Part shown: positions 1-64,000 of the stretch, one piece after another
Numbering within the stretch: the first letter of the stretch is position 1
How the letters are laid out: each line of letters begins with the position of its first letter
Assembly: GCA_015065925.1 (NCBI GenBank)
Contig: SVPL01000003.1
Coordinates: forward strand, 18,422-82,421
DNA from: Oscillospiraceae bacterium
GTDB lineage: Bacteria; Bacillota; Clostridia; Oscillospirales; Acutalibacteraceae
DNA length: 64,000 bases
Reading direction: 5' to 3'
Notes under the pieces: generated by a model
Database searches by the model: none
Told to the model about the DNA's origin: nothing
The model's input: the letters and a program-made list of their open reading frames with translations, nothing else
Made by a program: the position numbers and the translations under genes

Positions 1-8
1 TTCAAAAA

Positions 9-1424
9 ATGGGTGTTCGCACCTGCCGTACAAAGGTTAACACCCCTTGGCTTTGGTCTGAAACCACAAACAACTGGAATCTTGACAGTGTTCGCGCAAA
101 CTATCTTTACGACTACTGCAAAGAGCTTCAAAGCCGCGATATGAACATTGTTATGCAGCTTGGCTGGGATGTTGAGTTTGTTATTGAGATTGTTAAAGGC
201 GGTGAAAACGCTCAGCAAGAAGCCAAATATCTTGACGGACGCGGTGAGGACCGTAACGGCGAAAGCGCAGGCTACGATTTAAGCGGTCTTGACGAATATT
301 GGACCCGCGTTACCAAAGCCGCCTACCGTTGGGGCTACTTATATGTTAACCTTTTAAATGAGATGAGAGCCCGCGGTATAAATAATATTGATTATTTAAT
401 GTTCTTCTGCGAACCCTCTAACAGAAATGCAGATGGATCCTATCATCCCGACGGCCCCGGCGCATCTGCAGAGGAATACACAAAGCTTTGCCGTATTATT
501 AAGGACTACCTTGTTGAAAAGAAGGTTCTTAACGGTATTTTAACTATGGGCGGCGCACAGGGCGGTAACAGTCACGAGCTTTTGAACTACATTTTGGATA
601 CCGACCCCGATGTGTTTGAAATTCACGCTTGCCACACATATCCAACTGCTAATTTCATTACAGATAACACCTACCACGATTATGCAGGTGAATATTTCAC
701 ACGTGTTATCGGCACTATGAAGGACCACGGTGTATTCGGTAAAAAGGAATACTGGTGCGACGAATTTTCTGCAAGAGATAGTGTTGTAAACAATAACCGT
801 ATGGTACCCGATGAACATCCTTGGTACGGACTTCAGGGTGTTGTTGGTGCAATCAGCGCACAGTCCTTTGGTGTAAGTAATATTATTTCCTGGCAGGCTG
901 CCGACCAGCTTTGGACCGACCAGACCAATACAGGCGGCGAATTTGATAACGGTATTCATATGTGCGGCGCAATGCCCTCGCTCTTTAATTCCGATGTACC
1001 GCGTGGCGAATATTATATGTGGGGACTTTTCTCCAAATATAATGGCTACAAAAACGGTAAGGTTTATGGCACAAACTATATTGAAAAAGTTGTTGACATA
1101 GATGAGGATACAGGCGAAATATATGAAAACACCTTGGATGTTTTATCAGGACTTCATATAGGTGCCGTTCAGCTTGAAAACGGCGGTTGGACCATCACCG
1201 TTGTTAATGCCGATAGTATTCAGGACCGTTGGTTCACGGTAGATTTTGAAAAATCTCTTGGCGGAGTTACCCTTTACCGTCACAGCGAAAATGTAAACAC
1301 CTGCGTAAGAAACACAGGCGCAGTTATTGCCGATGTTGATAAGGTTTATGTTGGTGTTAACGGTGCATTTAAAGACTTCTTACCCGCAGGTACGGTTGCA
1401 GTTTACACCACCGAAAAGGGATAA
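9..1424 (+). CDS. Glycoside-hydrolase-like protein (clan GH-A style TIM barrel plus C-terminal beta-sandwich); possibly 5'-truncated by the window edge
   Basis: 471-aa ORF whose frame stays open to the window start. FFCEPSN and EYWCDEFS resemble the clan GH-A acid/base and nucleophile strands. The family cannot be assigned by eye. A hairpin terminator follows. Confidence 0.5.
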   Translation: MGVRTCRTKVNTPWLWSETTNNWNLDSVRANYLYDYCKELQSRDMNIVMQLGWDVEFVIEIVKGGENAQQEAKYLDGRGEDRNGESAGYDLSGLDEYWTRVTKAAYRWGYLYVNLLNEMRARGINNIDYLMFFCEPSNRNADGSYHPDGPGASAEEYTKLCRIIKDYLVEKKVLNGILTMGGAQGGNSHELLNYILDTDPDVFEIHACHTYPTANFITDNTYHDYAGEYFTRVIGTMKDHGVFGKKEYWCDEFSARDSVVNNNRMVPDEHPWYGLQGVVGAISAQSFGVSNIISWQAADQLWTDQTNTGGEFDNGIHMCGAMPSLFNSDVPRGEYYMWGLFSKYNGYKNGKVYGTNYIEKVVDIDEDTGEIYENTLDVLSGLHIGAVQLENGGWTITVVNADSIQDRWFTVDFEKSLGGVTLYRHSENVNTCVRNTGAVIADVDKVYVGVNGAFKDFLPAGTVAVYTTEKG

Positions 1425-1470
1425 TTGAATTTGCTTTCGACATATTCTTTTATAGAATATATCTCCCCTA

Positions 1471-1504
1471 AAAAACGGGCATCCTTCGAGACGCCCGTTT
1501 TTAT
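1471..1504. terminator. Bidirectional intrinsic terminator between the convergent GH gene and the endolysin gene
   Basis: AACGGGC (1474-1480) pairs with GCCCGTT (1493-1499). The stem is flanked by an A-run upstream and a T-run downstream. Confidence 0.7.
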
Positions 1505-1539
1505 TTGTTTTTGATTAATTTTTATAACTCTGTACTTTT

Positions 1540-2232
1540 TTACACGATTATTCCTTCAAAGCCTGCAGATTTTAATTTTTTAAGCATTTCCTCAGCATTT
1601 TTTATTTCAGAGTATGCGCCCACCTGCACACGATACAGTTTTTTATTATCACTTGCGGGCGGGTTTTCTTTCGGCTTTTCTGCCACCCACTTAATGCCAA
1701 GCGTTTTTAAAATCCCCTTTGCAATGGCAATACCCATTGTCTTCTGCTCGGCGGCGGTATCAATAATCGCAATGTCCTTTTTATTATCCACAAAGGCGCA
1801 CTCCACAAGACAAGCGGGAGCTTTGGTCTGCCTAATCCAACCGTAATAATCCTTGCCCTGGTCGTTCTTTTTGGTTTTTAATCCTCTGGAATTTTGACCA
1901 ATGGCAACAATCTCATTAATAATGTTTTGGGCAAGTGTTTTACCCTTTCCGCCACCGTAGTGATGGAAAATCTCTACACCGTCACCGCCACCCGCATTAT
2001 TGTGGATTTCCACCGCATAATCGGGACCAAAAGCATTGCACTCCTTAATCTCGTCTGCAAGGGAGTCTGCTTCATCCTTTGTACGGCTGATACCCACCGT
2101 TACACCGTGACGGATTAGCTCATCACGGCAAGCAAGAGAAATTGCAAGATTTAAACTATCCTCTTTGAGTCCGTTAGCCACCGCGCCGTTATCCTTACCG
2201 CCGTGACCAACACCAATAAATACCTTAGCCAT
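1540..2232 (-). CDS. Phage endolysin: N-acetylmuramoyl-L-alanine amidase (Amidase_3) with a single C-terminal SPOR-type repeat
   Basis: Motifs GVGHGGKDNGA, EIHNNAGGG and ECAFVDN are typical of Amidase_3. The C-terminus YRVQVGAYSEIKNAEEMLKKLKSAGFEGIIV matches one SPOR repeat. The start overlaps the holin stop by 1 nt. Confidence 0.9.
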   Translation of the reverse strand: MAKVFIGVGHGGKDNGAVANGLKEDSLNLAISLACRDELIRHGVTVGISRTKDEADSLADEIKECNAFGPDYAVEIHNNAGGGDGVEIFHHYGGGKGKTLAQNIINEIVAIGQNSRGLKTKKNDQGKDYYGWIRQTKAPACLVECAFVDNKKDIAIIDTAAEQKTMGIAIAKGILKTLGIKWVAEKPKENPPASDNKKLYRVQVGAYSEIKNAEEMLKKLKSAGFEGIIV

Positions 2233-2441
2233 TATTCTTCCTCCTTTAGCTCAGGTAAACCTTTAATACAGGTAAGCAAAGTAATTACGCCTGACAAAGC
2301 GCAGGCGCTTAATACGCCTACCCAATTAACCTCGGTGATACCGATAGTGTTTGTACCAATAATTGCAAGGGCAGTTTCCGCCATAGTCTTGACGGTTCGT
2401 ACCCCTGCGGCTTTTAACCATTTTAAAATTTCCTTTTTCAT
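2232..2441 (-). CDS. Phage holin (two TM helices, charged C-terminus; LL-H-like)
   Basis: 69 aa with two hydrophobic helices and a C-terminal PELKEEE tail. It lies immediately upstream of the endolysin. Confidence 0.8.
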   Translation of the reverse strand: MKKEILKWLKAAGVRTVKTMAETALAIIGTNTIGITEVNWVGVLSACALSGVITLLTCIKGLPELKEEE

Positions 2442-2457
2442 AATACTACCTCTTTCC

Positions 2458-2730
2458 CTAATTCAGTATATTCTCAATATCGGCTATTCTGTGATTAACC
2501 GCCTTCATTTGCTCCTCCACAACAGGAACTCTTTTAACCAAACGGTTATGCTCCCTCACCTCTCGAGTGAGCTCGGCAAGCTTGGTATCGGTAATTGCCT
2601 GAGCAACGGCGATTTTTTGCTCAATTCCCTTATTAACTCGACTGTTGGTGATAATCACTCCCATAAGGGTGAGTAATCCCACCGTAACAGAAGCCATAGC
2701 CGAAATCACCGCAGCTGTAATGGTTGTCAT
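2458..2730 (-). CDS. Small membrane protein with an N-terminal TM helix and a C-terminal coiled coil (XhlA-like position upstream of the holin)
   Basis: 90 aa. Hydrophobic N-terminus AAVISAMASVTVGLLTLMGVII, then a heptad-like charged region. Its start shares ATGA with the portal stop. Confidence 0.55.
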   Translation of the reverse strand: MTTITAAVISAMASVTVGLLTLMGVIITNSRVNKGIEQKIAVAQAITDTKLAELTREVREHNRLVKRVPVVEEQMKAVNHRIADIENILN

Positions 2731-4316
2731 ACGGCATCGCCCTTTGCAAAATCGACTGAAAGCTTGTTTAAAAGCTCCTCCTTGCCATAAAAATCCATAA
2801 GCTTAATGGCTAGTCTTGCTTCTTCACGACGCTCGGGAGCAAGCATACCCAAGCTGAATAATTCCTTTGCCAGCTCATTTTGCTGAGCCTTTTGATAGGG
2901 ATTTTGCTTTTGAGGCACTATTTTTATATCGAACACAGGACGAGAGTTTGCGAAAATTTTTCGCCCTAAAGCATCATTGCTTTGATAGGTAATATAATTA
3001 ACATTCCCATCATCCCCCGTAATGCGAAAGCTTCTGGGCTCGGTATAAAACTGCCTTACAAGCTCCAAGATTAAATAACATATATTGGCGTATGCCCTGA
3101 AGGCAGATTTTATCATATCTCTTGACAGCTTATTCCCCGCTTCTTGAAGTGCTAAAATTGCCGACGCCGCTGTTACGCCGTAATTTGTGGAGCCTTGAGA
3201 AAAATCTCTGTTTCCCGAGGTTTCCTTAAGCTCGTTTACCTTAAATGTCAAAAGCTCCAAAGCATTTGAGGAAACATTTCCAACCTCAACCTGCTTTAAG
3301 GTCTGGTCATCAATTCTGCCGGTAGTATGAATAAACGGGCGGGACCAATCGGCAAATTCCTCCTCATTTATTCCCGCCGAATCGCTTATAAAAAAGCGAG
3401 GCATTTCACCCATAAGGGCATTGCGTTCAATGGCGGTGTTAAGCTTATCAATAGATATCTGACATTCCTTCATAGCATCCACATATCCAAAGCCTGCAGG
3501 GGAATTTTCGGTTACAAAAAGGGTATCAAAAACTATTGGGTATTTGCCGTGGTCATAAAAGCCTCTGTTTTGATATTGAGCTTCATTTTCTGAGGCAAAA
3601 AGTAAGGCTTCACCCGAAAACTTGCAGTAGTGAAGAAGGGTTTTGTTACCCACCTTTTTCTTGTAATACCAATCAACAACAAGCGCCTTGCTGTCATCGG
3701 TAATACCATCCTCAAGTCTATACGCCGAAAGCTCACCGAAGCCTTTTTTAATCTGCTCCTCCTTTTCGGGATAGCGAGAAATAAGCTCCTGCCTATCCAC
3801 CGCAGTAGCATAGAATAAATTTGCAGATTGCTCCAGATACTTAATGCCCGGCTCCCAAAAAAGATTAAGAATATCAAGCTGTTTAATATCCACATCGCCA
3901 AGACCGTTTTCAAGCTCATTATTCCAAAAAACGCCGTAAACTCCTGTGCCTGTTTTAAGCTTATACCACCAAGCGTCGGAATAGGTCTGCTCGAAGCCTC
4001 TTTGCTCTAATATCACGGGAAGTATTGCCGAAAAAAGCTTTGCCTGCTCCTCGTCTCCCTCCTCCCTTGCCAAAATATTAGGTTCGGGGAAGGAATCCAT
4101 AGCATCGGCGTGCTTGTTTATTATGGAGTTAAAAAGCCAAGCCGAATTTTGGGATTTTTCCACTCCCCCCACATTGGGACAGCAACGGAGCTTATACCAC
4201 TCCTCGTTTTCCACAATTCTTTCCTCTAAAAAACGCTTTCCCTCCTTATATAAAAGCAGAGTTTTGTAGGCATTTTTTATTTCTTTTAATCCAATGATTT
4301 TTTGTTTGGTTTTCAT
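2727..4316 (-). CDS. Phage portal protein
   Basis: 529 aa, directly downstream of terL (13-nt gap). Size and sequence character fit portal families of Firmicutes siphophages. Confidence 0.8.
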   Translation of the reverse strand: MKTKQKIIGLKEIKNAYKTLLLYKEGKRFLEERIVENEEWYKLRCCPNVGGVEKSQNSAWLFNSIINKHADAMDSFPEPNILAREEGDEEQAKLFSAILPVILEQRGFEQTYSDAWWYKLKTGTGVYGVFWNNELENGLGDVDIKQLDILNLFWEPGIKYLEQSANLFYATAVDRQELISRYPEKEEQIKKGFGELSAYRLEDGITDDSKALVVDWYYKKKVGNKTLLHYCKFSGEALLFASENEAQYQNRGFYDHGKYPIVFDTLFVTENSPAGFGYVDAMKECQISIDKLNTAIERNALMGEMPRFFISDSAGINEEEFADWSRPFIHTTGRIDDQTLKQVEVGNVSSNALELLTFKVNELKETSGNRDFSQGSTNYGVTAASAILALQEAGNKLSRDMIKSAFRAYANICYLILELVRQFYTEPRSFRITGDDGNVNYITYQSNDALGRKIFANSRPVFDIKIVPQKQNPYQKAQQNELAKELFSLGMLAPERREEARLAIKLMDFYGKEELLNKLSVDFAKGDAV

Positions 4317-4329
4317 AATATTTTCCTTT

Positions 4330-5760
4330 CTACATTCGCAAGAATTTAACCTTGTTTTTATTTGAAGATAAGGGCGAAAATATTTCGCCTTCGATTATTT
4401 TGCGAGTTTCTCGCGCCTTAATGGGAATATGCATTAAAACATATCTGCACTCATCATAAATATGGTCCTCGGCTGATGTGTCAATATCCTCTACATTAAG
4501 GGTGTCATAACAAAGAGAGGGTACCGTGCGTATGAAGTTTTTACAGGTGTTAAAAATATAAAGCATAGGCACACCCTCATCATCAAAGGCGAAACGGTAA
4601 TGATACTGCATTTTACCCGAAATTCTGGCGTTATCACCTGCTCGCCAATAAACTCCCGCCTTTTCCATAATCTCGGCAACCGACCTGCCACGCGAACCGT
4701 CAAAAACCGACGGATCGGCAATGCCTATTACACTGCGCCCCTTTATATTTGGATCGTTTTCTTCGATTTTTCGTATTTCCTCTGCAATTCGGGAAGGCTC
4801 AAAGCAAACCCCCTCATTCGGTCTGCCCGTACATCCGTAATATTCCCTTATTCTAAAAAGTCTGCCGTCATTATCGGCAGCATACCACCCAACGCTAAAT
4901 GGCCTTGTGTAGCCAAAATCAAATCCCCTGTAAATCTGCCAATTTTTAGGTATTCTGAAAGGAGCAACCACATGGGTATAACGCATATCATCATAGTGGG
5001 CGGGATCGTTACGCCACTCGGTAAAAACCTGACCGTCAAAGCTATCCCAATCACCGTAAAGCAAAGCCTTTTTTTCGGCTTCGGGAAGCATAGCAAGACT
5101 TGCCAGATATTCGGGATTATTTTTAAGCAGAATTTCATTATCGAATACGGTTGATGGCACAAAAATCCTATGCCTTGTCATCTGCACCTGTTCACCGCTT
5201 GGGGTTACAATACTGTATGTATCAGCTATTGGGGTAAGAGGCGGCGCGGGGGTAATAAACCGTTCCTTAACCCAACCGTGACCTACACCTCCGGGGTTTG
5301 TGGTAGCACGAATATAAACCCTTGTCCCCGCCCCCGACGGACGATTGCGGGAAAACATATAGCTGTACTCCTCCCAAGTAAAGTGAGTCAGCTCATCAAA
5401 TGCTATGAAGTCATACCGTTTACCCTGATAATTAATTCTGTCCTTAATGTACTGCATACTTCCAAAGTGAATTTTCGCCCCCGACGGAAATCTCCAAACG
5501 TGCTCGGTAGAGTTGTAAGTCGCTCCCGGGAAGGCGACCGAATAAATCTGCCGGCTTCTATCAATAAGCTCACTTAACTGCGGCACCGTTTTTCTAAGAA
5601 TTAACGCAGTATAATGTGGAATATGCACCTGACGGAGCGCCTCTACCAAAAGGGCATCACTTTTTCCACCGCCCGCCGCACCGCCGTAAAGCACCTCATA
5701 CTCGCTTCGCGCCAAAAAATCAATCTGCTTTTTTTGAGGCTTCCAAACGGTGTCAGTCAT
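4330..5760 (-). CDS. terL: Phage terminase large subunit
   Basis: Walker A YGGAAGGGKS and Walker B DFIAFDELT are present. The C-terminal half is nuclease-like with acidic motifs. 476 aa. Confidence 0.92.
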   Translation of the reverse strand: MTDTVWKPQKKQIDFLARSEYEVLYGGAAGGGKSDALLVEALRQVHIPHYTALILRKTVPQLSELIDRSRQIYSVAFPGATYNSTEHVWRFPSGAKIHFGSMQYIKDRINYQGKRYDFIAFDELTHFTWEEYSYMFSRNRPSGAGTRVYIRATTNPGGVGHGWVKERFITPAPPLTPIADTYSIVTPSGEQVQMTRHRIFVPSTVFDNEILLKNNPEYLASLAMLPEAEKKALLYGDWDSFDGQVFTEWRNDPAHYDDMRYTHVVAPFRIPKNWQIYRGFDFGYTRPFSVGWYAADNDGRLFRIREYYGCTGRPNEGVCFEPSRIAEEIRKIEENDPNIKGRSVIGIADPSVFDGSRGRSVAEIMEKAGVYWRAGDNARISGKMQYHYRFAFDDEGVPMLYIFNTCKNFIRTVPSLCYDTLNVEDIDTSAEDHIYDECRYVLMHIPIKARETRKIIEGEIFSPLSSNKNKVKFLRM

Positions 5761-6028
5761 TGATATTCACCTCCGGCAAAACAACTACTCCTCCCGATTG
5801 ACCGCCACCTGACAGCTCTAAGGAAACTCCCACCAGCTCCTTAATAGAGGAAATAAGATTTTTAAGCTCCTTAATATCCATTCCCTCTATTTCACCGCCG
5901 GGGCGAGATAACTCCTCCAATCTGTTAATGGCGCTGTCGGTGGCAAGCATAAGATTTTTCTTTCGCTTTTTGTCGCTCTGACTTCGGCGCGTAACCGACC
6001 TTTTTTCTGCCGAATTTTCATTATTCAT
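5753..6028 (-). CDS. Small basic protein upstream of terL; candidate terminase small subunit or packaging accessory protein
   Basis: The ORF overlaps the terL start by 8 nt. I chose the start at MNNEN because an AAAGGA RBS lies 8 nt upstream. The N-terminus is Lys/Arg-rich. No family was recognised. Confidence 0.4.
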   Translation of the reverse strand: MNNENSAEKRSVTRRSQSDKKRKKNLMLATDSAINRLEELSRPGGEIEGMDIKELKNLISSIKELVGVSLELSGGGQSGGVVVLPEVNIND

Positions 6029-6172
6029 AGTAATCATCCTTTCTGCAAAGCTTCTATGCAAATATAGTCTAACAAAAAGAATAAAACTTTTCCCCCCACC
6101 CCCAAAAAGTGTTTGCGAAGCAAACTGCTCACTTTCACCGACAGATGAAATATAAACTGTAAACCATACACT

Positions 6173-6532
6173 TTATTTCTTTATGCAAAAGAGTTCATAT
6201 AACCCGTAAAACACAATCACAAATCCAAAAATACTTTTAATAAGCTCGGCTTTTAACTGCCCTACCCAAAAACCCGTAATGATGGTGCCAACCGCGCCAA
6301 AAATCATTACGGGTAAAATTTTTCGCCATTTTATTATCCCTTTTTTAGAATAAATAAAAACCGCCACCGCCGCAGTGGGCAAAAAGAAAATAAGATTTAT
6401 TCCTTGGGCTGCAAGCTGCTCTACTCCCGCAAAAACGCTAAGATAAATTATAAGCACGCTTCCGCCGCCAAGTCCCATTGCACCCGCAATACCCGCTAAA
6501 AATCCCGCCAAAAGAGGTAAAACAAAGCTCAT
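6173..6532 (-). CDS. Half-size TSUP (TauE/SafE) family membrane protein, downstream half of a pair
   Basis: About 4 TM helices with the Gly-rich motif GAMGLGGGSVLI. An ATGA overlap with the upstream half suggests translational coupling. Confidence 0.75.
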   Translation of the reverse strand: MSFVLPLLAGFLAGIAGAMGLGGGSVLIIYLSVFAGVEQLAAQGINLIFFLPTAAVAVFIYSKKGIIKWRKILPVMIFGAVGTIITGFWVGQLKAELIKSIFGFVIVFYGLYELFCIKK

Positions 6533-6891
6533 CCAAAAATCAACCTCCAGCCCGCCCATATCATAAATATGGCAAATATCTTCTTAATAAGTCGGGGAGA
6601 GATTTTTTTCATAATATATGTGCCAACCAATGCCCCCGCAATTCCACCGGGTAAATAAACAAGGCTCTGCTCTAGGGTTACATAGCCTCTGCATAAATAA
6701 TTTACGGCGCTTACCAAGGTTATGGGAAAAATCACCGCAACGGCATTTGCGTGAGCGTCCTTTCGCTCAAACCCCATTTTCATTAAAAGTGGTACACAAG
6801 CAAGTCCGCCACCAGCACCAAAAAATCCATTTATTGCCCCTATCAGCGCCCCTTTGAGGTAATTTTTGCCCTTAGATTTAAATTTTTTCAA
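6529..6891 (-). CDS. Half-size TSUP (TauE/SafE) family membrane protein, upstream half of a pair
   Basis: Motif GFFGAGGGLACVPLL. I moved the start to TTG at 6891 (AAGAGG RBS 7 nt upstream). The longer ORF would overlap the metA start. Confidence 0.7.
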   Translation of the reverse strand: MKKFKSKGKNYLKGALIGAINGFFGAGGGLACVPLLMKMGFERKDAHANAVAVIFPITLVSAVNYLCRGYVTLEQSLVYLPGGIAGALVGTYIMKKISPRLIKKIFAIFMIWAGWRLIFG

Positions 6892-7000
6892 AAAAACACC
6901 TCTTTTTTTCAACTTAGGTATAGTATTTACAGAAAAAAAGGTGTATAATAGATAAAATATAATTTTTTTATGATTTATTAGTAAAGCGAGGACGATTACA

Positions 7001-7927
7001 ATGCCTATAAAAATAAGCAACGACCTTCCCGCAAGGGCAATACTTGAAAACGAGCATATTTTTGTTATGACCGAAACCAGAGCCCTTCAGCAGGATATTC
7101 GCCCACTTAAAATTTTAATATTAAACCTTATGCCCAATAAAATTGAAACCGAAACTCAGCTACTTCGCTGTCTTTCAAACACCCCCCTTCAAATAGAGGT
7201 CACCCTTATGCAAACCTCTACCCACAAGGCAAAAAACACCTCTCCCGAGCATCTGCTTAACTTCTACACCACCTTTGAGGAGATAAAAAATCAGCAGTTT
7301 GACGGACTTATAATCACAGGCGCCCCCGTAGAGCAAATGCCCTATGAGGAGGTTACCTATTGGAATGAGCTTTGTGAGATTATGGAGTGGTCAAAGGAGA
7401 ATGTTTTTTCCACCCTGCACATTTGTTGGGGCGCTCAGGCGGGGCTTTATTACCACTACGGAATAGAAAAGGAGCTTTTACCCCAAAAGCTTTCGGGTAT
7501 TTTCAAGGTGGATATTCTAACCGAAAAATCCCGACTTTTCCACGGTATGGACGATTATCTTTATGTGCCTCAATCCCGCTATACCGCCTCTAACCGCGAC
7601 CAGATTGCAAATCACCCCGACCTTAGAATTATGTCGGAGTCCGACGAGGTAGGAGTTCACCTTGTTGGCGATAATCACGGCAGACAGTTTTTTATAATGG
7701 GCCACCACGAATACGACCGCGAAACCCTTGCCAACGAATATAACCGCGATGTTGCACGAGGTATTAATCCCAAGGTACCCCTGCACTATTTCCCCGATGA
7801 CAACCCCGCAAATCCACCCTATGCCAGATGGCACGTTTACGCAAGCACCCTTTTCACAAACTGGCTTAACTATTTTGTTTACCAAACCACACCTTACGAG
7901 CTTAAGGATTTAAAGGGAAATAAGTAA
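7001..7927 (+). CDS. metA: Homoserine O-acyltransferase (MetA family)
   Basis: MPIKI..DLPA N-terminus, LKILILNLMP, and the active-site context HICWGAQAG. 308 aa. Confidence 0.92.
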   Translation: MPIKISNDLPARAILENEHIFVMTETRALQQDIRPLKILILNLMPNKIETETQLLRCLSNTPLQIEVTLMQTSTHKAKNTSPEHLLNFYTTFEEIKNQQFDGLIITGAPVEQMPYEEVTYWNELCEIMEWSKENVFSTLHICWGAQAGLYYHYGIEKELLPQKLSGIFKVDILTEKSRLFHGMDDYLYVPQSRYTASNRDQIANHPDLRIMSESDEVGVHLVGDNHGRQFFIMGHHEYDRETLANEYNRDVARGINPKVPLHYFPDDNPANPPYARWHVYASTLFTNWLNYFVYQTTPYELKDLKGNK

Positions 7928-7941
7928 AAAGCAGGGATATT

Positions 7942-9042
7942 ATGAACATTTATGTAGTTTCAGAGCAAATAGGACTTCAGGGATATTGGGTGACCGATAT
8001 TCTTGCGGGAATAAGCAAGGAAGCCCTAAAAAAGAATATAACAATAGTGGATTATAACGGCGAAAAGCCTGAGCTCACCGAGGAGTACACCCGTCCGTTG
8101 GTGCTTGCCATCGGCTATTCCTACCAATGGATGGAAAGCACCTGCCGTCAAATGAAAAAGAAGGGTGTGGAACCCCTTCTTGTTAACGCAGGACTGGATA
8201 TACATACCGAAACGCTAAGCGTAGCGGGGTTTGTGAGCTTTGGAATACAAAAGGCAATGTACCACGTTATGAACTATCTTATTTCAAACAAGCGTACAAA
8301 AATCGCCTTTTTCGGAGCCCACGACGAAACCCACTCCGATCAGGTTAAAATAGACGAATTTTTAAAGCTCTGCACCCATTTACAGCTACCCCTTGGCAAG
8401 GCGGATGTTTACAAGGATTCAACCATTGCCGACTGCGCCAAAAGCTTTGAGCTTAATATGCACCGCTACAATGCTGTAATCTGCTCCAGCGACGCCGCCG
8501 CAGTTTACCTTTTAAAATGGCTTGAGGATAAAGGCAGAAAGGTGCCCGAAGACCTTTTTGTAATAGGCTTTGGTAACACCGTTTTATCAGAGGCCTTTAA
8601 GCCTACCCTGACCACGGTGGAAAACAACTTTGTGGAGCTTGGGCATCAAGCCGTTAAGCTACATCAGTTTTTGCAAAGGAATAATGACATTCATACCGCC
8701 TCGGTTTTGGTTGAATGTCCCCTTATTGAACGGCAAACAACAGGGGCTGTGCGTTACAAAAAAACTCAACCGCGAATAAATACGGGTAATATGCCCCTTT
8801 ATGATGCCGACCCGGATATTTTAACCGCCCTTCAGCTTGAAGAGCTTCTTAGAATGTGGGACGATATTGACCGCCAGATTATAGACGGACTTTTGCAGGA
8901 TAAAACCATTATAGGCATTGCCGACGGGCTTTTTATTTCGGTAAGCGCCGTAAAATACCGCATTAAAAAAATGCTCACCGCAGGCGACTTTAAAAACAAA
9001 GAACACCTCGCCGAGGTGGTAAGAAAATATAATATTGTTTAG
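7942..9042 (+). CDS. Transcriptional regulator: LacI-type periplasmic-binding-protein-like sugar-binding domain with a C-terminal LuxR/GerE HTH and no N-terminal HTH
   Basis: The Peripla_BP-like core includes KIAFFG and VIGFGNT. The C-terminus DRQIIDGLLQDKTIIGIADGLFISVSAVKYRIKKML is a LuxR-type HTH. There is a 14-nt gap after metA. Confidence 0.7.
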   Translation: MNIYVVSEQIGLQGYWVTDILAGISKEALKKNITIVDYNGEKPELTEEYTRPLVLAIGYSYQWMESTCRQMKKKGVEPLLVNAGLDIHTETLSVAGFVSFGIQKAMYHVMNYLISNKRTKIAFFGAHDETHSDQVKIDEFLKLCTHLQLPLGKADVYKDSTIADCAKSFELNMHRYNAVICSSDAAAVYLLKWLEDKGRKVPEDLFVIGFGNTVLSEAFKPTLTTVENNFVELGHQAVKLHQFLQRNNDIHTASVLVECPLIERQTTGAVRYKKTQPRINTGNMPLYDADPDILTALQLEELLRMWDDIDRQIIDGLLQDKTIIGIADGLFISVSAVKYRIKKMLTAGDFKNKEHLAEVVRKYNIV

Positions 9043-9224
9043 GCTTACCAATAGATATTCTTAACGTATAACCAAAACGGTTTTAATTTGCTAATTGTAA
9101 ATTTTTTGTGAACAAGGTGCGAGAAACGACAAAATTTATATATTTTAGTTGCATATAGTGTCGAAAAAAGTTAAAACCTGTAATATGATGCAGGAGATTG
9201 TCGATTTATTTCGCAAAACAATAG

Positions 9225-9253
9225 TTGACAAAACAATTTTTTTGAATTATAAT
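9225..9253 (+). promoter_or_regulatory. Sigma-A type promoter of the giant surface-protein gene
   Basis: TTGACA (9225-9230), 17-nt spacer, TATAAT (9248-9253). A GGAGG RBS lies before the ATG at 9300. Confidence 0.6.
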
Positions 9254-9299
9254 TCCGTTAGAAAAATGCATTTTTCAACATTTTTTAGGAGGAATTATA

Positions 9300-12200
9300 A
9301 TGAAAACCTTATTTAAACACCAAAAAAGCACATTTAAGCGCATTTTCAAAAAGCACAAGCTTTTACTGCGGAGCATAGCGGTAACCCTTGTGCTGACTTT
9401 ACTTTTCACCTCTTTGCCTATGGACGGAATTATCGCCCTTGCCGAGCAGGCGATTGAAGATAGCAAGCTAATAACCGTTGTTGAGGAATTAGAGGAGTAC
9501 CGCACTGAATTTTCCAAAACCTACCTAAAATCGGACGGCACTCTGGAAGCTGTTGTTTCCTCCAACCCCATTCATTTTAATGAGGACGGCGAATGGGTTG
9601 AAATAGATTCCACACTTGAAACCGCCGAAAATGAAAAGGGCGAGGAAATTTTACAAAACAAAAAAGGTTCCTTTAATGTTGAGCTTCCTGCCGAGCTTCA
9701 AAACAGCTCAGAAATCGCTATTGAAAAGGGCAAAAACAAAATATCCATTAAGCTTTTGGAAACCAAAAAATCCAAAGCCAAAAAGAATAACGAGAAAAAA
9801 GAAAAATCCGAAAAACTAACCAAAGCTCAGCGCAAGCGTATGACCGCGGGCGAGCTTTTTGAAGCAGATAACAACCAATCCTCCGCAGTTGAGTACACCT
9901 CCGCATATAACGAAACCAACATCCGCTATGATGTTACCCCAAACGAGGTTAAAGAAAGCATTGTATTACAAAAAGCCCCCAACAAAAAGGCTACATACAG
10001 CTATGAAATCACCGCCGACGGTCTTACCGCCATTTTAAATGAGGATAACAGTATAGACTTTTTTGAAGGCTCAAAAACGGATGGCGCAGAGCCTGTTTTT
10101 TCTATGCCCGCCCCACATATGTTCGACTCAAATGACGAGTATTCGTACGACATTGTAACCACCCTTGAAAACAAAAAGGGTAAATACATTTTAACCTACA
10201 AGCCAAGCTACGAATGGCTAAAATCCAAAGACCGTGCATATCCCGTAACCATCGACCCCACCGTAACAATCAACAGCGGTATTCAGGATTCCTACACCTT
10301 TTCGGGCGAGGGCTACGGTGATTCCTACACAGGCTATGAGCAGCAGCTAAAGGTTGGCACCACCGCCTGGATTGCCCCTAATGATTATTGGCAGACCTAT
10401 TTAAAATTCACCGACCTACCCCAAATCCCCTATGAAGATTACCGCATAGACTCAGCCTATTTAATGCTAACCCCTAAAGCCACAACGGGTAATTGGCAGG
10501 AAATGGAGCTTGGCGTTTATGAGCTTACCGAGGATTGGAAAAACCACCAGACGGGCAAGGTTGCAGAACGCATAACCTTTAACAACGCTCCCGAGGATGT
10601 GGGCTACTCTACCGCAACGGCAACAGTATCCCGCGGCGGCGCAGATAACGGTGTCGGCGTAGGCTTTGAAATCGCCCACCTTATGGAAAAATGGTACGAA
10701 AACCCCGAAGAAAATTTCGGTATAAAGCTTGCCGCCCATTTGGAGGCCAGTCAGTGGAACGATAACCTTGTTTTCCATTCTTCCCGCTCTACCACAGGCA
10801 CCGCTCCATATCTTTCACTTACCTATACCGAGTTCGTACCTGTAACCGGTATTGAGATAATAGGCAAACCCGAAAACAATAAAATTTTTATTGATGAAAC
10901 TTTAAGTTTAACAATAACAACAACTCCCGAAAACGCTAGTGATAAAGAAGATATTATATCCAATGTTGTTTGGAGTTCCGATAACCCCGATATTGCTGAA
11001 ATTGATTCTGTAACCGGTGACGTTATAACAAAAGAGCTTGGAACCGCAACAATTACCGCTACTTCCGGTGAATACACTGATTCCTTTACACTAACCGTTA
11101 GGGAACATATACCTGATGAAATCTATTTGATGATTTCTGATAATTATCGCTTATTTGAACATGAGCAATATTACATTAGTGTAGCTACATTTTATCAAAA
11201 CAGCGGTGTATATGCAGAAGTAGAATATCATTCTAATAATCCTGACGTTGCTTCTGTTTCTGAAAACGGAATAATAACAGCAAATTCTGTTGGTACTGCA
11301 GTTATAACGGCTTTTGCAAAAGAAGCTCCGGAAGTTAAAGCAACTGCAACAATTACCGTTGTGCCTATACAGTCTGCAGAAATTGTAAATTTACCCGAAA
11401 ACAATTCTTTAGATGTTTATAAAAGTCACCGTTTAGACCTAGAAATAACTGCTGATAATTATAGTGCCATAGAGGGTGACCCTGCATTCATTGGTAGATA
11501 TGCAGAATTTTTTGATTGGAGTTCAAGTAATCCTGATGTTGCAACAATAGATGCCGAAGGCGATATTCAGCCATGCTCAGTAGGAACTACAACAATTTCT
11601 GTGAGCCGACCTAATGGCGGTGAAGTGCTTGACAGTTTCACTCTTACGGTGTATTATATAGATGCAACGGGTATAGAAATAACAAGCTATCCTGAGGATA
11701 AAAAACTAGAGTTAAACAAGTCAGTATATTTGTACGCTGCTCTTTTGCCCGATAACGCCTCTCAACCCAATTATGTGTGGAATTATCTGTATTGGGAATC
11801 AAGCAATACAGATGTTATAACAGTTGATGGGTACGGCATGATAACCGCAGTAGGCTATGGCACTGCAAATATAACGGTTGAGTATGAAGGCTTAACCGAT
11901 TCAATAGAGATTACTGTACCATATTACCCCACAACAGAAGTAGGTTTTATTTTTAGCGATTCTCCACACTCGTTATATATTGACGATACAGTAAGTTTTT
12001 GGGGTATAGTTGCGCCATCAAACGCAACAGATCAAAGAACAAGATGTACTTCATCAAATCCTAATGTAGTTAGTGTTACCGAAATTTCTGATACAACATC
12101 TCCTAATAAAACAGTTAGCTATCAACTTAAAGCCGTATCAGTAGGTACAGCAACTATTCGCCTGGAAGCATATAACGACCCTACCGTTTATGATGAAATT

Positions 12201-14450
12201 ACTGTTACTGTAGAATGGCGAGAAGCTAATTACGAGTATAATTTGACCGAAGACTATATTTTTCTAGGCACTTCTCGGCAGATACTTACGCCTGGGGGAG
12301 CAGAATATATCGTTTCAATAGAAGACCCCACCATTCTGTCGACTGATGGCAATGGAAAAATCACTGCGCTAAAAACAGGAACAACAAAAATTACTATTGG
12401 AACTTACGGCGTTACAGGCGCAAAACCGCACGAATGTACCATTACAGTGCTTAGCTATACGGATTTCAATTTTTTCAACATCCCTATGGTAACTTATGGT
12501 AACTCCTATGCTATGACTGAAAACAAAAATGTAGAATTGCGCACTGATGATACTGATAAAGTTGAAATAAAAGACAATAAATGGATAAAAACCATAGATA
12601 TAGGTTGGGCGTCGGTGGATGTTTATTATCACGGTGTTTGCATACACACAATTGATTTTTATATAATAGAATCCATTGCTATTGTGAATAAACCCGAAAA
12701 CAACACCATAAAAGTAGGAAAACCCTATGAAAGCCTAGGCGCAAAAGAAATGCCAACTGATGTTTTGGCAGATGTTGAATGGTATTCAGGTGACGAAAGT
12801 ATAGCAGAAGTATATTATGATGTAAAAAGCGGTCGGGTTATTTTAACCGGCAAAAGTCAAGGCTCGGTTTGGATAGGCGCAGAGTCATCTGACCCCGCTA
12901 ACCCCGCCAGTGACGGTTTTTGGTTATATGTTGATTTTGATGTAACTAGTTTTTATATTGATTATTATCCCGATAATTCCTCTTCAGAAGATAATATTCT
13001 CTATATAAATGAGAGTGGCGTTTTTCAAGCAGATATATATCCTAATCCTAATGTATATTACAACAACATAGAATGGTATGTAAAAGAAGGAGATAAAAAC
13101 TGCATTAGATTCAAATCTATTATAGAAAACGGAGTTATAAAAAAAGATACTATAAAAATATATGCAGCGAAGGCAGGAAAAGTGGAAATCAGCGCCATAA
13201 TTGATAATTATATTGAGGCTGAGATAAGCGTTTCTTTAGAAATAAGGAAACCATCAAGCATAATTACTGTTCCTGCAAATCATATAATTAAAATTGGAAC
13301 TAAATACACATTTACTGCCGATATTATGCCTGAATACGCCATAGGAACATGGAGTTCAAGTAATACTAATGTAGGCACTATTGACGATAATGGGGTTTTC
13401 GAAGCATTATCAAACGGGGAAACAGAGATAACTCTTTTATATGAAGTTGGTGGTAAAACTTATTCCAATACCGTTAAGATTTGCGTATCGGATGTTAAAA
13501 TAACTAATGTTCCCGGTAACAGAGTTTTATTTGTAGACGGTAAACGAGCTTTAAATGCAAAGGTTTATCTTAGTAATACAACAAGCGAAGATGTTGTTTG
13601 GGCTACAAGTAATTCTAGCATTGCTACTGTTGATTCTAATGGAGAAATAATAGGCAAAAGCGCTGGAGAAGTAACAATAACAGCCAAATATAAAAATGAT
13701 ACTTCTCAAAAGGCTTGGGTTACTATAACGGTTAAAAAAACTAAGAGTTATTACTATTATTTAGATGAAGAAGGAAATGGTGGCAATCATAAACGACTTA
13801 TTAGAGCTAATGTTGAAAAAGATGTAATTGCAAATTCGTATTATGGTGGAAAAAATTCTTATATCGAAACCATCGAACTTACAAGCGAAGAATCGTTTAA
13901 AAATTCGTGGAATAGTTTCGGAAAAGATGGATATGATGTAGGTTATGTAATTATAGATTGTCATGGTAATGAAGATGGATTTGGGCATAAAAACAGTAAA
14001 GTTGATTTTTATATAAGCTACACTTTAATTTCAAAATTGGAATACAAAGAGATGCAAGGGCTTATAGTGCTTGTTTGTAGTGCTGGTAATTTAGAAACAT
14101 TAGAAAGAGAAGATGAAAATCTTTCTAGTGCGTTTGCAAAAAAACTTGCAGGAATACCAGTAATTTCAAGTGATGCTACCGTGTGGTGTAAATACGATAG
14201 CGATAAAGATGAGTATGAAAATTTAAGTACTTTTGATAACCTTAAAGGTGAAAAACCAATAGTGTCCAATAAATCGACAGTAGGTTGGTTGATTTATTTG
14301 TACAGGCAAAATAAACTTACGATTTACAAACCTAATCAAAAAGAAACCAAGCGGGGCGGCATAAAATATACAACTATGCTTTGTATGTCGGATTTACTAA
14401 CCGAAGTGACTAGTTACCCAAACAGAGAAATCTATACTGTGGTTGATTGA
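9300..14450 (+). CDS. Giant secreted protein: signal peptide, DNRLRE-like domain, about eleven Big_2 (bacterial Ig-like) repeats, and a C-terminal His/Cys domain of unknown function
   Basis: 1716 aa. The N-terminal signal has h-region SIAVTLVLTLLFTSL and cleavage site ALA-EQ. SSNPDVA..G.a.ITA motifs recur through the repeat region. No LPXTG, SLH or other wall-anchor motif was seen. Confidence 0.85.
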   Translation: MKTLFKHQKSTFKRIFKKHKLLLRSIAVTLVLTLLFTSLPMDGIIALAEQAIEDSKLITVVEELEEYRTEFSKTYLKSDGTLEAVVSSNPIHFNEDGEWVEIDSTLETAENEKGEEILQNKKGSFNVELPAELQNSSEIAIEKGKNKISIKLLETKKSKAKKNNEKKEKSEKLTKAQRKRMTAGELFEADNNQSSAVEYTSAYNETNIRYDVTPNEVKESIVLQKAPNKKATYSYEITADGLTAILNEDNSIDFFEGSKTDGAEPVFSMPAPHMFDSNDEYSYDIVTTLENKKGKYILTYKPSYEWLKSKDRAYPVTIDPTVTINSGIQDSYTFSGEGYGDSYTGYEQQLKVGTTAWIAPNDYWQTYLKFTDLPQIPYEDYRIDSAYLMLTPKATTGNWQEMELGVYELTEDWKNHQTGKVAERITFNNAPEDVGYSTATATVSRGGADNGVGVGFEIAHLMEKWYENPEENFGIKLAAHLEASQWNDNLVFHSSRSTTGTAPYLSLTYTEFVPVTGIEIIGKPENNKIFIDETLSLTITTTPENASDKEDIISNVVWSSDNPDIAEIDSVTGDVITKELGTATITATSGEYTDSFTLTVREHIPDEIYLMISDNYRLFEHEQYYISVATFYQNSGVYAEVEYHSNNPDVASVSENGIITANSVGTAVITAFAKEAPEVKATATITVVPIQSAEIVNLPENNSLDVYKSHRLDLEITADNYSAIEGDPAFIGRYAEFFDWSSSNPDVATIDAEGDIQPCSVGTTTISVSRPNGGEVLDSFTLTVYYIDATGIEITSYPEDKKLELNKSVYLYAALLPDNASQPNYVWNYLYWESSNTDVITVDGYGMITAVGYGTANITVEYEGLTDSIEITVPYYPTTEVGFIFSDSPHSLYIDDTVSFWGIVAPSNATDQRTRCTSSNPNVVSVTEISDTTSPNKTVSYQLKAVSVGTATIRLEAYNDPTVYDEITVTVEWREANYEYNLTEDYIFLGTSRQILTPGGAEYIVSIEDPTILSTDGNGKITALKTGTTKITIGTYGVTGAKPHECTITVLSYTDFNFFNIPMVTYGNSYAMTENKNVELRTDDTDKVEIKDNKWIKTIDIGWASVDVYYHGVCIHTIDFYIIESIAIVNKPENNTIKVGKPYESLGAKEMPTDVLADVEWYSGDESIAEVYYDVKSGRVILTGKSQGSVWIGAESSDPANPASDGFWLYVDFDVTSFYIDYYPDNSSSEDNILYINESGVFQADIYPNPNVYYNNIEWYVKEGDKNCIRFKSIIENGVIKKDTIKIYAAKAGKVEISAIIDNYIEAEISVSLEIRKPSSIITVPANHIIKIGTKYTFTADIMPEYAIGTWSSSNTNVGTIDDNGVFEALSNGETEITLLYEVGGKTYSNTVKICVSDVKITNVPGNRVLFVDGKRALNAKVYLSNTTSEDVVWATSNSSIATVDSNGEIIGKSAGEVTITAKYKNDTSQKAWVTITVKKTKSYYYYLDEEGNGGNHKRLIRANVEKDVIANSYYGGKNSYIETIELTSEESFKNSWNSFGKDGYDVGYVIIDCHGNEDGFGHKNSKVDFYISYTLISKLEYKEMQGLIVLVCSAGNLETLEREDENLSSAFAKKLAGIPVISSDATVWCKYDSDKDEYENLSTFDNLKGEKPIVSNKSTVGWLIYLYRQNKLTIYKPNQKETKRGGIKYTTMLCMSDLLTEVTSYPNREIYTVVD
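10248..10835 (+). other. DNRLRE-like domain segment of the giant protein
   Basis: TIDPTVT..DSYTF...YLKFTDLPQIP...IDSAYLML...NAPE...FGIKL matches my recollection of the DNRLRE domain pattern. Confidence 0.5.
10836..13737 (+). other. Array of about eleven Big_2-type Ig-like repeats (protein-level repeats)
   Basis: A roughly 85-90 aa periodicity. Each unit starts with G/N-x-PEN/PED and contains W-S-S-x-N-P-D-V/I-A...G-T-A-x-I-T. Confidence 0.75.
13738..14447 (+). other. C-terminal domain of about 235 aa with a putative His/Cys dyad (clan CD / C80-CPD / CHAT-like pattern)
   Basis: YVIIDCHGNEDGF (His codon 13962-13964) and GLIVLVCSAGN (Cys codon 14076-14078). Each motif follows a hydrophobic strand, and they are 38 aa apart. 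Confidence 0.4.
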
Positions 14451-14461
14451 AGGGAGTTATT

Positions 14462-15328
14462 ATGAAAATCAAAAAAAGTTTACGCTTAATTGTAATTTTA
14501 GTTTTAATACTTCTTATTTGTTTTACTGCTTGTAGTAGTGAAATTGACATTATCAATATAAATAATTCCTCTTTTGAATCCGCTTCTACACTTTCTGAAA
14601 ATGAAAATAATACATCGTCTTTACAAATCACAACTTCTTCACAAATTGAGGTTTCTTCAAAAGCTTCTAAACCTACAACATCAACATCCTCAAATATTTC
14701 AAGTTCAACATCTTCAAAAACGCTAAAAATTTTAAAGCCTAAAACAATAGAGGAAGCCCTTTTGCCTTTTTACGAAGATTACGATAAAATAGAAAGGTTT
14801 CCTGCAAAAAAAGTCCCTAATATGTCAAAAACAGAATTTTTGAAGTTTGTAGAAAAAATTTATGAAATCGATTTGCCTGATTTTACAGTTTTTGAACCAA
14901 ATGGAAGTGTGTTATTCAGGTATACACTTTTAGACAAGTATACATATGATGATTTAAGCATCGGCACTATAATTAAAAACCTTGTGACTTATTATACAAA
15001 ATCCGAAATAGACGCTGTTTTAAAACAGGCTCAAGAAAATGAAAAACTTGGATGGGGATTCCAAGGAGATAGAGAAGATTTTTTAAATGAAAATAAGCAA
15101 GAAATGGAAAAAATAGTAGGAGATTTATCGAATAAAGAGTATTATCAATTTGATTTGTGGTCGCCATCCCGAGCACATACTAATATTCAACGACGTAGAT
15201 TTATTTTTATTATGAAAGAAACTGATAATAGATATATAGTTATTTTTAGTGGAGAAACAACTAATTATGATTTATATAACGGAACGTTAGAAGTCCAACC
15301 TAATGGTTCGGCAAAAGCTATCAGTTAA
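14462..15328 (+). CDS. Lipoprotein with a Ser/Thr-rich linker and a C-terminal domain of about 190 aa and unknown function
   Basis: Lipobox LICFTAC-S. AGGGAG RBS. The ATG lies 12 nt after the giant-gene stop. The linker is low-complexity and Ser/Thr-rich (TSSQIEVSSKASKPTTSTSSNISSSTSS). Confidence 0.75.
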   Translation: MKIKKSLRLIVILVLILLICFTACSSEIDIININNSSFESASTLSENENNTSSLQITTSSQIEVSSKASKPTTSTSSNISSSTSSKTLKILKPKTIEEALLPFYEDYDKIERFPAKKVPNMSKTEFLKFVEKIYEIDLPDFTVFEPNGSVLFRYTLLDKYTYDDLSIGTIIKNLVTYYTKSEIDAVLKQAQENEKLGWGFQGDREDFLNENKQEMEKIVGDLSNKEYYQFDLWSPSRAHTNIQRRRFIFIMKETDNRYIVIFSGETTNYDLYNGTLEVQPNGSAKAIS

Positions 15329-15357
15329 TCTAATGTACCAATCAAACAAAAACAATA

Positions 15358-15638
15358 AAAAAACAGGGGACGGTTAGCGTGAAACCAAAAAAGCAGTAAA
15401 ATAGCAAAAAGGCACACTAAACCAAGCCGGAATATTCCCCCGATTGTGAAAAGACAGGGGACGGTTCTCTGTCTTGTTTCTAAAGAACAATTTGAAGAAT
15501 TTAATGCAAAAAACACAATCGAAACCTGCTTGGATTTAGAAGAGAAAAAGTTTGTTAAAGGATTGACCGGCATCGGCAAGGGATTGGTTGAAAAATGGCT
15601 CAAAATATAGCAATGACATAGAACCGTCCCCTGTCTTC
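15358..15638 (+). repeat. Long copy of a hairpin-ended intergenic repeat, carrying a nested 18-bp perfect inverted repeat and a start-less ORF remnant
   Basis: 15358-15405 matches 16228-16275 with 2 mismatches in 48 nt. AAGACAGGGGACGGTTCT at 15451-15468 is perfectly inverted at 15621-15638. Confidence 0.8.
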
Positions 15639-15676
15639 TACCTAAATATTTAGAGCAATTTTAAGGGGGCGCACAA

Positions 15677-16213
15677 TTGAAAAAAAGGCTTATTATTGTT
15701 ATATGTGTACTGTTGTCTGTTATACTTGTTACAGGGATAGTGTATACTATATTTATAAATATAAATGAGAAAAAAGTTATTTCAGAATTTGAAAGATTGG
15801 CAAAGGTTGAACTTCCTAATTCCGTAGAAATATTGGAAGGTGCCGAAATCTGTAAATATAAAAACGAAAGTTTAGGCGTTCATATTAATATGAAGCTTTT
15901 AAAAAAAGATTATATTAATATAAAAAAACAGCTTGATTCAAACGGTATTAAATGGAAAAAAGAAATAACAAATGAAATGATAAAAAATGTACAAAAGCTC
16001 CGAATAAAAGAATTAGGTTGGAATGGCAATGATTATGATGCTTATTATAATATTACCGTTACAAACCGTTACGGAACTAATACTTTTGCAAGATTAATTA
16101 TTTTCTTTTCATCCGATGGGGGCGAAACATACACATTGTATGCAACATTATCCGAGCCGCCACCGGGCGAAGAACGATGGGACGCATCCGAAGTTAATGA
16201 TTATGGATATTAA
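15677..16213 (+). CDS. Membrane-anchored (N-terminal TM) extracytoplasmic protein of unknown function
   Basis: TTG start with an AAGGGGG RBS 7 nt upstream. TM helix LIIVICVLLSVILVTGIVYTIFI. 178 aa. It shows weak collinear motif similarity to the preceding lipoprotein. Confidence 0.65.
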   Translation: MKKRLIIVICVLLSVILVTGIVYTIFININEKKVISEFERLAKVELPNSVEILEGAEICKYKNESLGVHINMKLLKKDYINIKKQLDSNGIKWKKEITNEMIKNVQKLRIKELGWNGNDYDAYYNITVTNRYGTNTFARLIIFFSSDGGETYTLYATLSEPPPGEERWDASEVNDYGY

Positions 16214-16227
16214 AAAATCAAAAGGCT

Positions 16228-16300
16228 AAAAGACAGGGGACGGTTAGCGTGAAACCAAAAGAGCAGTAAAATAGCCAAGACATAGAACCATCCCTATCTT
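16228..16300 (+). repeat. Short copy of the same hairpin-ended repeat
   Basis: The AAAAGACAGGGGACGGTTAGCGTGAAACC...AATAGC block is followed directly by the inverted arm GACATAGAACCATCCCTATCTT. Confidence 0.8.
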
Positions 16301-16301
16301 A

Positions 16302-16356
16302 AAAAAATCCTTCTTAGGCTGTGGGGGTTTAGCACCCAACCTAAGAAGGATTTTAA
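16302..16356. terminator. Long hairpin terminator (bidirectional) between the 15677 gene and the XRE gene
   Basis: AAATCCTTCTTAGG (16305-16318) pairs with CCTAAGAAGGATTT (16340-16353), flanked by A and T runs. Confidence 0.75.
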
Positions 16357-16357
16357 T

Positions 16358-16567
16358 TTATTCCTTAACATATTTTATTATGTCCTCAACATCACAGTTT
16401 AAAATTCGGCAAAAATCGTCTATTTTCATTGTGCTTATGCCATTACCCTTTTTCATACGATCTATGGTAGCACTGCTGATGTTATATTTATTAATAAGCG
16501 TGTATGTTGTAATGTTTTTTGCCTTTAATGTTGCCCAAAAGGGTTCGTAGCTTATCAACAATACCAC
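16358..16567 (-). CDS. XRE/Cro-type helix-turn-helix transcriptional regulator (69 aa)
   Basis: The HTH pattern NITTYTLINKYNISSATIDRMKKG is typical of small Cro/C1-like regulators. Confidence 0.8.
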   Translation of the reverse strand: MVLLISYEPFWATLKAKNITTYTLINKYNISSATIDRMKKGNGISTMKIDDFCRILNCDVEDIIKYVKE

Positions 16568-16604
16568 CTCCTATATAAAATAAGCATATATCCAAAATAT
16601 ATAC

Positions 16605-16633
16605 TTGACAATAGTCATAATTGTGACTATTAT
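16605..16633 (+). promoter_or_regulatory. Promoter of the Cys-rich small gene, with a 20-bp near-perfect palindrome (candidate XRE operator) filling the spacer
   Basis: TTGACA (16605-16610), 17-nt spacer, TATTAT (16628-16633). The palindrome ATAGTCATAATTGTGACTAT (16611-16630) has one non-complementary base pair (9 of 10 pairs complementary). Confidence 0.6.
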
Positions 16634-16654
16634 ATATACTGAGGAGGCGTTGTT

Positions 16655-16855
16655 ATGAATTGTAATAAAAAGGTAACAGTAACTTGTTGGTATTGCAAAT
16701 TTCATAATCTGTATTATGAATTGATTGAAGATTTCAATTATGAGGGCTACTGCGTTTTGAAAAATATTTCAAAATCAGGATTAGATAAAATTTGCGAAGA
16801 ATTTCAAATAAAGCCTTGTATTCATACCTCAAAATATTATCCCAGTAAAAAATAA
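16655..16855 (+). CDS. Small Cys-rich protein of unknown function (66 aa, 7 Cys)
   Basis: GAGGAGG RBS 7 nt upstream of the ATG. A CWYC pair plus further spaced Cys and His residues suggest metal binding. Divergent from the XRE gene. Confidence 0.5.
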   Translation: MNCNKKVTVTCWYCKFHNLYYELIEDFNYEGYCVLKNISKSGLDKICEEFQIKPCIHTSKYYPSKK

Positions 16856-16886
16856 GACCAAAAGGCAAAAAAATCACCCTAAACTA

Positions 16887-16915
16887 TTGATTTTTTAAAA
16901 TCAATGTGGTATAAT
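16887..16915 (+). promoter_or_regulatory. Sigma-A promoter of the rimP-nusA-infB operon (extended -10)
   Basis: TTGATT (16887-16892), 17-nt spacer, TGgTATAAT (16907-16915). The palindrome ATTGATTTTT/TAAAATCAAT (16885-16904) overlaps the -35 element. Confidence 0.65.
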
Positions 16916-16938
16916 ACCAATGTAAGATGTGTTAGAAA

Positions 16939-16970
16939 GGAGAGTGGGGCAACCCGCTCTCTACTTTTTG
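16939..16970 (+). promoter_or_regulatory. Leader hairpin plus U-tract (terminator-like attenuator) upstream of rimP
   Basis: GAGAGTGGG, a GCAA loop, then CCCGCTCTC, followed by ACTTTTT. It lies about 20 nt downstream of the predicted transcription start. Confidence 0.5.
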
Positions 16971-17013
16971 TCAGGACACTATCGGCAAAAATAAGAATTT
17001 TTTAAATTGAAAG

Positions 17014-17484
17014 GTGTTGTATCTATTGGCAGGTAATCATACCGCAAAGCAGGTGGCTGAACTTGTTAAGCCCTATGTGGAGCAGCTTGGTTTAACCCTT
17101 TGGGATGTTCGCTTTGTTAAGGAGGGCGCGTCCTGGTACCTTCGCATTTTTATTGATAAAGAGGGCGGCGTTACCATTGATGACTGTACCGATGTTTCCC
17201 ACGCGGTTGACCCCGTTTTGGATGAGGCAGATCCCATTAGCGTCTCCTATTATTTAGAGGTTTGCTCCCCCGGCTTAAACCGCGAACTCAAAGAACCCGA
17301 GCACTTTAAAGCCTTTATCGGCAGTGAAATTGCACTCACCCTTTATAAGGCGGAAAACGGCTCAAAATCGGTTCAAGGCATACTTGAAGCCTTTAATGAA
17401 AATCTTGTTTTAACGGTTGGGGAGGAGAAAAAAGAATATCCCCTCTCAGCAGTTGCTAAGGCAACACTTTGTGATTTGGATTAA
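17014..17484 (+). CDS. rimP: Ribosome maturation factor RimP
   Basis: LWDVRFVKEG..WYLRIFIDK..GVTIDDC and LEVCSPGLNRELK motifs. The start is uncertain (TTG at 17014 or at 17023). Confidence 0.9.
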   Translation: MLYLLAGNHTAKQVAELVKPYVEQLGLTLWDVRFVKEGASWYLRIFIDKEGGVTIDDCTDVSHAVDPVLDEADPISVSYYLEVCSPGLNRELKEPEHFKAFIGSEIALTLYKAENGSKSVQGILEAFNENLVLTVGEEKKEYPLSAVAKATLCDLD

Positions 17485-17525
17485 TTTTTTAAACTGTATT
17501 AAAACTTTGGAGGTTGTTATAAAAA

Positions 17526-18593
17526 ATGAGTAAAGCAAATAAGGAATTTTTTGAAGCATTAGCACTAATGGAGCAGGAAAAAGGCATAAGCGCCGAGTAC
17601 CTTGCAGAAAAAATCGCAAACGCAATTATTACCGCTGTTAAAAAGGAATACGGCGGCAGAGAAATTGTTTTTTGTGACATTGATTTAGAAAAACAAAAAA
17701 TGAAGGTTTATGTTCGCAAAGAGGTTGTGGAGGAGGTTGAGGATATATATTCTCAGCTCACCTTGGAGCAGGCAAGAACTCACAAGAAAAACGCAGTTGT
17801 TGGCAGCCATATTGACATTGCTCTTGATACCAAAAATTTCGGCAGAATTATGGCTCAAACCTGTAAGCACGTTATCCGCCAAGGCATTAAAGAGGCTGAA
17901 AAAGGTCAAACCCTTGCAGATTTCCAAAGCCACAACCGTGAGCTTGTTACCGCCACCGTTGAGCGTATTGATCCCAAAACAGGCAACGCCACCATTAATC
18001 TTGGCAGAGGCGAGGCTGTGCTTTTAAAGACCGAGCAGGTGCCCGACGAGGTTCTGCACGAGGGCGACCAGGTTAAGGTTTATGTTGTAGATGTTAAGGA
18101 CGGCGAAAAAGGTCCCAAGGCAATTATTTCCAGAACACACCCCGGTCTTGTTAAGCGCCTTTTTGAAATGGAGGTTCCCGAAATATTCGACGGCACCATT
18201 GAAATTAAGGCTGTTTCCCGTCAGGCAGGCGCAAAAAGTAAGCTCGCAGTTTACAGCCAAAATGAGGAAATTGATGCAGTTGGCGCTTGTATCGGTCAGC
18301 GCGGTGCCCGTGTTAACAAAATTGTTGAGGAGCTTGCAGGCGAAAAAATTGAAATTGTTAAATATTCCGACGACCCCGTAGCCTTTGTTTCTGAGGCGCT
18401 CTCCCCCGCTAAGGTTGTATCGGTTGAGATTTTAAGCGAGGAGCCCAAAACCTGTCGCGCAACCGTTCCCGATTCACAGCTATCCCTTGCAATCGGCAAT
18501 AAAGGTCAAAATGTTCGTCTTGCCGCCCGCCTTACAGGTTGGAAGATTGATATCCGTCCCGAAAGCGGTTATTACGGCGAGGACGAAGAATAA
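17526..18593 (+). CDS. nusA: Transcription termination/antitermination factor NusA
   Basis: N-terminal domain, S1 and two KH domains are recognisable (ACIGQRGARV, AIGNKGQNVRLA). 355 aa. Confidence 0.95.
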   Translation: MSKANKEFFEALALMEQEKGISAEYLAEKIANAIITAVKKEYGGREIVFCDIDLEKQKMKVYVRKEVVEEVEDIYSQLTLEQARTHKKNAVVGSHIDIALDTKNFGRIMAQTCKHVIRQGIKEAEKGQTLADFQSHNRELVTATVERIDPKTGNATINLGRGEAVLLKTEQVPDEVLHEGDQVKVYVVDVKDGEKGPKAIISRTHPGLVKRLFEMEVPEIFDGTIEIKAVSRQAGAKSKLAVYSQNEEIDAVGACIGQRGARVNKIVEELAGEKIEIVKYSDDPVAFVSEALSPAKVVSVEILSEEPKTCRATVPDSQLSLAIGNKGQNVRLAARLTGWKIDIRPESGYYGEDEE

Positions 18594-18626
18594 TTTTAAA
18601 GTTATTCCCGAAAGGAATGTGACCTG

Positions 18627-18896
18627 ATGAAGCCAAAAAAAATACCGCTTAGAATGTGTCTTGGTTGCAACGAAATGAAGCCTAAGCAGGAGCTTTTAAG
18701 GGTAGTAAAATCCCCCGAAAATGAGGTTTCACTGGATTTGATAGGCAAGAAAAACGGTCGAGGCGCATACATTTGCCACAGCACAGAGTGTTTGGAAAGG
18801 GCAGTAAAATCCAAAAGATTAGAGCGCACCTTCCAAACGGCAATTCCAAACGAGGTTTATGAATCCCTTAAAAAGGAGTTGGACTCGCTTGGCTGA
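18627..18896 (+). CDS. ylxR: YlxR/RnpM family RNA-binding protein (DUF448)
   Basis: PLRMCLGCNE..K.ELLRVV...GRGAYIC pattern. It sits in the canonical position after nusA. Confidence 0.9.
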   Translation: MKPKKIPLRMCLGCNEMKPKQELLRVVKSPENEVSLDLIGKKNGRGAYICHSTECLERAVKSKRLERTFQTAIPNEVYESLKKELDSLG

Positions 18897-19194
18897 GAAT
18901 AAAATACTCACTCTTTTAGGATTTTGCCGAAAGGCAGGTAAGCTTATCTTCGGCACCGAAAAGGTAACCGAGCTTATAAAAAAAGGTGAGCCTTGCCTTG
19001 TTATGCTAAGCAGTGATATATCTGCAAAAACCGAAAAAGAGCTTAAATACCATGCAAGCGGAACAAACACCGTTTTTATCAGACTTGAGTTTGACCGCGA
19101 AACCGTTGGTCACGCCACCAATACTACGGCTGGTGTGCTTGCAACGGCAGATGAAGGCTTTAGTAAAGCGATTTTGCAAGGAGGAAATAATTAA
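18889..19194 (+). CDS. ylxQ: L7Ae-family ribosomal-protein-like YlxQ
   Basis: [14 protein letters not shown] motif. I chose the TTG start at 18889 because an AAGGAG RBS lies 10 nt upstream. The ORF-track ATG at 18859 would overlap ylxR by 38 nt. Confidence 0.8.
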
Positions 19195-21869
19195 TGAGTA
19201 AATATAAAGTTAGTGACATAGCAAAGGATTTCGGTATGTCTTCCAAGGATATTGCGGGTCTTTTAGCTCCCTTGGGAGGAGAGCCTAAAAAAAGCTCCAA
19301 CGCTCTTGAGGAAAACGAGCTTGATTTTCTTTTTAATAAAATTACAAAGGATAATTCTGTAGAAAATTTCAATGCCTATTTTGCCGCAGGTAATGAGGCC
19401 AGAGAAAAGGCTAAAAATGCGGCAAAAGCCGAGCTTGATAAATTAGAGCAGATTAAAAAGGAAGCCGCCGAGGAACGCAAAAAGCGCGCCGCAGCAGCCG
19501 CAAAGGAAAAGGCAGCAGAGGAAAAAGTAACTGAAGAAAAGACAGAGGAGAAAAAGCCTGCCGAAAAACCCGCCAAAAAGGCAGAAACCAAAAAATCAGA
19601 GCCTAAAAAGGACGAGGTTAAAAAGCCCGTTCCCGAAAAGCTTGATAAAAAGGTTGAAGTTAAGTCTGAAAAGCCCGCTGAGAAGCCCGCTAAAAAGGTA
19701 GAAAACAAAACCTCTGAATCCAAAAAAGAAGAGGCTAAAAAGCCTGTTGAAAACAAAAAAACTGAGGCTAAAAAGCCTGAAACTAAGAAGCAGGAAACTA
19801 AAAAGCAGGAGCCTAAAAAGGAAAAAGGGGAGCCTATTGTTATTCCTCCTCAGCCCAAAAAGGAAAAGGTTGGCGGTCCCGCACCCAATCGCGGTCCTCA
19901 AGAGGTACGCCGTGTAGATACCCGCGCCAACAATGTAGATATTGAAAAATATAACGAAAAGTATGAGAATATTGCGCCTGCAAATACTATGAAGGACAAT
20001 ATGCAGCGCAAACAAAAAATCAAGCAAAAATCCCGTGACCAAAAGCGTCCTCAAAACGCAAAAAGGGAAACCGAGGCAGACCGTATTCGCCGTATGCAGC
20101 TTGAAAAGATTAAAAAGACTCCCATCACCGTTACTGTTGGTGATGAAATTACGGTTGGCGAGCTTGCCGCAGGTCTTAAAAAGACTGCCGCCGAGGTTAT
20201 TAAGGTGCTTATGAAGCTTGGCGTTATGGCATCAGTTTCTCAGACAATTGACTATGACACCGCCGAAATCGTTGTTTTGGAGCTTGGCTGTAAAATCAAA
20301 AAAGCGGTTGTTGTTACCATTGAGGAAAGAATTATGGACGACACCGAGGATACCGCAGAAAGCCTGAAGGAAAGAGATCCTATTGTTGTTGTTATGGGCC
20401 ATGTTGACCACGGTAAAACCTCCCTTTTGGATGCAATCCGTAACGCAAAGGTAACCTCTACCGAGGCGGGTGGAATTACCCAGCACATTGGTGCTTACCG
20501 CGTTAACCACGAAGGTCACAATATCACCTTCCTTGATACCCCCGGTCACGCCGCCTTTACTTCAATGCGTCAACGCGGTGCAATGTCCACCGATATTGCA
20601 GTTTTGGTTGTTGCCGCTGATGATGGTATTATGCCCCAGACCGTTGAGGCTATTAACCACGCAAAGGCTGCAGGCGTTCAAATTATAGTTGCTATTAACA
20701 AAATGGATAAGCCTACCGCCAATCCCGACCGCGTTAAGCAACAGCTTACCGAACATTCTTTAGTGCCCGAGGAATGGGGCGGTGATGTTATCTGCGTACC
20801 CGTTTCAGCTCACACCCACGAGGGTATTGATGTTCTTTTGGAAAACATTTTGCTTGTTGCAGAAATGGCAGAGCTTAAGGCTAACCCCGACCGCAGAGCA
20901 AAGGGTGTTGTTATTGAAGCCAGACTTGATAAAGGCCGCGGTCCCGTTGCCACACTTTTGGTGCAAAACGGTACCCTTAACGCAGGTGATATTATAGTTG
21001 CAGGTACCTCTGTTGGCCGTGTTCGTATTATGTTAAACGAAAAAGGTCAAACCCTTAAAACAGCAGGGCCTTCTGTTCCTGTTGAAATCACAGGTCTTGC
21101 CGAGGTTCCCTCTGCAGGTGACGATTTTGATGCCGTTTCGGATGAGCGACTCGCCCGTCAGCTTGTTGAACAGAGAAAGCAAAAGGCAAAAGAGGCTCAG
21201 TTTAATGCCGCCTCCAAAGTTACTCTTGACAACCTCTTTAGTCATCTTGAGGATGGCGATATGAAGGAGCTTAATGTTATTGTTAAAGCCGATGTTCAGG
21301 GCTCGGTTGAGGCAGTTCGCGAAAGCTTGGAAAAAATCAGCAACGAAGAAGTTCGCGTTAAGGTTATTCACGGCGGTGTTGGCGCTATTAATGAGTCGGA
21401 CGTTATGCTTGCAGGTACCTCCGGCGCAATCATTGTTGGATTTAATGTTCGTCCCGATGCGGTTGCTAAGACTACTGCCGAGCGTGACGGTGTAGATATT
21501 CGTACCTATCGCGTAATTTACGATTGTATTGAGGAAATCACCGCCGCTATGAAGGGTATGCTCGCACCTAAATTCCGCGAGGTTGCTCTTGGTCAAATCG
21601 AGGTTCGTAACACCTATAAAATCTCAAGCATCGGTACCGTCGCAGGTTGTTATGTTACCGACGGTAAGGTTACCCGCAATGCCGAAATCCGCGTAGTTCG
21701 TGACGGTATTGTATTAGCAGAGGATAAAATTGCCTCTCTCCGCCGCTTTAAGGACGATGTTAAAGAGGTTGCTCAAGGTTACGAGTGCGGTATTACCTTA
21801 GAAAAATACAGCGATGTTAAGGAAGGCGACATATTTGAAGCCTTTATTATAGAGGAGTACAGAGATTAA
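19194..21869 (+). CDS. infB: Translation initiation factor IF-2
   Basis: Lys/Glu-rich N-terminal region. G domain motifs [17 protein letters not shown] and NKMD. 891 aa. Confidence 0.97.
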
Positions 21870-22240
21870 TGGCAGGTTTTAAGCACGGAAGAATAACATC
21901 AGATATTCATCTGGCTATGTCTCAGCTTCTTCGCGAGGTTAAGGACCCTAGGGTTAGCCCCCTGATAGGCGTGGTTAAGGTGGATGTTTCGGGAGATTTA
22001 TCCTACGCCACCATCTATGTCAGCGCCATTGACGGCTATGATGCTACCGTAAATTCGGTTAAGGGACTCAAAAGCGCGGCGGGGTATCTTCGCCGCGAAT
22101 TGGGTAGCAGGCTAAGACTTCGCAAGGTGCCCGAGCTTCGCTTTATTGCTGATGATTCCATTATAAAAAGCGCCGAGATTATGAATATAATCGACGGATT
22201 TGAAAACAAAGAAACTAATCCTTCTGAAGAGGAGAATTAA
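21869..22240 (+). CDS. rbfA: Ribosome-binding factor A
   Basis: Recognisable motifs are V..V.VS.DL..A.IYVS and LR.VPEL.F. Its start shares TAATG with the infB stop. Confidence 0.9.
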   Translation: MAGFKHGRITSDIHLAMSQLLREVKDPRVSPLIGVVKVDVSGDLSYATIYVSAIDGYDATVNSVKGLKSAAGYLRRELGSRLRLRKVPELRFIADDSIIKSAEIMNIIDGFENKETNPSEEEN

Positions 22241-22241
22241 T

Positions 22242-23240
22242 TTGAATAAAAATCACTTTTTTTCACTTTCAGATACGGCTGATTTTTTAAAGCAAAAAGA
22301 TAACTTTGTTATTTTAACCCACCAAAATCCCGACGGTGATACCTTAGGCTCGGGATTTGGTCTTGCTATGCTGCTTGATAAAATGGGTAAAAAATCCACC
22401 GTTATCTGCTCAGATGAAATCCCCAAAAAATATGCATATTTCACCGATTTGGCACCCCAAAATGCCGATTTTAATGCGGAAACTACCGTGGTTGCCGTGG
22501 ATGTTGCCGATTCTAAGCTTTTAGGAAAATTAGAAAAAGAATATGCATCTGAGGTTCAGCTTTGCATCGACCATCACATTTCAAACATTGGCTATGCTAA
22601 GGCTACCTATTTAGATAGCAATGCCGCCGCCAACTGTGAATGTATTTACGATTTGGCAAAGGCTCTGTCACTTGAAATTGATAAAAATTTGGCACTCGCC
22701 CTTTACACAGGCATCTCTACCGATACAGGTTGCTTCAGATTTTCCAACACCACCGCCAAAACCCATAGAATTGGCGCCGATTTAATTGAAACTGGCATAG
22801 ATACCGCCGAAATCAATCGGATTATGTTCGAAACAAAAAGCCGTATAAGGGTTGAGCTTGAAAAAATGGCTTTGGATGCTATGGAATTTCATTTTGAGGA
22901 TAAATGCGCCGTTATAACCGTAACCCGTGAAATGTATGAAAAAACAGGCTGTAAGGATGAGGATTTAGAGGGAATTACCTCTATTTCACGCAGTATTGAA
23001 GGGGTTATGGTGGGCGTCACCCTCAGAGAAAGGGAGGAAGGCGGCTTTAAAATTTCGGTTCGCACCTATCCCCCTGTTGATGCATCAGAAATTTGTAAGC
23101 GTGTAGGCGGCGGCGGTCACATTCGTGCCGCAGGCTGTCAGCTTGGCGCCGAATATTCAGCCTCTATGGCAAAAGCAAAAATACTGGAGGTTGTAAAGGC
23201 GGTTATGGAGGAAAATCTTGCAGGGACTCTTACTGATTAA
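22242..23240 (+). CDS. nrnA: DHH-family phosphoesterase (NrnA-type oligoribonuclease / pAp phosphatase)
   Basis: HQNPDGDTLGS, DHHISN and GGGGHIRAAG motifs. TTG start with a GAGGAG RBS 7 nt upstream. Confidence 0.85.
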   Translation: MNKNHFFSLSDTADFLKQKDNFVILTHQNPDGDTLGSGFGLAMLLDKMGKKSTVICSDEIPKKYAYFTDLAPQNADFNAETTVVAVDVADSKLLGKLEKEYASEVQLCIDHHISNIGYAKATYLDSNAAANCECIYDLAKALSLEIDKNLALALYTGISTDTGCFRFSNTTAKTHRIGADLIETGIDTAEINRIMFETKSRIRVELEKMALDAMEFHFEDKCAVITVTREMYEKTGCKDEDLEGITSISRSIEGVMVGVTLREREEGGFKISVRTYPPVDASEICKRVGGGGHIRAAGCQLGAEYSASMAKAKILEVVKAVMEENLAGTLTD

Positions 23241-24114
23241 TAAGCCGGAGGGAATAACCTCCTTCGGTGTTGTGGCTAAAATTAAATGGTTGCTCCACAC
23301 AAAAAGGGTGGGGCATACGGGCACCTTAGACCCTATGGCTACGGGGGTTTTACCCCTTTTGGTAGGTCGTGATACGGTGCTTTGCAGTCATCTTTTAGAT
23401 GCCGATAAGGAATATATAGCCACCGTAAAGCTTGGAATTACCACCGACACTCTGGATAAAACAGGAAATATTTTATCCAAAAGGGATGTTAATGTTTCTT
23501 TTGAGGAGCTTAAAGAGGTTTTAAACACTTTTTTGGGCAAACAACAGCAAATTCCGCCTATGTATTCCGCCCTTAAAAAGGATGGAGTACGCCTTTATGA
23601 TTTGGCGCGGGAGGGTAAGGAAATTAAGCGTGAAGCCCGCGAAATAGAAATTTTCGAGCTTGAGCTTTTGAATTTTGATGGCAATGAGTTTGAAATTCGT
23701 GTGCTTTGCTCTAAGGGTACATACATTCGCTCCCTTGCCGATGATATTGGCAAGAAGCTAGGCACAGGAGCAATGCTTACCGCCCTAAAACGCACCAAAA
23801 CTGCAGGCTTTAAAATCGAAGAATGTGTAGATTTGGATGACCTGACCCCCGAAAACATTGCCGACTTTTTAAAAAGCTCCGAAAACGCAGTTTTAAATTA
23901 TCCCCTTTTAACCGTTAGTGAAAAACAGGCTTTGCGTTTTTCAAACGGCGGCGAGCTTTCCATAGAAAGACTCCATTTTAATAAGCCACCCCAAAACGGC
24001 GAGGTTTTCAGGGTGAAAAACGGCGAGAAATTTTTAGGGCTTGGAGTAATAGATTTTGAAAAATCCGCCCTTAAAATAAAATGCCTTACCTACCATATAT
24101 CAGACGATATATGA
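23218..24114 (+). CDS. truB: tRNA pseudouridine(55) synthase TruB
   Basis: LLINKPEGITSF and GHTGTLDPMATGVLPL motifs, the latter containing the catalytic Asp. Confidence 0.93.
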   Translation: MQGLLLINKPEGITSFGVVAKIKWLLHTKRVGHTGTLDPMATGVLPLLVGRDTVLCSHLLDADKEYIATVKLGITTDTLDKTGNILSKRDVNVSFEELKEVLNTFLGKQQQIPPMYSALKKDGVRLYDLAREGKEIKREAREIEIFELELLNFDGNEFEIRVLCSKGTYIRSLADDIGKKLGTGAMLTALKRTKTAGFKIEECVDLDDLTPENIADFLKSSENAVLNYPLLTVSEKQALRFSNGGELSIERLHFNKPPQNGEVFRVKNGEKFLGLGVIDFEKSALKIKCLTYHISDDI

Positions 24115-24157
24115 TAAACGTTAAATTCAGAATTCAAAATGCAGAATTTTAACGACA

Positions 24158-24231
24158 AGGGAACGACCAATGTGTCGTTCCGCATAATTACCAAATTTTT
24201 TAGGAACGACACGCAGGGTATTCCGTACATT
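24158..24231. repeat. GGAACG/CGTTCC multi-hairpin intergenic repeat, copy A
   Basis: 58 nt match 54558-54615 with 3 mismatches, and the similarity continues for about 74 nt. Contains GGGAACGACCAATGTGTCGTTCC hairpin units. Confidence 0.85.
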
Positions 24232-24253
24232 TTAAAAAGAAAGGAAGTGCAAT

Positions 24254-25111
24254 ATGCCCGAATATGCAGTAGCCCTTGGCACCTTTGACGGACTCCATTT
24301 AGGGCATAAAGCGGTGCTTAACAGTATTCTTAAAAACGGTATTACCCCTATTGCGCTTACCTTTGATTTACCGCCAAAATTCACTTCAAGGCACAACCTT
24401 TTAATGAACCCCAAGGATAAAATCAACGCCCTTTTAAGCCTTGGTATAACTGCCGAGGTTATGGATTTTGAAAAGGTGAAGGATACATCTCCTGCCGACT
24501 TTCTTTCCTTTATTCAAAAGGAATTTTCGCCGAAAATAATTGCAACAGGTTATAATTTTCGCTTTGGAAAGGGCGCTTCGGGTACCACCGAGCATATAGC
24601 CGAGTTTTGCAAATTAAATGGAATTGAATACATCTCTACCAAGGCTGTTGAGGTGAACGGCGAAGCAGTTTCCAGTACAAGAATAAGGAATTTTATATCA
24701 AACGGTAAAATAAAATCTGCAAACCAAATGTTGGGAGAAAAATTTTTCTTTTCGGGAGAAATCGTTCACGGTGATGAAAGGGGCAGAACAATCGGCTTTC
24801 CTACCCTTAATATCACCTACCCTTTGGAGCTTGTCACCCCTAAATTTGGTGTTTACGCAAGTCTTACTCAGGTGGATGGCAAAATTTATAAATCGGTTAC
24901 CGACATTGGTATTCGTCCTACCTTTAAGACCGACTATGTTATAAGCGAAACCAACATAATAGATTTTAAGGGTGATATTTACGGAAAAACTGCCAGAATT
25001 TATCTTGTGGATTTTATAAGAGGCGAGGTTAAATTCAGCGATATCAATGAACTGAAATCTGCAATCTCCCTTGATAAAAAAACCGCTGCTGAAATCTTAA
25101 AAAGCATTTAA
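24254..25111 (+). CDS. ribF: Bifunctional riboflavin kinase / FAD synthetase
   Basis: ALGTFDGLHLGH (FAD synthetase domain) and GDERGRTIGFPTLN (kinase domain). 285 aa. Confidence 0.9.
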   Translation: MPEYAVALGTFDGLHLGHKAVLNSILKNGITPIALTFDLPPKFTSRHNLLMNPKDKINALLSLGITAEVMDFEKVKDTSPADFLSFIQKEFSPKIIATGYNFRFGKGASGTTEHIAEFCKLNGIEYISTKAVEVNGEAVSSTRIRNFISNGKIKSANQMLGEKFFFSGEIVHGDERGRTIGFPTLNITYPLELVTPKFGVYASLTQVDGKIYKSVTDIGIRPTFKTDYVISETNIIDFKGDIYGKTARIYLVDFIRGEVKFSDINELKSAISLDKKTAAEILKSI

Positions 25112-25187
25112 TAATCAGGATTAAAAAGCAAAAATAGCTTTAATATAAACAAATTTTCTTTTTTGAATATTGAAAGGAGAATTACAA

Positions 25188-26882
25188 ATGCAAGAAATTA
25201 ACAAACTTTGTATGGGCTGTATGAGCAGTTTAAACGGTGACGCAGTTTGCTCTGTTTGCGGTTTTGACAGCAGCAAATACAGCGAACCAAACGCTTTGCC
25301 CCTTCGCACAATGCTGGCAGGAAGATACCTTGTTGGTAAGGTAATCAGCAAAACGGGTGAAGGCTTTACCTATTTGAGCTTTGACACCGTTACCGAAGCA
25401 ATTGTAAAAATAACCGAGTATTTTCCTGAAGGCTTTTGCTCCAGAAATGATGATTTTACCGTTAAAATTAACGGTGATACCTCCTATGTTTTTAACGAAG
25501 GAATTATGAAGTTCATTGAACTGCATAAAGCCATTGCAGGTCTTTCTGAGCTTTCTGCAATTTATAGAATTATAGATATTTTTGAGGTTAACGGTACTGC
25601 ATACAGCGTTAATGAGCATCTGCAGGGAATAACCCTTAAGGAATTTTTAATCCGCAATGGCGGTGTGCTTACTTGGGAGCAGGTTCGCCCTCTTTACCTG
25701 CCCCTTATAAATGCAATAAATTCCCTTCACGAAAAGGGAATAATTCACGGCGGAATTTCTCCCGAAACCCTTATTGTAGGCCGTGACGGCAGAATTCGTA
25801 TAACCGATTTTCTAATACCCGAGGTTCGCAAAACGGGTGGAAATATGACAGCGCAGCTTTACCCCGGATTTGCGGCTATTGAGCAGTATCGCGGTGAAGC
25901 CCTTACCCCCTCCACCGATATTTACGCCATTGGCGCAACCCTTTTCAGAACCCTTACGGGTAATCCCCCACCCGACTCCAAGCAACGATTGGAAAATGAT
26001 AATATGACCTTCTCGCGCTCTGTTGCCGAAAAGGTGCCCAGAAGTGTGCTTGTTGCTATGGCAAACGCCCTTCAGCTGGAGCCTGCCAACCGTACCCAAA
26101 AAATTGAGGATTTAAAGGCAAATCTTCAAACCGCTTCGGAGCCTACCGAGTCTGAAGACCGTCCTCAAAAAAATTCAAATAACGGCAAAAAATCAGGTAA
26201 CTCAAACAAAAAATATGTTTTAATCGCCGCCCTTGCCACAGCTCTTATTTTGGCTATAATTGCGGGTATTTTCTATATTTTAACCCTTAACAACGATAAT
26301 GACGATACCGCCTCTGCCTCCTCGGAATTTATTTCAAGCTATGAGTCCTATCATACAGTAGATGCTTCCTCTACACCCGAAAAGCATCTTTCCGTGCCCG
26401 ATTTTTCAGGTAAATCATTAGCCGAGCTTCTCGCAAATAACGAGTATGCCGAGTGGTTTGACTTCAAGGTTGTTAAAAAGGAATATAACAACAAGGTATC
26501 CCGCGGTAAAATCTGCGCTCAGTCGGTAAAAATCGGCACCGCCGCTAAAAAAGGTACCGTTGTTGAATTTACCGTAAGCCTTGGTCCCGAAAAGGTAACC
26601 GTTCCCAAAGCGCTTAAGGGTATGAACAAAGACCAAGCACTAATTGAAATTCTTAAGCTTGGTGTTGACTATAACAATATTACAGTTATTGGTAAATTGG
26701 GCGAGGAAACAACCGAAGAATTTATTGTTTTTGAAACCTCTCCCGCTATGGGAACAAAAATAAATCCCGACGAGGCTATCACCATTTATTACAACACAAA
26801 TGTTGTTTTGCCTGCATCTTCTGAGCCTGAGTATCCTACCAACGATTACGACAACTATTACGACGGATATTATGGTAACTAA
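25188..26882 (+). CDS. Membrane protein: N-terminal zinc ribbon, Ser/Thr-kinase-like domain with a degenerate catalytic loop (predicted pseudokinase), TM helix, two PASTA-like repeats
   Basis: CMGC...CSVCG zinc ribbon. Kinase fold landmarks are present (IVKI, DIYAIGATLF), but HRDIKPEN is replaced by HGGISPET and DFG by DFL. TM helix VLIAALATALILAIIAGIFYIL. PASTA-like modules follow. Start at the ATG at 25188 with an AAAGGAG RBS. Confidence 0.75.
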   Translation: MQEINKLCMGCMSSLNGDAVCSVCGFDSSKYSEPNALPLRTMLAGRYLVGKVISKTGEGFTYLSFDTVTEAIVKITEYFPEGFCSRNDDFTVKINGDTSYVFNEGIMKFIELHKAIAGLSELSAIYRIIDIFEVNGTAYSVNEHLQGITLKEFLIRNGGVLTWEQVRPLYLPLINAINSLHEKGIIHGGISPETLIVGRDGRIRITDFLIPEVRKTGGNMTAQLYPGFAAIEQYRGEALTPSTDIYAIGATLFRTLTGNPPPDSKQRLENDNMTFSRSVAEKVPRSVLVAMANALQLEPANRTQKIEDLKANLQTASEPTESEDRPQKNSNNGKKSGNSNKKYVLIAALATALILAIIAGIFYILTLNNDNDDTASASSEFISSYESYHTVDASSTPEKHLSVPDFSGKSLAELLANNEYAEWFDFKVVKKEYNNKVSRGKICAQSVKIGTAAKKGTVVEFTVSLGPEKVTVPKALKGMNKDQALIEILKLGVDYNNITVIGKLGEETTEEFIVFETSPAMGTKINPDEAITIYYNTNVVLPASSEPEYPTNDYDNYYDGYYGN

Positions 26883-26883
26883 A

Positions 26884-28380
26884 ATGGAAAAATACATTTT
26901 GGCTTTAGACCAGGGTACAACCAGCTCCCGCGCAATTTTATTCTCCCGCGCGGGAGAAATTGTTTCTACCGCTTCCAAGGATTTTAAGCAGATTTTTCCC
27001 CATCCCGGTTGGGTTGAGCAGAACCCTTTGGATATTTTGGAAAGTCAGCTTTACTCCCTTAAAAAAGCGGTAGAGGATAAAAACATTTCACCCTCAGAAA
27101 TTGGGGCAGTAGGAATTACCAATCAACGCGAAACGGTAATAGTTTGGGAAAAAGCAAACGGAAAACCCGTATGCAACGCCATTGTATGGCAATGCCGCCG
27201 CACCGCCGATTACTGCGAAAATTTAAAAGCACGCGGTCTTGAAGAATACATAAAAAATATTACGGGACTTCCCATAGATGCCTATTTTAGCGGTACTAAA
27301 ATCGGGTGGATTTTGGATAATGTGCCAAACGCCCGTGAAATGGCAGAAAAGGGCGAGCTTTTGGCAGGTACTGTGGATAGCTGGCTTATTTGGAATTTAA
27401 GCGGTGGTAAGCTGCATATTACAGATGTTTCCAACGCCTCCCGCACAATGCTTTTTGATATAAACAGGCTTGAATATTCCAAAAAGCTTTGTGATACAAT
27501 GGGTATTCCAATAAGTATGCTTCCAAAGGTGGTACCAACAAGCGAAATTTACGGCGAAATTAACTGCGACGCCCTTCCCGAATTTAAGGGTATTCCCATT
27601 TGCAGTGCGGTGGGTGACCAACAAGCCTCCCTTTTTGGACAGTGTTGTTTTGGCGTGGGTGATACCAAAAACACCTACGGTACAGGCTGTTTCACCCTTA
27701 TGAATATTGGTGATAAGCCCGTTTTATCCAAGAATTTAATAACAACTGTGGGTTGGAAAATCGGCGAAAAAACCGTCTATGCCGCCGAGGGAAGTGTTTT
27801 CAACGCAGGTTCATCCATAAAATGGCTCCGCGATGAAATGGGCATTATCTCTACACCGCGGGAATGTGATGAGCTTGCCGAAACCCTGACTGATAACGGC
27901 GGAGTTTACTTTGTTTCGGCATTTACGGGGCTTGGCGCTCCCCATTGGGATATGTATGCCCGCGGCACCCTTACGGGACTTACTCGTGGAACGGGCAGAG
28001 CCCATATTTGCCGTGCCGTTTTGGAGGGAATTGCCTATCAGGTAACCGACCTTATTCGCGCTATGGAGCAGGAATTTGGTTGCCCCATCACCGTAATAAA
28101 GGTGGATGGCGGAGCATCGGTAAGCCGATTTTTAATGCAGTTTCAATCCGATATGCTCAGAATAGAGGTTAAACGCCCAACCATTACCGAGGCAACCGCT
28201 TTTGGCGCCGCCCTGCTTGCGGGACTTGCCATAGGCTTTTGGAAGGATACCGATGAAATTGCAAAAATAGTAGAAAATGGTGGGTATACCCAATTTTCAC
28301 CCCAAAAAACTCTTGCCGATGCCGATAAGCTTTATGGTGAATGGAAATTAGCCGTAAAACGGACTAAAAGCGATATTTAA
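26884..28380 (+). CDS. glpK: Glycerol kinase
   Basis: KYILALDQGTTSSRAILF and ITNQRETVIVW motifs with typical GlpK length. The start is 1 nt after the upstream stop codon. Confidence 0.95.
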   Translation: MEKYILALDQGTTSSRAILFSRAGEIVSTASKDFKQIFPHPGWVEQNPLDILESQLYSLKKAVEDKNISPSEIGAVGITNQRETVIVWEKANGKPVCNAIVWQCRRTADYCENLKARGLEEYIKNITGLPIDAYFSGTKIGWILDNVPNAREMAEKGELLAGTVDSWLIWNLSGGKLHITDVSNASRTMLFDINRLEYSKKLCDTMGIPISMLPKVVPTSEIYGEINCDALPEFKGIPICSAVGDQQASLFGQCCFGVGDTKNTYGTGCFTLMNIGDKPVLSKNLITTVGWKIGEKTVYAAEGSVFNAGSSIKWLRDEMGIISTPRECDELAETLTDNGGVYFVSAFTGLGAPHWDMYARGTLTGLTRGTGRAHICRAVLEGIAYQVTDLIRAMEQEFGCPITVIKVDGGASVSRFLMQFQSDMLRIEVKRPTITEATAFGAALLAGLAIGFWKDTDEIAKIVENGGYTQFSPQKTLADADKLYGEWKLAVKRTKSDI

Positions 28381-28397
28381 AAAAGGAGTTAAATTTT

Positions 28398-28733
28398 ATG
28401 AAAAAGTTGTTATCCTTAGTTCTTGTTTTTGCCCTTATGCTTACCCTTACCGCCTGTGGTGAAGGTGACTGGCGCGAAACCTTACAGGAATTTGAAGTTT
28501 TTATTGAAGACTATGTAAAGGTTATGCAGGATTACGCGCAAAATCCTAATGATGAGTCACTTAAGCAAAAAGTGGAGGCAATGCAAGAGGAAGTTGACGA
28601 ATGGGATACCAAAATTAAAAAAATCGGCGAGGAGTTAGAGGGCACCGCCGACGAAGATGAATTTAAAACCAAGCAAATGGAGTTATATACCAAGCTTTTG
28701 CAATCGGTGGTGGTTTCATCAAGCCCAGCCTAA
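28398..28733 (+). CDS. Small acidic helical lipoprotein of unknown function
   Basis: Lipobox LTLTAC-G. GGAG RBS. 111 aa. Confidence 0.65.
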   Translation: MKKLLSLVLVFALMLTLTACGEGDWRETLQEFEVFIEDYVKVMQDYAQNPNDESLKQKVEAMQEEVDEWDTKIKKIGEELEGTADEDEFKTKQMELYTKLLQSVVVSSSPA

Positions 28734-28778
28734 ATCCCCTATTTTATACTTTTTAAAAACAATATATTAAAATCTTAA

Positions 28779-28811
28779 GCAGAAAATTTTGTTGATTTTC
28801 TGCTTTTTTTA
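28779..28811 (+). terminator. Intrinsic terminator after the glpK-lipoprotein unit
   Basis: AGCAGAAAAT pairs with ATTTTCTGCT, followed by TTTTTTT. Confidence 0.8.
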
Positions 28812-28868
28812 TGTTATATTGTAAAATAGATATTTTAATAAAGATTTTAAACAAAGGATGTAGGTAAT

Positions 28869-30794
28869 ATGAAAAAAGCTTCCACGGTATCATCCAAAAA
28901 CACCGAAAAGCTTTATAATAATTTTCCAAGAATTTTTAAATGGATTTTTTCAAAAAGCGGTGTAATAACCATAGCCTTTGAGCATTTTTTGGCTATGCTT
29001 CCCGCTACCATTCTTGTTCCCATTCTTGTAAATAACAGTTGCGGTTCAATTATAGATGTTTCTCTTGTGCTTTTTACAAGCGGTTTGGGTACAATAGTTT
29101 TTTCTCTTTTTTCAATGCTTAGAATTGACCGCGAAAAAAAGAAGTTTTACATAGATAAACCAATACCTGCATATTTAGGCTCCAGCTTTGCCTACATAGC
29201 CATTACCATTTATCTTTTAGACAGTCATATGAACATAGGCATTGAACCTAATATGGCATTTGTATATGTTGGGTGGGCGTATTTCTTTAGCAGTATACTG
29301 TTAATAATTTTCTCAACAATGTTCTATTTTATTAAAGGCTTAGACCGTTTTCTTAATAAATATCTACCCGCTACCGTTATAGGCCCTGCCATATCCCTTA
29401 TAGGCTTGGAGCTTTCTGATACCGCTATATCCGATGCGGGATTTAAAACCGCCAACGGAATGGATTTAAACGCTATTTTAGTTTCAATGATTACCCTTTC
29501 GGTTATAATATTACTTTCTGTTATTCGCCGCAAGTTCTGGAATAACGCCGCCATTATATTAGGCGTTGTAACGGGATATATAGTCTACATAATGGTAAAC
29601 GGAATGCCCCAAATCGCTATAGGCTCTATTTTTGATATATCAAAGCTTGATTTCCATTTACCCCTTATGACCTTGCCTAAAAATTGGATACGCCTTTTGA
29701 TTTCAATTATCCCCGCAACCTTGGTGGTGTTTACCGAAAGCATTGGCCGTGTTACCGTAATTAACCGTATGACAAACGGCGACAGTGATGCCAAAATATT
29801 CGATGAAAAATCCATTAAGGTTATTGGCAGTGCCGTTTTATCACACGGCTTTGCCTCCCTTTCTTCGGTGCTTGTTGGTTCTGTACCCAATACCATTTAT
29901 GCCGAAAACATTGCGGTTATGGGCATTTACCGAAACAAAAAAGACCGTAAAGACCCTTGCGAATTTGTTAATAAAATAACCGATCCCTACTCCTCAGCGC
30001 CCTATTTAATAGCCGCCGTTATTGCAATGCTTTTTGCTTTTTCGGGTTTTCTTCAAAATATTATTCTAAGCATACCTAAGCCCGTTATCGGCGGTATGGA
30101 ATTGTTTTTGTTCGGTATAATCTCTGCCCCCGGTATTCAGTTATTGGTTGAGCAAAGGGTTAATTACAAAAAAATATCAAATCAAATTATCACCGCCTCG
30201 GTTCTGCTTACGGGTATAAGTGAGCTTAGCATAAAAATTAATTGGTTTGAAATTAAGGGTATGTCATTAGGCTTGGTTGTAGGCTTTTGTTTGAATATTT
30301 TGGTATTATTTTTAAAATGGATGGGAATTTTGTGTGATCCCATAACAATAGATGAAGCGGCAAAAAGCTGTCTTTCCGCCGTTCAAAAAAGCAGCGATAA
30401 GGTAACGGTTTACATTCCAAACTGCCCCGATTTAAAGGACATTCCCGAAAACAAAAAATTGATTTCCATTTTAGAGGGCTTTGGCAATGATGCAAGGTCT
30501 GAGGATTGGCGTGATAACATCTCCCGAGCCAGCGAAATATCATTGAGAAATACGTCGGGCGACGATATTGTTTGCATAAACAAACACGAAAACAGTCTTA
30601 CGGTAAGTATTCTTAAGGATGTTTTGAGTGAGCAGCTTATTGCGGCATATTTAAACGATTACAATGATGCCACCGATGTGAATAAAGAGATGGATGATAA
30701 CGAGGAGGTAGTTGCAGAATATTTGGTTATTGACCTTTCGCGCAACATTCCTCTTAGAAAAATCGAAACCTTAATAAAACAAATAGAGTGGTAA
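28869..30794 (+). CDS. NCS2 (uracil/xanthine permease) family transporter with an extra C-terminal cytoplasmic domain of about 150 aa
   Basis: AFEHFLAMLPATILVPILV signature and many TM helices up to about aa 485. A soluble tail of unknown family follows. Confidence 0.75.
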   Translation: MKKASTVSSKNTEKLYNNFPRIFKWIFSKSGVITIAFEHFLAMLPATILVPILVNNSCGSIIDVSLVLFTSGLGTIVFSLFSMLRIDREKKKFYIDKPIPAYLGSSFAYIAITIYLLDSHMNIGIEPNMAFVYVGWAYFFSSILLIIFSTMFYFIKGLDRFLNKYLPATVIGPAISLIGLELSDTAISDAGFKTANGMDLNAILVSMITLSVIILLSVIRRKFWNNAAIILGVVTGYIVYIMVNGMPQIAIGSIFDISKLDFHLPLMTLPKNWIRLLISIIPATLVVFTESIGRVTVINRMTNGDSDAKIFDEKSIKVIGSAVLSHGFASLSSVLVGSVPNTIYAENIAVMGIYRNKKDRKDPCEFVNKITDPYSSAPYLIAAVIAMLFAFSGFLQNIILSIPKPVIGGMELFLFGIISAPGIQLLVEQRVNYKKISNQIITASVLLTGISELSIKINWFEIKGMSLGLVVGFCLNILVLFLKWMGILCDPITIDEAAKSCLSAVQKSSDKVTVYIPNCPDLKDIPENKKLISILEGFGNDARSEDWRDNISRASEISLRNTSGDDIVCINKHENSLTVSILKDVLSEQLIAAYLNDYNDATDVNKEMDDNEEVVAEYLVIDLSRNIPLRKIETLIKQIEW

Positions 30795-30842
30795 CGGCTT
30801 AAAATTGTGATGTAAAAATCCACATTTGAATACAAAAAAATC

Positions 30843-30890
30843 AACCGTAATAGAAACAAGGAAAATTCAGCGTTTCTATTACGGTTTTTG
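30843..30890. terminator. Hairpin terminator belonging to a repeat family (CCGTAATAGAAAC stem), copy 1
   Basis: AACCGTAATAGAAAC (30843-30857) pairs with GTTTCTATTACGGTT (30872-30886), then TTT. It lies between convergent genes. Confidence 0.8.
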
Positions 30891-30908
30891 TGTATATGTA
30901 TATATTTT

Positions 30909-33900
30909 TTACCCTATACTAAGAAAATAATCTACAACTCCCTTAACAATGGCGTCGGCGCATTTTTCGTTCCAAGCGTTGTCTTTTATGTTTGCAAAAT
31001 CGTTACTATTGCTCATAAATCCGTTTTCGGTCAGCACAACGGGGCAGTTTGAAATTCGCGACATATAAAATACATGCCATTTGGTATCATATTTTGTGTA
31101 TGTTCCCGATTTAGATGTGGCGTTTTTAATTTTATCTGCCGCCGCTTTGGTATATGCATTGAAATAGTGAGCACTAAAACCGCGGGCTGAACTGTCATCT
31201 GCCGCATTTCTATGCACCGAAACGGCAAGGTCGGGATTGTTATTTCTAACAACCAAAATTCGTTCATCAGATGTTAAGGATTTATCGGTAGTACGAGTCA
31301 TAATAACCGTTGCGCCAAGGGATTCCAAACGGGATTTTAGCATTTTAGAAAGGGTTAGACTTCTTTCTGCCTCGGTTAAGGTTTTGTGGTTACCCACCGC
31401 ACCGGGGTCACTGCCGCCGTGACCTGGGTCAACAACTATTTTTATTCCGTCTAATCTGCCACCGTATTTATTATCTGCTTTAGTGGCTTTTTTAGGATTA
31501 AGGAATTTAAACACCAAATCGCCGTCGCTGTTATAATCGGCAGTCCAACCGTAAAAGGCGCCCGTCTTTTTAAGGTAGAGTCTTAAGGTGTAATCGGCGG
31601 TGTTTTTAATAATCTGCGCCCTGCTGAAAACAGGACTGTTTGCAATTTCACTCAAAGCAATATCAAGTCCCGTGGCATAACAGAAGGTTATATCCACATA
31701 ATTAAAGGTTGCAGAGGATATTGTACCGCGGGCGCTGCCCGTGGCAGAGGCATATTTTTGAGGGGAAATCTCCAGCTTAAAGGGGGAGCGCCACTCGGTT
31801 TTAAGGGTTAGCGTAGTGTGACTGCCCTCATATGTAAATTTGCTTAAAGAGAGTTTGTTTTTTGAAGGCAAACTGCCACGCATAGTGCGGATATTTGCAA
31901 CACCCTTGCTGGTTGTATAAACCCTTTTTCCATATCCAAGCAAACGGTATGTATTGCCCGAAGACGAATCATAAATGGTACTTTCGCTACAATAATCAAG
32001 GGTGCCTTTTGGCAGATAACTGTTGTATGGCTGTGAAAGGTCGTTTATTTTATCTCCGTCAAAGGTTTCGATTTGATATTTTGTAACCTCGGCAATAAGC
32101 TTATTTCCAACCGCCATATAGCCTCCCGAATTAGGTGGCAATTCACCGTCTGTAGAGGAAGACGGTTCTTCAGGCTTTTTATTAACGGTGATTTTACCGC
32201 CGTAAAAGCTCTCACTAACCCCATTGTGGGTACCAACAAATTTAATATTGCCAAGAGATACCGCCTGCTCCTTTGCTTCGGGAAGTGTTACAATACCCTT
32301 ATATTCTGCAAAATCGGAATAGGCTTGTTCCTCGGTCATTTCAAGGGGATAGGTTTCCCCATTAAGCACCGCCTTAACTGTACTGCCCCTTCTGGCTAGA
32401 ACGGTTACCATAATTGCGGCTCCCCCATCCTGCTTTAAAGCTGAAGAAGGAGTGTAGCTTTTTATAACAACATAGCGATAGTTAACATTAAAAGACTTGA
32501 TTGTACCCTTATGCTCAAAGGTGAATTTATTTGAGCCCACCTTTAAATCAAGCTGTAAAGAAAAATATCCGTCCTTTGTTCTTTCTGCCTCTTTCCCGTT
32601 TAAAAGAAGGGGAAAATTAGGATCAGAAGCACCTATAAAGGCAATGGAATTTTCATAGGTTGTAAAATCACTTTTGGCGGGAGAGGTTATAGAAAGCTCA
32701 CGCATAATGTAATCTTCCTCTACCTCGCCCGTAAGGTACTTATAAACAAGCTCCGTACTACCCGTAGTATTGGATTTAAGGTCAGAAAAGCTATTGAAAC
32801 AGAAAACATAGCGATTAATTTCATTAAGGATTTTTAATTGTCTGCCAAGCTGGTCGGGATTTTTCCAATCCCCCTCAGCCTTTAGCGCCAAATCACTTGA
32901 AAGAATAAAGCCTATATCACAGTTTACAGGGGTGTTTTCGCTCCACCACTTAACCATAGCTTCAAAGGGGAGGGTGTCAGAATAGGTAGTGGTTTGAGCC
33001 CTTGCAAAAACAATATCAAACAGTCCCTTTTCCATCCAAAGCAGAACATCTGCATTTTTGTCCCTTAAAAGTTCAGTATCCGCCGTGGCGTCAAGACCTG
33101 TTTCTAAAACCTCCTTGGTAGCGTAAACTCCGTCGGTAATAAGTCCCAAAAGCTTTGATGGGGCTTTTTTTCTCGCTTCGGTTGACAGGGCTTGAACAAG
33201 TTTATTAAGTAGATTTTGGCGGTAATCCTTAAATCCTGACAGGGTTCCCATTGCAATGTAGTTTTTAAAATCGTCCTCATTGCCCGAATACTCAACACCG
33301 CTTAGCATTATGCCGTCAAGCCCCTCTAAACTGAGCATTTTTCCAAAATTTTTAGTGATATACTCGGTAGAAGGGGCAGTACATATGTTTTCGCCCGCAA
33401 GTATTGTAACATCCAAAACTCCGTAAACAGAAAGGGCTTTTTCTTTGGCGGCGGCAGAAAGATTTTCAAACGCTAACCTGCCCTGCTCTGTTTCGGTAAA
33501 AAGATTGCTGTCGGAATTGAAGTTAACAAAAATTGTGGTAAATCCATTAGTGCTTATTTCATCCGTAAGGGCTAAAAGCTCATCTTTTGTGGCAGAAAGG
33601 GAGAAATCCTTATCGGGTGAAAGGGTTACCGAAAACATTTTAGATGGACGCTGAGGTTTTGCAAGGGAAGCGTCTGCCGACTCCGACTGGGTAGCTTGTA
33701 AATCGGGCTCGGTCAAGCTTTCAGATGAAAATTCGGTTAATTGGGTTATATTCGAGCCACCCGTTTCAAACCATTTTAAGGGGTTTACAATATCAAAATA
33801 ATAAAGCAAAAATCCCGCCAAAGCAACCAATAAAGCAATAGCTACAGACAAAACAATCCTAAGCCTGCGAGTAAAGCTCGGGCGGTGCTTTTTATGTTTT

Positions 33901-33992
33901 TGTTTTTTGTCCTTTTTCTCCAATTGCTTTATGTAGCTATCTATTATTTCGCTTTGGGTTGGAGAATTTTGTTTTTCGTCCCTATTTTTCAA
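30909..33992 (-). CDS. Large membrane-anchored cell-wall protein with a C-terminal N-acetylmuramoyl-L-alanine amidase (Amidase_3) domain
   Basis: N-terminal TM helix IVLSVAIALLVALAGFLLYYF. C-terminal motifs VVDPGHGGSDPGAVG, AVSVHRNA and VLTENGFMSN. TTG start with a GGAGAG RBS, 11 nt after the upstream gene. Confidence 0.8.
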   Translation of the reverse strand: MKNRDEKQNSPTQSEIIDSYIKQLEKKDKKQKHKKHRPSFTRRLRIVLSVAIALLVALAGFLLYYFDIVNPLKWFETGGSNITQLTEFSSESLTEPDLQATQSESADASLAKPQRPSKMFSVTLSPDKDFSLSATKDELLALTDEISTNGFTTIFVNFNSDSNLFTETEQGRLAFENLSAAAKEKALSVYGVLDVTILAGENICTAPSTEYITKNFGKMLSLEGLDGIMLSGVEYSGNEDDFKNYIAMGTLSGFKDYRQNLLNKLVQALSTEARKKAPSKLLGLITDGVYATKEVLETGLDATADTELLRDKNADVLLWMEKGLFDIVFARAQTTTYSDTLPFEAMVKWWSENTPVNCDIGFILSSDLALKAEGDWKNPDQLGRQLKILNEINRYVFCFNSFSDLKSNTTGSTELVYKYLTGEVEEDYIMRELSITSPAKSDFTTYENSIAFIGASDPNFPLLLNGKEAERTKDGYFSLQLDLKVGSNKFTFEHKGTIKSFNVNYRYVVIKSYTPSSALKQDGGAAIMVTVLARRGSTVKAVLNGETYPLEMTEEQAYSDFAEYKGIVTLPEAKEQAVSLGNIKFVGTHNGVSESFYGGKITVNKKPEEPSSSTDGELPPNSGGYMAVGNKLIAEVTKYQIETFDGDKINDLSQPYNSYLPKGTLDYCSESTIYDSSSGNTYRLLGYGKRVYTTSKGVANIRTMRGSLPSKNKLSLSKFTYEGSHTTLTLKTEWRSPFKLEISPQKYASATGSARGTISSATFNYVDITFCYATGLDIALSEIANSPVFSRAQIIKNTADYTLRLYLKKTGAFYGWTADYNSDGDLVFKFLNPKKATKADNKYGGRLDGIKIVVDPGHGGSDPGAVGNHKTLTEAERSLTLSKMLKSRLESLGATVIMTRTTDKSLTSDERILVVRNNNPDLAVSVHRNAADDSSARGFSAHYFNAYTKAAADKIKNATSKSGTYTKYDTKWHVFYMSRISNCPVVLTENGFMSNSNDFANIKDNAWNEKCADAIVKGVVDYFLSIG

Positions 33993-34003
33993 ACCGTTCT
34001 CTC

Positions 34004-35479
34004 CTATTCGGATAGTGAATTTACCGCATCAAATAAATTTTTAATTTGAAGTGAATTATGCTGATTTTCTGACATACTTGCACTATAAGAAAAAACTGCA
34101 AAGCCTTCGGCACCAAGCTTCCATGCATCTAACACCTGTCGTGCCATAAGGTCGGTTTCATTATGCCATTCTTCCTTATCATCTACATTTTCGTTCATAC
34201 GGTAGGCGCCAAGCCCTATATAAAATTTAAGATTTTTATGCTTTGGAAGACTCGCCCAAATACCCAGCAAATAGTCGTATCTTGATTTTTTTACGGGATG
34301 GTTATATCCAAAATAAAGCTGAGGAAGTATGTAATCCACATAGCCCTCCTCCCTCATCCAAAGGGCAATATCGGCATAAAGAAGATTATAATTATCGTGA
34401 GAATTATCATAGGAAATATTTGCCGCAGGACTTATGCCAAAAACCACCTTTTTACTGTGGCAAAGTCGGTATACAGCCGAAACCAAGGCATTTACATTGG
34501 CTCGGCGCCAGTCGGCAAGACATAGTGGATTTTCAGTTGCAGCCACATATGCGTTATACCTCATCGAATCAAAATCATCCGAAACCTTTTCGGGATAAAA
34601 ATAATCATCAAAATGAATTCCATCTACATTATAATTTGCCAAAATTTCCCGTATACCGTATAAAATAAGCTTTTGAACATCGGTTGAGGAGGGATTAAAA
34701 TATATACCGTTACCGCTTATAATGGCACGGTTACTGCCGTCGGTAAGCCAAGTTCTTGCAATATGCCCCTCGGCAAGCTCATTGGGATTTGTGGTAACAT
34801 TGCTAACCCTGTAAGGATTTATCCAAGCGTGAATTTCAAGACCGCACCTTTTTGCCGCCCAAATCATAATTTTTAAAGGATCATAGCCCGGATCACCACC
34901 GGGTGTGCCCGTAAGCTGCATTGCAAAGGGAAAATATTTTGATGGGTAAAAGGCGTCGGCATTGGCTCGAACGTGGCAAAAAACCGCCGTATAGCCCTGT
35001 TTTTTAGCAAGCGTCATCATCTCTAGCGTCTTGGTTTTTGCCTTTTGCTCATTACTGCCCCAAAACGGAAATTCGTAGTAAGAAATCCAAAGGGCTCTGA
35101 AGGACATTTTTTCATCCCTTGTAACGGTATGATTTGGATTTGATGTGACTACAGATGATGCAGAGGGTAACGAGGTAGTAACCCCACCCAAAGAACTGTT
35201 TATATCATCTGAAAAATCGCTTTGAAGGGAAGTGGTGCTTGAACTGTGGCTTGTTAAAGCCCCCTCGTTCAATTGGGAATTTGTGTCAGACAAAAGCTCC
35301 TCTAAAAGCGACTGCTCATATCTTTGGAGCTCAGAATTATCTTCCGAGAATGAATAAAGCAAATCTCCCCCTTGGTTTGAGGAGGCTGTAAGCTTCATAT
35401 TATCTTTACCGCATCCCGAAAGAAGCACCAAAGCGAAGGTCAAAATAAGGGCAAGCGCCCGCTTTAGAAAAATTTTCAT
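34004..35479 (-). CDS. Lipoprotein, glycoside-hydrolase-like family 10 (GHL10/DUF187, YngK-like)
   Basis: Lipobox LLSGC-G. FRALWISYYEF, AVFCHVRANADAFYPS and EIHAWINPYRV motifs. Confidence 0.75.
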   Translation of the reverse strand: MKIFLKRALALILTFALVLLSGCGKDNMKLTASSNQGGDLLYSFSEDNSELQRYEQSLLEELLSDTNSQLNEGALTSHSSSTTSLQSDFSDDINSSLGGVTTSLPSASSVVTSNPNHTVTRDEKMSFRALWISYYEFPFWGSNEQKAKTKTLEMMTLAKKQGYTAVFCHVRANADAFYPSKYFPFAMQLTGTPGGDPGYDPLKIMIWAAKRCGLEIHAWINPYRVSNVTTNPNELAEGHIARTWLTDGSNRAIISGNGIYFNPSSTDVQKLILYGIREILANYNVDGIHFDDYFYPEKVSDDFDSMRYNAYVAATENPLCLADWRRANVNALVSAVYRLCHSKKVVFGISPAANISYDNSHDNYNLLYADIALWMREEGYVDYILPQLYFGYNHPVKKSRYDYLLGIWASLPKHKNLKFYIGLGAYRMNENVDDKEEWHNETDLMARQVLDAWKLGAEGFAVFSYSASMSENQHNSLQIKNLFDAVNSLSE

Positions 35480-35607
35480 ATAATATTATTTTACCTCTTT
35501 TTGCGACTAAAATCAACAAATTTTATTTATAAAATTATGGAAATTTTAATTTATTCCTATAAAATTAATTTATGCCTGCAAAAACCATATAATACCTAAA
35601 TAAATTA

Positions 35608-35636
35608 TTGAAATAGCCGCAAGAATAAGTTATAAT
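35608..35636 (+). promoter_or_regulatory. Sigma-A promoter of trxA-trxB
   Basis: TTGAAA (35608-35613), 17-nt spacer, TATAAT (35631-35636). Confidence 0.6.
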
Positions 35637-35675
35637 AATTATTAGAAGCTTAAAAAAAGAAAGGTTGCAAAAGCT

Positions 35676-35984
35676 ATGTCTATTATTAAGGTAAATAAAT
35701 CAAACTTTGAAGAAATTAAAAACAGCGAAAAAAGGGTTCTTTTGGATTTTTATGCCGATTGGTGCGGCCCTTGTAAAATGGTAGCTCCTATTTTAGAGGA
35801 AATCGCAGAGGAAAATCCTCAGTACACCATATGCAAAATTAATGTGGACGAAAACCCCGATTTAGCTATGGAATTTGGTGTTTCCACCATTCCTAATCTT
35901 ATTGTTATGGAAAACGGAGCAATTATAAAGCAAATAGCAGGCGCCCGTCCCAAGGCTGCCATTTTAAAAATGCTTGAGGAATAA
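35676..35984 (+). CDS. trxA: Thioredoxin
   Basis: WCGPC active site. 102 aa. Confidence 0.95.
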   Translation: MSIIKVNKSNFEEIKNSEKRVLLDFYADWCGPCKMVAPILEEIAEENPQYTICKINVDENPDLAMEFGVSTIPNLIVMENGAIIKQIAGARPKAAILKMLEE

Positions 35985-35990
35985 TTTGCT

Positions 35991-36908
35991 ATGTCGGTTT
36001 ATGATATTATAATTATCGGTGGCGGGCCTGCGGGCTACACCGCCGCCCTTTATGCCGCCCGCGCAGGCTTCAATACCCTTGTAATAGAGCGAATGTCGGC
36101 AGGCGGTCAGCTTGCCCTTACCGATGTGGTAGATAACTATCCGGGCTTTGACGAGGGTATAGACGGCTTTACCTTAGGTATGAAAATGCAAAGCTCGGCA
36201 GAACGCTTTGGCGCCGTTACCGAATACGCCGAGGTTACAGCCCTTGATTTAAAGGGCAAAATCAAAAAGGTAATAACCGACTTTGGAGAATTTGAAGCAA
36301 AGACCGTAATTATTGCCACAGGCGCAAACCCAAGAGAGCTTAATTTACCCCGCGAAAAGGAGCTTTTGGGCAAGGGTGTTCACTACTGCGCCCATTGTGA
36401 CGGCAGATTTTATAGGGATAAAATAGTTGCGGTTGTAGGTGGAGGAAACTCGGCAGTGTCGGACGCTTTATACCTCAGCCGACTTGCCAAAAAGGTTTAT
36501 CTTATCCACAGACGGGACACTCTTAGAGCCACTAAAATTTATCACGAGCCACTAAAAACCGCCGAAAATATTGAGTTTATTCCTGATAGCATAGTAGCCG
36601 AATTTTTAGGCGAGCAAAGGGTAAGCGGTGCTAAACTGAAAAATCTTAAAAGCGGTGAGGAAACCGAAATTTCCAGTGACGGCATTTTTGTTAGCATTGG
36701 CAGAGAACCCGCCACAGGGCTTTTGAATAATATTTTAGATTTAGATGAATACGGTTACATTATTGCCGACGAAACCACAAAAACAAGCATTGAGGGCGTT
36801 TTTGCGGTAGGCGATGTGCGTCAAAAGGCTTTAAGGCAGATTGTTACTGCCGTTTCGGACGGTGCCACCGCCGTACACTTTGCCGAGGAATATTTATCAA
36901 ATTTCTAA
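35991..36908 (+). CDS. trxB: Thioredoxin-disulfide reductase
   Basis: GGGPAGYTAALYAAR FAD motif, CAHCDG redox centre and GGGNSA NADPH motif. Confidence 0.93.
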   Translation: MSVYDIIIIGGGPAGYTAALYAARAGFNTLVIERMSAGGQLALTDVVDNYPGFDEGIDGFTLGMKMQSSAERFGAVTEYAEVTALDLKGKIKKVITDFGEFEAKTVIIATGANPRELNLPREKELLGKGVHYCAHCDGRFYRDKIVAVVGGGNSAVSDALYLSRLAKKVYLIHRRDTLRATKIYHEPLKTAENIEFIPDSIVAEFLGEQRVSGAKLKNLKSGEETEISSDGIFVSIGREPATGLLNNILDLDEYGYIIADETTKTSIEGVFAVGDVRQKALRQIVTAVSDGATAVHFAEEYLSNF

Positions 36909-36925
36909 AGGATTGGGAAAAAATT

Positions 36926-37723
36926 ATGAAAATAACTGTTGTTCAACCAAAATACTACTCAGGTGATACCCCCGATGTGGTAATCGCCGATTTTTTAAAG
37001 GAAAAATTAACCGAGGTAGAACCAAACGGACTCATTGTACTACCCGAATACTCAAACGCAGGCGGTCTTTCTGACCCCAAAAAGGAGCTTTTAGCCCTGC
37101 CTCGTGCTGAAGAAATGCTAAAAATTGCATCTGAAGCGGCAAAAGAAAAATCTGCTTATGTTGTTATAAATGTTTTAGAAAAAAGAAATGGAGATATTAA
37201 AAACAGCTCTTACCTATTTAATAAATCAGGTGAAATTGCCTTTGTTTACGACAAAATCCACCTTCCCCCCTCAGAGGTAAAGCTGGGTGTTGCCTACGGT
37301 GACGGCAACTGCACCTGCGAGGTTGATGGTATTCGTTTTGGCTTTATGACCTGCTATGATGTTTACTACAACGAACAGATTGAACATATGGCAAAATTCA
37401 GACCTGATATTGTGGTAATTCCAGGATATCAAAGAGGTGAGCGCACCGATATTATCCGCGCTCAGGCAAAGCTTACTGCCTTCAGACTCAATTCCTTTGT
37501 TGCTCGTTCCTCCTACTCAATGGATGATGAAGACCACGGCGGCTGCTCTATGATAGTCGCTCCCGACGGCATAATTTTAAAGGATTTAGGTATGGAAGTG
37601 GGAACTGCTTCGGCAGAGGTTGACCCCCATTTTAAATATATGCGTTCAGCCGGCTTTGGGGAAGGTCTTGTGCCAAACGACCAGTTTATTTCCTCAGGTC
37701 TCAGAGCTGAAATATTTAAATAA
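36926..37723 (+). CDS. Carbon-nitrogen hydrolase (nitrilase superfamily) protein
   Basis: LPEY (Glu), a conserved Lys region, and FMTCYD (Cys) in the expected order. 265 aa. Confidence 0.75.
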   Translation: MKITVVQPKYYSGDTPDVVIADFLKEKLTEVEPNGLIVLPEYSNAGGLSDPKKELLALPRAEEMLKIASEAAKEKSAYVVINVLEKRNGDIKNSSYLFNKSGEIAFVYDKIHLPPSEVKLGVAYGDGNCTCEVDGIRFGFMTCYDVYYNEQIEHMAKFRPDIVVIPGYQRGERTDIIRAQAKLTAFRLNSFVARSSYSMDDEDHGGCSMIVAPDGIILKDLGMEVGTASAEVDPHFKYMRSAGFGEGLVPNDQFISSGLRAEIFK

Positions 37724-37748
37724 TTTATTAAAACAAAGGGGGATTTTT

Positions 37749-38891
37749 ATGGCTGATACGGCTCTGAATATTTTAGAACTTAAAAACAACAACAGAAACA
37801 GAATACTTGAGCTTTTGCGCTATAATCCCCTTAGTCGTGCCGAACTGAGCCAAAAAACGGGGCTTGCAAAATCCTCGGTAACCACCCTTACCGCTGAGAT
37901 GATTTCTGACGGAATTTTATGCGAGGCAGGGCTGGACAAACAAAACGGTTTAGTGGGCAGAAGACGAATTTTACTCGACATTAACGGTGATTACGGTTAT
38001 GTTTTTGGAATAAACCTCCACCGAAAAAGGATTGCTTTGTCGGCAGTCAATATAAAGGGTGAAGAGCTTTGGAGTCATTCCTTTGAAACCTGTAATCTTA
38101 ACAATCAAACCGCCCCCTTGCAAATAAAAAAAGCTCTGCTGCAAAAAAAGGCAGAGCTTACCTCGGGTAGACTTTTGGGAATAGGAATAGCCGCCCCGGG
38201 CCCTCTTGACTGCGAAAAAGGCATTATTTTAGAGCCGCCGAACTTTAAGCTTTTTAATAATTTTAATATAACCGATTTCCTTGAAAAGGAATTTGATTGC
38301 CCAGTTTTTTTGGAAAATGATGCCGCTACCCTTGCCACCGCCGAGCATTGTTACATAAAAAAGCAAAACGGCAGTAGTCTTTTTGTTACAATATCAGACG
38401 GAATAGGCTCGGCTCTTATGAAAAACGGCGACATTTATGGCGGTTCCCACGGTATTGCAGGGGAATTGGGGCATATTAGCATAGACCCCTTTGGAGAAAA
38501 ATGTCCCTGCGGAAACAGGGGCTGCTTAGAACAGTACGCAACTCTTTCGGCACTTAAAGCCCGTTTTGATATATCAGGCTGCCTTGACCTTTTGGATGAT
38601 GGAAAAAGCTCTGACGAGGGTAAAAAAGCCTTTGAATTTTTAGTAAACACCCTCGGCACCGCACTTGTTGGCGCCGTAAATCTTTTTGATTTGGATGCCG
38701 TTATAATCTACGGTGAATACAACCCTATTGCCCAAAGGCTTTCAAAAGCTTTGGAGGATTATATAAAAGCTCATTCGGTAATTTGCAAAGTGCATCCCGT
38801 AATGGTTATGCCCTCGGGACAGGATAGAAGCAAAGCCGCCTTTGCCGCCGCTATTCCCGCAATCAATAAATTTTTCAGTCAAAGTATTTAA
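37749..38891 (+). CDS. ROK-family transcriptional regulator
   Basis: N-terminal winged HTH (NRILELLRYNPLSRAELSQKTGLAKSSV). ROK motifs include GELGH and the zinc site CPCGNRGCLE. ATG at 37749 with an AAAGGGGG RBS. Confidence 0.88.
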   Translation: MADTALNILELKNNNRNRILELLRYNPLSRAELSQKTGLAKSSVTTLTAEMISDGILCEAGLDKQNGLVGRRRILLDINGDYGYVFGINLHRKRIALSAVNIKGEELWSHSFETCNLNNQTAPLQIKKALLQKKAELTSGRLLGIGIAAPGPLDCEKGIILEPPNFKLFNNFNITDFLEKEFDCPVFLENDAATLATAEHCYIKKQNGSSLFVTISDGIGSALMKNGDIYGGSHGIAGELGHISIDPFGEKCPCGNRGCLEQYATLSALKARFDISGCLDLLDDGKSSDEGKKAFEFLVNTLGTALVGAVNLFDLDAVIIYGEYNPIAQRLSKALEDYIKAHSVICKVHPVMVMPSGQDRSKAAFAAAIPAINKFFSQSI

Positions 38892-38940
38892 GTAGAAAAT
38901 ACAAAAATAAAGTTCCCGCAAATTGAATTTTAAAGATAAA

Positions 38941-38988
38941 AAACCGTAATAGAAACGCTTTGAATTTTGTTTCTATTACGGCTTTTTT
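38941..38988. terminator. Hairpin terminator of the same repeat family, copy 2 (inverted orientation)
   Basis: CCGTAATAGAAAC (38944-38956) pairs with GTTTCTATTACGG (38969-38981), then CTTTTTT. The loop is related to the reverse complement of the copy 1 loop. Confidence 0.8.
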
Positions 38989-39009
38989 ATTTATTCATTT
39001 GTATTTATT

Positions 39010-41058
39010 TTATTCCTGATTTGCTTTTTGAATTATTTTTTGCTGAATGGGTGCAGGTGCATCCTCATATCTTGCAAATTCGGTGGTAAATGTGCCCCTA
39101 CCCTGAGTTATTGAGCGCATTGCCGTAGAGAAATCTCCCATTTCTGCCATAGGAACCTCTGCCATAACCTCTTGCTTATGACCGCTTAAGGGATTCATAC
39201 CAATAACTCTGCCGCGGCGCTTATTAATATCACCTATAACATCACCAAGGTTATCATCAGGAACAATGGCGGTGAGTGTTCCAATAGGCTCTAAAATTGT
39301 GGGTGAAGCGTTGGAAATACCTTCCTTAAAGGCAATGGAAGCGGCGGTTTTAAATGCCATTTCAGAGGAGTCAACAGGGTGGTATGAACCGTCTACCAAA
39401 ACTGCCTTAACGCCTACCATTGGGTATCCTGCCAAAACGCCCTTCTTCATAGACTCCTGAAGTCCCTTTTCAACTGCGGGGAAGAAGTTTTTGGGAACGG
39501 CACCACCAAAAATGCGTTCCTCGAATACAAGTCCGTCATCATCACAGGGTGAAAATTCAATCCAAACATCGCCAAACTGACCGTGACCGCCCGACTGCTT
39601 TTTGTGTCTACCCTGAACCTTAACCGACTTGCGGATGGTTTCACGGTAGGCAACTGCGGGGATTTTAAGCTCAACCTCAACACCGAATTTGGCTTTGAGC
39701 TTGGAAACAATAACATCTAAATGCTGCTCACCAAGACCGGATAAAACAGCTTCTTTAGTTTCGTGGTTGGTTTTGTAGGTAACGGTGGGGTCTTCCTCTG
39801 CCAAACGCAAAAGACCTGCGGCAATTTTTTCTTCGTCACCCTTTTTCTTAGGATATACTGCCATAGAAAGGGTTGGATTGGGGAAGGGTACCGTAACGGC
39901 TGTAACAACCTCACCTGCCGAAAGGGTATCGCCTGTAATAACATTGCCAAGCTTGGATGCGCAACCAATATCACCTGCTATAATGGCTTCAGCATCCTCC
40001 TGCTTGCCCGCCTTTATGTAGGAAATCTTAGAAAGCTTTTCTTCCTCGCCTGTGCGACTTATTTTAACCTTCATATCGCCCTTGAAGGTGCCTTTGAGAA
40101 CCTTGAAGTAAGAAAGCTTACCAACAAATGGGTCGGCAATTGTTTTGAAAACTACTGCGGTTGCGGCGCCGTCGGGAGTGCTGTAAGCAACCTCCATATC
40201 CTCGCCTTTTTGGATTTTAAAGGGAACATCAGCGGGAGAAGGTAAAATCTCTGCAAGAACATCAAGCATAGGAATAATGCCGTCGCCGCTTTGACCAATT
40301 CCGCTGAATACAGGGCAAATATCCCCTGAAAGCATACCCTTTTTAAGACCGTCTATAATCTCCTGCTCGGTTAATTCCTCGCCCGAGAAGTATTTTTCCA
40401 TAAGCTCCTCATCGGCAGAGGCAACGGCTTCTATCATCATACTGCGCATAGCTTCAATATTTTCGTCGGTAGCGGCTTCACATTCCTTGGGAGTAATACC
40501 GTCAAAGGTGTAGCCCTTACCGTTAATAAGATTAACGAAGGATACAACATGGTCACCCTCAACAACAGGCACAAATACGGGGCAAATAACGGCGCCGTAG
40601 CGACCTGTAAGTATGGAAACTATACGGTAAAAATGTGCGTGAGAGGAATCTAACTTAGATACGAAGAATGCAGTAGCCTTGCCCTGCTCACGAGCCAATT
40701 CATAGCATTGCTCTGCGCCAACTGTAAGTCCCGATTTACCTGAAAGCACTATTAAAGCCGATTCCGAAGCTGTTAAAGCCTCACGAACACCCGATGCAAA
40801 GTCAAAAAGACCGGGAGCATCTAAAAGGTTGATTTTTTTATCCTTCCATTCCAGAGGGTAAACAGAGGTAACAACCGATGTTCCGCGTTTTTTCTCCTCT
40901 GCATCATAGTCCATTACTGTTGTGCCTTCGGCAGTTTTACCGATACGGTCGGTTCCGCCTGCGGCAAAAATCATAGCATCAGCCACGGTAGTTTTTCCCG
41001 AACTCGCGTGACCAAGGATGCTTAAATTCTTAATAAATTCGGTTTGATACTGTTTCAT
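39010..41058 (-). CDS. EF-G paralog with divergent GTPase motifs
   Basis: It is collinear with EF-G over its full length (682 aa). G1 is GHASSGKT. G3 is DAPGL instead of DTPGH. G4 is SKLD instead of NKMD. Confidence 0.85.
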   Translation of the reverse strand: MKQYQTEFIKNLSILGHASSGKTTVADAMIFAAGGTDRIGKTAEGTTVMDYDAEEKKRGTSVVTSVYPLEWKDKKINLLDAPGLFDFASGVREALTASESALIVLSGKSGLTVGAEQCYELAREQGKATAFFVSKLDSSHAHFYRIVSILTGRYGAVICPVFVPVVEGDHVVSFVNLINGKGYTFDGITPKECEAATDENIEAMRSMMIEAVASADEELMEKYFSGEELTEQEIIDGLKKGMLSGDICPVFSGIGQSGDGIIPMLDVLAEILPSPADVPFKIQKGEDMEVAYSTPDGAATAVVFKTIADPFVGKLSYFKVLKGTFKGDMKVKISRTGEEEKLSKISYIKAGKQEDAEAIIAGDIGCASKLGNVITGDTLSAGEVVTAVTVPFPNPTLSMAVYPKKKGDEEKIAAGLLRLAEEDPTVTYKTNHETKEAVLSGLGEQHLDVIVSKLKAKFGVEVELKIPAVAYRETIRKSVKVQGRHKKQSGGHGQFGDVWIEFSPCDDDGLVFEERIFGGAVPKNFFPAVEKGLQESMKKGVLAGYPMVGVKAVLVDGSYHPVDSSEMAFKTAASIAFKEGISNASPTILEPIGTLTAIVPDDNLGDVIGDINKRRGRVIGMNPLSGHKQEVMAEVPMAEMGDFSTAMRSITQGRGTFTTEFARYEDAPAPIQQKIIQKANQE

Positions 41059-41179
41059 TGTGGTTAACCCCTTTGCTTATGAGATATTTTACACCGACCA
41101 AAATGTCGGATTAACATATTTTCTTCTGTTATTAGGGAATTTTTGCCCTGCTTAGCATCGGAAAAGGTGTTATAGATTG

Positions 41180-41208
41180 ATTATAACACACTGTTTTGTT
41201 ATTTTCAA
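41180..41208 (-). promoter_or_regulatory. Sigma-A promoter of the EF-G paralog (minus strand)
   Basis: On the minus strand: TTGAAA, 17-nt spacer, TGtTATAAT. Confidence 0.55.
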
Positions 41209-41336
41209 CTAATTTTTATAAAAAAAGTTAAATTTTTTTAGTAAAAATAAAGCAGAAAGGAAATTATCACATTTTTGTAAATTTTGTAATAGTAAAAAGC
41301 TCTATTGCATATATTTTTAAAAACGGAGGAATTGTA

Positions 41337-41966
41337 ATGAAAAACACAAGCAGTAAAATAACAAAAAACAAGACAAGCGTTTTAGAGCTTATAAATCAAA
41401 ATAACTCCCTTATATTTATGGTATTTTGCCTGATACTGGGCTTTTTAGCGGGAGTTCTTATTTTCAAAACCAAAAGCATAGCAGAGGGGTATTATTCCAA
41501 AGAGTTTATAAATTTATACAATGAGTTAAATTCGGGGTTTGTTTTGGCAATTTTAAACTCCTTTTTGGAGCAACTACCCTTTGTAGCTGCGATTTTTCTT
41601 TCGGGGACTTGTATGGTTGGAACGGTTTTGGTACCCTCAGCATTAGTGGTAAGGGGCGCCGTTTACGGTATGATATTTGCCTATGCCTATTTTACATACG
41701 GATTAATGGGTATAGTATTCAGTCTTTTGATTTTAATTCCCTCGGCGGTAATATCCTCCATAGGTTTTATTTTATCCTCCCGCGAGGCGGTGGGATTTTC
41801 ACTTTCTCTTGCCCGACTTGCCTTTCCCGAAACAAAAAAGCCACACATTGAGCAGGACTTTAAGCTATATTGTATGCGTCAGCTGTTTGTAATGATTTTC
41901 TTTGTGACCTCGGCATTTGTGCAGGGACTTATGTCAGTTTCATTTATATCGTTTTTTAAGTTTTAA
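41337..41966 (+). CDS. spoIIM: SpoIIM-like integral membrane protein (stage II sporulation protein M family)
   Basis: 209 aa with 5-6 TM helices. The N-terminal region with one TM helix, then a soluble stretch, then a TM bundle resembles SpoIIM/DUF95. Confidence 0.55.
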   Translation: MKNTSSKITKNKTSVLELINQNNSLIFMVFCLILGFLAGVLIFKTKSIAEGYYSKEFINLYNELNSGFVLAILNSFLEQLPFVAAIFLSGTCMVGTVLVPSALVVRGAVYGMIFAYAYFTYGLMGIVFSLLILIPSAVISSIGFILSSREAVGFSLSLARLAFPETKKPHIEQDFKLYCMRQLFVMIFFVTSAFVQGLMSVSFISFFKF

Positions 41967-42046
41967 TATTTAAAATTTTTCACATAACTTAATTTTAAAA
42001 CTGAAAATATTATATGTTGGTTACAATACTGTAACCCTTTAAACAC

Positions 42047-42074
42047 TTGACTTTTTTGTGGAAAAATGTATAAT
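42047..42074 (+). promoter_or_regulatory. Candidate promoter of the 42183 gene, preceded by an 18-bp palindrome
   Basis: TTGACT, 16-nt spacer, TATAAT. The palindrome GGTTACAATACTGTAACC lies at 42019-42036. Confidence 0.5.
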
Positions 42075-42182
42075 ACAAATATAGATTTTCTGAGCTGAAA
42101 ATAGGTTTTGTAGCCCAAAAAAATTCACACTCAATATATTGTGTATTTTTCAAAAATATCGTTTTAAGGAGGTTTTAAAAAA

Positions 42183-43265
42183 ATGCTTGGTTGGGTACTT
42201 TTTAGCGAAAAAGATTTATTCCTTCGCTTTACAATGTCGTCGGTTGGCTCGGTAGAAAAAACACCCTACGCTTTAGGTGGCGCACTAACAGATTTCACCG
42301 CCGTAAGCCCTCAGATTTCCGAAAAGCTTTTTTTAATTCTTCGCAAAAAATTTGTAACGGATGTTTCAAGCCGTATTGACACCCCCACAATGGGCGCCTA
42401 TGTTCCCTTTCTTCGCAAGGCGCTTGAAACCAACCCATATTTATTTCTCTACCTTAAATTTTATGCCGAGTGCCTTATTTTAAGCTGTAGCAATAAAGAC
42501 GGTTTAAAATCGGTTTTGGGTGAATTTTTATGTGATGAAATAGCCAACGAATTTTTACCCTCTATGCTTTTAACCAACGATGCCGACCAAACAGCCGAAT
42601 GGCTTGCCGCCGTTATTGGTAAGGATATGGAGTTCCGTCGCAGTCGCACAAAGTCTCATATTGATGATATTGTATCTCCCGATAGCAGTCTTGCAAAGTA
42701 CACACCCGCCCAAAGACTGTATATTCTAAGGTGTGAAAACGGCAGTGGACTTGGGGGTAGCTTTAAAATGCAAATCTCCAGCGAGTTCGATTTTGACCGA
42801 AATGCAAATCTTGGCACCGTAAAGGCATCTCTTATTGATAATCCAAGCACGGTTATGCCCGAATTTGAAATTAACACCCCCGATGACCTTATTGCTCTTG
42901 AGCTATTACACACCGTAAAGGGTGAGCTTCCAATTAAAAAGTGCCGCTGCTGCGGTGAATATTTTGTTCCCACAGGCAGAAGCGACAGTGAATACTGTAG
43001 CAGAATAAGTCTGGGTGAAAACAAGCGCTGTGCCCAAATCGGCGCAATGCGTACCTTCAAGGGCAAGTATGCCGAAAACCCCATTTATGCCGAATACAAT
43101 CGCGCCTATAAGCGAAACCACTCCCGACTTCGCAACGGCAAGCTTTATGATGAGGAGTTCAGGGATTGGTCGCTAGCCGCCCGAAAGGCAAGGGACGAAT
43201 TTATTGCCCAAAACAAGACGGTGGAGCAATTCCGACTTCGCCTTACAGAACTTGAAATTGACTAA
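42183..43265 (+). CDS. Protein of unknown function with a C-terminal Cys cluster (CRCCGEYF...YCS...C), DUF6076-like
   Basis: AAGGAGG RBS. 360 aa. The Cys cluster is followed by a basic helical tail. The family name is from memory only. Confidence 0.45.
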   Translation: MLGWVLFSEKDLFLRFTMSSVGSVEKTPYALGGALTDFTAVSPQISEKLFLILRKKFVTDVSSRIDTPTMGAYVPFLRKALETNPYLFLYLKFYAECLILSCSNKDGLKSVLGEFLCDEIANEFLPSMLLTNDADQTAEWLAAVIGKDMEFRRSRTKSHIDDIVSPDSSLAKYTPAQRLYILRCENGSGLGGSFKMQISSEFDFDRNANLGTVKASLIDNPSTVMPEFEINTPDDLIALELLHTVKGELPIKKCRCCGEYFVPTGRSDSEYCSRISLGENKRCAQIGAMRTFKGKYAENPIYAEYNRAYKRNHSRLRNGKLYDEEFRDWSLAARKARDEFIAQNKTVEQFRLRLTELEID

Positions 43266-43270
43266 ATCTA

Positions 43271-43305
43271 TGGGTGTTGCAATAGAGTAACACCCTTTCT
43301 CTTTT
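43271..43305 (+). terminator. Hairpin plus T-rich tract immediately upstream of metH
   Basis: GGGTGTT (43272-43278) pairs with AACACCC (43289-43295), followed by TTTCTCTTTT. Confidence 0.55.
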
Positions 43306-43318
43306 AGGAGTGATTTTT

Positions 43319-45703
43319 GTGACAGTAATAGAAAAACTAAAAAACGGCTTCACCATACTTGATGGTGCTATGGGTACCGAGCTTCAAAAAATAGGACTTG
43401 AGGCGGGAGAGCTCCCCGAAGAAATGAATATAAAAAATCCTTTAGCCGTAACGGGCATACACAAAAGGTATTTTGAGGCGGGCAGCGATATAGTTGCAAC
43501 CAATACCTTTGGGGCAAACTCCCTTAAATTCGGGGAGGATTTAGAGCAGATTATTTCTGCCGCCGTAAAATGCGCAAAATCTGCCGCCGAGGAATATTCC
43601 CATATAAAGCCACGATTTGTAGGGTTGGATGTTGGCCCCCTTGGCAAAATGCTGAAGCCTCTTGGTGATTTGGATTTTGAAGAAGCGGTAGAGATTTTTG
43701 CAAAAACGGTAAAAATAGGTGCGAAATGCGGCGTAGACCTTATTATGATTGAAACTATGAACGACGCCTACGAAACCAAAGCGGCAGTTTTAGCGGCAAA
43801 GGAAAACTGCGATTTGCCCGTTTTTGTAACCAATGTTTATGATGAATCAGGTAAGCTTATGACAGGTGCCAACCCTCTTGCAATGGTTACAATGCTTGAG
43901 GGACTAAGGGTAGACGCTTTAGGTCTTAACTGTTCTTTAGGCCCTGCGGGGATGAAAGATATTGTTAAAGAGCTTACAAAATACTCCTCTCTGCCCGTAA
44001 TTGTAAAGCCTAACGCGGGACTTCCCACGGTGGCTGACGGAAAAACTGTTTATAATGTTTCCCCCAATGATTTTGCTAAAGAAATGGGCGAGCTTGCCGA
44101 TATGGGCGCCACCCTTTTAGGCGGATGCTGTGGTACCAATCCCGAATATATCACAGCCCTTTGCAAAGTCCTTGAAAAAAAAGAATATAAGGCTCCCGAA
44201 AAAAAAGATTTCACCGCCGTTTCCTCATACACTCACGGTGTGATTTTTAAAGATAAACCCATTTTAATAGGTGAAAGAATAAATCCCACAGGTAAAAAGC
44301 GCTTTAAACAGGCTCTGCTGGAAAACGATATACCCTACCTTCTAAAGGAGGGTATAAATCAGGCAGAAAAGGGCGTGGATATTTTAGATGTTAATGTAGG
44401 GCTTCCCGAAATTGACGAAGCAGAGTTTATAAAACGCGCCGTTTTCGAGCTTCAGGCAATTTTAGATTTGCCCCTGCAAATAGATAGCGCTCTGCCCGAA
44501 GCGTTGGAGAATGCGCTTAGAATTTATAACGGCAAGGCTATGATAAACTCTGTGAACGGCAAAAGGGAAAGTATGAACGCAGTTTTCCCCCTTGCGGCAA
44601 AATACGGCGGACTTATTGTTGCTTTAACTCTTGACGAAACGGGAATCCCCAAAACCGCCGAGGAAAGGGTAGCAATTGCCGAAAAAATAATAAATGAGGC
44701 TGAAAAATACGGCATAGATAAAAAGGATATTATTATTGATCCCCTTGCAATGGCTGTTTCTGCCGAGCCTACTGCCGCCACCGAAACCCTGAGGGCGGTT
44801 GAAATACTGACCAAAAAAGGAATAAAAACCAGTCTTGGTGTTTCAAATGTTTCCTTTGGACTGCCAAACCGCGATTTTATAACCTCCTCTTTTTTCACAA
44901 TGGCGCTTCAAAAGGGGCTTAGTGCCGCCATTATGAATCCACATTCATTGGAAATGCAAAAGGCGTACAGCAGTTTTCTGGCTCTTACGGGCAAGGATGA
45001 AGCCTTTGCTGATTATATTGATTTTGCGAGCAAAATCTTGGTAGATAACACCGCCTCCATAGAAAAATCCCCCTCTAAAGAGGGTACGGTAGAGGGTGTT
45101 TATGGCGCCATAGTTAAAGGGCTTAAGGCAGAGGCGGCAACAAAAACCGCCGAGCTGCTTAAATCCACCCAGCCTATGGAGGTTATAAACTCCCACATAA
45201 TCCCCGCCTTGGATGAGGTTGGAAGGGGCTTTGAAAACAAAACCGTTTATCTGCCACAGCTTTTAATGAGCGCCGAAGCCGCCACCGCCGCCTTTGATGA
45301 GGTTAAAAAGCTTATTAAAAAGGGTGACTCGGCAAAGGGCAAAAAAATAATACTCGCTACCGTAAAGGGCGACATTCACGATATTGGCAAAAATATTGTG
45401 AAGGTTCTGCTTGAAAATTACGGCTTTGAGGTTATAGATTTAGGTCGTGATGTACCGCCTGAGGTAGTTTTGGAAAAGGTGCTTGAAACGGGTGCGACAC
45501 TTGTCGGGCTTTCTGCCCTTATGACCACCACCGTCCCCGCTATGGAGCAAACAATATCTCTTTTGAAAAGGGAATGTCCTAATGTTAAAACAATGGTTGG
45601 CGGAGCAGTTTTAACAAAGGAATATGCAGATTCTATAGGAGCTTCATTTTACGGCAAAACGGCTATGGATTCGGTGCGATATGCAGAAAAATTAAATCGA
45701 TAA
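43319..45703 (+). CDS. metH: Methionine synthase, short form (Hcy-binding, pterin-binding and B12-binding modules; no C-terminal reactivation domain)
   Basis: ILDGAMGTELQ and GGCCGT (Hcy/Zn site), a pterin-binding barrel, and the DxHxxG motif (GDIHDIGKN). GTG start at 43319 with an AGGAG RBS. The ORF-track start is 43310. Confidence 0.88.
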   Translation: MTVIEKLKNGFTILDGAMGTELQKIGLEAGELPEEMNIKNPLAVTGIHKRYFEAGSDIVATNTFGANSLKFGEDLEQIISAAVKCAKSAAEEYSHIKPRFVGLDVGPLGKMLKPLGDLDFEEAVEIFAKTVKIGAKCGVDLIMIETMNDAYETKAAVLAAKENCDLPVFVTNVYDESGKLMTGANPLAMVTMLEGLRVDALGLNCSLGPAGMKDIVKELTKYSSLPVIVKPNAGLPTVADGKTVYNVSPNDFAKEMGELADMGATLLGGCCGTNPEYITALCKVLEKKEYKAPEKKDFTAVSSYTHGVIFKDKPILIGERINPTGKKRFKQALLENDIPYLLKEGINQAEKGVDILDVNVGLPEIDEAEFIKRAVFELQAILDLPLQIDSALPEALENALRIYNGKAMINSVNGKRESMNAVFPLAAKYGGLIVALTLDETGIPKTAEERVAIAEKIINEAEKYGIDKKDIIIDPLAMAVSAEPTAATETLRAVEILTKKGIKTSLGVSNVSFGLPNRDFITSSFFTMALQKGLSAAIMNPHSLEMQKAYSSFLALTGKDEAFADYIDFASKILVDNTASIEKSPSKEGTVEGVYGAIVKGLKAEAATKTAELLKSTQPMEVINSHIIPALDEVGRGFENKTVYLPQLLMSAEAATAAFDEVKKLIKKGDSAKGKKIILATVKGDIHDIGKNIVKVLLENYGFEVIDLGRDVPPEVVLEKVLETGATLVGLSALMTTTVPAMEQTISLLKRECPNVKTMVGGAVLTKEYADSIGASFYGKTAMDSVRYAEKLNR

Positions 45704-45705
45704 AT

Positions 45706-45742
45706 AAATCCCCCAAAAATGCTATTTTGGGGGATTGTTTTT
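45706..45742. terminator. Bidirectional terminator overlapping the 3' end of the AraC gene
   Basis: AATCCCCCAAAAT pairs with ATTTTGGGGGATT, followed by GTTTTT. Confidence 0.7.
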
Positions 45743-46492
45743 ATATTTTTGGGGTGACATACCTACATATTCTTTAAACTGTCGGCTAAAAAAGTACAAA
45801 TCGTCAAAGCCACTCATTTCGGCGGTTTGGCTTACCGAATATTCACCGCTTTTAAGCAGGTCTGAGGCGTAGTTTACTTTAAGCTGAATTATGTACCGTT
45901 TAGGTGAAATTCCGTATTTTTGACTAAAAATCCGTTGAAAATAGCTATAGCTTATCCCACATAATTCTGCCAAATGCTCACAGGATATATTTTCGGTTAA
46001 AAATTTTTCCTCAATATATTTTACAGCGGGTTTAATTTTTAAAAAATTACTTTCGGGAATATAGTTCTTTTTTTCAAGCTCGGCAAAAATTTTGTAAAGC
46101 AGAGAAATACATTCAAATTTGTAGCCCGCGTCCCTCTTTATATAACTTGAAAACGCCTTGTTAAACAGGGAATTAAGCCTACTGCTCTGAATGTTGTTGA
46201 TTATAACAGGCTCTGTGAAAAAAGGTCGGTCGGTTAGAAAAAATATATCTATAAAATAATCGGGCTCGTCATATTCGGCAGTATATTTTCCGCCGTTTTT
46301 AAAGGGCAAAATATGTACACTGTTTGGGGTGGTTTTAAGCACCTTACCATCAAAATTTACGGTAGAATACCCGTTGGGACGGTAGATTATTTCGTTAGAA
46401 ATTAAATTAGGAGAATATTCTACAAATCCGTTTTTATATTTCTTTTCATCGGTTTTTCGCACAGAAACAATATCTGTTATAATAAAATTCAT
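45722..46492 (-). CDS. AraC-family transcriptional regulator
   Basis: C-terminal double HTH (LAELCGISYSYFQRIFSQKYGISPKRY ... FDDLYFFSRQFKEYVGMSPQKY). Confidence 0.88.
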   Translation of the reverse strand: MNFIITDIVSVRKTDEKKYKNGFVEYSPNLISNEIIYRPNGYSTVNFDGKVLKTTPNSVHILPFKNGGKYTAEYDEPDYFIDIFFLTDRPFFTEPVIINNIQSSRLNSLFNKAFSSYIKRDAGYKFECISLLYKIFAELEKKNYIPESNFLKIKPAVKYIEEKFLTENISCEHLAELCGISYSYFQRIFSQKYGISPKRYIIQLKVNYASDLLKSGEYSVSQTAEMSGFDDLYFFSRQFKEYVGMSPQKYKNNPPK

Positions 46493-46588
46493 AAAATCAC
46501 CAAGGCTATTTTACGATATTTTAAGGTAAAAATCAACTTAAAAAGCTAAATTTTGTGTAGAAAAGTGCAAATTTATTGCTATGTGCAT

Positions 46589-46616
46589 TTGATTTAAATA
46601 AAAAATCAAATATAAT
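46589..46616 (+). promoter_or_regulatory. Candidate promoter of the GH2 gene
   Basis: TTGATT (46589-46594), 16-nt spacer, TATAAT (46611-46616). Confidence 0.5.
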
Positions 46617-46620
46617 TACC

Positions 46621-46898
46621 TTAGCCAGAGCATTCAAACTCGAATCAGCCTTAAATGGCTATTTTTAGGTATCTTTTGGCTCATCAAACTTCATAGGCGA
46701 AAGCCTTATGAAATTCTCTTCACCAAAATCTACTATAAAAATCGCACATTTAAGGTCAAAGAGTTTTGTAAATAACATTATTTTTTGTTATGCAAGGCAA
46801 AAACGCAGTAAATCCTGTCGGATTTACGAGTATTTTAACATAGCAGAGCGAAAAATATGTGTTTCAAAACCTGGTTCAAGTTTAAATGCTCTGGCTAA
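46621..46898 (+). repeat. 278-bp element bounded by terminal inverted repeats (MITE-like, or a long-range leader RNA stem)
   Basis: TTAGCCAGAGCATTCAAAC (46621-46639) pairs with GTTTAAATGCTCTGGCTAA (46880-46898), 18 of 19. The match extends imperfectly to about 30 nt. Internal hairpins lie at 46690-46712 (GAAA loop) and 46808-46827. Confidence 0.6.
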
Positions 46899-46911
46899 AG
46901 AGGTGTTTTTA

Positions 46912-49227
46912 ATGCGTAAAGAAATAAATTTTAATCACGATTGGCTTTTTCACAAGGGCGATATTATAGTCCCGCCCCCTATTGACAAGGGTAGTGTTTA
47001 TTCGGGTGCGAAAATCGAGCGCAAGCTTGTGGGCCCTGCCGCCTATAACTATTCGGATATTGCACAGCACCGTCAACCGGGTGTTGAGCCTAAAAACGAC
47101 GGTTGGGACAAGGTTATTCTTCCCCACGATTATATTGTAAATCAAGATAACGACAAAACCCAAAATGTATCTCACGGATATTTTAAATACGAAAATGCTT
47201 GGTACAGAAAGCATTTTACCTTTGATGAGGATGTAAAAAACAAGCGTGTTACCCTGCAGTTTGAAGGAGTTGCGGGTAAAAGCGAAATATACCTTAACGG
47301 TTGCCTTTTAAAGCGCAATTTCAGTACCTACAACAGCTTTGAGGTGGATATCAGCAACAACATTTATTATGACAAGGATAACATACTTGCAGTTTATTCC
47401 AACACCGAGGATTTTGAGGGCTGGTGGTACAAGGGTGGCGGAATTTACCGAAATGTTAAGCTGGTTATTACCGAGCCCATAGCCATTGACCTTTACGGAG
47501 TTTACGCCCCATACATTAAGCTTGACGATGAAGCTTGGCAGATTAATTTTGAAACCACCATTCTTAACGACAGTTATGAGGACGCCGAGGTAGAAGCCGT
47601 AAGCTACATAATTAATTCCAAGGGGGAAGAAATTTCCTTTGGTGGTGGAAAGGGAGAAATCCCCCTTCGCGAAAAGGGTGTTTTAAAATACAGCGCTACA
47701 GTTAAAAATCCCGAAATATGGGATATCGACTCCCCAATCCAACACACGGTAAAAACAGTTTTAAAAAGAAACGGCGAAATCATTGACGAAACATATACAA
47801 AAATAGGCTTTCGTACCTTCTACGCCGACCCCGACAAGGGATTTTTCCTTAACGGAAGGCATATAAAAATCAAGGGTGTATGCGGTCATCAGGATTTTGG
47901 ACTTGCAGGACTTGCCCTGCCCGATAACATTGCAAAATACCGCATTAAGCTAATTAAGGAAATGGGTGCAAACGGCTTTCGAACCGCCCATTATCAGCAC
48001 GGCAATGCCACAATGGATGCCTTGGATGAGCTTGGCTTTATTGTTATGGATGAATGTCGTTGGTTTGGTACCGACGAGGACTCCATAACCCATCTGACCA
48101 CCCTTGTGAAGCGTGACAGAAACCGACCTTCTGTATTTTTCTGGTCAACAAGTAATGAGGAAAATGCACATATAACCGATGTAGGTGAAAGGGTGCACAA
48201 AGCCCTGTATCAGGTTATTCATAAATTGGATTCCACCCGTTTTATAACAGCGGCAGAGGACAAAACGCCTATAGACTCCTTTATTTTTGATTACTGTGAT
48301 ACCATTGGAATAAACTACCGTTTGGATTTTTATGACGCAGTTCACAAAAAATGGCCAACCAAGGCTATTTTAGGCTCGGAATGTGGGGTTGCCCCCTCAT
48401 CAAGAGATTGGCATTTCCCGAACAAGCCCGGCAGAGCTTCCTCCTACGATAAGGAGCTTTTCAGCTATTTTCTCCGCCGTCAGGAAACCTGGGATTTTAT
48501 TAACAAGCGCGACTATGTTATGGGTATGTACCAATGGGTGGCAATTGACCACCGCGGTGAGGCTGAATGGCCTATGCTTTCATCAAAATCGGGCTCCTTT
48601 GATATGTATTTGCAAAAAAAGAGCAGTTTTTACCTTAATAAAGCCAATTGGACCGACACTCCAATGGTGCATATTGTGCCCTATTGGAATTTTAAAGGTC
48701 TTGAAGGGGAAGAAATCAGGGTTACTGTGTACACCAACTGTGATGAGGCAGAGCTATTTTTGAATGAAAAATCCCTTGGCAGACTTCCAAAAACCTTAGG
48801 CGAATGTATTTGGTATGTGCCCTATGAGGCGGGAAAACTTAGTGTTAAGGGTTATAAGAACGGCGAAGATGTGGCTTACGACCAAAGAATTACAACGGGC
48901 AGTCCCCAAAGGCTTAAGCTTACCCTTAATGAAACCTGCATTGCAGATGGTAGTCAGTGCGCCTTATTCACCTGCGAGGCTTTAGACGAAAATGGCACCC
49001 CCGTACCCGACGCTTCTGAATTTGTTGAATTTTTCACCGGCGAGGGAGCAAAAATTTTAGGAACAGGCTCCGACCCTTGCGACCATACGGCTGTTACTGA
49101 ACCTAATCGTAAAATGTATATGGGTAAAATAAGCATTGCCGTCCGCCCCGATGTGGGATGCAAAGGCTTTGAGCTTTATGCCAAAAGCGAAAAATTAGGA
49201 TACTGCAAAATAAAGGTAAATCTATAA
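46912..49227 (+). CDS. Glycoside hydrolase family 2 (beta-galactosidase/beta-glucuronidase-like)
   Basis: FNHDWLF start, sugar-binding/Ig/TIM order, and WSTSNEE acid/base motif. ATG at 46912 with an AAAGAGG RBS. Confidence 0.85.
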   Translation: MRKEINFNHDWLFHKGDIIVPPPIDKGSVYSGAKIERKLVGPAAYNYSDIAQHRQPGVEPKNDGWDKVILPHDYIVNQDNDKTQNVSHGYFKYENAWYRKHFTFDEDVKNKRVTLQFEGVAGKSEIYLNGCLLKRNFSTYNSFEVDISNNIYYDKDNILAVYSNTEDFEGWWYKGGGIYRNVKLVITEPIAIDLYGVYAPYIKLDDEAWQINFETTILNDSYEDAEVEAVSYIINSKGEEISFGGGKGEIPLREKGVLKYSATVKNPEIWDIDSPIQHTVKTVLKRNGEIIDETYTKIGFRTFYADPDKGFFLNGRHIKIKGVCGHQDFGLAGLALPDNIAKYRIKLIKEMGANGFRTAHYQHGNATMDALDELGFIVMDECRWFGTDEDSITHLTTLVKRDRNRPSVFFWSTSNEENAHITDVGERVHKALYQVIHKLDSTRFITAAEDKTPIDSFIFDYCDTIGINYRLDFYDAVHKKWPTKAILGSECGVAPSSRDWHFPNKPGRASSYDKELFSYFLRRQETWDFINKRDYVMGMYQWVAIDHRGEAEWPMLSSKSGSFDMYLQKKSSFYLNKANWTDTPMVHIVPYWNFKGLEGEEIRVTVYTNCDEAELFLNEKSLGRLPKTLGECIWYVPYEAGKLSVKGYKNGEDVAYDQRITTGSPQRLKLTLNETCIADGSQCALFTCEALDENGTPVPDASEFVEFFTGEGAKILGTGSDPCDHTAVTEPNRKMYMGKISIAVRPDVGCKGFELYAKSEKLGYCKIKVNL

Positions 49228-49233
49228 AAAAAC

Positions 49234-49276
49234 AAAGCCCGAGACTCAAGGCAAAAAAGAGTCTTGGGCTTTTATT
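49234..49276. terminator. Bidirectional terminator between the GH2 and MATE genes
   Basis: AAGCCCGAGACTC pairs with GAGTCTTGGGCTT (one G-U pair), followed by TTT. Confidence 0.8.
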
Positions 49277-49303
49277 ATTCTTTGATTTAAGATTGGCAGG
49301 ACT

Positions 49304-50698
49304 TTAGCCTTTGCTTTGCCCCAGTACTTGCAAAGCTTCGATTTTTTTATATTCCGGAGTTTTCCATCTACCCGTAATAAATATAACGGTGGCGAAAATA
49401 ACCTCGGTAATATAGGCACCGCTAAGTGCAATGTATACACCGTAGATTTTAAAATCGTTCGGCAACACCGCAAATAAAATATAGGCGTAAACTACAAAAG
49501 CTACGGCGTAAATCAAGGTGGATATAAACATCAGTCTACCCGAGCCAACCGCCCTGAAAATGCCGTGAAAAAGATTATTAAATACATTAAAGAATATAAA
49601 TGGGAACAAAAATCTTATAATATTTACGCTTACGGTAAAGCTTTCGGCATCCTGTATGGGGTCTAAAAACAGTCCCGTAAACTGCCTTGCAAATATCATA
49701 AACAAAGCAAGGGTTATACCGAAAAATATTAATCCCTGTTGAACACCTATTTTTATTCCCTGCCTTATTTTATTGATTTTTTTAGCCCCCATCGCCTGCG
49801 CTATAAGATTAGTATTTGCCTTGCTAGAATTTTGGTAAACGGCTAAGAGAAGATTTTTTGCTTTATTTGCCACCGAATAACCCGAAAGCGCCGCTGTAGA
49901 GCAAGTATTTGTAAGCGGCGAAACAAGGGCGGTACAGCTGTACATTGTCATTTGCTGAAGCATAGAGGGTAGCCCGTAATCAAAGGAAAGCTTAATGTCA
50001 TCTTTATTGAATTTAATTCCCTTTGATGACACGCCAAAGTCCTTAAACAGGTTTTTAAAGGTTATAAAATAAAATGCTGTTACAACGCTAATTCCTATAA
50101 TGGTTGCAAGGGCGCTAAAGCCTATGCCCAATTTAAGTACCGATAAAAACAAATAATTTAGTGATACATTAAAAACACCCGATACAATCGAAGCAATAAG
50201 GGGCATTTTGGTCATACCCATACCGTTTGAGATATATGTAAAGCCCCAGTTGAATTGAAAAACAGTAAGACCGCAGATGTAAATTCTGAAATACGACTCG
50301 GCATTTTTATAAATCTCATCATTTACATTAAGCAAATCAAAAATTTGACCGCAAAACACATTACAAAGGATTGAGATTGATACTGCAAAAACAGTGGTTA
50401 TAAAGAAATTCATTTTTATAACATTAAGCAGTTTTTCCTTTTCGTTTCTGCCAAAAAGTACCGAAACATAAATACCAACACCCGTTAAATATCCGAAAAA
50501 TATCGAATTGAAAAATTCTATAAGCTCGGCAGTAACCGCCATTGCGGCAAAAGCCTCACTGCCCAAAAACCTTCCTATGAGCATAGAATTAACAAAGGTG
50601 TAGGATTGAGAAAGCATTGCCGATAAAATAAGCGGTATTGCAAAAAGCAAATACTTTTTTCGCATATTGCCTTCGTATAATTTTTCAGGTCCCTTCAT
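49304..50698 (-). CDS. MATE-family efflux transporter
   Basis: 12 TM helices and an N-terminal LFAIPLILSAMLSQ motif. ATG at 50698 with an AAGGGG RBS. Confidence 0.85.
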   Translation of the reverse strand: MKGPEKLYEGNMRKKYLLFAIPLILSAMLSQSYTFVNSMLIGRFLGSEAFAAMAVTAELIEFFNSIFFGYLTGVGIYVSVLFGRNEKEKLLNVIKMNFFITTVFAVSISILCNVFCGQIFDLLNVNDEIYKNAESYFRIYICGLTVFQFNWGFTYISNGMGMTKMPLIASIVSGVFNVSLNYLFLSVLKLGIGFSALATIIGISVVTAFYFITFKNLFKDFGVSSKGIKFNKDDIKLSFDYGLPSMLQQMTMYSCTALVSPLTNTCSTAALSGYSVANKAKNLLLAVYQNSSKANTNLIAQAMGAKKINKIRQGIKIGVQQGLIFFGITLALFMIFARQFTGLFLDPIQDAESFTVSVNIIRFLFPFIFFNVFNNLFHGIFRAVGSGRLMFISTLIYAVAFVVYAYILFAVLPNDFKIYGVYIALSGAYITEVIFATVIFITGRWKTPEYKKIEALQVLGQSKG

Positions 50699-50810
50699 TA
50701 AAAACAACCCCTTGACTGCGTTTTCCAAAAAGAGTATAATATAACAATCAACAAAAATCAATAATTGCGAAAATTTTTAAAAATAATCAACAATAATCAA
50801 GGGTGATTTT

Positions 50811-51560
50811 ATGTATCAACAAGAACGAATGGACCAAATAATGAAAATTCTAAAGGAAAATCATTATGTTACGGTGGAATATCTTGTGGAAAAAATAAGG
50901 TACTCCCCCGCAAGTATAAGACGAGACCTCACCCTTTTGGAAAAGCAAGGTCTTGTTAAACGAAGCTACGGCGGCGTAACCCTTGGTGATGCCAATATTT
51001 CGCCCTACCGTTTTCGTCAGCACAGTATGAAAGTAGCAAAAAACGCAATAGCAAAAAGGGCAGCAGATCTTGTAAAGGATGGTGACACCGTTTTTATAGA
51101 CGGTTCTTCAACCACCCAGTACATAGGCCATTTTTTAACCGAAAAAAAGGACATAACGATTGTAACCTGTAATATGCTTCTTGCCGATTTTTTAAGTGAG
51201 CACGGAATAATGGTGTACTGCACAGGTGGAAGGGTAGTAGAATACCCCGGTATTTTAGGCGGTGAATTAGCGCGTGAGGCCTTTAAAAAATTCAAGGCAG
51301 ATATAGCTTTTTTTGCCTCTTTGTCATTTGATTTTGACGGCAAAATTCTTTCAAGTGGTGAAGGTGGGCGTCAGAGTGCAAGGGCTTTAAGAGAACATTC
51401 AAAAAAACTGGTCTACCTTTGCGGAAGCGACAAATTTAACTCTACAGGGCATATTGTAAGCATCACCTTAGATGAAATTGATTACTTTATAAGCGACGGA
51501 AAATTACCCGCCGAACTTAAAGAAAAATTCAAAAACACAACATTTATTTCTACCAAGTAA
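50811..51560 (+). CDS. DeoR-family transcriptional regulator
   Basis: N-terminal HTH (ERMDQIMKILKENHYVTVEYLVEKIRYSPASIRRDL) and a DeoR C-terminal sensor domain. Confidence 0.88.
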   Translation: MYQQERMDQIMKILKENHYVTVEYLVEKIRYSPASIRRDLTLLEKQGLVKRSYGGVTLGDANISPYRFRQHSMKVAKNAIAKRAADLVKDGDTVFIDGSSTTQYIGHFLTEKKDITIVTCNMLLADFLSEHGIMVYCTGGRVVEYPGILGGELAREAFKKFKADIAFFASLSFDFDGKILSSGEGGRQSARALREHSKKLVYLCGSDKFNSTGHIVSITLDEIDYFISDGKLPAELKEKFKNTTFISTK

Positions 51561-51627
51561 TATCTTCTTGTTAATTTAATTTGTTTGTGTTAAAATATAT
51601 TTATTAAAATATTAAGGATGAAAATTT

Positions 51628-53043
51628 ATGAAAATTCTTGAAAATATTAATCCCAAGCGCGTAATGAGTTTTTTTGAAGATATTTGCGCCATTCCCCACG
51701 GCTCGGGAAACACCAAAAAAATAAGTGAATACTGCCTTAATGAAGCCAAAAAAATGGGACTTGAAGCCTTAACAGACAGTATGAACAATGTGATAATTAA
51801 AAAATCCGCAAGTAAGGGCTTTGAAAATCAGCCGACAGTTATTTTGCAAGCTCATTTAGATATGGTTTGCGAAAAAACGCCCGAAAGCACCATTGATTTT
51901 GAAAAGGACGGTATTTCCATTGCCATAGACGGTGACTACATCACCGCCGACGGCACTACTCTTGGTGGGGATGACGGCATAGGCGTAGCTATGATACTTG
52001 CCGTTTTAGAGGATAATACCCTTAGCCATCCGCCCATTGAAGCCCTTTTTACTGCAGATGAGGAAACGGGTATGTTTGGCGCCGACGCTTTAGACGGAAA
52101 TCTGCTTAAGGGCAGAAAAATGATAAATATTGACTCAGAGGCAGAAGGAGTTTTAACGGTTAGCTGTGCAGGTGGAGCAAGGTGTGAAATCCGTCTTCCC
52201 GCAGAAAAATCGGTACCCCTTAGTCCCTGCTACGAGATTATAATCGAGGGCTTAAAGGGAGGACATTCGGGTGTTGAAATCCACAAGGGCAGATATAATT
52301 CTAATATGCTTATGGCAGAGCTTTTAAATAAGCTCACACATCCTTATAATATTGTTAATATTGAGGGGGGAAGCAAGGATAACGCTATTCCTGCCCGAAC
52401 TGTTTGCACCCTTTCCACCGATGAAGATATTAAAGCCATTGCAACAGAATTTAAAAATCAAAAGCTAAGCAAGGAAAACCCCGACCTTGAAATAACTGTT
52501 TTTGAGCGCACCAATGCTAATAGTGGCTTTTCTACCGAAGCTTCTGCAAAAATAACCGCCTTTTTACTCTCCCTTCCAAACGGAGTACAAAAAATGAGCG
52601 AGGATATTGATGGGCTTGTGCAAACCTCCCTTAATTTGGGTATTCTAAAAACAGAGCAAAAGGGTATTTACCTTACCTTTGCTGTGCGTAGCTCGGTAAA
52701 TGATGAAAAAACCGCCCTTATTCAAAGTCTTAAAGAAATCACCCTAAGGGTAGGTGGCACCTTTGAGGATTCAGGATATTATCCCGCCTGGGAGTACCGC
52801 AAAGACTCTCCCTTAAGAGAGGCTATGGTAGAACAATTTGAAAAGCTTTACGGCAAAAAGCCTGTTGTTGAGGCTATTCACGCAGGTCTTGAGTGCGGTA
52901 TTTTAAGTGACAAATTATCGGGGCTTGATGCCGTTTCCTTTGGCCCCAATATGGAGGCAATCCACACACCCGATGAAAAGCTTTCAATTTCATCGGTAGA
53001 AAGAAGCTATACCTACCTTTGCAAAATACTTGAAAATATATAA
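51628..53043 (+). CDS. pepD: Aminoacyl-histidine dipeptidase (PepD, peptidase M20C)
   Basis: FEDICAIPHGSGN, HLDMV and GGDDGIG motifs. 471 aa. Confidence 0.88.
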   Translation: MKILENINPKRVMSFFEDICAIPHGSGNTKKISEYCLNEAKKMGLEALTDSMNNVIIKKSASKGFENQPTVILQAHLDMVCEKTPESTIDFEKDGISIAIDGDYITADGTTLGGDDGIGVAMILAVLEDNTLSHPPIEALFTADEETGMFGADALDGNLLKGRKMINIDSEAEGVLTVSCAGGARCEIRLPAEKSVPLSPCYEIIIEGLKGGHSGVEIHKGRYNSNMLMAELLNKLTHPYNIVNIEGGSKDNAIPARTVCTLSTDEDIKAIATEFKNQKLSKENPDLEITVFERTNANSGFSTEASAKITAFLLSLPNGVQKMSEDIDGLVQTSLNLGILKTEQKGIYLTFAVRSSVNDEKTALIQSLKEITLRVGGTFEDSGYYPAWEYRKDSPLREAMVEQFEKLYGKKPVVEAIHAGLECGILSDKLSGLDAVSFGPNMEAIHTPDEKLSISSVERSYTYLCKILENI

Positions 53044-53065
53044 AATCAAACAGAGGTTCGTAAAT

Positions 53066-54478
53066 ATGCGCAAAACAAAAATAGTATGTACCATAGGTCC
53101 CGCAAGTGAAACCGAGGAAATTATAAAAGGTCTTTGCCTTGCGGGAATGAATGTTGCTAGAATGAATTTTTCACACAACACCCACAATGACCACCAAAGA
53201 AGAATAGACCTTGTAAAAAAGGTTCGTCGCGACCTTAATTTGCCCATTGCAATTATGCTTGACACCAAAGGGCCCGAATACCGAATTAAAACCTTTGAAA
53301 ACAAAAAAATCACCCTTAGCGACGGCGATAAATTCACCTTCACCACAGATGATATTATAGGTGATGAAACAAAGGTTTCGGTAAGCTACAAAAATCTTCC
53401 AAAGGAGCTTGCCGTTGGCGATACCATTTTGCTTAATAACGGTCTTTTAACCTTTGAGGTTTTGAATATAAGAGGCGCGGATATAGAATGTAGGGTGATT
53501 ATTGGCGGCGAGCTGTCTGACCGAAAAAGTATGAGCTTCCCCGGCAAGGTAATGAAGCAAAAATACCTTTCCGAGCAGGATAAAAGGGATATTGCCTTTG
53601 GAGTTGAAAACGGCGTGGACTATATAGCCTGCTCATTTGTATCAAACAAGCAAGACCTTTTGGATGTTCATAGCTATCTTAAGGAAATAGGCGCTGATGA
53701 TGTTGAGCTTATTGCAAAAATCGAAAATCAGTCGGGCTTTGATAACATTGAAGAAATTTGCGAAGCCTGTGACGGAATTATGATTGCCCGCGGAGATATG
53801 GGTGTGGAAATACCCTTTAAAATGCTCCCCGCAATTCAAAAAAAGCTTATAACAAAGTGTCGTTTACTGGGCAAAAGGGTTATAACCGCCACCGAAATGC
53901 TTGAATCAATGATTTCTAATCCCCGCCCCACAAGAGCCGAAATCTCTGACATCGCCAATGCCGTTTATGACGGCACAAGCGCAATTATGCTTTCGGGCGA
54001 AACCGCCGCGGGCAAATACCCTATTGAGTCGGTGAAAACTATGGCAGAAATTGCCGAAACCACCGAGAATAACATCCACTACAAAAAGCGCTTTCATAAT
54101 GCAGAATTTCAAATAAGAAATTCTGCCGACGCTGTTTCTCACTCCACCTGCACAATGGCAATTGACCTTGATGCAAGGGTAATAGTCGCCTGCTCCCTTT
54201 CGGGTATGACGGCGCGAATGGTCTCCCGCTTTCGTCCCCCCGTTCCCATTTTGGGACTGACCACCGACGAACGAACCTGGCGCAAGCTGGCTCTTTCCTG
54301 GGGAGTTATACCGGCTATTTGTGAAAGGTTTACATCAACAGATGTGCTTTTTTACACCGCAAAGAAAATAGCCGAGAGGGATTTTGAACTCAACAAGGGG
54401 GATAAAATTATAATAACAGGCGGAGATACAAGCGGCACCTCAGGCAATACAAGCCTTATAAAAATTGAGGAAGCTTAA
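53066..54478 (+). CDS. pyk: Pyruvate kinase
   Basis: RKTKIVCTIGPAS, NFSHN, MIARGDMGVE and MLSGETA motifs. ATG at 53066 with an AGAGG RBS. Confidence 0.95.
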   Translation: MRKTKIVCTIGPASETEEIIKGLCLAGMNVARMNFSHNTHNDHQRRIDLVKKVRRDLNLPIAIMLDTKGPEYRIKTFENKKITLSDGDKFTFTTDDIIGDETKVSVSYKNLPKELAVGDTILLNNGLLTFEVLNIRGADIECRVIIGGELSDRKSMSFPGKVMKQKYLSEQDKRDIAFGVENGVDYIACSFVSNKQDLLDVHSYLKEIGADDVELIAKIENQSGFDNIEEICEACDGIMIARGDMGVEIPFKMLPAIQKKLITKCRLLGKRVITATEMLESMISNPRPTRAEISDIANAVYDGTSAIMLSGETAAGKYPIESVKTMAEIAETTENNIHYKKRFHNAEFQIRNSADAVSHSTCTMAIDLDARVIVACSLSGMTARMVSRFRPPVPILGLTTDERTWRKLALSWGVIPAICERFTSTDVLFYTAKKIAERDFELNKGDKIIITGGDTSGTSGNTSLIKIEEA

Positions 54479-54536
54479 TCAAATTGAACGCCAAGTGTTT
54501 TTATTGCGGAATGGTTTTAATCTTTGGGCAAAACTT

Positions 54537-54631
54537 CGTTCCGCACCCATTTAGCGTAGGGAACGACCAATGTGTCGTTCCGTATAATTACCACATTTTT
54601 TAGGAACGGCACGCTGGCCGTTCCCTACATC
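54537..54631. repeat. GGAACG/CGTTCC multi-hairpin intergenic repeat, copy B (longer)
   Basis: Three hairpin units: CGTTCC..GGAACG, GGGAACGACC..GTCGTTCC and GGAACGGC..GCCGTTCC. It matches copy A at 24158-24231. Confidence 0.85.
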
Positions 54632-54690
54632 TGTTTAATACAATTTCATCTTCAAACCCCCAATTTATCGGTTTGGTTATCTAACATCTA

Positions 54691-54733
54691 AAAAAGGGAG
54701 GAAGTGAAAATCTATCACTTCTTCCCCATTTTT
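54691..54733. terminator. Bidirectional terminator between pyk and nahK
   Basis: GGGAGGAAGTGA pairs with TCACTTCTTCCCC, flanked by A and T runs. Confidence 0.7.
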
Positions 54734-54751
54734 GTATATTTTATGCGCTTA

Positions 54752-55855
54752 TTAGTTTTTGCAATATTTTGAAACAATCTGCTTCATTGTTTCCCAATTG
54801 CGCTCCATATCAGCAACCAATTTAAGCTGAGTACGGCAACGAACCAAATTATGGTCGGCATACTTGGTTTTAAAGTAGGTATCACCCTGTAAATAGTCGG
54901 TTAAAAATCTCATACCGCACTCAATGGTCATCATTTTTGCGCCCTCGGGCATAAGCATAATCTCACTATCCTCAAGCTGACCGTCACAGCCTGTTAAAAA
55001 GCCGTCGGCAAAGGCGGTAAACATACCAATATCAATACCAACCTTGGATAAATCCTTTTCATCCTCTGCGGCGGTGGATGCGCCAAAACGAATGGCATCA
55101 CCAAAGTCGGTTACCGAAAATCCGGGCATAATTGTATCTAAATCAATAACGCAAAGAGCCTTTCTTGTTGTGGCATCAAGCATAGCGTTGTTGGTTTTGG
55201 TATCGTTATGGCTAACTCTGAGGGGAAGCTCACCATTTTTGTTGGCATCGGCAAGCACGCTGTAAAAATCGGCGCGTTCCTTTATAAACTCAATCTCCTC
55301 GGTAACTGTAGCTACTCTGCCTACCTTATCTTCCTTAACCGCCTTTAAAAAGTCGTTGTAACGCTTAACGGTATCGTGGAAGCGTGGTAAAACCTCATAA
55401 AGCTCCTCGGCGGGGAAATCACTTAAATCGCGTTGGAATTTACCAAATGCAACACCGCACTCATAAAAATCATCGGTACGCTCGGGTAACTCAATGCAAA
55501 GGGAGTTTTCAATGAACTTATAAACTCTCCAGCAGTTTTTGTGCTTATCTATGTAGTAGCTATTGCCGTTATGGGTGGGTACAAGCTCCAAAACACCGCG
55601 GGGGTCACTGATTTTCTTTTTAAGATGCTCGGTAACCTTTTCAATATTTGCCATTACCTGACGGGGCTTTTTGAAAATAGAGCTATTAACAGCCTGAATA
55701 ATGTAGGCGCTTTCGCTTCCGTCAGCCTCATCACAAACAAGGCGGAAGGAGTCGTTAATATGGCCGTTTCCGTAAGGGATACAGCCACGGGGGATACCGG
55801 TTACCTGAAAGTTATTTACTGCATTGTTAATAAAATCCAAACAGTTTTTTTCCAT
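54752..55855 (-). CDS. nahK: N-acetylhexosamine 1-kinase (NahK/LnpB-like, APH fold)
   Basis: There are long collinear matches to my recollection of Bifidobacterium NahK. These are WRVYKFIE, RVSHNDTKTNN, DLDTIMPG, FGDAIRFGASTAAEDEKDLSKV, ECGMRFLTDYLQGD and HNLVRCRTQLKLV. Confidence 0.85.
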   Translation of the reverse strand: MEKNCLDFINNAVNNFQVTGIPRGCIPYGNGHINDSFRLVCDEADGSESAYIIQAVNSSIFKKPRQVMANIEKVTEHLKKKISDPRGVLELVPTHNGNSYYIDKHKNCWRVYKFIENSLCIELPERTDDFYECGVAFGKFQRDLSDFPAEELYEVLPRFHDTVKRYNDFLKAVKEDKVGRVATVTEEIEFIKERADFYSVLADANKNGELPLRVSHNDTKTNNAMLDATTRKALCVIDLDTIMPGFSVTDFGDAIRFGASTAAEDEKDLSKVGIDIGMFTAFADGFLTGCDGQLEDSEIMLMPEGAKMMTIECGMRFLTDYLQGDTYFKTKYADHNLVRCRTQLKLVADMERNWETMKQIVSKYCKN

Positions 55856-55877
55856 TTTTGATTTTTCCTTTCAAAAA

Positions 55878-56786
55878 TTATTTTATAAATTTACCATCCT
55901 TAACAATAAAAAAGCCTCTGCCTACGCCAACCTCTTTGCCCTCCAAAAGGCGATTTTTAAAGGCGCGTCTGATAGATGTATCCTCAGGTAGGTCTTTTAT
56001 ATTATCTTCACAGTTTTGCACATTGAAAATTCTTGGGAGGTCGCCCTTCCATTCCTTACCTTCTACAACATTAAAGAAATCTGCAAACATTAAAATATTG
56101 CTGGTTTCGGGCAAAAATTCTTTGTGATCGGGATATAAAAGCCAAGAATTGCAATGGAAAATTACCTCGCCATTCTCAAATAAGGGAGCGTAAAATTCTG
56201 CCGCCTTTAAAAAGGATTTTTCACAATCCTCCTTTAAAAGCTTACTGCCGCCGGGAATATGAATATTTATAACCATATCCCCCTCGGTTGCGGTACGACC
56301 TGCAAACTCATAATGACCACCTATAAAAATAGGTTCAAACTGAAGCCTGCCAAAGGTGTGACGGGTGCCATCCACAAAACGGTTAAACCACTCGGCAACA
56401 AAAACGCCGTCCATTTTATGAAGGACAACACATTCACCCCATTTTATTTTAATATCATTTAAAAAGCCGTAAAAGCAACCCTCAGGCATACCCTTTTGCT
56501 CGTAAAATGCTTTTGTATGCTTGGTAACACAAAGTGAAAAAATAAATTTAGCTACATAAATATGTATATCTACGGCATTTGCCGCCCTTTCGGCAGAGGT
56601 AAGTCCCCAATTCCAAGCGGGCATAAGCTGTTTTTCGTAAAGAGCCAATGCATCGTGAAATAACCTGTTCGCCCGTTTGTTATCACAGATTTTTTTGTAT
56701 GTATCAGTGACAAAATCAACGGTTTGCTGAGGATATTCCATATAGTTCATTGATTCGCAAAGCCAATCCAAATAAGGGTAATTCAT
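55878..56786 (-). CDS. Conserved protein of unknown function (possibly acyltransferase-like), operonic with nahK
   Basis: 302 aa with a 22-nt gap to nahK. No catalytic motif was recognised with confidence. Confidence 0.4.
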   Translation of the reverse strand: MNYPYLDWLCESMNYMEYPQQTVDFVTDTYKKICDNKRANRLFHDALALYEKQLMPAWNWGLTSAERAANAVDIHIYVAKFIFSLCVTKHTKAFYEQKGMPEGCFYGFLNDIKIKWGECVVLHKMDGVFVAEWFNRFVDGTRHTFGRLQFEPIFIGGHYEFAGRTATEGDMVINIHIPGGSKLLKEDCEKSFLKAAEFYAPLFENGEVIFHCNSWLLYPDHKEFLPETSNILMFADFFNVVEGKEWKGDLPRIFNVQNCEDNIKDLPEDTSIRRAFKNRLLEGKEVGVGRGFFIVKDGKFIK

Positions 56787-56916
56787 AAAAATCCACGCCT
56801 TTACATAACAATCTATTTTAAATTATAAAAAAACCTCTTGACAACTTCTATAAAAAAAAGTACAATCATTAGTATAAAAGAGTAAATATTTAATATTTGA
56901 AAGAAGTGAAAGCAAA

Positions 56917-57747
56917 ATGGATGTTATGGCATTGATAAAGGATTTGTATAATATTTCGGGTGCGCGTGTTTCGGTTCACGATGCAGGCGGCGAGGAGCTA
57001 TATGCCTACCCTTCTAAGCTTTCGCCCTTTTGCGCTAAAATTCAGGAAAACATATTTACCCATAGAAACTGTGTGGATTGTGACCAAAAGGCTTGCTCTA
57101 AGGTATCGGCAACGGGGGAACCCTACATTTACCGTTGCTCCTGCGGACTTTTAGAGGCGGTTGCCCCCATCCATCATCTGGGAGTCATAAACGGCTATCT
57201 GATGATGGGGCAAATCAGGGATGAGCTTAAGGGTAACGACCAGCACATTTTAAAAAGCAGTCGCTCACTTTTTAAAAGCGATGAGGAACAGCTTGAATAT
57301 TTTAATAAAATTCAGGTTTTGGAGTTCAATAAGTTTGAAAGCTACGCCCGACTTATGGGAATTTTGGCAGAATACATAACCAATCACAACCGTTTTCCCT
57401 CAAAGGCAGATAGTCTTCCCGAGCTAATAAAGAAGTACATTTACCAAAACTTTGCCAAAACGGTAACATTGGATAACATAGCAAAAAAGTTCGATTGCTC
57501 AAAATCCACGGTTATGAACAGCTTTAGAAAAAAATACGGAATTACCGTTATTGCCTACCTTAACCAAATCCGTTTAGAGGAGGCGCAAAAGCTAATCTGC
57601 GATACCGAGCTTTCCTTTAAGGAAATTGCCTGCGAATGTGGATTTTACGACCAAAATTATTTTTCAAAACAGTTTACCGAAAAATACGGTTGCTCACCCA
57701 CCACCTTCAGAGCAAGGTGCAAGAAAAATAAATCAAAAGAGATTTAA
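56917..57747 (+). CDS. AraC-family regulator with an N-terminal PocR-type sensory domain
   Basis: The Cys-rich PocR-like N-terminus has FC, C..CD..AC, Y.C.CGL and EAVAPI. The C-terminus is an AraC double HTH. Confidence 0.8.
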   Translation: MDVMALIKDLYNISGARVSVHDAGGEELYAYPSKLSPFCAKIQENIFTHRNCVDCDQKACSKVSATGEPYIYRCSCGLLEAVAPIHHLGVINGYLMMGQIRDELKGNDQHILKSSRSLFKSDEEQLEYFNKIQVLEFNKFESYARLMGILAEYITNHNRFPSKADSLPELIKKYIYQNFAKTVTLDNIAKKFDCSKSTVMNSFRKKYGITVIAYLNQIRLEEAQKLICDTELSFKEIACECGFYDQNYFSKQFTEKYGCSPTTFRARCKKNKSKEI

Positions 57748-57756
57748 CTGTACACA

Positions 57757-57795
57757 AAACGGGGAAGAAGTGGTTTTTGCTTCTTCCCCGTTTAA
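57757..57795. terminator. Bidirectional terminator between the PocR-AraC and GH127-like genes
   Basis: AAACGGGGAAGAAG pairs with CTTCTTCCCCGTTT. Confidence 0.8.
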
Positions 57796-57821
57796 TTATT
57801 TTATTTGTTTTTCGGCTATAA

Positions 57822-59768
57822 TTAAAGATAAACCGAAAACAGCTTGGGATCACTGCTGTCTACATTACCTGCCGATGCAAAATCGCACATAATATATTCA
57901 TATTTTTCACCGTCGGCGGTGATAATTACCCTTGTTGTAGCCAAGGTACCGCTGTTATTTGGAATATGAACCGCCCAAATATCTTCAATATTTTTGCCGA
58001 AAAGGGTATTTTCACCGAACATATCATCTTCCCTTGCTCCGAATTTTTTAGTACGGGCAAGAATAATAGGGCCGCGGCGAAGGGCGATTTTAGAACAGCT
58101 TAACATACTATCCTTATTGCAAAGACCAAATATGCCGTCTCGCCATCTGTGGATATGATAGTCGCTATCCTCGATTTCAAACCAATTGCAGTTAATAACC
58201 TCTACCGACATATCAAAACGGATTTTCATAATAGTGGTATCTGCGTTAAGCTTTACTTCGTAGTAGTCACCGCATACGGGAATATCAACCTCGTCACCTA
58301 AATCAACACGGATTTTTGTATTTTTACTCCAGTCAGGAATTCTGATATAAAGCTTTTGGTTTTGCTCGGGATTTCTTACCGAAATACCCACCCAGCCGCT
58401 ATCAAAATAATTGGCTCCAACCCTTATTTCTGTACCGCCAAAACGCACATAGCTTTGTGTAAATAAATTTATGTAGTACCCCTTTTCGCCCTTTGTTACC
58501 GAAGCTTCAGCCGCATTTGTAAAACCGCGTCCGACATTGTTAAGGCAACAGTGTTGGTAACGGGATTCGCACTGAGGAATTGCGGTCATATGCCTACCCG
58601 CACTGCGAACAAAGAAGGCGCTGTTTTTTCCGTCGGCATAAATACCTGCAATATAAGCGTTTACAAAGGCTTTTTCAAAGGACTCCATATACTTCGCCTC
58701 CCCCGTTAAGGAGAAAAGCTCAAAGCACAGGCGCATCCAATGTAAAACATCACAAATCTCGGTAGCGCTGTCGGGATAATTAGCGGCATTTTGATAGCGC
58801 TCACAGTATCCAACCGAGCCTAAAATATTACTTTCGTAAATAAACAGCAATTCCCAAAAGGCCTTTGATGCATCAAGCAGAATTTCATCACCCGTAATGC
58901 GGTAAAGCTCAATAATACCGTCAAAACAACTGGTCATTTCATATGCCTTGGGAACCCAATCTGCACCTAAATCGTGGCCTTCGTTCAGCTTTTTTTCTGA
59001 CAGTCCGTACCACTCTGCAACAGGGACACCCGATAATGCATTAATTATAAGATTTGGGCGTTCATTATCCTGACGGGACCACTCTTTAACAATGTCTTTG
59101 CCAAAGGTTAAGTATTTTTCATCCCCCGTAATTCTATAAAGAATAAGCATAGGCTTTAAAATGGAACCAGAGGGCATACCGTCCATAACACCGCTATCCT
59201 TAACCCTGGTGCCGTCTTTTTTGAATTTTTCTACTATCCAGTCGGCAAGCTTTACGGCACCCAAAAGGATTTTTTCATCCTCCAGAAGCTCATAAGCCTC
59301 AATAAGCGCCCAAAGGGTATATTTCATACCCCAAACATTCCAACAATAGTTCGACTCCCAACCCGAATAAAATGCGGATTTCACCGTATCTACAGGGTAG
59401 ATGTTATCGGAATTTCTGTAGGTGGAAAGGTAGCCGTCCTTTCTTTGCAAGGAAAGCATTTTATAGCAGGATTTAAGCAAATCCTCTTTTAAATTATTAT
59501 CGCCCGTATACCTACAGCATCTGACACCGCTAAGCATTAATTTGCCCCAAAATTCGCTTCTCCAATAACCAAAGGTGTAAATATCGTCGTACTGAGTTGC
59601 GAAGTAATCCTCAGCCTCACGCAAAACATTTTCTATGGCAAATTTTCCGCTTACCCTTTCAAATATAAAACGGTCAAAGCGGGCGCCGATTTCCCCCTCT
59701 AAAAAGCAGTTGCCAAGAGCTGGAGTTTGCATAATATTTTGTACGGCATAATCTATTTTATATTTCAT
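57822..59768 (-). CDS. Glycoside hydrolase family 127-like (beta-L-arabinofuranosidase, DUF1680)
   Basis: 648 aa with an (alpha/alpha)6-like N-terminal part. The Cys-rich site context (GYCERYQ, YQHCCLNN) resembles the GH127 Zn/Cys centre. Confidence 0.65.
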   Translation of the reverse strand: MKYKIDYAVQNIMQTPALGNCFLEGEIGARFDRFIFERVSGKFAIENVLREAEDYFATQYDDIYTFGYWRSEFWGKLMLSGVRCCRYTGDNNLKEDLLKSCYKMLSLQRKDGYLSTYRNSDNIYPVDTVKSAFYSGWESNYCWNVWGMKYTLWALIEAYELLEDEKILLGAVKLADWIVEKFKKDGTRVKDSGVMDGMPSGSILKPMLILYRITGDEKYLTFGKDIVKEWSRQDNERPNLIINALSGVPVAEWYGLSEKKLNEGHDLGADWVPKAYEMTSCFDGIIELYRITGDEILLDASKAFWELLFIYESNILGSVGYCERYQNAANYPDSATEICDVLHWMRLCFELFSLTGEAKYMESFEKAFVNAYIAGIYADGKNSAFFVRSAGRHMTAIPQCESRYQHCCLNNVGRGFTNAAEASVTKGEKGYYINLFTQSYVRFGGTEIRVGANYFDSGWVGISVRNPEQNQKLYIRIPDWSKNTKIRVDLGDEVDIPVCGDYYEVKLNADTTIMKIRFDMSVEVINCNWFEIEDSDYHIHRWRDGIFGLCNKDSMLSCSKIALRRGPIILARTKKFGAREDDMFGENTLFGKNIEDIWAVHIPNNSGTLATTRVIITADGEKYEYIMCDFASAGNVDSSDPKLFSVYL

Positions 59769-59807
59769 TGAGCTTCAGTTCTTTCACATTTTAAATTGGC
59801 AAAACGC

Positions 59808-62270
59808 CTAAAATTCAATAGTATAGGCAACAAGGGTAATGTCATCCTTTTGATGCTCTCTTGCCTTTTTGAAGGTTATAGTTCTGCTTTCACCCGGAAG
59901 GAGTGAGAAATAACTATCATCGAAAACATATTCGCCCTCAAGCTCTACCGCGTGAACATAGCTGTCGGCAGTAACGGTAATGCCGTTTGCAGTCTGCTCG
60001 GTGATTTTAACTGCATTTGTAGGCGCAATGGGGAGTATACCCTCGCGGTAGAAGGTGCGGTAGATTTTGCCATCTGCATTAAGCTCGGCAATAAGCATTT
60101 CGCCCTCACCAATAACGCTTCTTGCAACGCTCTTAACGATATTGGAAATTGCTCCCTTTGCTGAAATTTCGGTAGTTTCAAGCTTCTTTAAGCCCGATTT
60201 GCTCAAAACATAAAGGGTAAGACTGCCCGAGATGTTGTTAGGCTCATCACTTACAACATAAATATCGTAATTATCCTCATTTTTGGTCATTGAGAGAAGC
60301 ACGGGAGCCGCCGCGCGCTTGAAGGAGTAGAAGGATGCCTTAGGCTGACAGTAGTAGTCTACAAATGCCCAACCGATTGCGGCAGGCCAACAGTCATTCC
60401 ACATCCAGTAAATTTCACCATTACAATAGCCCTTGTTACGGCGGAGATTTTCCAGAGTTATTCTAACCCACTCATACTGACCGTATTTAAGCTTGAATAC
60501 CTTGTCGTCGGAGTCTTTAAACTCACCCAAAACCTTAAAGGCAAAGTTGGCGGCAAACTTAATATTAGGTACCTCGGGAGTGCCAAGGTCCTTGGTGTGG
60601 AAAAGCCACATATCGTCCGAATTAAAGATGTCATCCTCACTCATAAAACGACGAAGGGAAGGAAGACTTGACGCGCCGAGTGTAGGCTCCTCGGAAACAA
60701 AACGGGAGGTAAAGGTGGAGGAGAAATATTCCTTATAATCCACCATATCGGTTTTGTTGATATAGGGGTAAAGAGCGTTGCCAAGGAAGTTAGTGTGATG
60801 TGATGTACCAACCGTAAGGGATTGATATGGAGTACCGCCACAGGGACTGGAGGGCATAAACCTTCTGTTATGGTCCAGCTTCATTAAAATGGGAGCAATA
60901 CTGAGGTGAATTGCCGTTCTGCCGTCATATTCCTCGGAGTCATCAAAGCCTCTTACGGCATTTTCATTATCGCCCGACCACCACATAAGGCAGGGGTGAT
61001 TTCTAAGCTCCTTGGCGGCGTGCTCGGTTTCATTCTTTAGTTGATTTATAAAATAATCGTCATATTCGGGATATTGACCGCAAGCCATTAAAAAGTCTTG
61101 AGTGGTCATAATTCCAAGGCGGTCACATTCATCATAAAAATACTGTCTTTCAAAAATACCGCCGCCCCAAACTCTGAGCATATTTAAATTGGCTTCCTTT
61201 GCAAGGGTTAAAATTTCGGTCAATTTTTCATCTGTTTCGGCAGAGGGGAAGGGCTCTGAGGGTACCCAGTTTGCGCCCTTGCAGAAAACGGGAATACCGT
61301 TAACTCTAAGCTCAAAGCCCGAAAATTCTTCGTTTCGGTCAACCTCTTTACCAAGGTCGGTTGACTTAACGCTAAGAGCCTTTTTGTAGTATTCACCGCC
61401 TACGGCATCCTTTACCTGATAAATAACGGCGGTGCGAATACCAAATTTAAACTCTCTATTATGTATTTTAAGGGTGTAAATGGGCTGTTCACCATAGCCT
61501 GCGGGGTACCAAAGCCTACCGCCCACAATGTTAATGTGATCTTTAAGCTCCTTTTCCTTAACAAAATAGGGATGAGAATGTATAACCTCGCCCTCGGGTG
61601 AAATAACCTCAACAGTAATATGTTCGCCCTTTTCAAAGTTTTTAAACTCTGCCTCAAAGCAGATTTGGGGAGCGTCACCCTCAATACTAACGGTGTAGAT
61701 ATAGGCGTTATCTACCGCAAAATCGTCACCAAGCTCTATGTATGCATCCTTAAAAATACCGGCCGTTACAAATCTTGCAACCCAGTCCCAGCCGTAGGTA
61801 CACTGTATACGGCGGGAGTGAAGTCTTTCATTGGTGAAGGCAGCGGGAAGCTCTTTTCTGCCCTCAACCTCCTTAACGGGGGAACGAAAATGCACCTTAA
61901 GGGTATTTTCACCCTCCTTAAGAAGTCCCGACACATCAATGCGGTGGGTAATAAACATATCGTCTGTAGTGGCAATCTCCTTGCCGTTCAGGTAGATGTT
62001 GGTGTAGGTATCAAGTCCCTCAAAAACAAGCTCAGCCCTTTTGGAAGGCTCAGAAACGGTAAATGTGGTTTCATAGTCAAAGCTTCTGTTTTCTATCCAC
62101 TGACATTTATCGGCATTATCGCGATAAAAAATATCATAATCTATAATATTTTCTTTAATTAAATCGGTATGTACGCAACCGGGAACGGTGCCGTTAAATT
62201 TAAAATCAACCTCACCGTTTTCGTGGTAGCAAACGCCCCTCCAAGCGCCGTTTAAATTAATTTTTTGCAT
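59808..62270 (-). CDS. Glycoside hydrolase family 2, beta-mannosidase-like
   Basis: The N-terminus LNGAWR...GTVPGCVHTDL is typical of GH2 beta-mannosidases. WSGDNEN acid/base motif. 820 aa. Confidence 0.8.
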   Translation of the reverse strand: MQKINLNGAWRGVCYHENGEVDFKFNGTVPGCVHTDLIKENIIDYDIFYRDNADKCQWIENRSFDYETTFTVSEPSKRAELVFEGLDTYTNIYLNGKEIATTDDMFITHRIDVSGLLKEGENTLKVHFRSPVKEVEGRKELPAAFTNERLHSRRIQCTYGWDWVARFVTAGIFKDAYIELGDDFAVDNAYIYTVSIEGDAPQICFEAEFKNFEKGEHITVEVISPEGEVIHSHPYFVKEKELKDHINIVGGRLWYPAGYGEQPIYTLKIHNREFKFGIRTAVIYQVKDAVGGEYYKKALSVKSTDLGKEVDRNEEFSGFELRVNGIPVFCKGANWVPSEPFPSAETDEKLTEILTLAKEANLNMLRVWGGGIFERQYFYDECDRLGIMTTQDFLMACGQYPEYDDYFINQLKNETEHAAKELRNHPCLMWWSGDNENAVRGFDDSEEYDGRTAIHLSIAPILMKLDHNRRFMPSSPCGGTPYQSLTVGTSHHTNFLGNALYPYINKTDMVDYKEYFSSTFTSRFVSEEPTLGASSLPSLRRFMSEDDIFNSDDMWLFHTKDLGTPEVPNIKFAANFAFKVLGEFKDSDDKVFKLKYGQYEWVRITLENLRRNKGYCNGEIYWMWNDCWPAAIGWAFVDYYCQPKASFYSFKRAAAPVLLSMTKNEDNYDIYVVSDEPNNISGSLTLYVLSKSGLKKLETTEISAKGAISNIVKSVARSVIGEGEMLIAELNADGKIYRTFYREGILPIAPTNAVKITEQTANGITVTADSYVHAVELEGEYVFDDSYFSLLPGESRTITFKKAREHQKDDITLVAYTIEF

Positions 62271-62299
62271 AGTTAAAACTCCTTTTTAAGCAAGTATTA

Positions 62300-62995
62300 T
62301 TAATCTCTGTTTTTGCTTATTATACTTAACAACCTTATAAAAAGATTGATAATATCCAAATAAAGGTCTAATGCGCTGTCGATGGCATTGTCGGCAGTTT
62401 TGGGAAACATCTGAGCCTTTTGCCAATCGTAGCCTATATAAAGAGAAAAAATAACAACAAAAATCCAGTTAAAAAGATTTCCCGAATATCCAAAAATAAG
62501 GGCAAAAAAATTAACAATTAAGCTTATTCCCAAAGAAATAAAAAGTGTTCTGCCCATTTTGGCAAATACGCGGGGATAGGTTGCGCCAAGCACCATCATA
62601 ATAGCGGTTACGGCACCTGTTGCAATAATAGCAAATAAAATATCCGAAATATAGTAAGTGGGAAGAACTATAGATAAAAGCGCGCCAATTGGTACAACCA
62701 CTAAATTGTAGCCCAAAAAGCTAAAAATCGGTTTTTGGGATTTAAGGGAAATAATAGTCCCCGTAAGGCATAAAACAAAATAGCCTATTATAAAAATGGG
62801 ATAATTATTGATGGCAAGAGAAGTAAAAAAATCACTAAAAAGCCACACAATAAGCGCGTTTGCAATAAATCCGTACAAAAGCATCCCGCCAATTATAAGA
62901 TTGTAGGTTGAGGATGTAACGGTATCGGCGCCGTTCATTCTGGCGCGCTTGCGCTCATTTGTATTAAATATGGAATTTGTTTTTGCTCCAGACAT
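62300..62995 (-). CDS. Bax inhibitor-1/YccA family membrane protein
   Basis: 7 TM helices and a C-terminal DIINLFIRLL-type motif. ATG at 62995 with a GGAGG RBS. Confidence 0.75.
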   Translation of the reverse strand: MSGAKTNSIFNTNERKRARMNGADTVTSSTYNLIIGGMLLYGFIANALIVWLFSDFFTSLAINNYPIFIIGYFVLCLTGTIISLKSQKPIFSFLGYNLVVVPIGALLSIVLPTYYISDILFAIIATGAVTAIMMVLGATYPRVFAKMGRTLFISLGISLIVNFFALIFGYSGNLFNWIFVVIFSLYIGYDWQKAQMFPKTADNAIDSALDLYLDIINLFIRLLSIISKNRD

Positions 62996-63175
62996 ATAAG
63001 CCTCCAAAATTTTATTTAAATTAAGCAGAAAACTAATTTGTGAATAGGTAAAGTTTTCCTTTTTTGTGGTGAGATTGTTTGTTGAAAAATCATTTTGCAA
63101 GCAATCTTTATTTAGTATTGTATCATAGTAAAAAAAATATTTCAATAAAAAAATTAATCATAATTTAAGTTCTTC

Positions 63176-63226
63176 TTGATTTGACAAAGAAAGTGTGATA
63201 TACTAATAAAAAAGAACATTTGTTTT
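63176..63226 (+). promoter_or_regulatory. lexA promoter with an SOS (Cheo-type) box
   Basis: TTGATT (63176-63181), 17-nt spacer, TGaTATACT (-10 at 63199-63204). AGAACATTTGTTTT at 63213-63226 resembles CGAACN4GTTCG. Confidence 0.65.
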
Positions 63227-63289
63227 ATTAAAAACGCCCTAAAATAGCCCTTTTGGGGATTTTTGTGTTTTAAAAAGGAGAGATTTTTT

Positions 63290-63877
63290 ATGGAAAGGCC
63301 CTCTTTAACCGAAAAACAAGAAAAGGTGTATAAAATAATAGTTGAATATTTGGCAGAGGGCATCCCGCCTACCGTTCGTGAAATTTGCAGGGATGCTAAT
63401 ATTAAATCCACCTCTACGGTACACGGAATTTTAGCCACCCTTGAGGATTATGGGTATATAACCCGTAACGCAGGTAATTCCCGCGGCATCCGTTTAATGG
63501 GCGGTACCCCATCGGCACAGGTGCCCGTTTTAGGCAAAGTAACGGCGGGTAATCCCATTTTGGCGGTGGAGCAGATTGAAGATTACATTCCATACCCCAC
63601 CCGTAGCGCAGACGGTCTTTTTGCCCTTAGAGTATCGGGACTCAGTATGCGTGATGCAGGTATTTTAGACGGCGACCTTATTATTGCCGATAAAAACCTT
63701 TCCTCCCGCGGGGGAGATATTGTGGTTGCTATGATTGAGGACGAAGCCACCGTTAAGCGCTTGGGATTTGAAAACGGTATACCTGTATTATACCCCGAAA
63801 ATCCTGATTTTGAACCTATTCGCGCCGAAAGAATTGATATTTTAGGCAAGGTTGTCGGCAGCTTCAGACAATATTAA
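63290..63877 (+). CDS. lexA: LexA repressor
   Basis: N-terminal wHTH (LTEKQEKVYKIIVEY...PPTVREI). S24 peptidase Ser (VSGLSM) and Lys (VKRL). AAGGAG RBS before the ATG at 63290. Confidence 0.93.
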   Translation: MERPSLTEKQEKVYKIIVEYLAEGIPPTVREICRDANIKSTSTVHGILATLEDYGYITRNAGNSRGIRLMGGTPSAQVPVLGKVTAGNPILAVEQIEDYIPYPTRSADGLFALRVSGLSMRDAGILDGDLIIADKNLSSRGGDIVVAMIEDEATVKRLGFENGIPVLYPENPDFEPIRAERIDILGKVVGSFRQY

Positions 63878-63889
63878 GAGGAAAGATTA

Positions 63890-64000
63890 TGGAAAAAGAA
63901 CAACAGATAGCAAACACCCTTTTGCCCGACGAAAAGATTAAAATCCGCTATGCCCTTTTGGATGAAATTCGCGGATTTTTGGTGCTTTGTATGGTAGTTT
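63890..64000 (+). CDS. 5' part of a membrane protein gene (possibly DUF1624/HGSNAT-like acyltransferase), truncated by the window end
   Basis: GAGGAAAG RBS. The N-terminus MEKEQQ...RYALLDEIRGFLVLCMVV has the R..LDxxRG pattern followed by the start of a TM helix. Confidence 0.35.

Follow-up and report, generated by a model that had tools for sequence, protein, structure and literature searches.

The giant gene and its neighbours

The window, that is, the whole 64,000-nucleotide stretch of DNA analysed, contains a gene for a giant protein, followed on the same strand by genes for a lipoprotein and for a smaller protein with a transmembrane (TM) anchor (Table 1). A consensus match upstream of the giant gene points to a sigma-70-type promoter, and a ribosome-binding site (TAGGAGG) can be read from the sequence 5' of the ATG at 9300. 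The protein appears to be exported by Sec and to form a stalk in which a DNRLRE domain is followed by roughly a dozen Ig-like domains of the Big_2 type. The final Ig-type Pfam match stops at residue 1471. Neither an LPXTG motif nor any other wall-anchor domain is present in the giant protein, in agreement with the original prediction, which was made from the DNA letters and had recognised no wall anchor. The ribosome-binding site of the lipoprotein gene (AAGGGAG, 14451-14457) lies right after the stop codon of the giant gene. The mechanically called ORF of the lipoprotein gene begins at a TTG at 14447.

Table 1. Positions in the window, or residues of the giant protein, of the features discussed
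Feature	Position	Strand	Basis or detail
Putative sigma-70-type consensus promoter of the giant gene	9225..9253	+	TTGACA 9225-9230, 17-nt spacer, TATAAT 9248-9253
Giant gene, predicted polymorphic toxin, 1716 aa	9300..14450	+	ORF; TGA stop 14448-14450
N-terminal signal/anchor segment	residues about 1-48		
DNRLRE domain	residues 337-508		DNRLRE match, E 3e-15
Big_2/Ig-like repeats	residues about 511-1479 (about 970 aa)		Big_2 match, 9 stretches, E 3e-59
Predicted C-terminal toxin domain, caspase-hemoglobinase (clan CD) fold	13737..14447 (residues 1480-1716)	+	Homologs, AlphaFold2, Foldseek
Predicted catalytic His1555, codon CAT	13962..13964	+	End of strand beta3; His in 79/83 homologs
Predicted catalytic Cys1593, codon TGT	14076..14078	+	End of strand beta4; Cys in 84/84 homologs
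Near-invariant Asp1625, codon	14172..14174	+	Motif (A/S)SDG(T)V after beta5; Asp in 82/84 homologs
Likely cognate immunity lipoprotein	14462..15328	+	Lipobox LICFTAC|S, Ser/Thr-rich linker, C-terminal domain about 190 aa
Intergenic remnant between the two immunity-like genes	15363..15635	.	Inverted repeats
Second immunity-like gene, 178 aa, N-terminal TM anchor	15677..16213	+	HMM full-length match, E 6e-6

The composition of the locus is uneven. GC content is 40-51% in the 5' part of the giant gene (9300-10800) and about 30-33% in 12900-17100, a stretch that covers the 3' part of the giant gene and the immunity-like genes; the flanks stand at 42-47%. A related locus, L016, encodes a giant protein that is 80% identical to that of the window over residues 5-892, beyond which similarity collapses, the C-terminal domains sharing 32% identity. 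L016/L017 carry an orphan cassette composed of a Big_2 remnant, a toxin domain and an immunity-like gene, whereas the window has an orphan immunity-like gene without an orphan toxin, and the order of the immunity-like genes is rearranged between the window and L016. The retention of the N-terminus, the divergence of the C-terminal domain and the presence of orphan cassettes are the pattern of polymorphic toxins. The drop in GC and the mosaic relationship to the related genome lend partial support to the earlier proposal that the segment was acquired horizontally.

Within the intergenic remnant, the inverted repeat GACAGGGGACGGTTC occupies 15453-15467; the reverse-complement copy is found at 15621-15635, and a third, incomplete copy at 15363-15375. 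Positions 15197-15375 of the window are 77% identical to positions 11356-11537 of L016, a region that adjoins an IS200-like transposase fragment. The remnant is probably a rearrangement junction.

The C-terminal domain and its predicted fold

The original prediction had placed a domain resembling clan CD peptidases after the last Big_2 repeat. The domain is real and comprises 237 residues, although the start given for it, 13738, was one base out of frame (the correct start is 13737). The motifs described for it are present: YYYYL (1484-1488), YVIIDCHGNEDGF (1549-1561) and GLIVLVCSAGN (1587-1597). The remark that it could not be matched to a named family also holds, as the 237 residues gave no match in Pfam (best E 0.14, spurious) and nothing in NCBIfam, PADLOC or PDB sequence searches. 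The window contains a single copy, and about 88 representative homologs (clusters at 50% identity) were found.

The putative dyad consists of H1555 (in YVIIDCHG) and C1593 (in LIVLVCSAGN), which are 38 residues apart; in the C80 cysteine protease domains (CPDs) the corresponding spacing is 45-49 residues. The cysteine is invariant among the aligned homologs and the histidine nearly so (Table 1), so the His/Cys pattern is not due to chance. Asp1625 is a candidate for a third catalytic or S1-pocket residue. Further conserved positions are W1537, N1607 and a GW..Y motif. The consensus of the family reads H(G/A)xP ... GCNAG, from which the domain of the window departs as a divergent member, with CSAGN in place of the family GCNAGH and A in place of G in SDG.

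The AlphaFold2 model of the domain has a pLDDT of 86.6 and a pTM of 0.87, and its elements run in the order b1-a1-b2-a2-b3(His)-...-b4(Cys). In model numbering, a strand at 67-74 is followed by H76-G77 and a strand at 108-112 by C114; judged from these secondary-structure positions, the His and Cys would lie at the ends of adjacent strands. Foldseek against the PDB returned, at a probability of about 1.0, SAVED-CHAT (8tl0, E 1e-4) and a C11 peptidase (6n9j, E 3e-4), in addition to metacaspases and caspases-3/-11 (together E 1e-3 to 3e-2) and the CPD-like T6SS effector Tce1 (9qpe_G). TM-scores were modest, 0.3-0.53 overall (normalised to the query 0.38-0.41, to the target at most 0.53), and the structural alignments to CHAT, C11, metacaspase and caspase chains had 7-15% identity. 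High-probability matches in BFVD were viral proteins annotated Caspase or Clostripain. The resemblance of the model to SAVED-CHAT, C11, metacaspases and caspases supports a clan CD fold, and no non-peptidase fold was found among the high-probability matches. The modelled fold, the order of strand-His and strand-Cys and the conservation of the dyad support placing the domain in clan CD, as was originally supposed from the motifs.

Homologs and downstream partners

In nearly all of 83 true homologs, the domain lies 40 residues or fewer from the C-terminus. In RHS polymorphic toxins the C-terminal toxin sits after the DPxG junction of the RHS core, and at least 27 representatives have the domain at exactly this place. 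It follows Big_2 repeats in at least 11 representatives and is also found after at least two further kinds of pre-toxin region, and one representative is a standalone protein with its own signal peptide. A single domain is therefore found on unrelated N-terminal regions (RHS/DUF6531, Big_2, others) and standalone, as is typical of polymorphic toxins. The relatives come from gut and rumen Clostridia.

The domain is also accompanied by a characteristic partner. Directly after the toxin gene, 12 of the 13 genome loci encode one of a set of mutually homologous proteins of 139-176 aa, all but one of which have a lipobox or an N-terminal TM helix. The similarity matrices of toxin domains and downstream proteins correlate across 17 loci (Spearman 0.55; Mantel 0/5000), a correlation that could stem in part from the shared descent of linked genes. 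A type-specific gene downstream of the toxin is a further hallmark of polymorphic toxin systems, and the synteny suggests a protective function for its product.

An HMM of this immunity-like family, built from the products of the genes that directly follow the toxin gene in 12 other loci, was compared with the 242 ORFs of the window. The 15677-16213 product was the best match, the runner-up having an E of 0.097. This family-typical gene does not adjoin the toxin gene in the window. Its product is 87% identical (91% at the nucleotide level) to that of the gene directly downstream of the giant toxin gene of L016, and it is probably an orphan immunity gene directed against an L016-type toxin variant. 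The AlphaFold2 model obtained for this 178-aa product was too poor to be used (pLDDT 41.8).

The lipoprotein encoded at 14462-15328 is a distant relative of the immunity-like family. It is 40-44% identical to the lipoprotein of L014/L016 (E 1e-47 to 1e-52). The loci L020 and L021, which have the toxin domains most similar to that of the window, each encode a homologous lipoprotein with an S/T linker directly after the toxin; these match the window protein at E 3e-5 and the L016 lipoprotein lipo249 at 1e-7, and each other at 3e-12. Based on three loci, the lipoprotein is likely the cognate immunity protein.

Related systems and possible functions

Caspase-like C-terminal toxin domains of RHS polymorphic toxins, designated Tox-Caspase, were predicted in 2012, with Firmicutes among the lineages and T2SS/Sec export given (Zhang, Aravind et al., PMC3482391). 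The domain described here shares with Tox-Caspase a caspase-like alpha/beta fold, the conserved H and C and the C-terminal-most position in secreted multidomain toxins, including RHS proteins. The two differ in their partners: Tox-Caspase is paired with Imm36 (BH3703-like, no membrane anchor noted), whereas the family here is an uncatalogued one anchored by lipoboxes or TM helices. Ten of the downstream proteins gave no Pfam match of any kind at E<=0.01, to Imm36 (DUF600, BH3703-like) or otherwise. The Ig (Big_2) stalk is likewise absent from the repeat scaffolds listed in that survey, which described a lipobox-anchored immunity protein as exceptional (Imm65 only), with secreted or TM immunity proteins given for a cell-surface L,D-peptidase toxin (PMC3482391). 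The locus represents a form of the computationally predicted Tox-Caspase polymorphic toxins in which the putative toxin activity would be countered by a new family of immunity proteins located outside the cytoplasm. The architecture, which the original prediction had regarded as undescribed, is anticipated by Tox-Caspase, and the same layout of signal, DNRLRE, Big_2 and C-terminal domain is found in other metagenomic proteins (P0002, P0003 and the L016 giant). The sequence family of the domain, its Ig-repeat stalk and the lipoprotein/TM immunity family are genuinely uncatalogued.

Among characterised effectors, Tce1 and Tce2 of Pseudomonas aeruginosa, which are loaded on Hcp3 and delivered by the H3-T6SS, are also small clan CD, CPD-like domains with His and Cys that act as toxins; the toxicity of Tce2 is abolished in a C115S mutant (PMC13323088; PDB 9qpe). 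The Foldseek match of the model to Tce1 has a TM-score of 0.51 on the target, and sequence similarity between Tce1/Tce2 and the domain was not detected. Unlike the giant protein of the window, Tce1 and Tce2 are cargo of a Gram-negative T6SS, their toxicity was demonstrated in yeast rather than in bacteria, and the consulted passages of that publication mention no immunity protein. The best structural matches, CHAT/SAVED-CHAT, C11 and metacaspase/caspase peptidases, share the strand-His/strand-Cys arrangement. The domain of the window is smaller, has its own beta-rich C-terminal subdomain (model residues 142-216) and occurs in another biological context, and no sequence-level link to these peptidases was found. 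The original prediction had likened the motifs to the HG/LSAC pair of CHAT domains; the similarity to SAVED-CHAT lies in structure only, and neither the CHAT profile (PF12770) nor Peptidase_C80 matched the domain or 34 aligned family members at E<=1.

Gram-positive contact-dependent or secreted toxin systems with extracellular immunity, such as WapA/WapI and TelC/TipC, offer a parallel in organisation: large toxins exported by Sec or a T7SS vary in their C-terminal domains, and the immunity gene lies next to the toxin gene. Their toxin chemistry is different (tRNase and lipid II phosphatase). Since TelC targets lipid II beyond the membrane, TipC is anchored on the external side. No clan CD peptidase toxin is known to have been characterised together with an external immunity protein.

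The domain was originally proposed to be a self-processing or an effector peptidase, and of these the effector fits the results. C80 CPDs of MARTX and TcdA/TcdB are also clan CD domains of giant secreted toxins in which His-Gly follows one strand and Cys the next, but they are internal, InsP6-activated and cleave in cis to release effectors. It seems unlikely that the domain of the window is a CPD/C80-like module that cleaves its own polypeptide, for example at the conserved KKTKS linker behind the last Big_2 repeat, so as to set free itself or the stalk, perhaps with the allosteric regulation seen in MARTX and the large clostridial toxins. The clan CD fold and the presence of CPD-like Tce1 among the structural matches agree with such a role, as does the K-T-K-S-Y linker, invariant in the five closest Big_2-type sequences, whose domains are only about 34% identical. 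However, this linker is specific to one subclade, with KNNVSY, TETYSY and GTDCY at other junctions. According to Zhang et al. (PMC3482391), the majority of the caspase-like domains of polymorphic toxins act as releasing peptidases, yet these stand upstream of a separate toxin domain (PMC3482391), while the domain here comes last, with no cargo beyond it to release, and takes the RHS toxin slot after DPxG in at least 27 representatives. Standalone and orphan-cassette copies lack a substrate in cis, dedicated and co-varying immunity-like genes would be unexpected for a housekeeping autoprocessing module, and InsP6, whose influence the original prediction had suggested checking, is a eukaryotic cofactor at odds with an immunity-gene system, being presumably absent from bacterial targets. 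No member of the family matches Peptidase_C80, and no solved CPD chain was among the 50 Foldseek matches listed. The domain may nevertheless have a dual role, in self-release and as a toxin. Assignment to C80 is likewise not supported, given the lack of an internal position beside released cargo and the C-terminal-most position in nearly all 83 homologs.

A secreted or surface protease of the gingipain, clostripain or C11 type, displayed on an Ig stalk for nutrition, degradation of mucin or host proteins, or maturation of surface proteins, is also improbable. In favour of it, Foldseek matched the model to a secreted C11 protease, that of Bacteroides thetaiotaomicron, two family members have weak Pfam Peptidase_C25 matches (E 0.008), and a PorU stretch covers the His..Cys region (E 0.36). 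Gut and rumen habitats of the relatives and a Sec-exported protein with Ig-like repeats, as on many surface enzymes, would suit such a protease as well. The placement of the domain in the RHS toxin slot, the conserved and co-varying immunity-like partners, the orphan toxin/immunity cassettes and the conserved N-terminus with a divergent C-terminus among close relatives are instead hallmarks of polymorphic toxins and argue against a housekeeping or host-directed protease. It is very unlikely that the domain is not a peptidase or is non-catalytic, be it a scaffold of the alpha/beta-hydrolase or generic Rossmann type, with the motifs as an HG oxyanion motif and a nucleophile elbow, or a binding module that is inactive. 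On its own, HG ... C-S-A-G bears a superficial likeness to the HG and GxSxG motifs of alpha/beta-hydrolases, but a conserved His after the Cys, which the hydrolase triad would require, is absent. Low-probability Foldseek matches to RecA/DnaB-like folds have an RMSD above 10 Å and a probability below 0.7, while every match at a probability of about 0.9 or more is a clan CD peptidase. Some caspase-like repeats in toxins are inactive (PMC3482391); here, the invariant Cys and 95% conserved His point to catalysis.

Taken together, the results make it probable that the C-terminal domain is the swappable clan CD tip of a polymorphic toxin exported by Sec, and that the neighbouring genes encode immunity proteins tethered to the membrane. 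According to this proposal, the giant protein of a Clostridia-type bacterium would present an exchangeable tip of about 235 aa that acts as a cysteine peptidase, or possibly a transpeptidase, with His1555 and Cys1593 as its dyad. The immunity-like genes that accompany the domain indicate bacterial rather than eukaryotic targets, and the toxin would most likely hit a protein or peptide outside the cytoplasm, in the envelope of nearby Gram-positive cells. Immunity proteins anchored at the external surface of the membrane would shield the producer, with the lipoprotein serving as the likely cognate inhibitor and the TM-anchored protein probably being kept as immunity against the sister toxin variant. 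A more far-reaching version is put forward tentatively and may well not hold: the locus would be a Gram-positive analogue of contact-dependent inhibition, in which a caspase-fold toxin on an Ig-repeat stalk attacks an envelope protein or wall peptide on the exterior of Gram-positive competitors and is neutralised by previously unrecognised membrane-tethered lipoprotein inhibitors of clan CD peptidases.

Tox-Caspase domains have remained essentially uncharacterised since their prediction in 2012, above all in Gram-positive gut and rumen anaerobes, and the locus provides a small putative toxin/immunity pair that lends itself to testing. Pfam, NCBIfam and PDB sequence searches all miss the toxin family, which comprises about 88 clusters. 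Caution is advised in annotation, in that terminal clan CD domains on giant proteins should not be taken for autoprocessing modules by analogy with C80. If the proposal is correct, the immunity proteins would represent a new class of proteinaceous inhibitors of clan CD peptidases, there would be evidence that Clostridia can be harmed by cleavage of a protein or peptide outside the cell, and giant proteins with Big_2 Ig repeats, commonly annotated as adhesins, could serve as stalks for toxin delivery.

Fold and conservation of the C-terminal domain

The secreted Big_2 protein of the window (1716 residues) ends in a tail, here called the CTD, that follows the last Ig-type match (ending at residue 1471) and has no match in Pfam, NCBIfam or PADLOC, nor by sequence in the PDB. 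The original prediction described a His/Cys dyad of clan-CD type in this tail. The motifs that it quoted are all present, with H1555 and C1593 separated by 38 residues. The domain itself is real, and its proposed start, 13738, lies one base out of frame and is corrected to 13737. No LPXTG or other anchor domain was found in the protein, in agreement with the proposed lack of a recognisable wall anchor. A sigma-70 promoter of perfect consensus (TTGACA, 17 nt, TATAAT) is located at 9225-9253, 47 nt 5' of the ATG of the gene; a promoter of such strength is unusual given the size of the gene.

Features of the giant protein and its gene (nucleotide positions in the window)
Feature	Residues	Nucleotides	Strand	Remark
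Giant protein gene		9300-14450	+	ORF, 1716 aa
N-terminal signal/anchor				hydrophobic segment at N-terminus
DNRLRE domain	337-508			E 3e-15
Big_2 repeats				at least nine matches, E 3e-59
CTD	1480-1716	13737-14447	+	237-aa tail
H1555 codon	1555	13962-13964	+	
C1593 codon	1593	14076-14078	+	

When 1.84 billion cluster representatives were searched exhaustively with phmmer, 88 proteins were returned with E<=1e-3, 15 of them with E<=1e-10. Five of the 88 are repeat-protein artefacts; the remaining 83 are true homologs, and in nearly all of these the match stops 40 or fewer residues from the C-terminus. Word-indexed homolog searches gave no match with the single CTD as query and only four proteins with a 34-sequence CTD profile, so the family was recovered only by the exhaustive search of representatives. 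No exact-sequence record of the 1716-aa protein was found. No tblastn match was obtained in plasmids, and a search of genome and metagenome contigs with one alignment (A2) returned no related loci; 13 genome loci were obtained with an RHS-type alignment (A3).

The dyad is conserved among homologs, so the original prediction passes this check. In a MAFFT alignment of 84 CTD domains, the cysteine is present in all 84 and the histidine in 79 of 83. Near-invariant positions also include W1537, N1538, G1596, N1607, D1625, G1662-W1663 and Y1666, and the family consensus is 'vvIntH(G/A)xP ... LiLlGCNAGHxD ... NgAPVlASDGTV ... GW.vY'. The CTD of the window is divergent, with CSAGN replacing GCNAGH and SSDATV replacing ASDGTV; the H, C, D and N are kept. 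Sequence and profile searches of the PDB gave nothing significant, and the same was true of a profile restricted to the core (A4). Across the His..Cys stretch PorU scored E 0.36, which is suggestive only, and two family members have a weak match to Peptidase_C25 (E 0.008). These weak hints would agree with a clan-CD fold. Matches to 'Cake'/PQQ beta-propellers were rejected as spurious, being due to the ApVlASDGTVy motif.

The AlphaFold2 model of the CTD, built from a 34-sequence alignment, is confident, with a pLDDT of 86.6 and a pTM of 0.87. Its elements follow the order b1(2-8)-a1-b2(43-47)-a2-b3(67-74)-His76 ... b4(108-112)-Cys114-a-a-b5, after which come a beta-rich subdomain and a terminal helix. 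The model thus has the arrangement of the caspase-hemoglobinase fold: His and Cys each stand at the C-terminal end of one of two adjacent strands, and the predicted geometry of the dyad is taken from these strand positions. Foldseek against the PDB returned, at a probability of about 1.0, SAVED-CHAT (8tl0, E 1e-4), a secreted Bacteroides C11 protease (6n9j, E 3e-4), plant and yeast metacaspases, caspase-11/-3/-1/-6/-7/-8, CED-3, and the CPD-like T6SS effector Tce1 (9qpe_G, TM 0.51 on the target). TM-scores of the matches are modest, at about 0.4. High-probability matches among viral predicted structures carry Caspase or Clostripain annotation, and helicase/RecA-type matches have low probability and an RMSD of >10 Å. 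Model and search together give a peptidase fold, as had been proposed, and not a non-peptidase one. A reading of the motifs as those of an alpha/beta-hydrolase (HG and a nucleophile elbow) was rejected on the basis of the fold search and of the lack of a conserved His after the Cys.

Delivery scaffolds and proposed role

Two main kinds occur among the full-length homologs, RHS proteins and Big_2 repeat proteins like that of the window. The RHS-type homologs consist of DUF6531, RHS repeats and a YD-shell, and the CTD begins 2-4 residues past the DPxG(L/T/N)D junction of the RHS core, which is the toxin slot. A census of the junctions in the 83 representatives found RHS in at least 27, Big_2 in at least 11, a 'TIGKxDI...THYSAY' pre-toxin region in about nine, a Cys-rich region in about five, and one standalone CTD with its own signal peptide; the remainder are N-terminal fragments. 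The fold, the conserved dyad and this terminal, modular distribution over toxin slots are computed results.

The Cys-rich segment ('CNICGKNYDNPEECPH', Zn-ribbon-like) precedes the CTD in place of RHS or Big_2 in P0020, P0024, P0026, P0030 and P0063. This would be a third context for delivery, or a third pre-toxin region.

The CTD would be an active Cys peptidase or transpeptidase that is toxic to competitors, and the Big_2 stalk would present this toxin tip past the wall of the producer. The partner proteins described below may be its inhibitors. Because these are located on the membrane's outer face, the CTD would act in the cell envelope rather than in the cytoplasm. The original prediction had offered either self-processing or an effector function. 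The effector option fits, and the idea of C80-like autoprocessing with InsP6 is not supported. There is nothing beyond the CTD to be released, the domain comes after the RHS core with its DPxG junction, and some copies stand alone. Self-processing is therefore unlikely to be the main role. A dual role, with self-processing beside toxicity, is conceivable, and the KTKSY linker is invariant in the subclade of the window.

Partner genes and the mosaic locus

The 13 genome loci are from Pseudoflavonifractor, Lachnospiraceae, Butyrivibrio, Solobacterium, Christensenellaceae, Fusibacter and others. The gene directly 3' of the toxin codes, in 12 of these loci, for a protein 139-176 aa long. All but one of these proteins have either a lipobox or a TM helix at the N-terminus, and they are homologous to one another (blastp E down to 1e-36). 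No Pfam model matches the family, which differs from Imm36. An HMM of these proteins singles out just one of the 242 window ORFs, 15677-16213, with a match over its full length (E 6e-6; runner-up 0.097). This ORF encodes a 178-aa TM-anchored protein (imm178), for which the AlphaFold2 model was unusable (pLDDT 41.8, 12-sequence alignment). Similarity matrices of toxins and downstream proteins from 17 loci are correlated (Spearman 0.55; Mantel 0/5000), a figure to which linkage adds. Conserved, co-varying, membrane-tethered partners are a computed feature of the family.

The gene directly 3' of the window toxin encodes a lipoprotein (14462-15328) and starts 11 nt past the toxin stop, after an AAGGGAG RBS. 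The CTDs closest to that of the window are P0001 (locus L021, 43% identity) and P0002 (locus L020, 39%). In both loci the gene directly 3' of the toxin encodes an S/T-linker lipoprotein that is a homolog of the window lipoprotein, and this class is distantly related to the immunity-like family. From these sequence relationships we read 14462-15328 as the probable cognate immunity gene of the window toxin. The window has one toxin copy, and 15677-16213 would be an orphan immunity gene kept against a sister toxin of the type found in locus L016.

Homologs of imm178 have 87-94% identity, and one of them is in loci L016/L017 of a Clostridia MAG; the relatives are MAGs of uncultured Clostridia. In L016/L017 an RHS gene and three small genes precede a 1669-aa Big_2 giant and imm178. 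Then come the gene of a 249-aa lipoprotein, part of an IS200-like transposase gene, an orphan toxin module with a Big_2 remnant, and a 170-aa immunity homolog. The window has the order toxin, lipoprotein, imm178, whereas L016 has toxin, imm178, lipoprotein. Residues 5-892 of the two giant proteins are 80% identical (82% at the nucleotide level over 9343-11920). Past residue 892 the similarity collapses, and the CTDs, of the same family, share only 32% identity. GC falls from 40-51% to about 30-33% across about 12900-17100. Conserved N-terminal parts, divergent C-terminal parts and orphan cassettes are computed directly from these comparisons. The polymorphic-toxin locus of the window is a mosaic.

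The recombination breakpoint between window and L016 (9300-11976 compared with 11977-14447) is inside the Big_2 array, at about residue 892 (nt 11920), and not at the boundary of the toxin domain. The GC drop starts only at about 12900, past this breakpoint. The exchanged module therefore takes in several Ig repeats, suggesting that the repeats themselves supply the homology for cassette swapping.

An inverted repeat, GACAGGGGACGGTTC, is found at 15453-15467, with its reverse complement at 15621-15635 and a partial third copy at 15363-15375. It flanks a 54-aa ORF (15446-15610) between the lipoprotein and imm178 genes. Next to it, 15197-15375 shares 77% identity with L016 11356-11537, just 3' of which lies an IS200/RAYT-like transposase fragment (p41, 'RGINKQQIF..EDYEKFL'). 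The segment 15363-15635 looks like a REP/MITE-type element at the point of rearrangement.

The related loci L016 and L020 are toxin islands. L016 1-4726, directly 5' of the Big_2 toxin, encodes an RHS toxin of >2191 aa and three small downstream genes, one of which (p196) has a Cys/His pattern that recalls a papain-like domain. In L020 10075-14042, an orphan Big_2 fragment precedes an array of five small genes that probably serves poly-immunity; several of the five have TM segments at the N-terminus, and two are paralogous (E 1e-14).

The segment 2727-5760 (-), which lies upstream of the toxin locus at a distance of a few kb, is a prophage or prophage remnant, with a P22-like portal protein (2727-4316, -, E 2e-28) and a phage-type terminase large subunit (4330-5760, -, Terminase_6N E 6e-15). 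TauE, metA and a LacI-like regulator separate these genes from the toxin gene. The TauE/SafE sulfite-exporter homolog (6173-7020, -) consists of two overlapping ORFs, 6529-7020 covering profile positions 77-236 and 6173-6559 positions 2-109, which points either to a pseudogene with a frameshift or to an error in sequencing. At the low-GC end of the island, a 69-aa XRE-type helix-turn-helix-like ORF ('...TYTLINKYNISSATIDRMKKGNGISTMKIDDFCRILNC...', 16358-16567, -) may be a mobile-element regulator; rimP-nusA-infB resume just past it, at 17014.

Relation to known toxins

The architecture had been thought undescribed, a claim that does not stand, as C-terminal Tox-Caspase toxins were predicted by Zhang et al. 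2012 (PMC3482391). That study defined 'Tox-Caspase' with its H and C, listed for it RHS, T2SS and others, Firmicutes among the lineages and Imm36 as the immunity, and considered the C-terminal copies probable toxins (PMC3482391). It describes lipoprotein immunity as exceptional within its collection, and for cell-surface L,D-peptidase toxins the localisation of immunity follows the site of toxin action (PMC3482391). A further study describes Tce1 and Tce2 of P. aeruginosa as CPD-like His/Cys T6SS effectors, the toxicity of Tce2 in yeast requiring C115 (PMC13323088).

The CTD family belongs with the clan-CD toxin tips already known from polymorphic toxins. It uses an Ig-repeat stalk besides RHS, and its partner is a new predicted extracytoplasmic immunity family, not Imm36. 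Tests of the CTD for membership in C80 or CHAT and for pairing with Imm36 were negative. The family is a distinct variant, undetected with every curated profile library tried. The finding is worthwhile yet not categorically new: the window locus offers a clean candidate pair of toxin and immunity gene, open to experiment, from a class of toxins little studied in Clostridia of gut and rumen.
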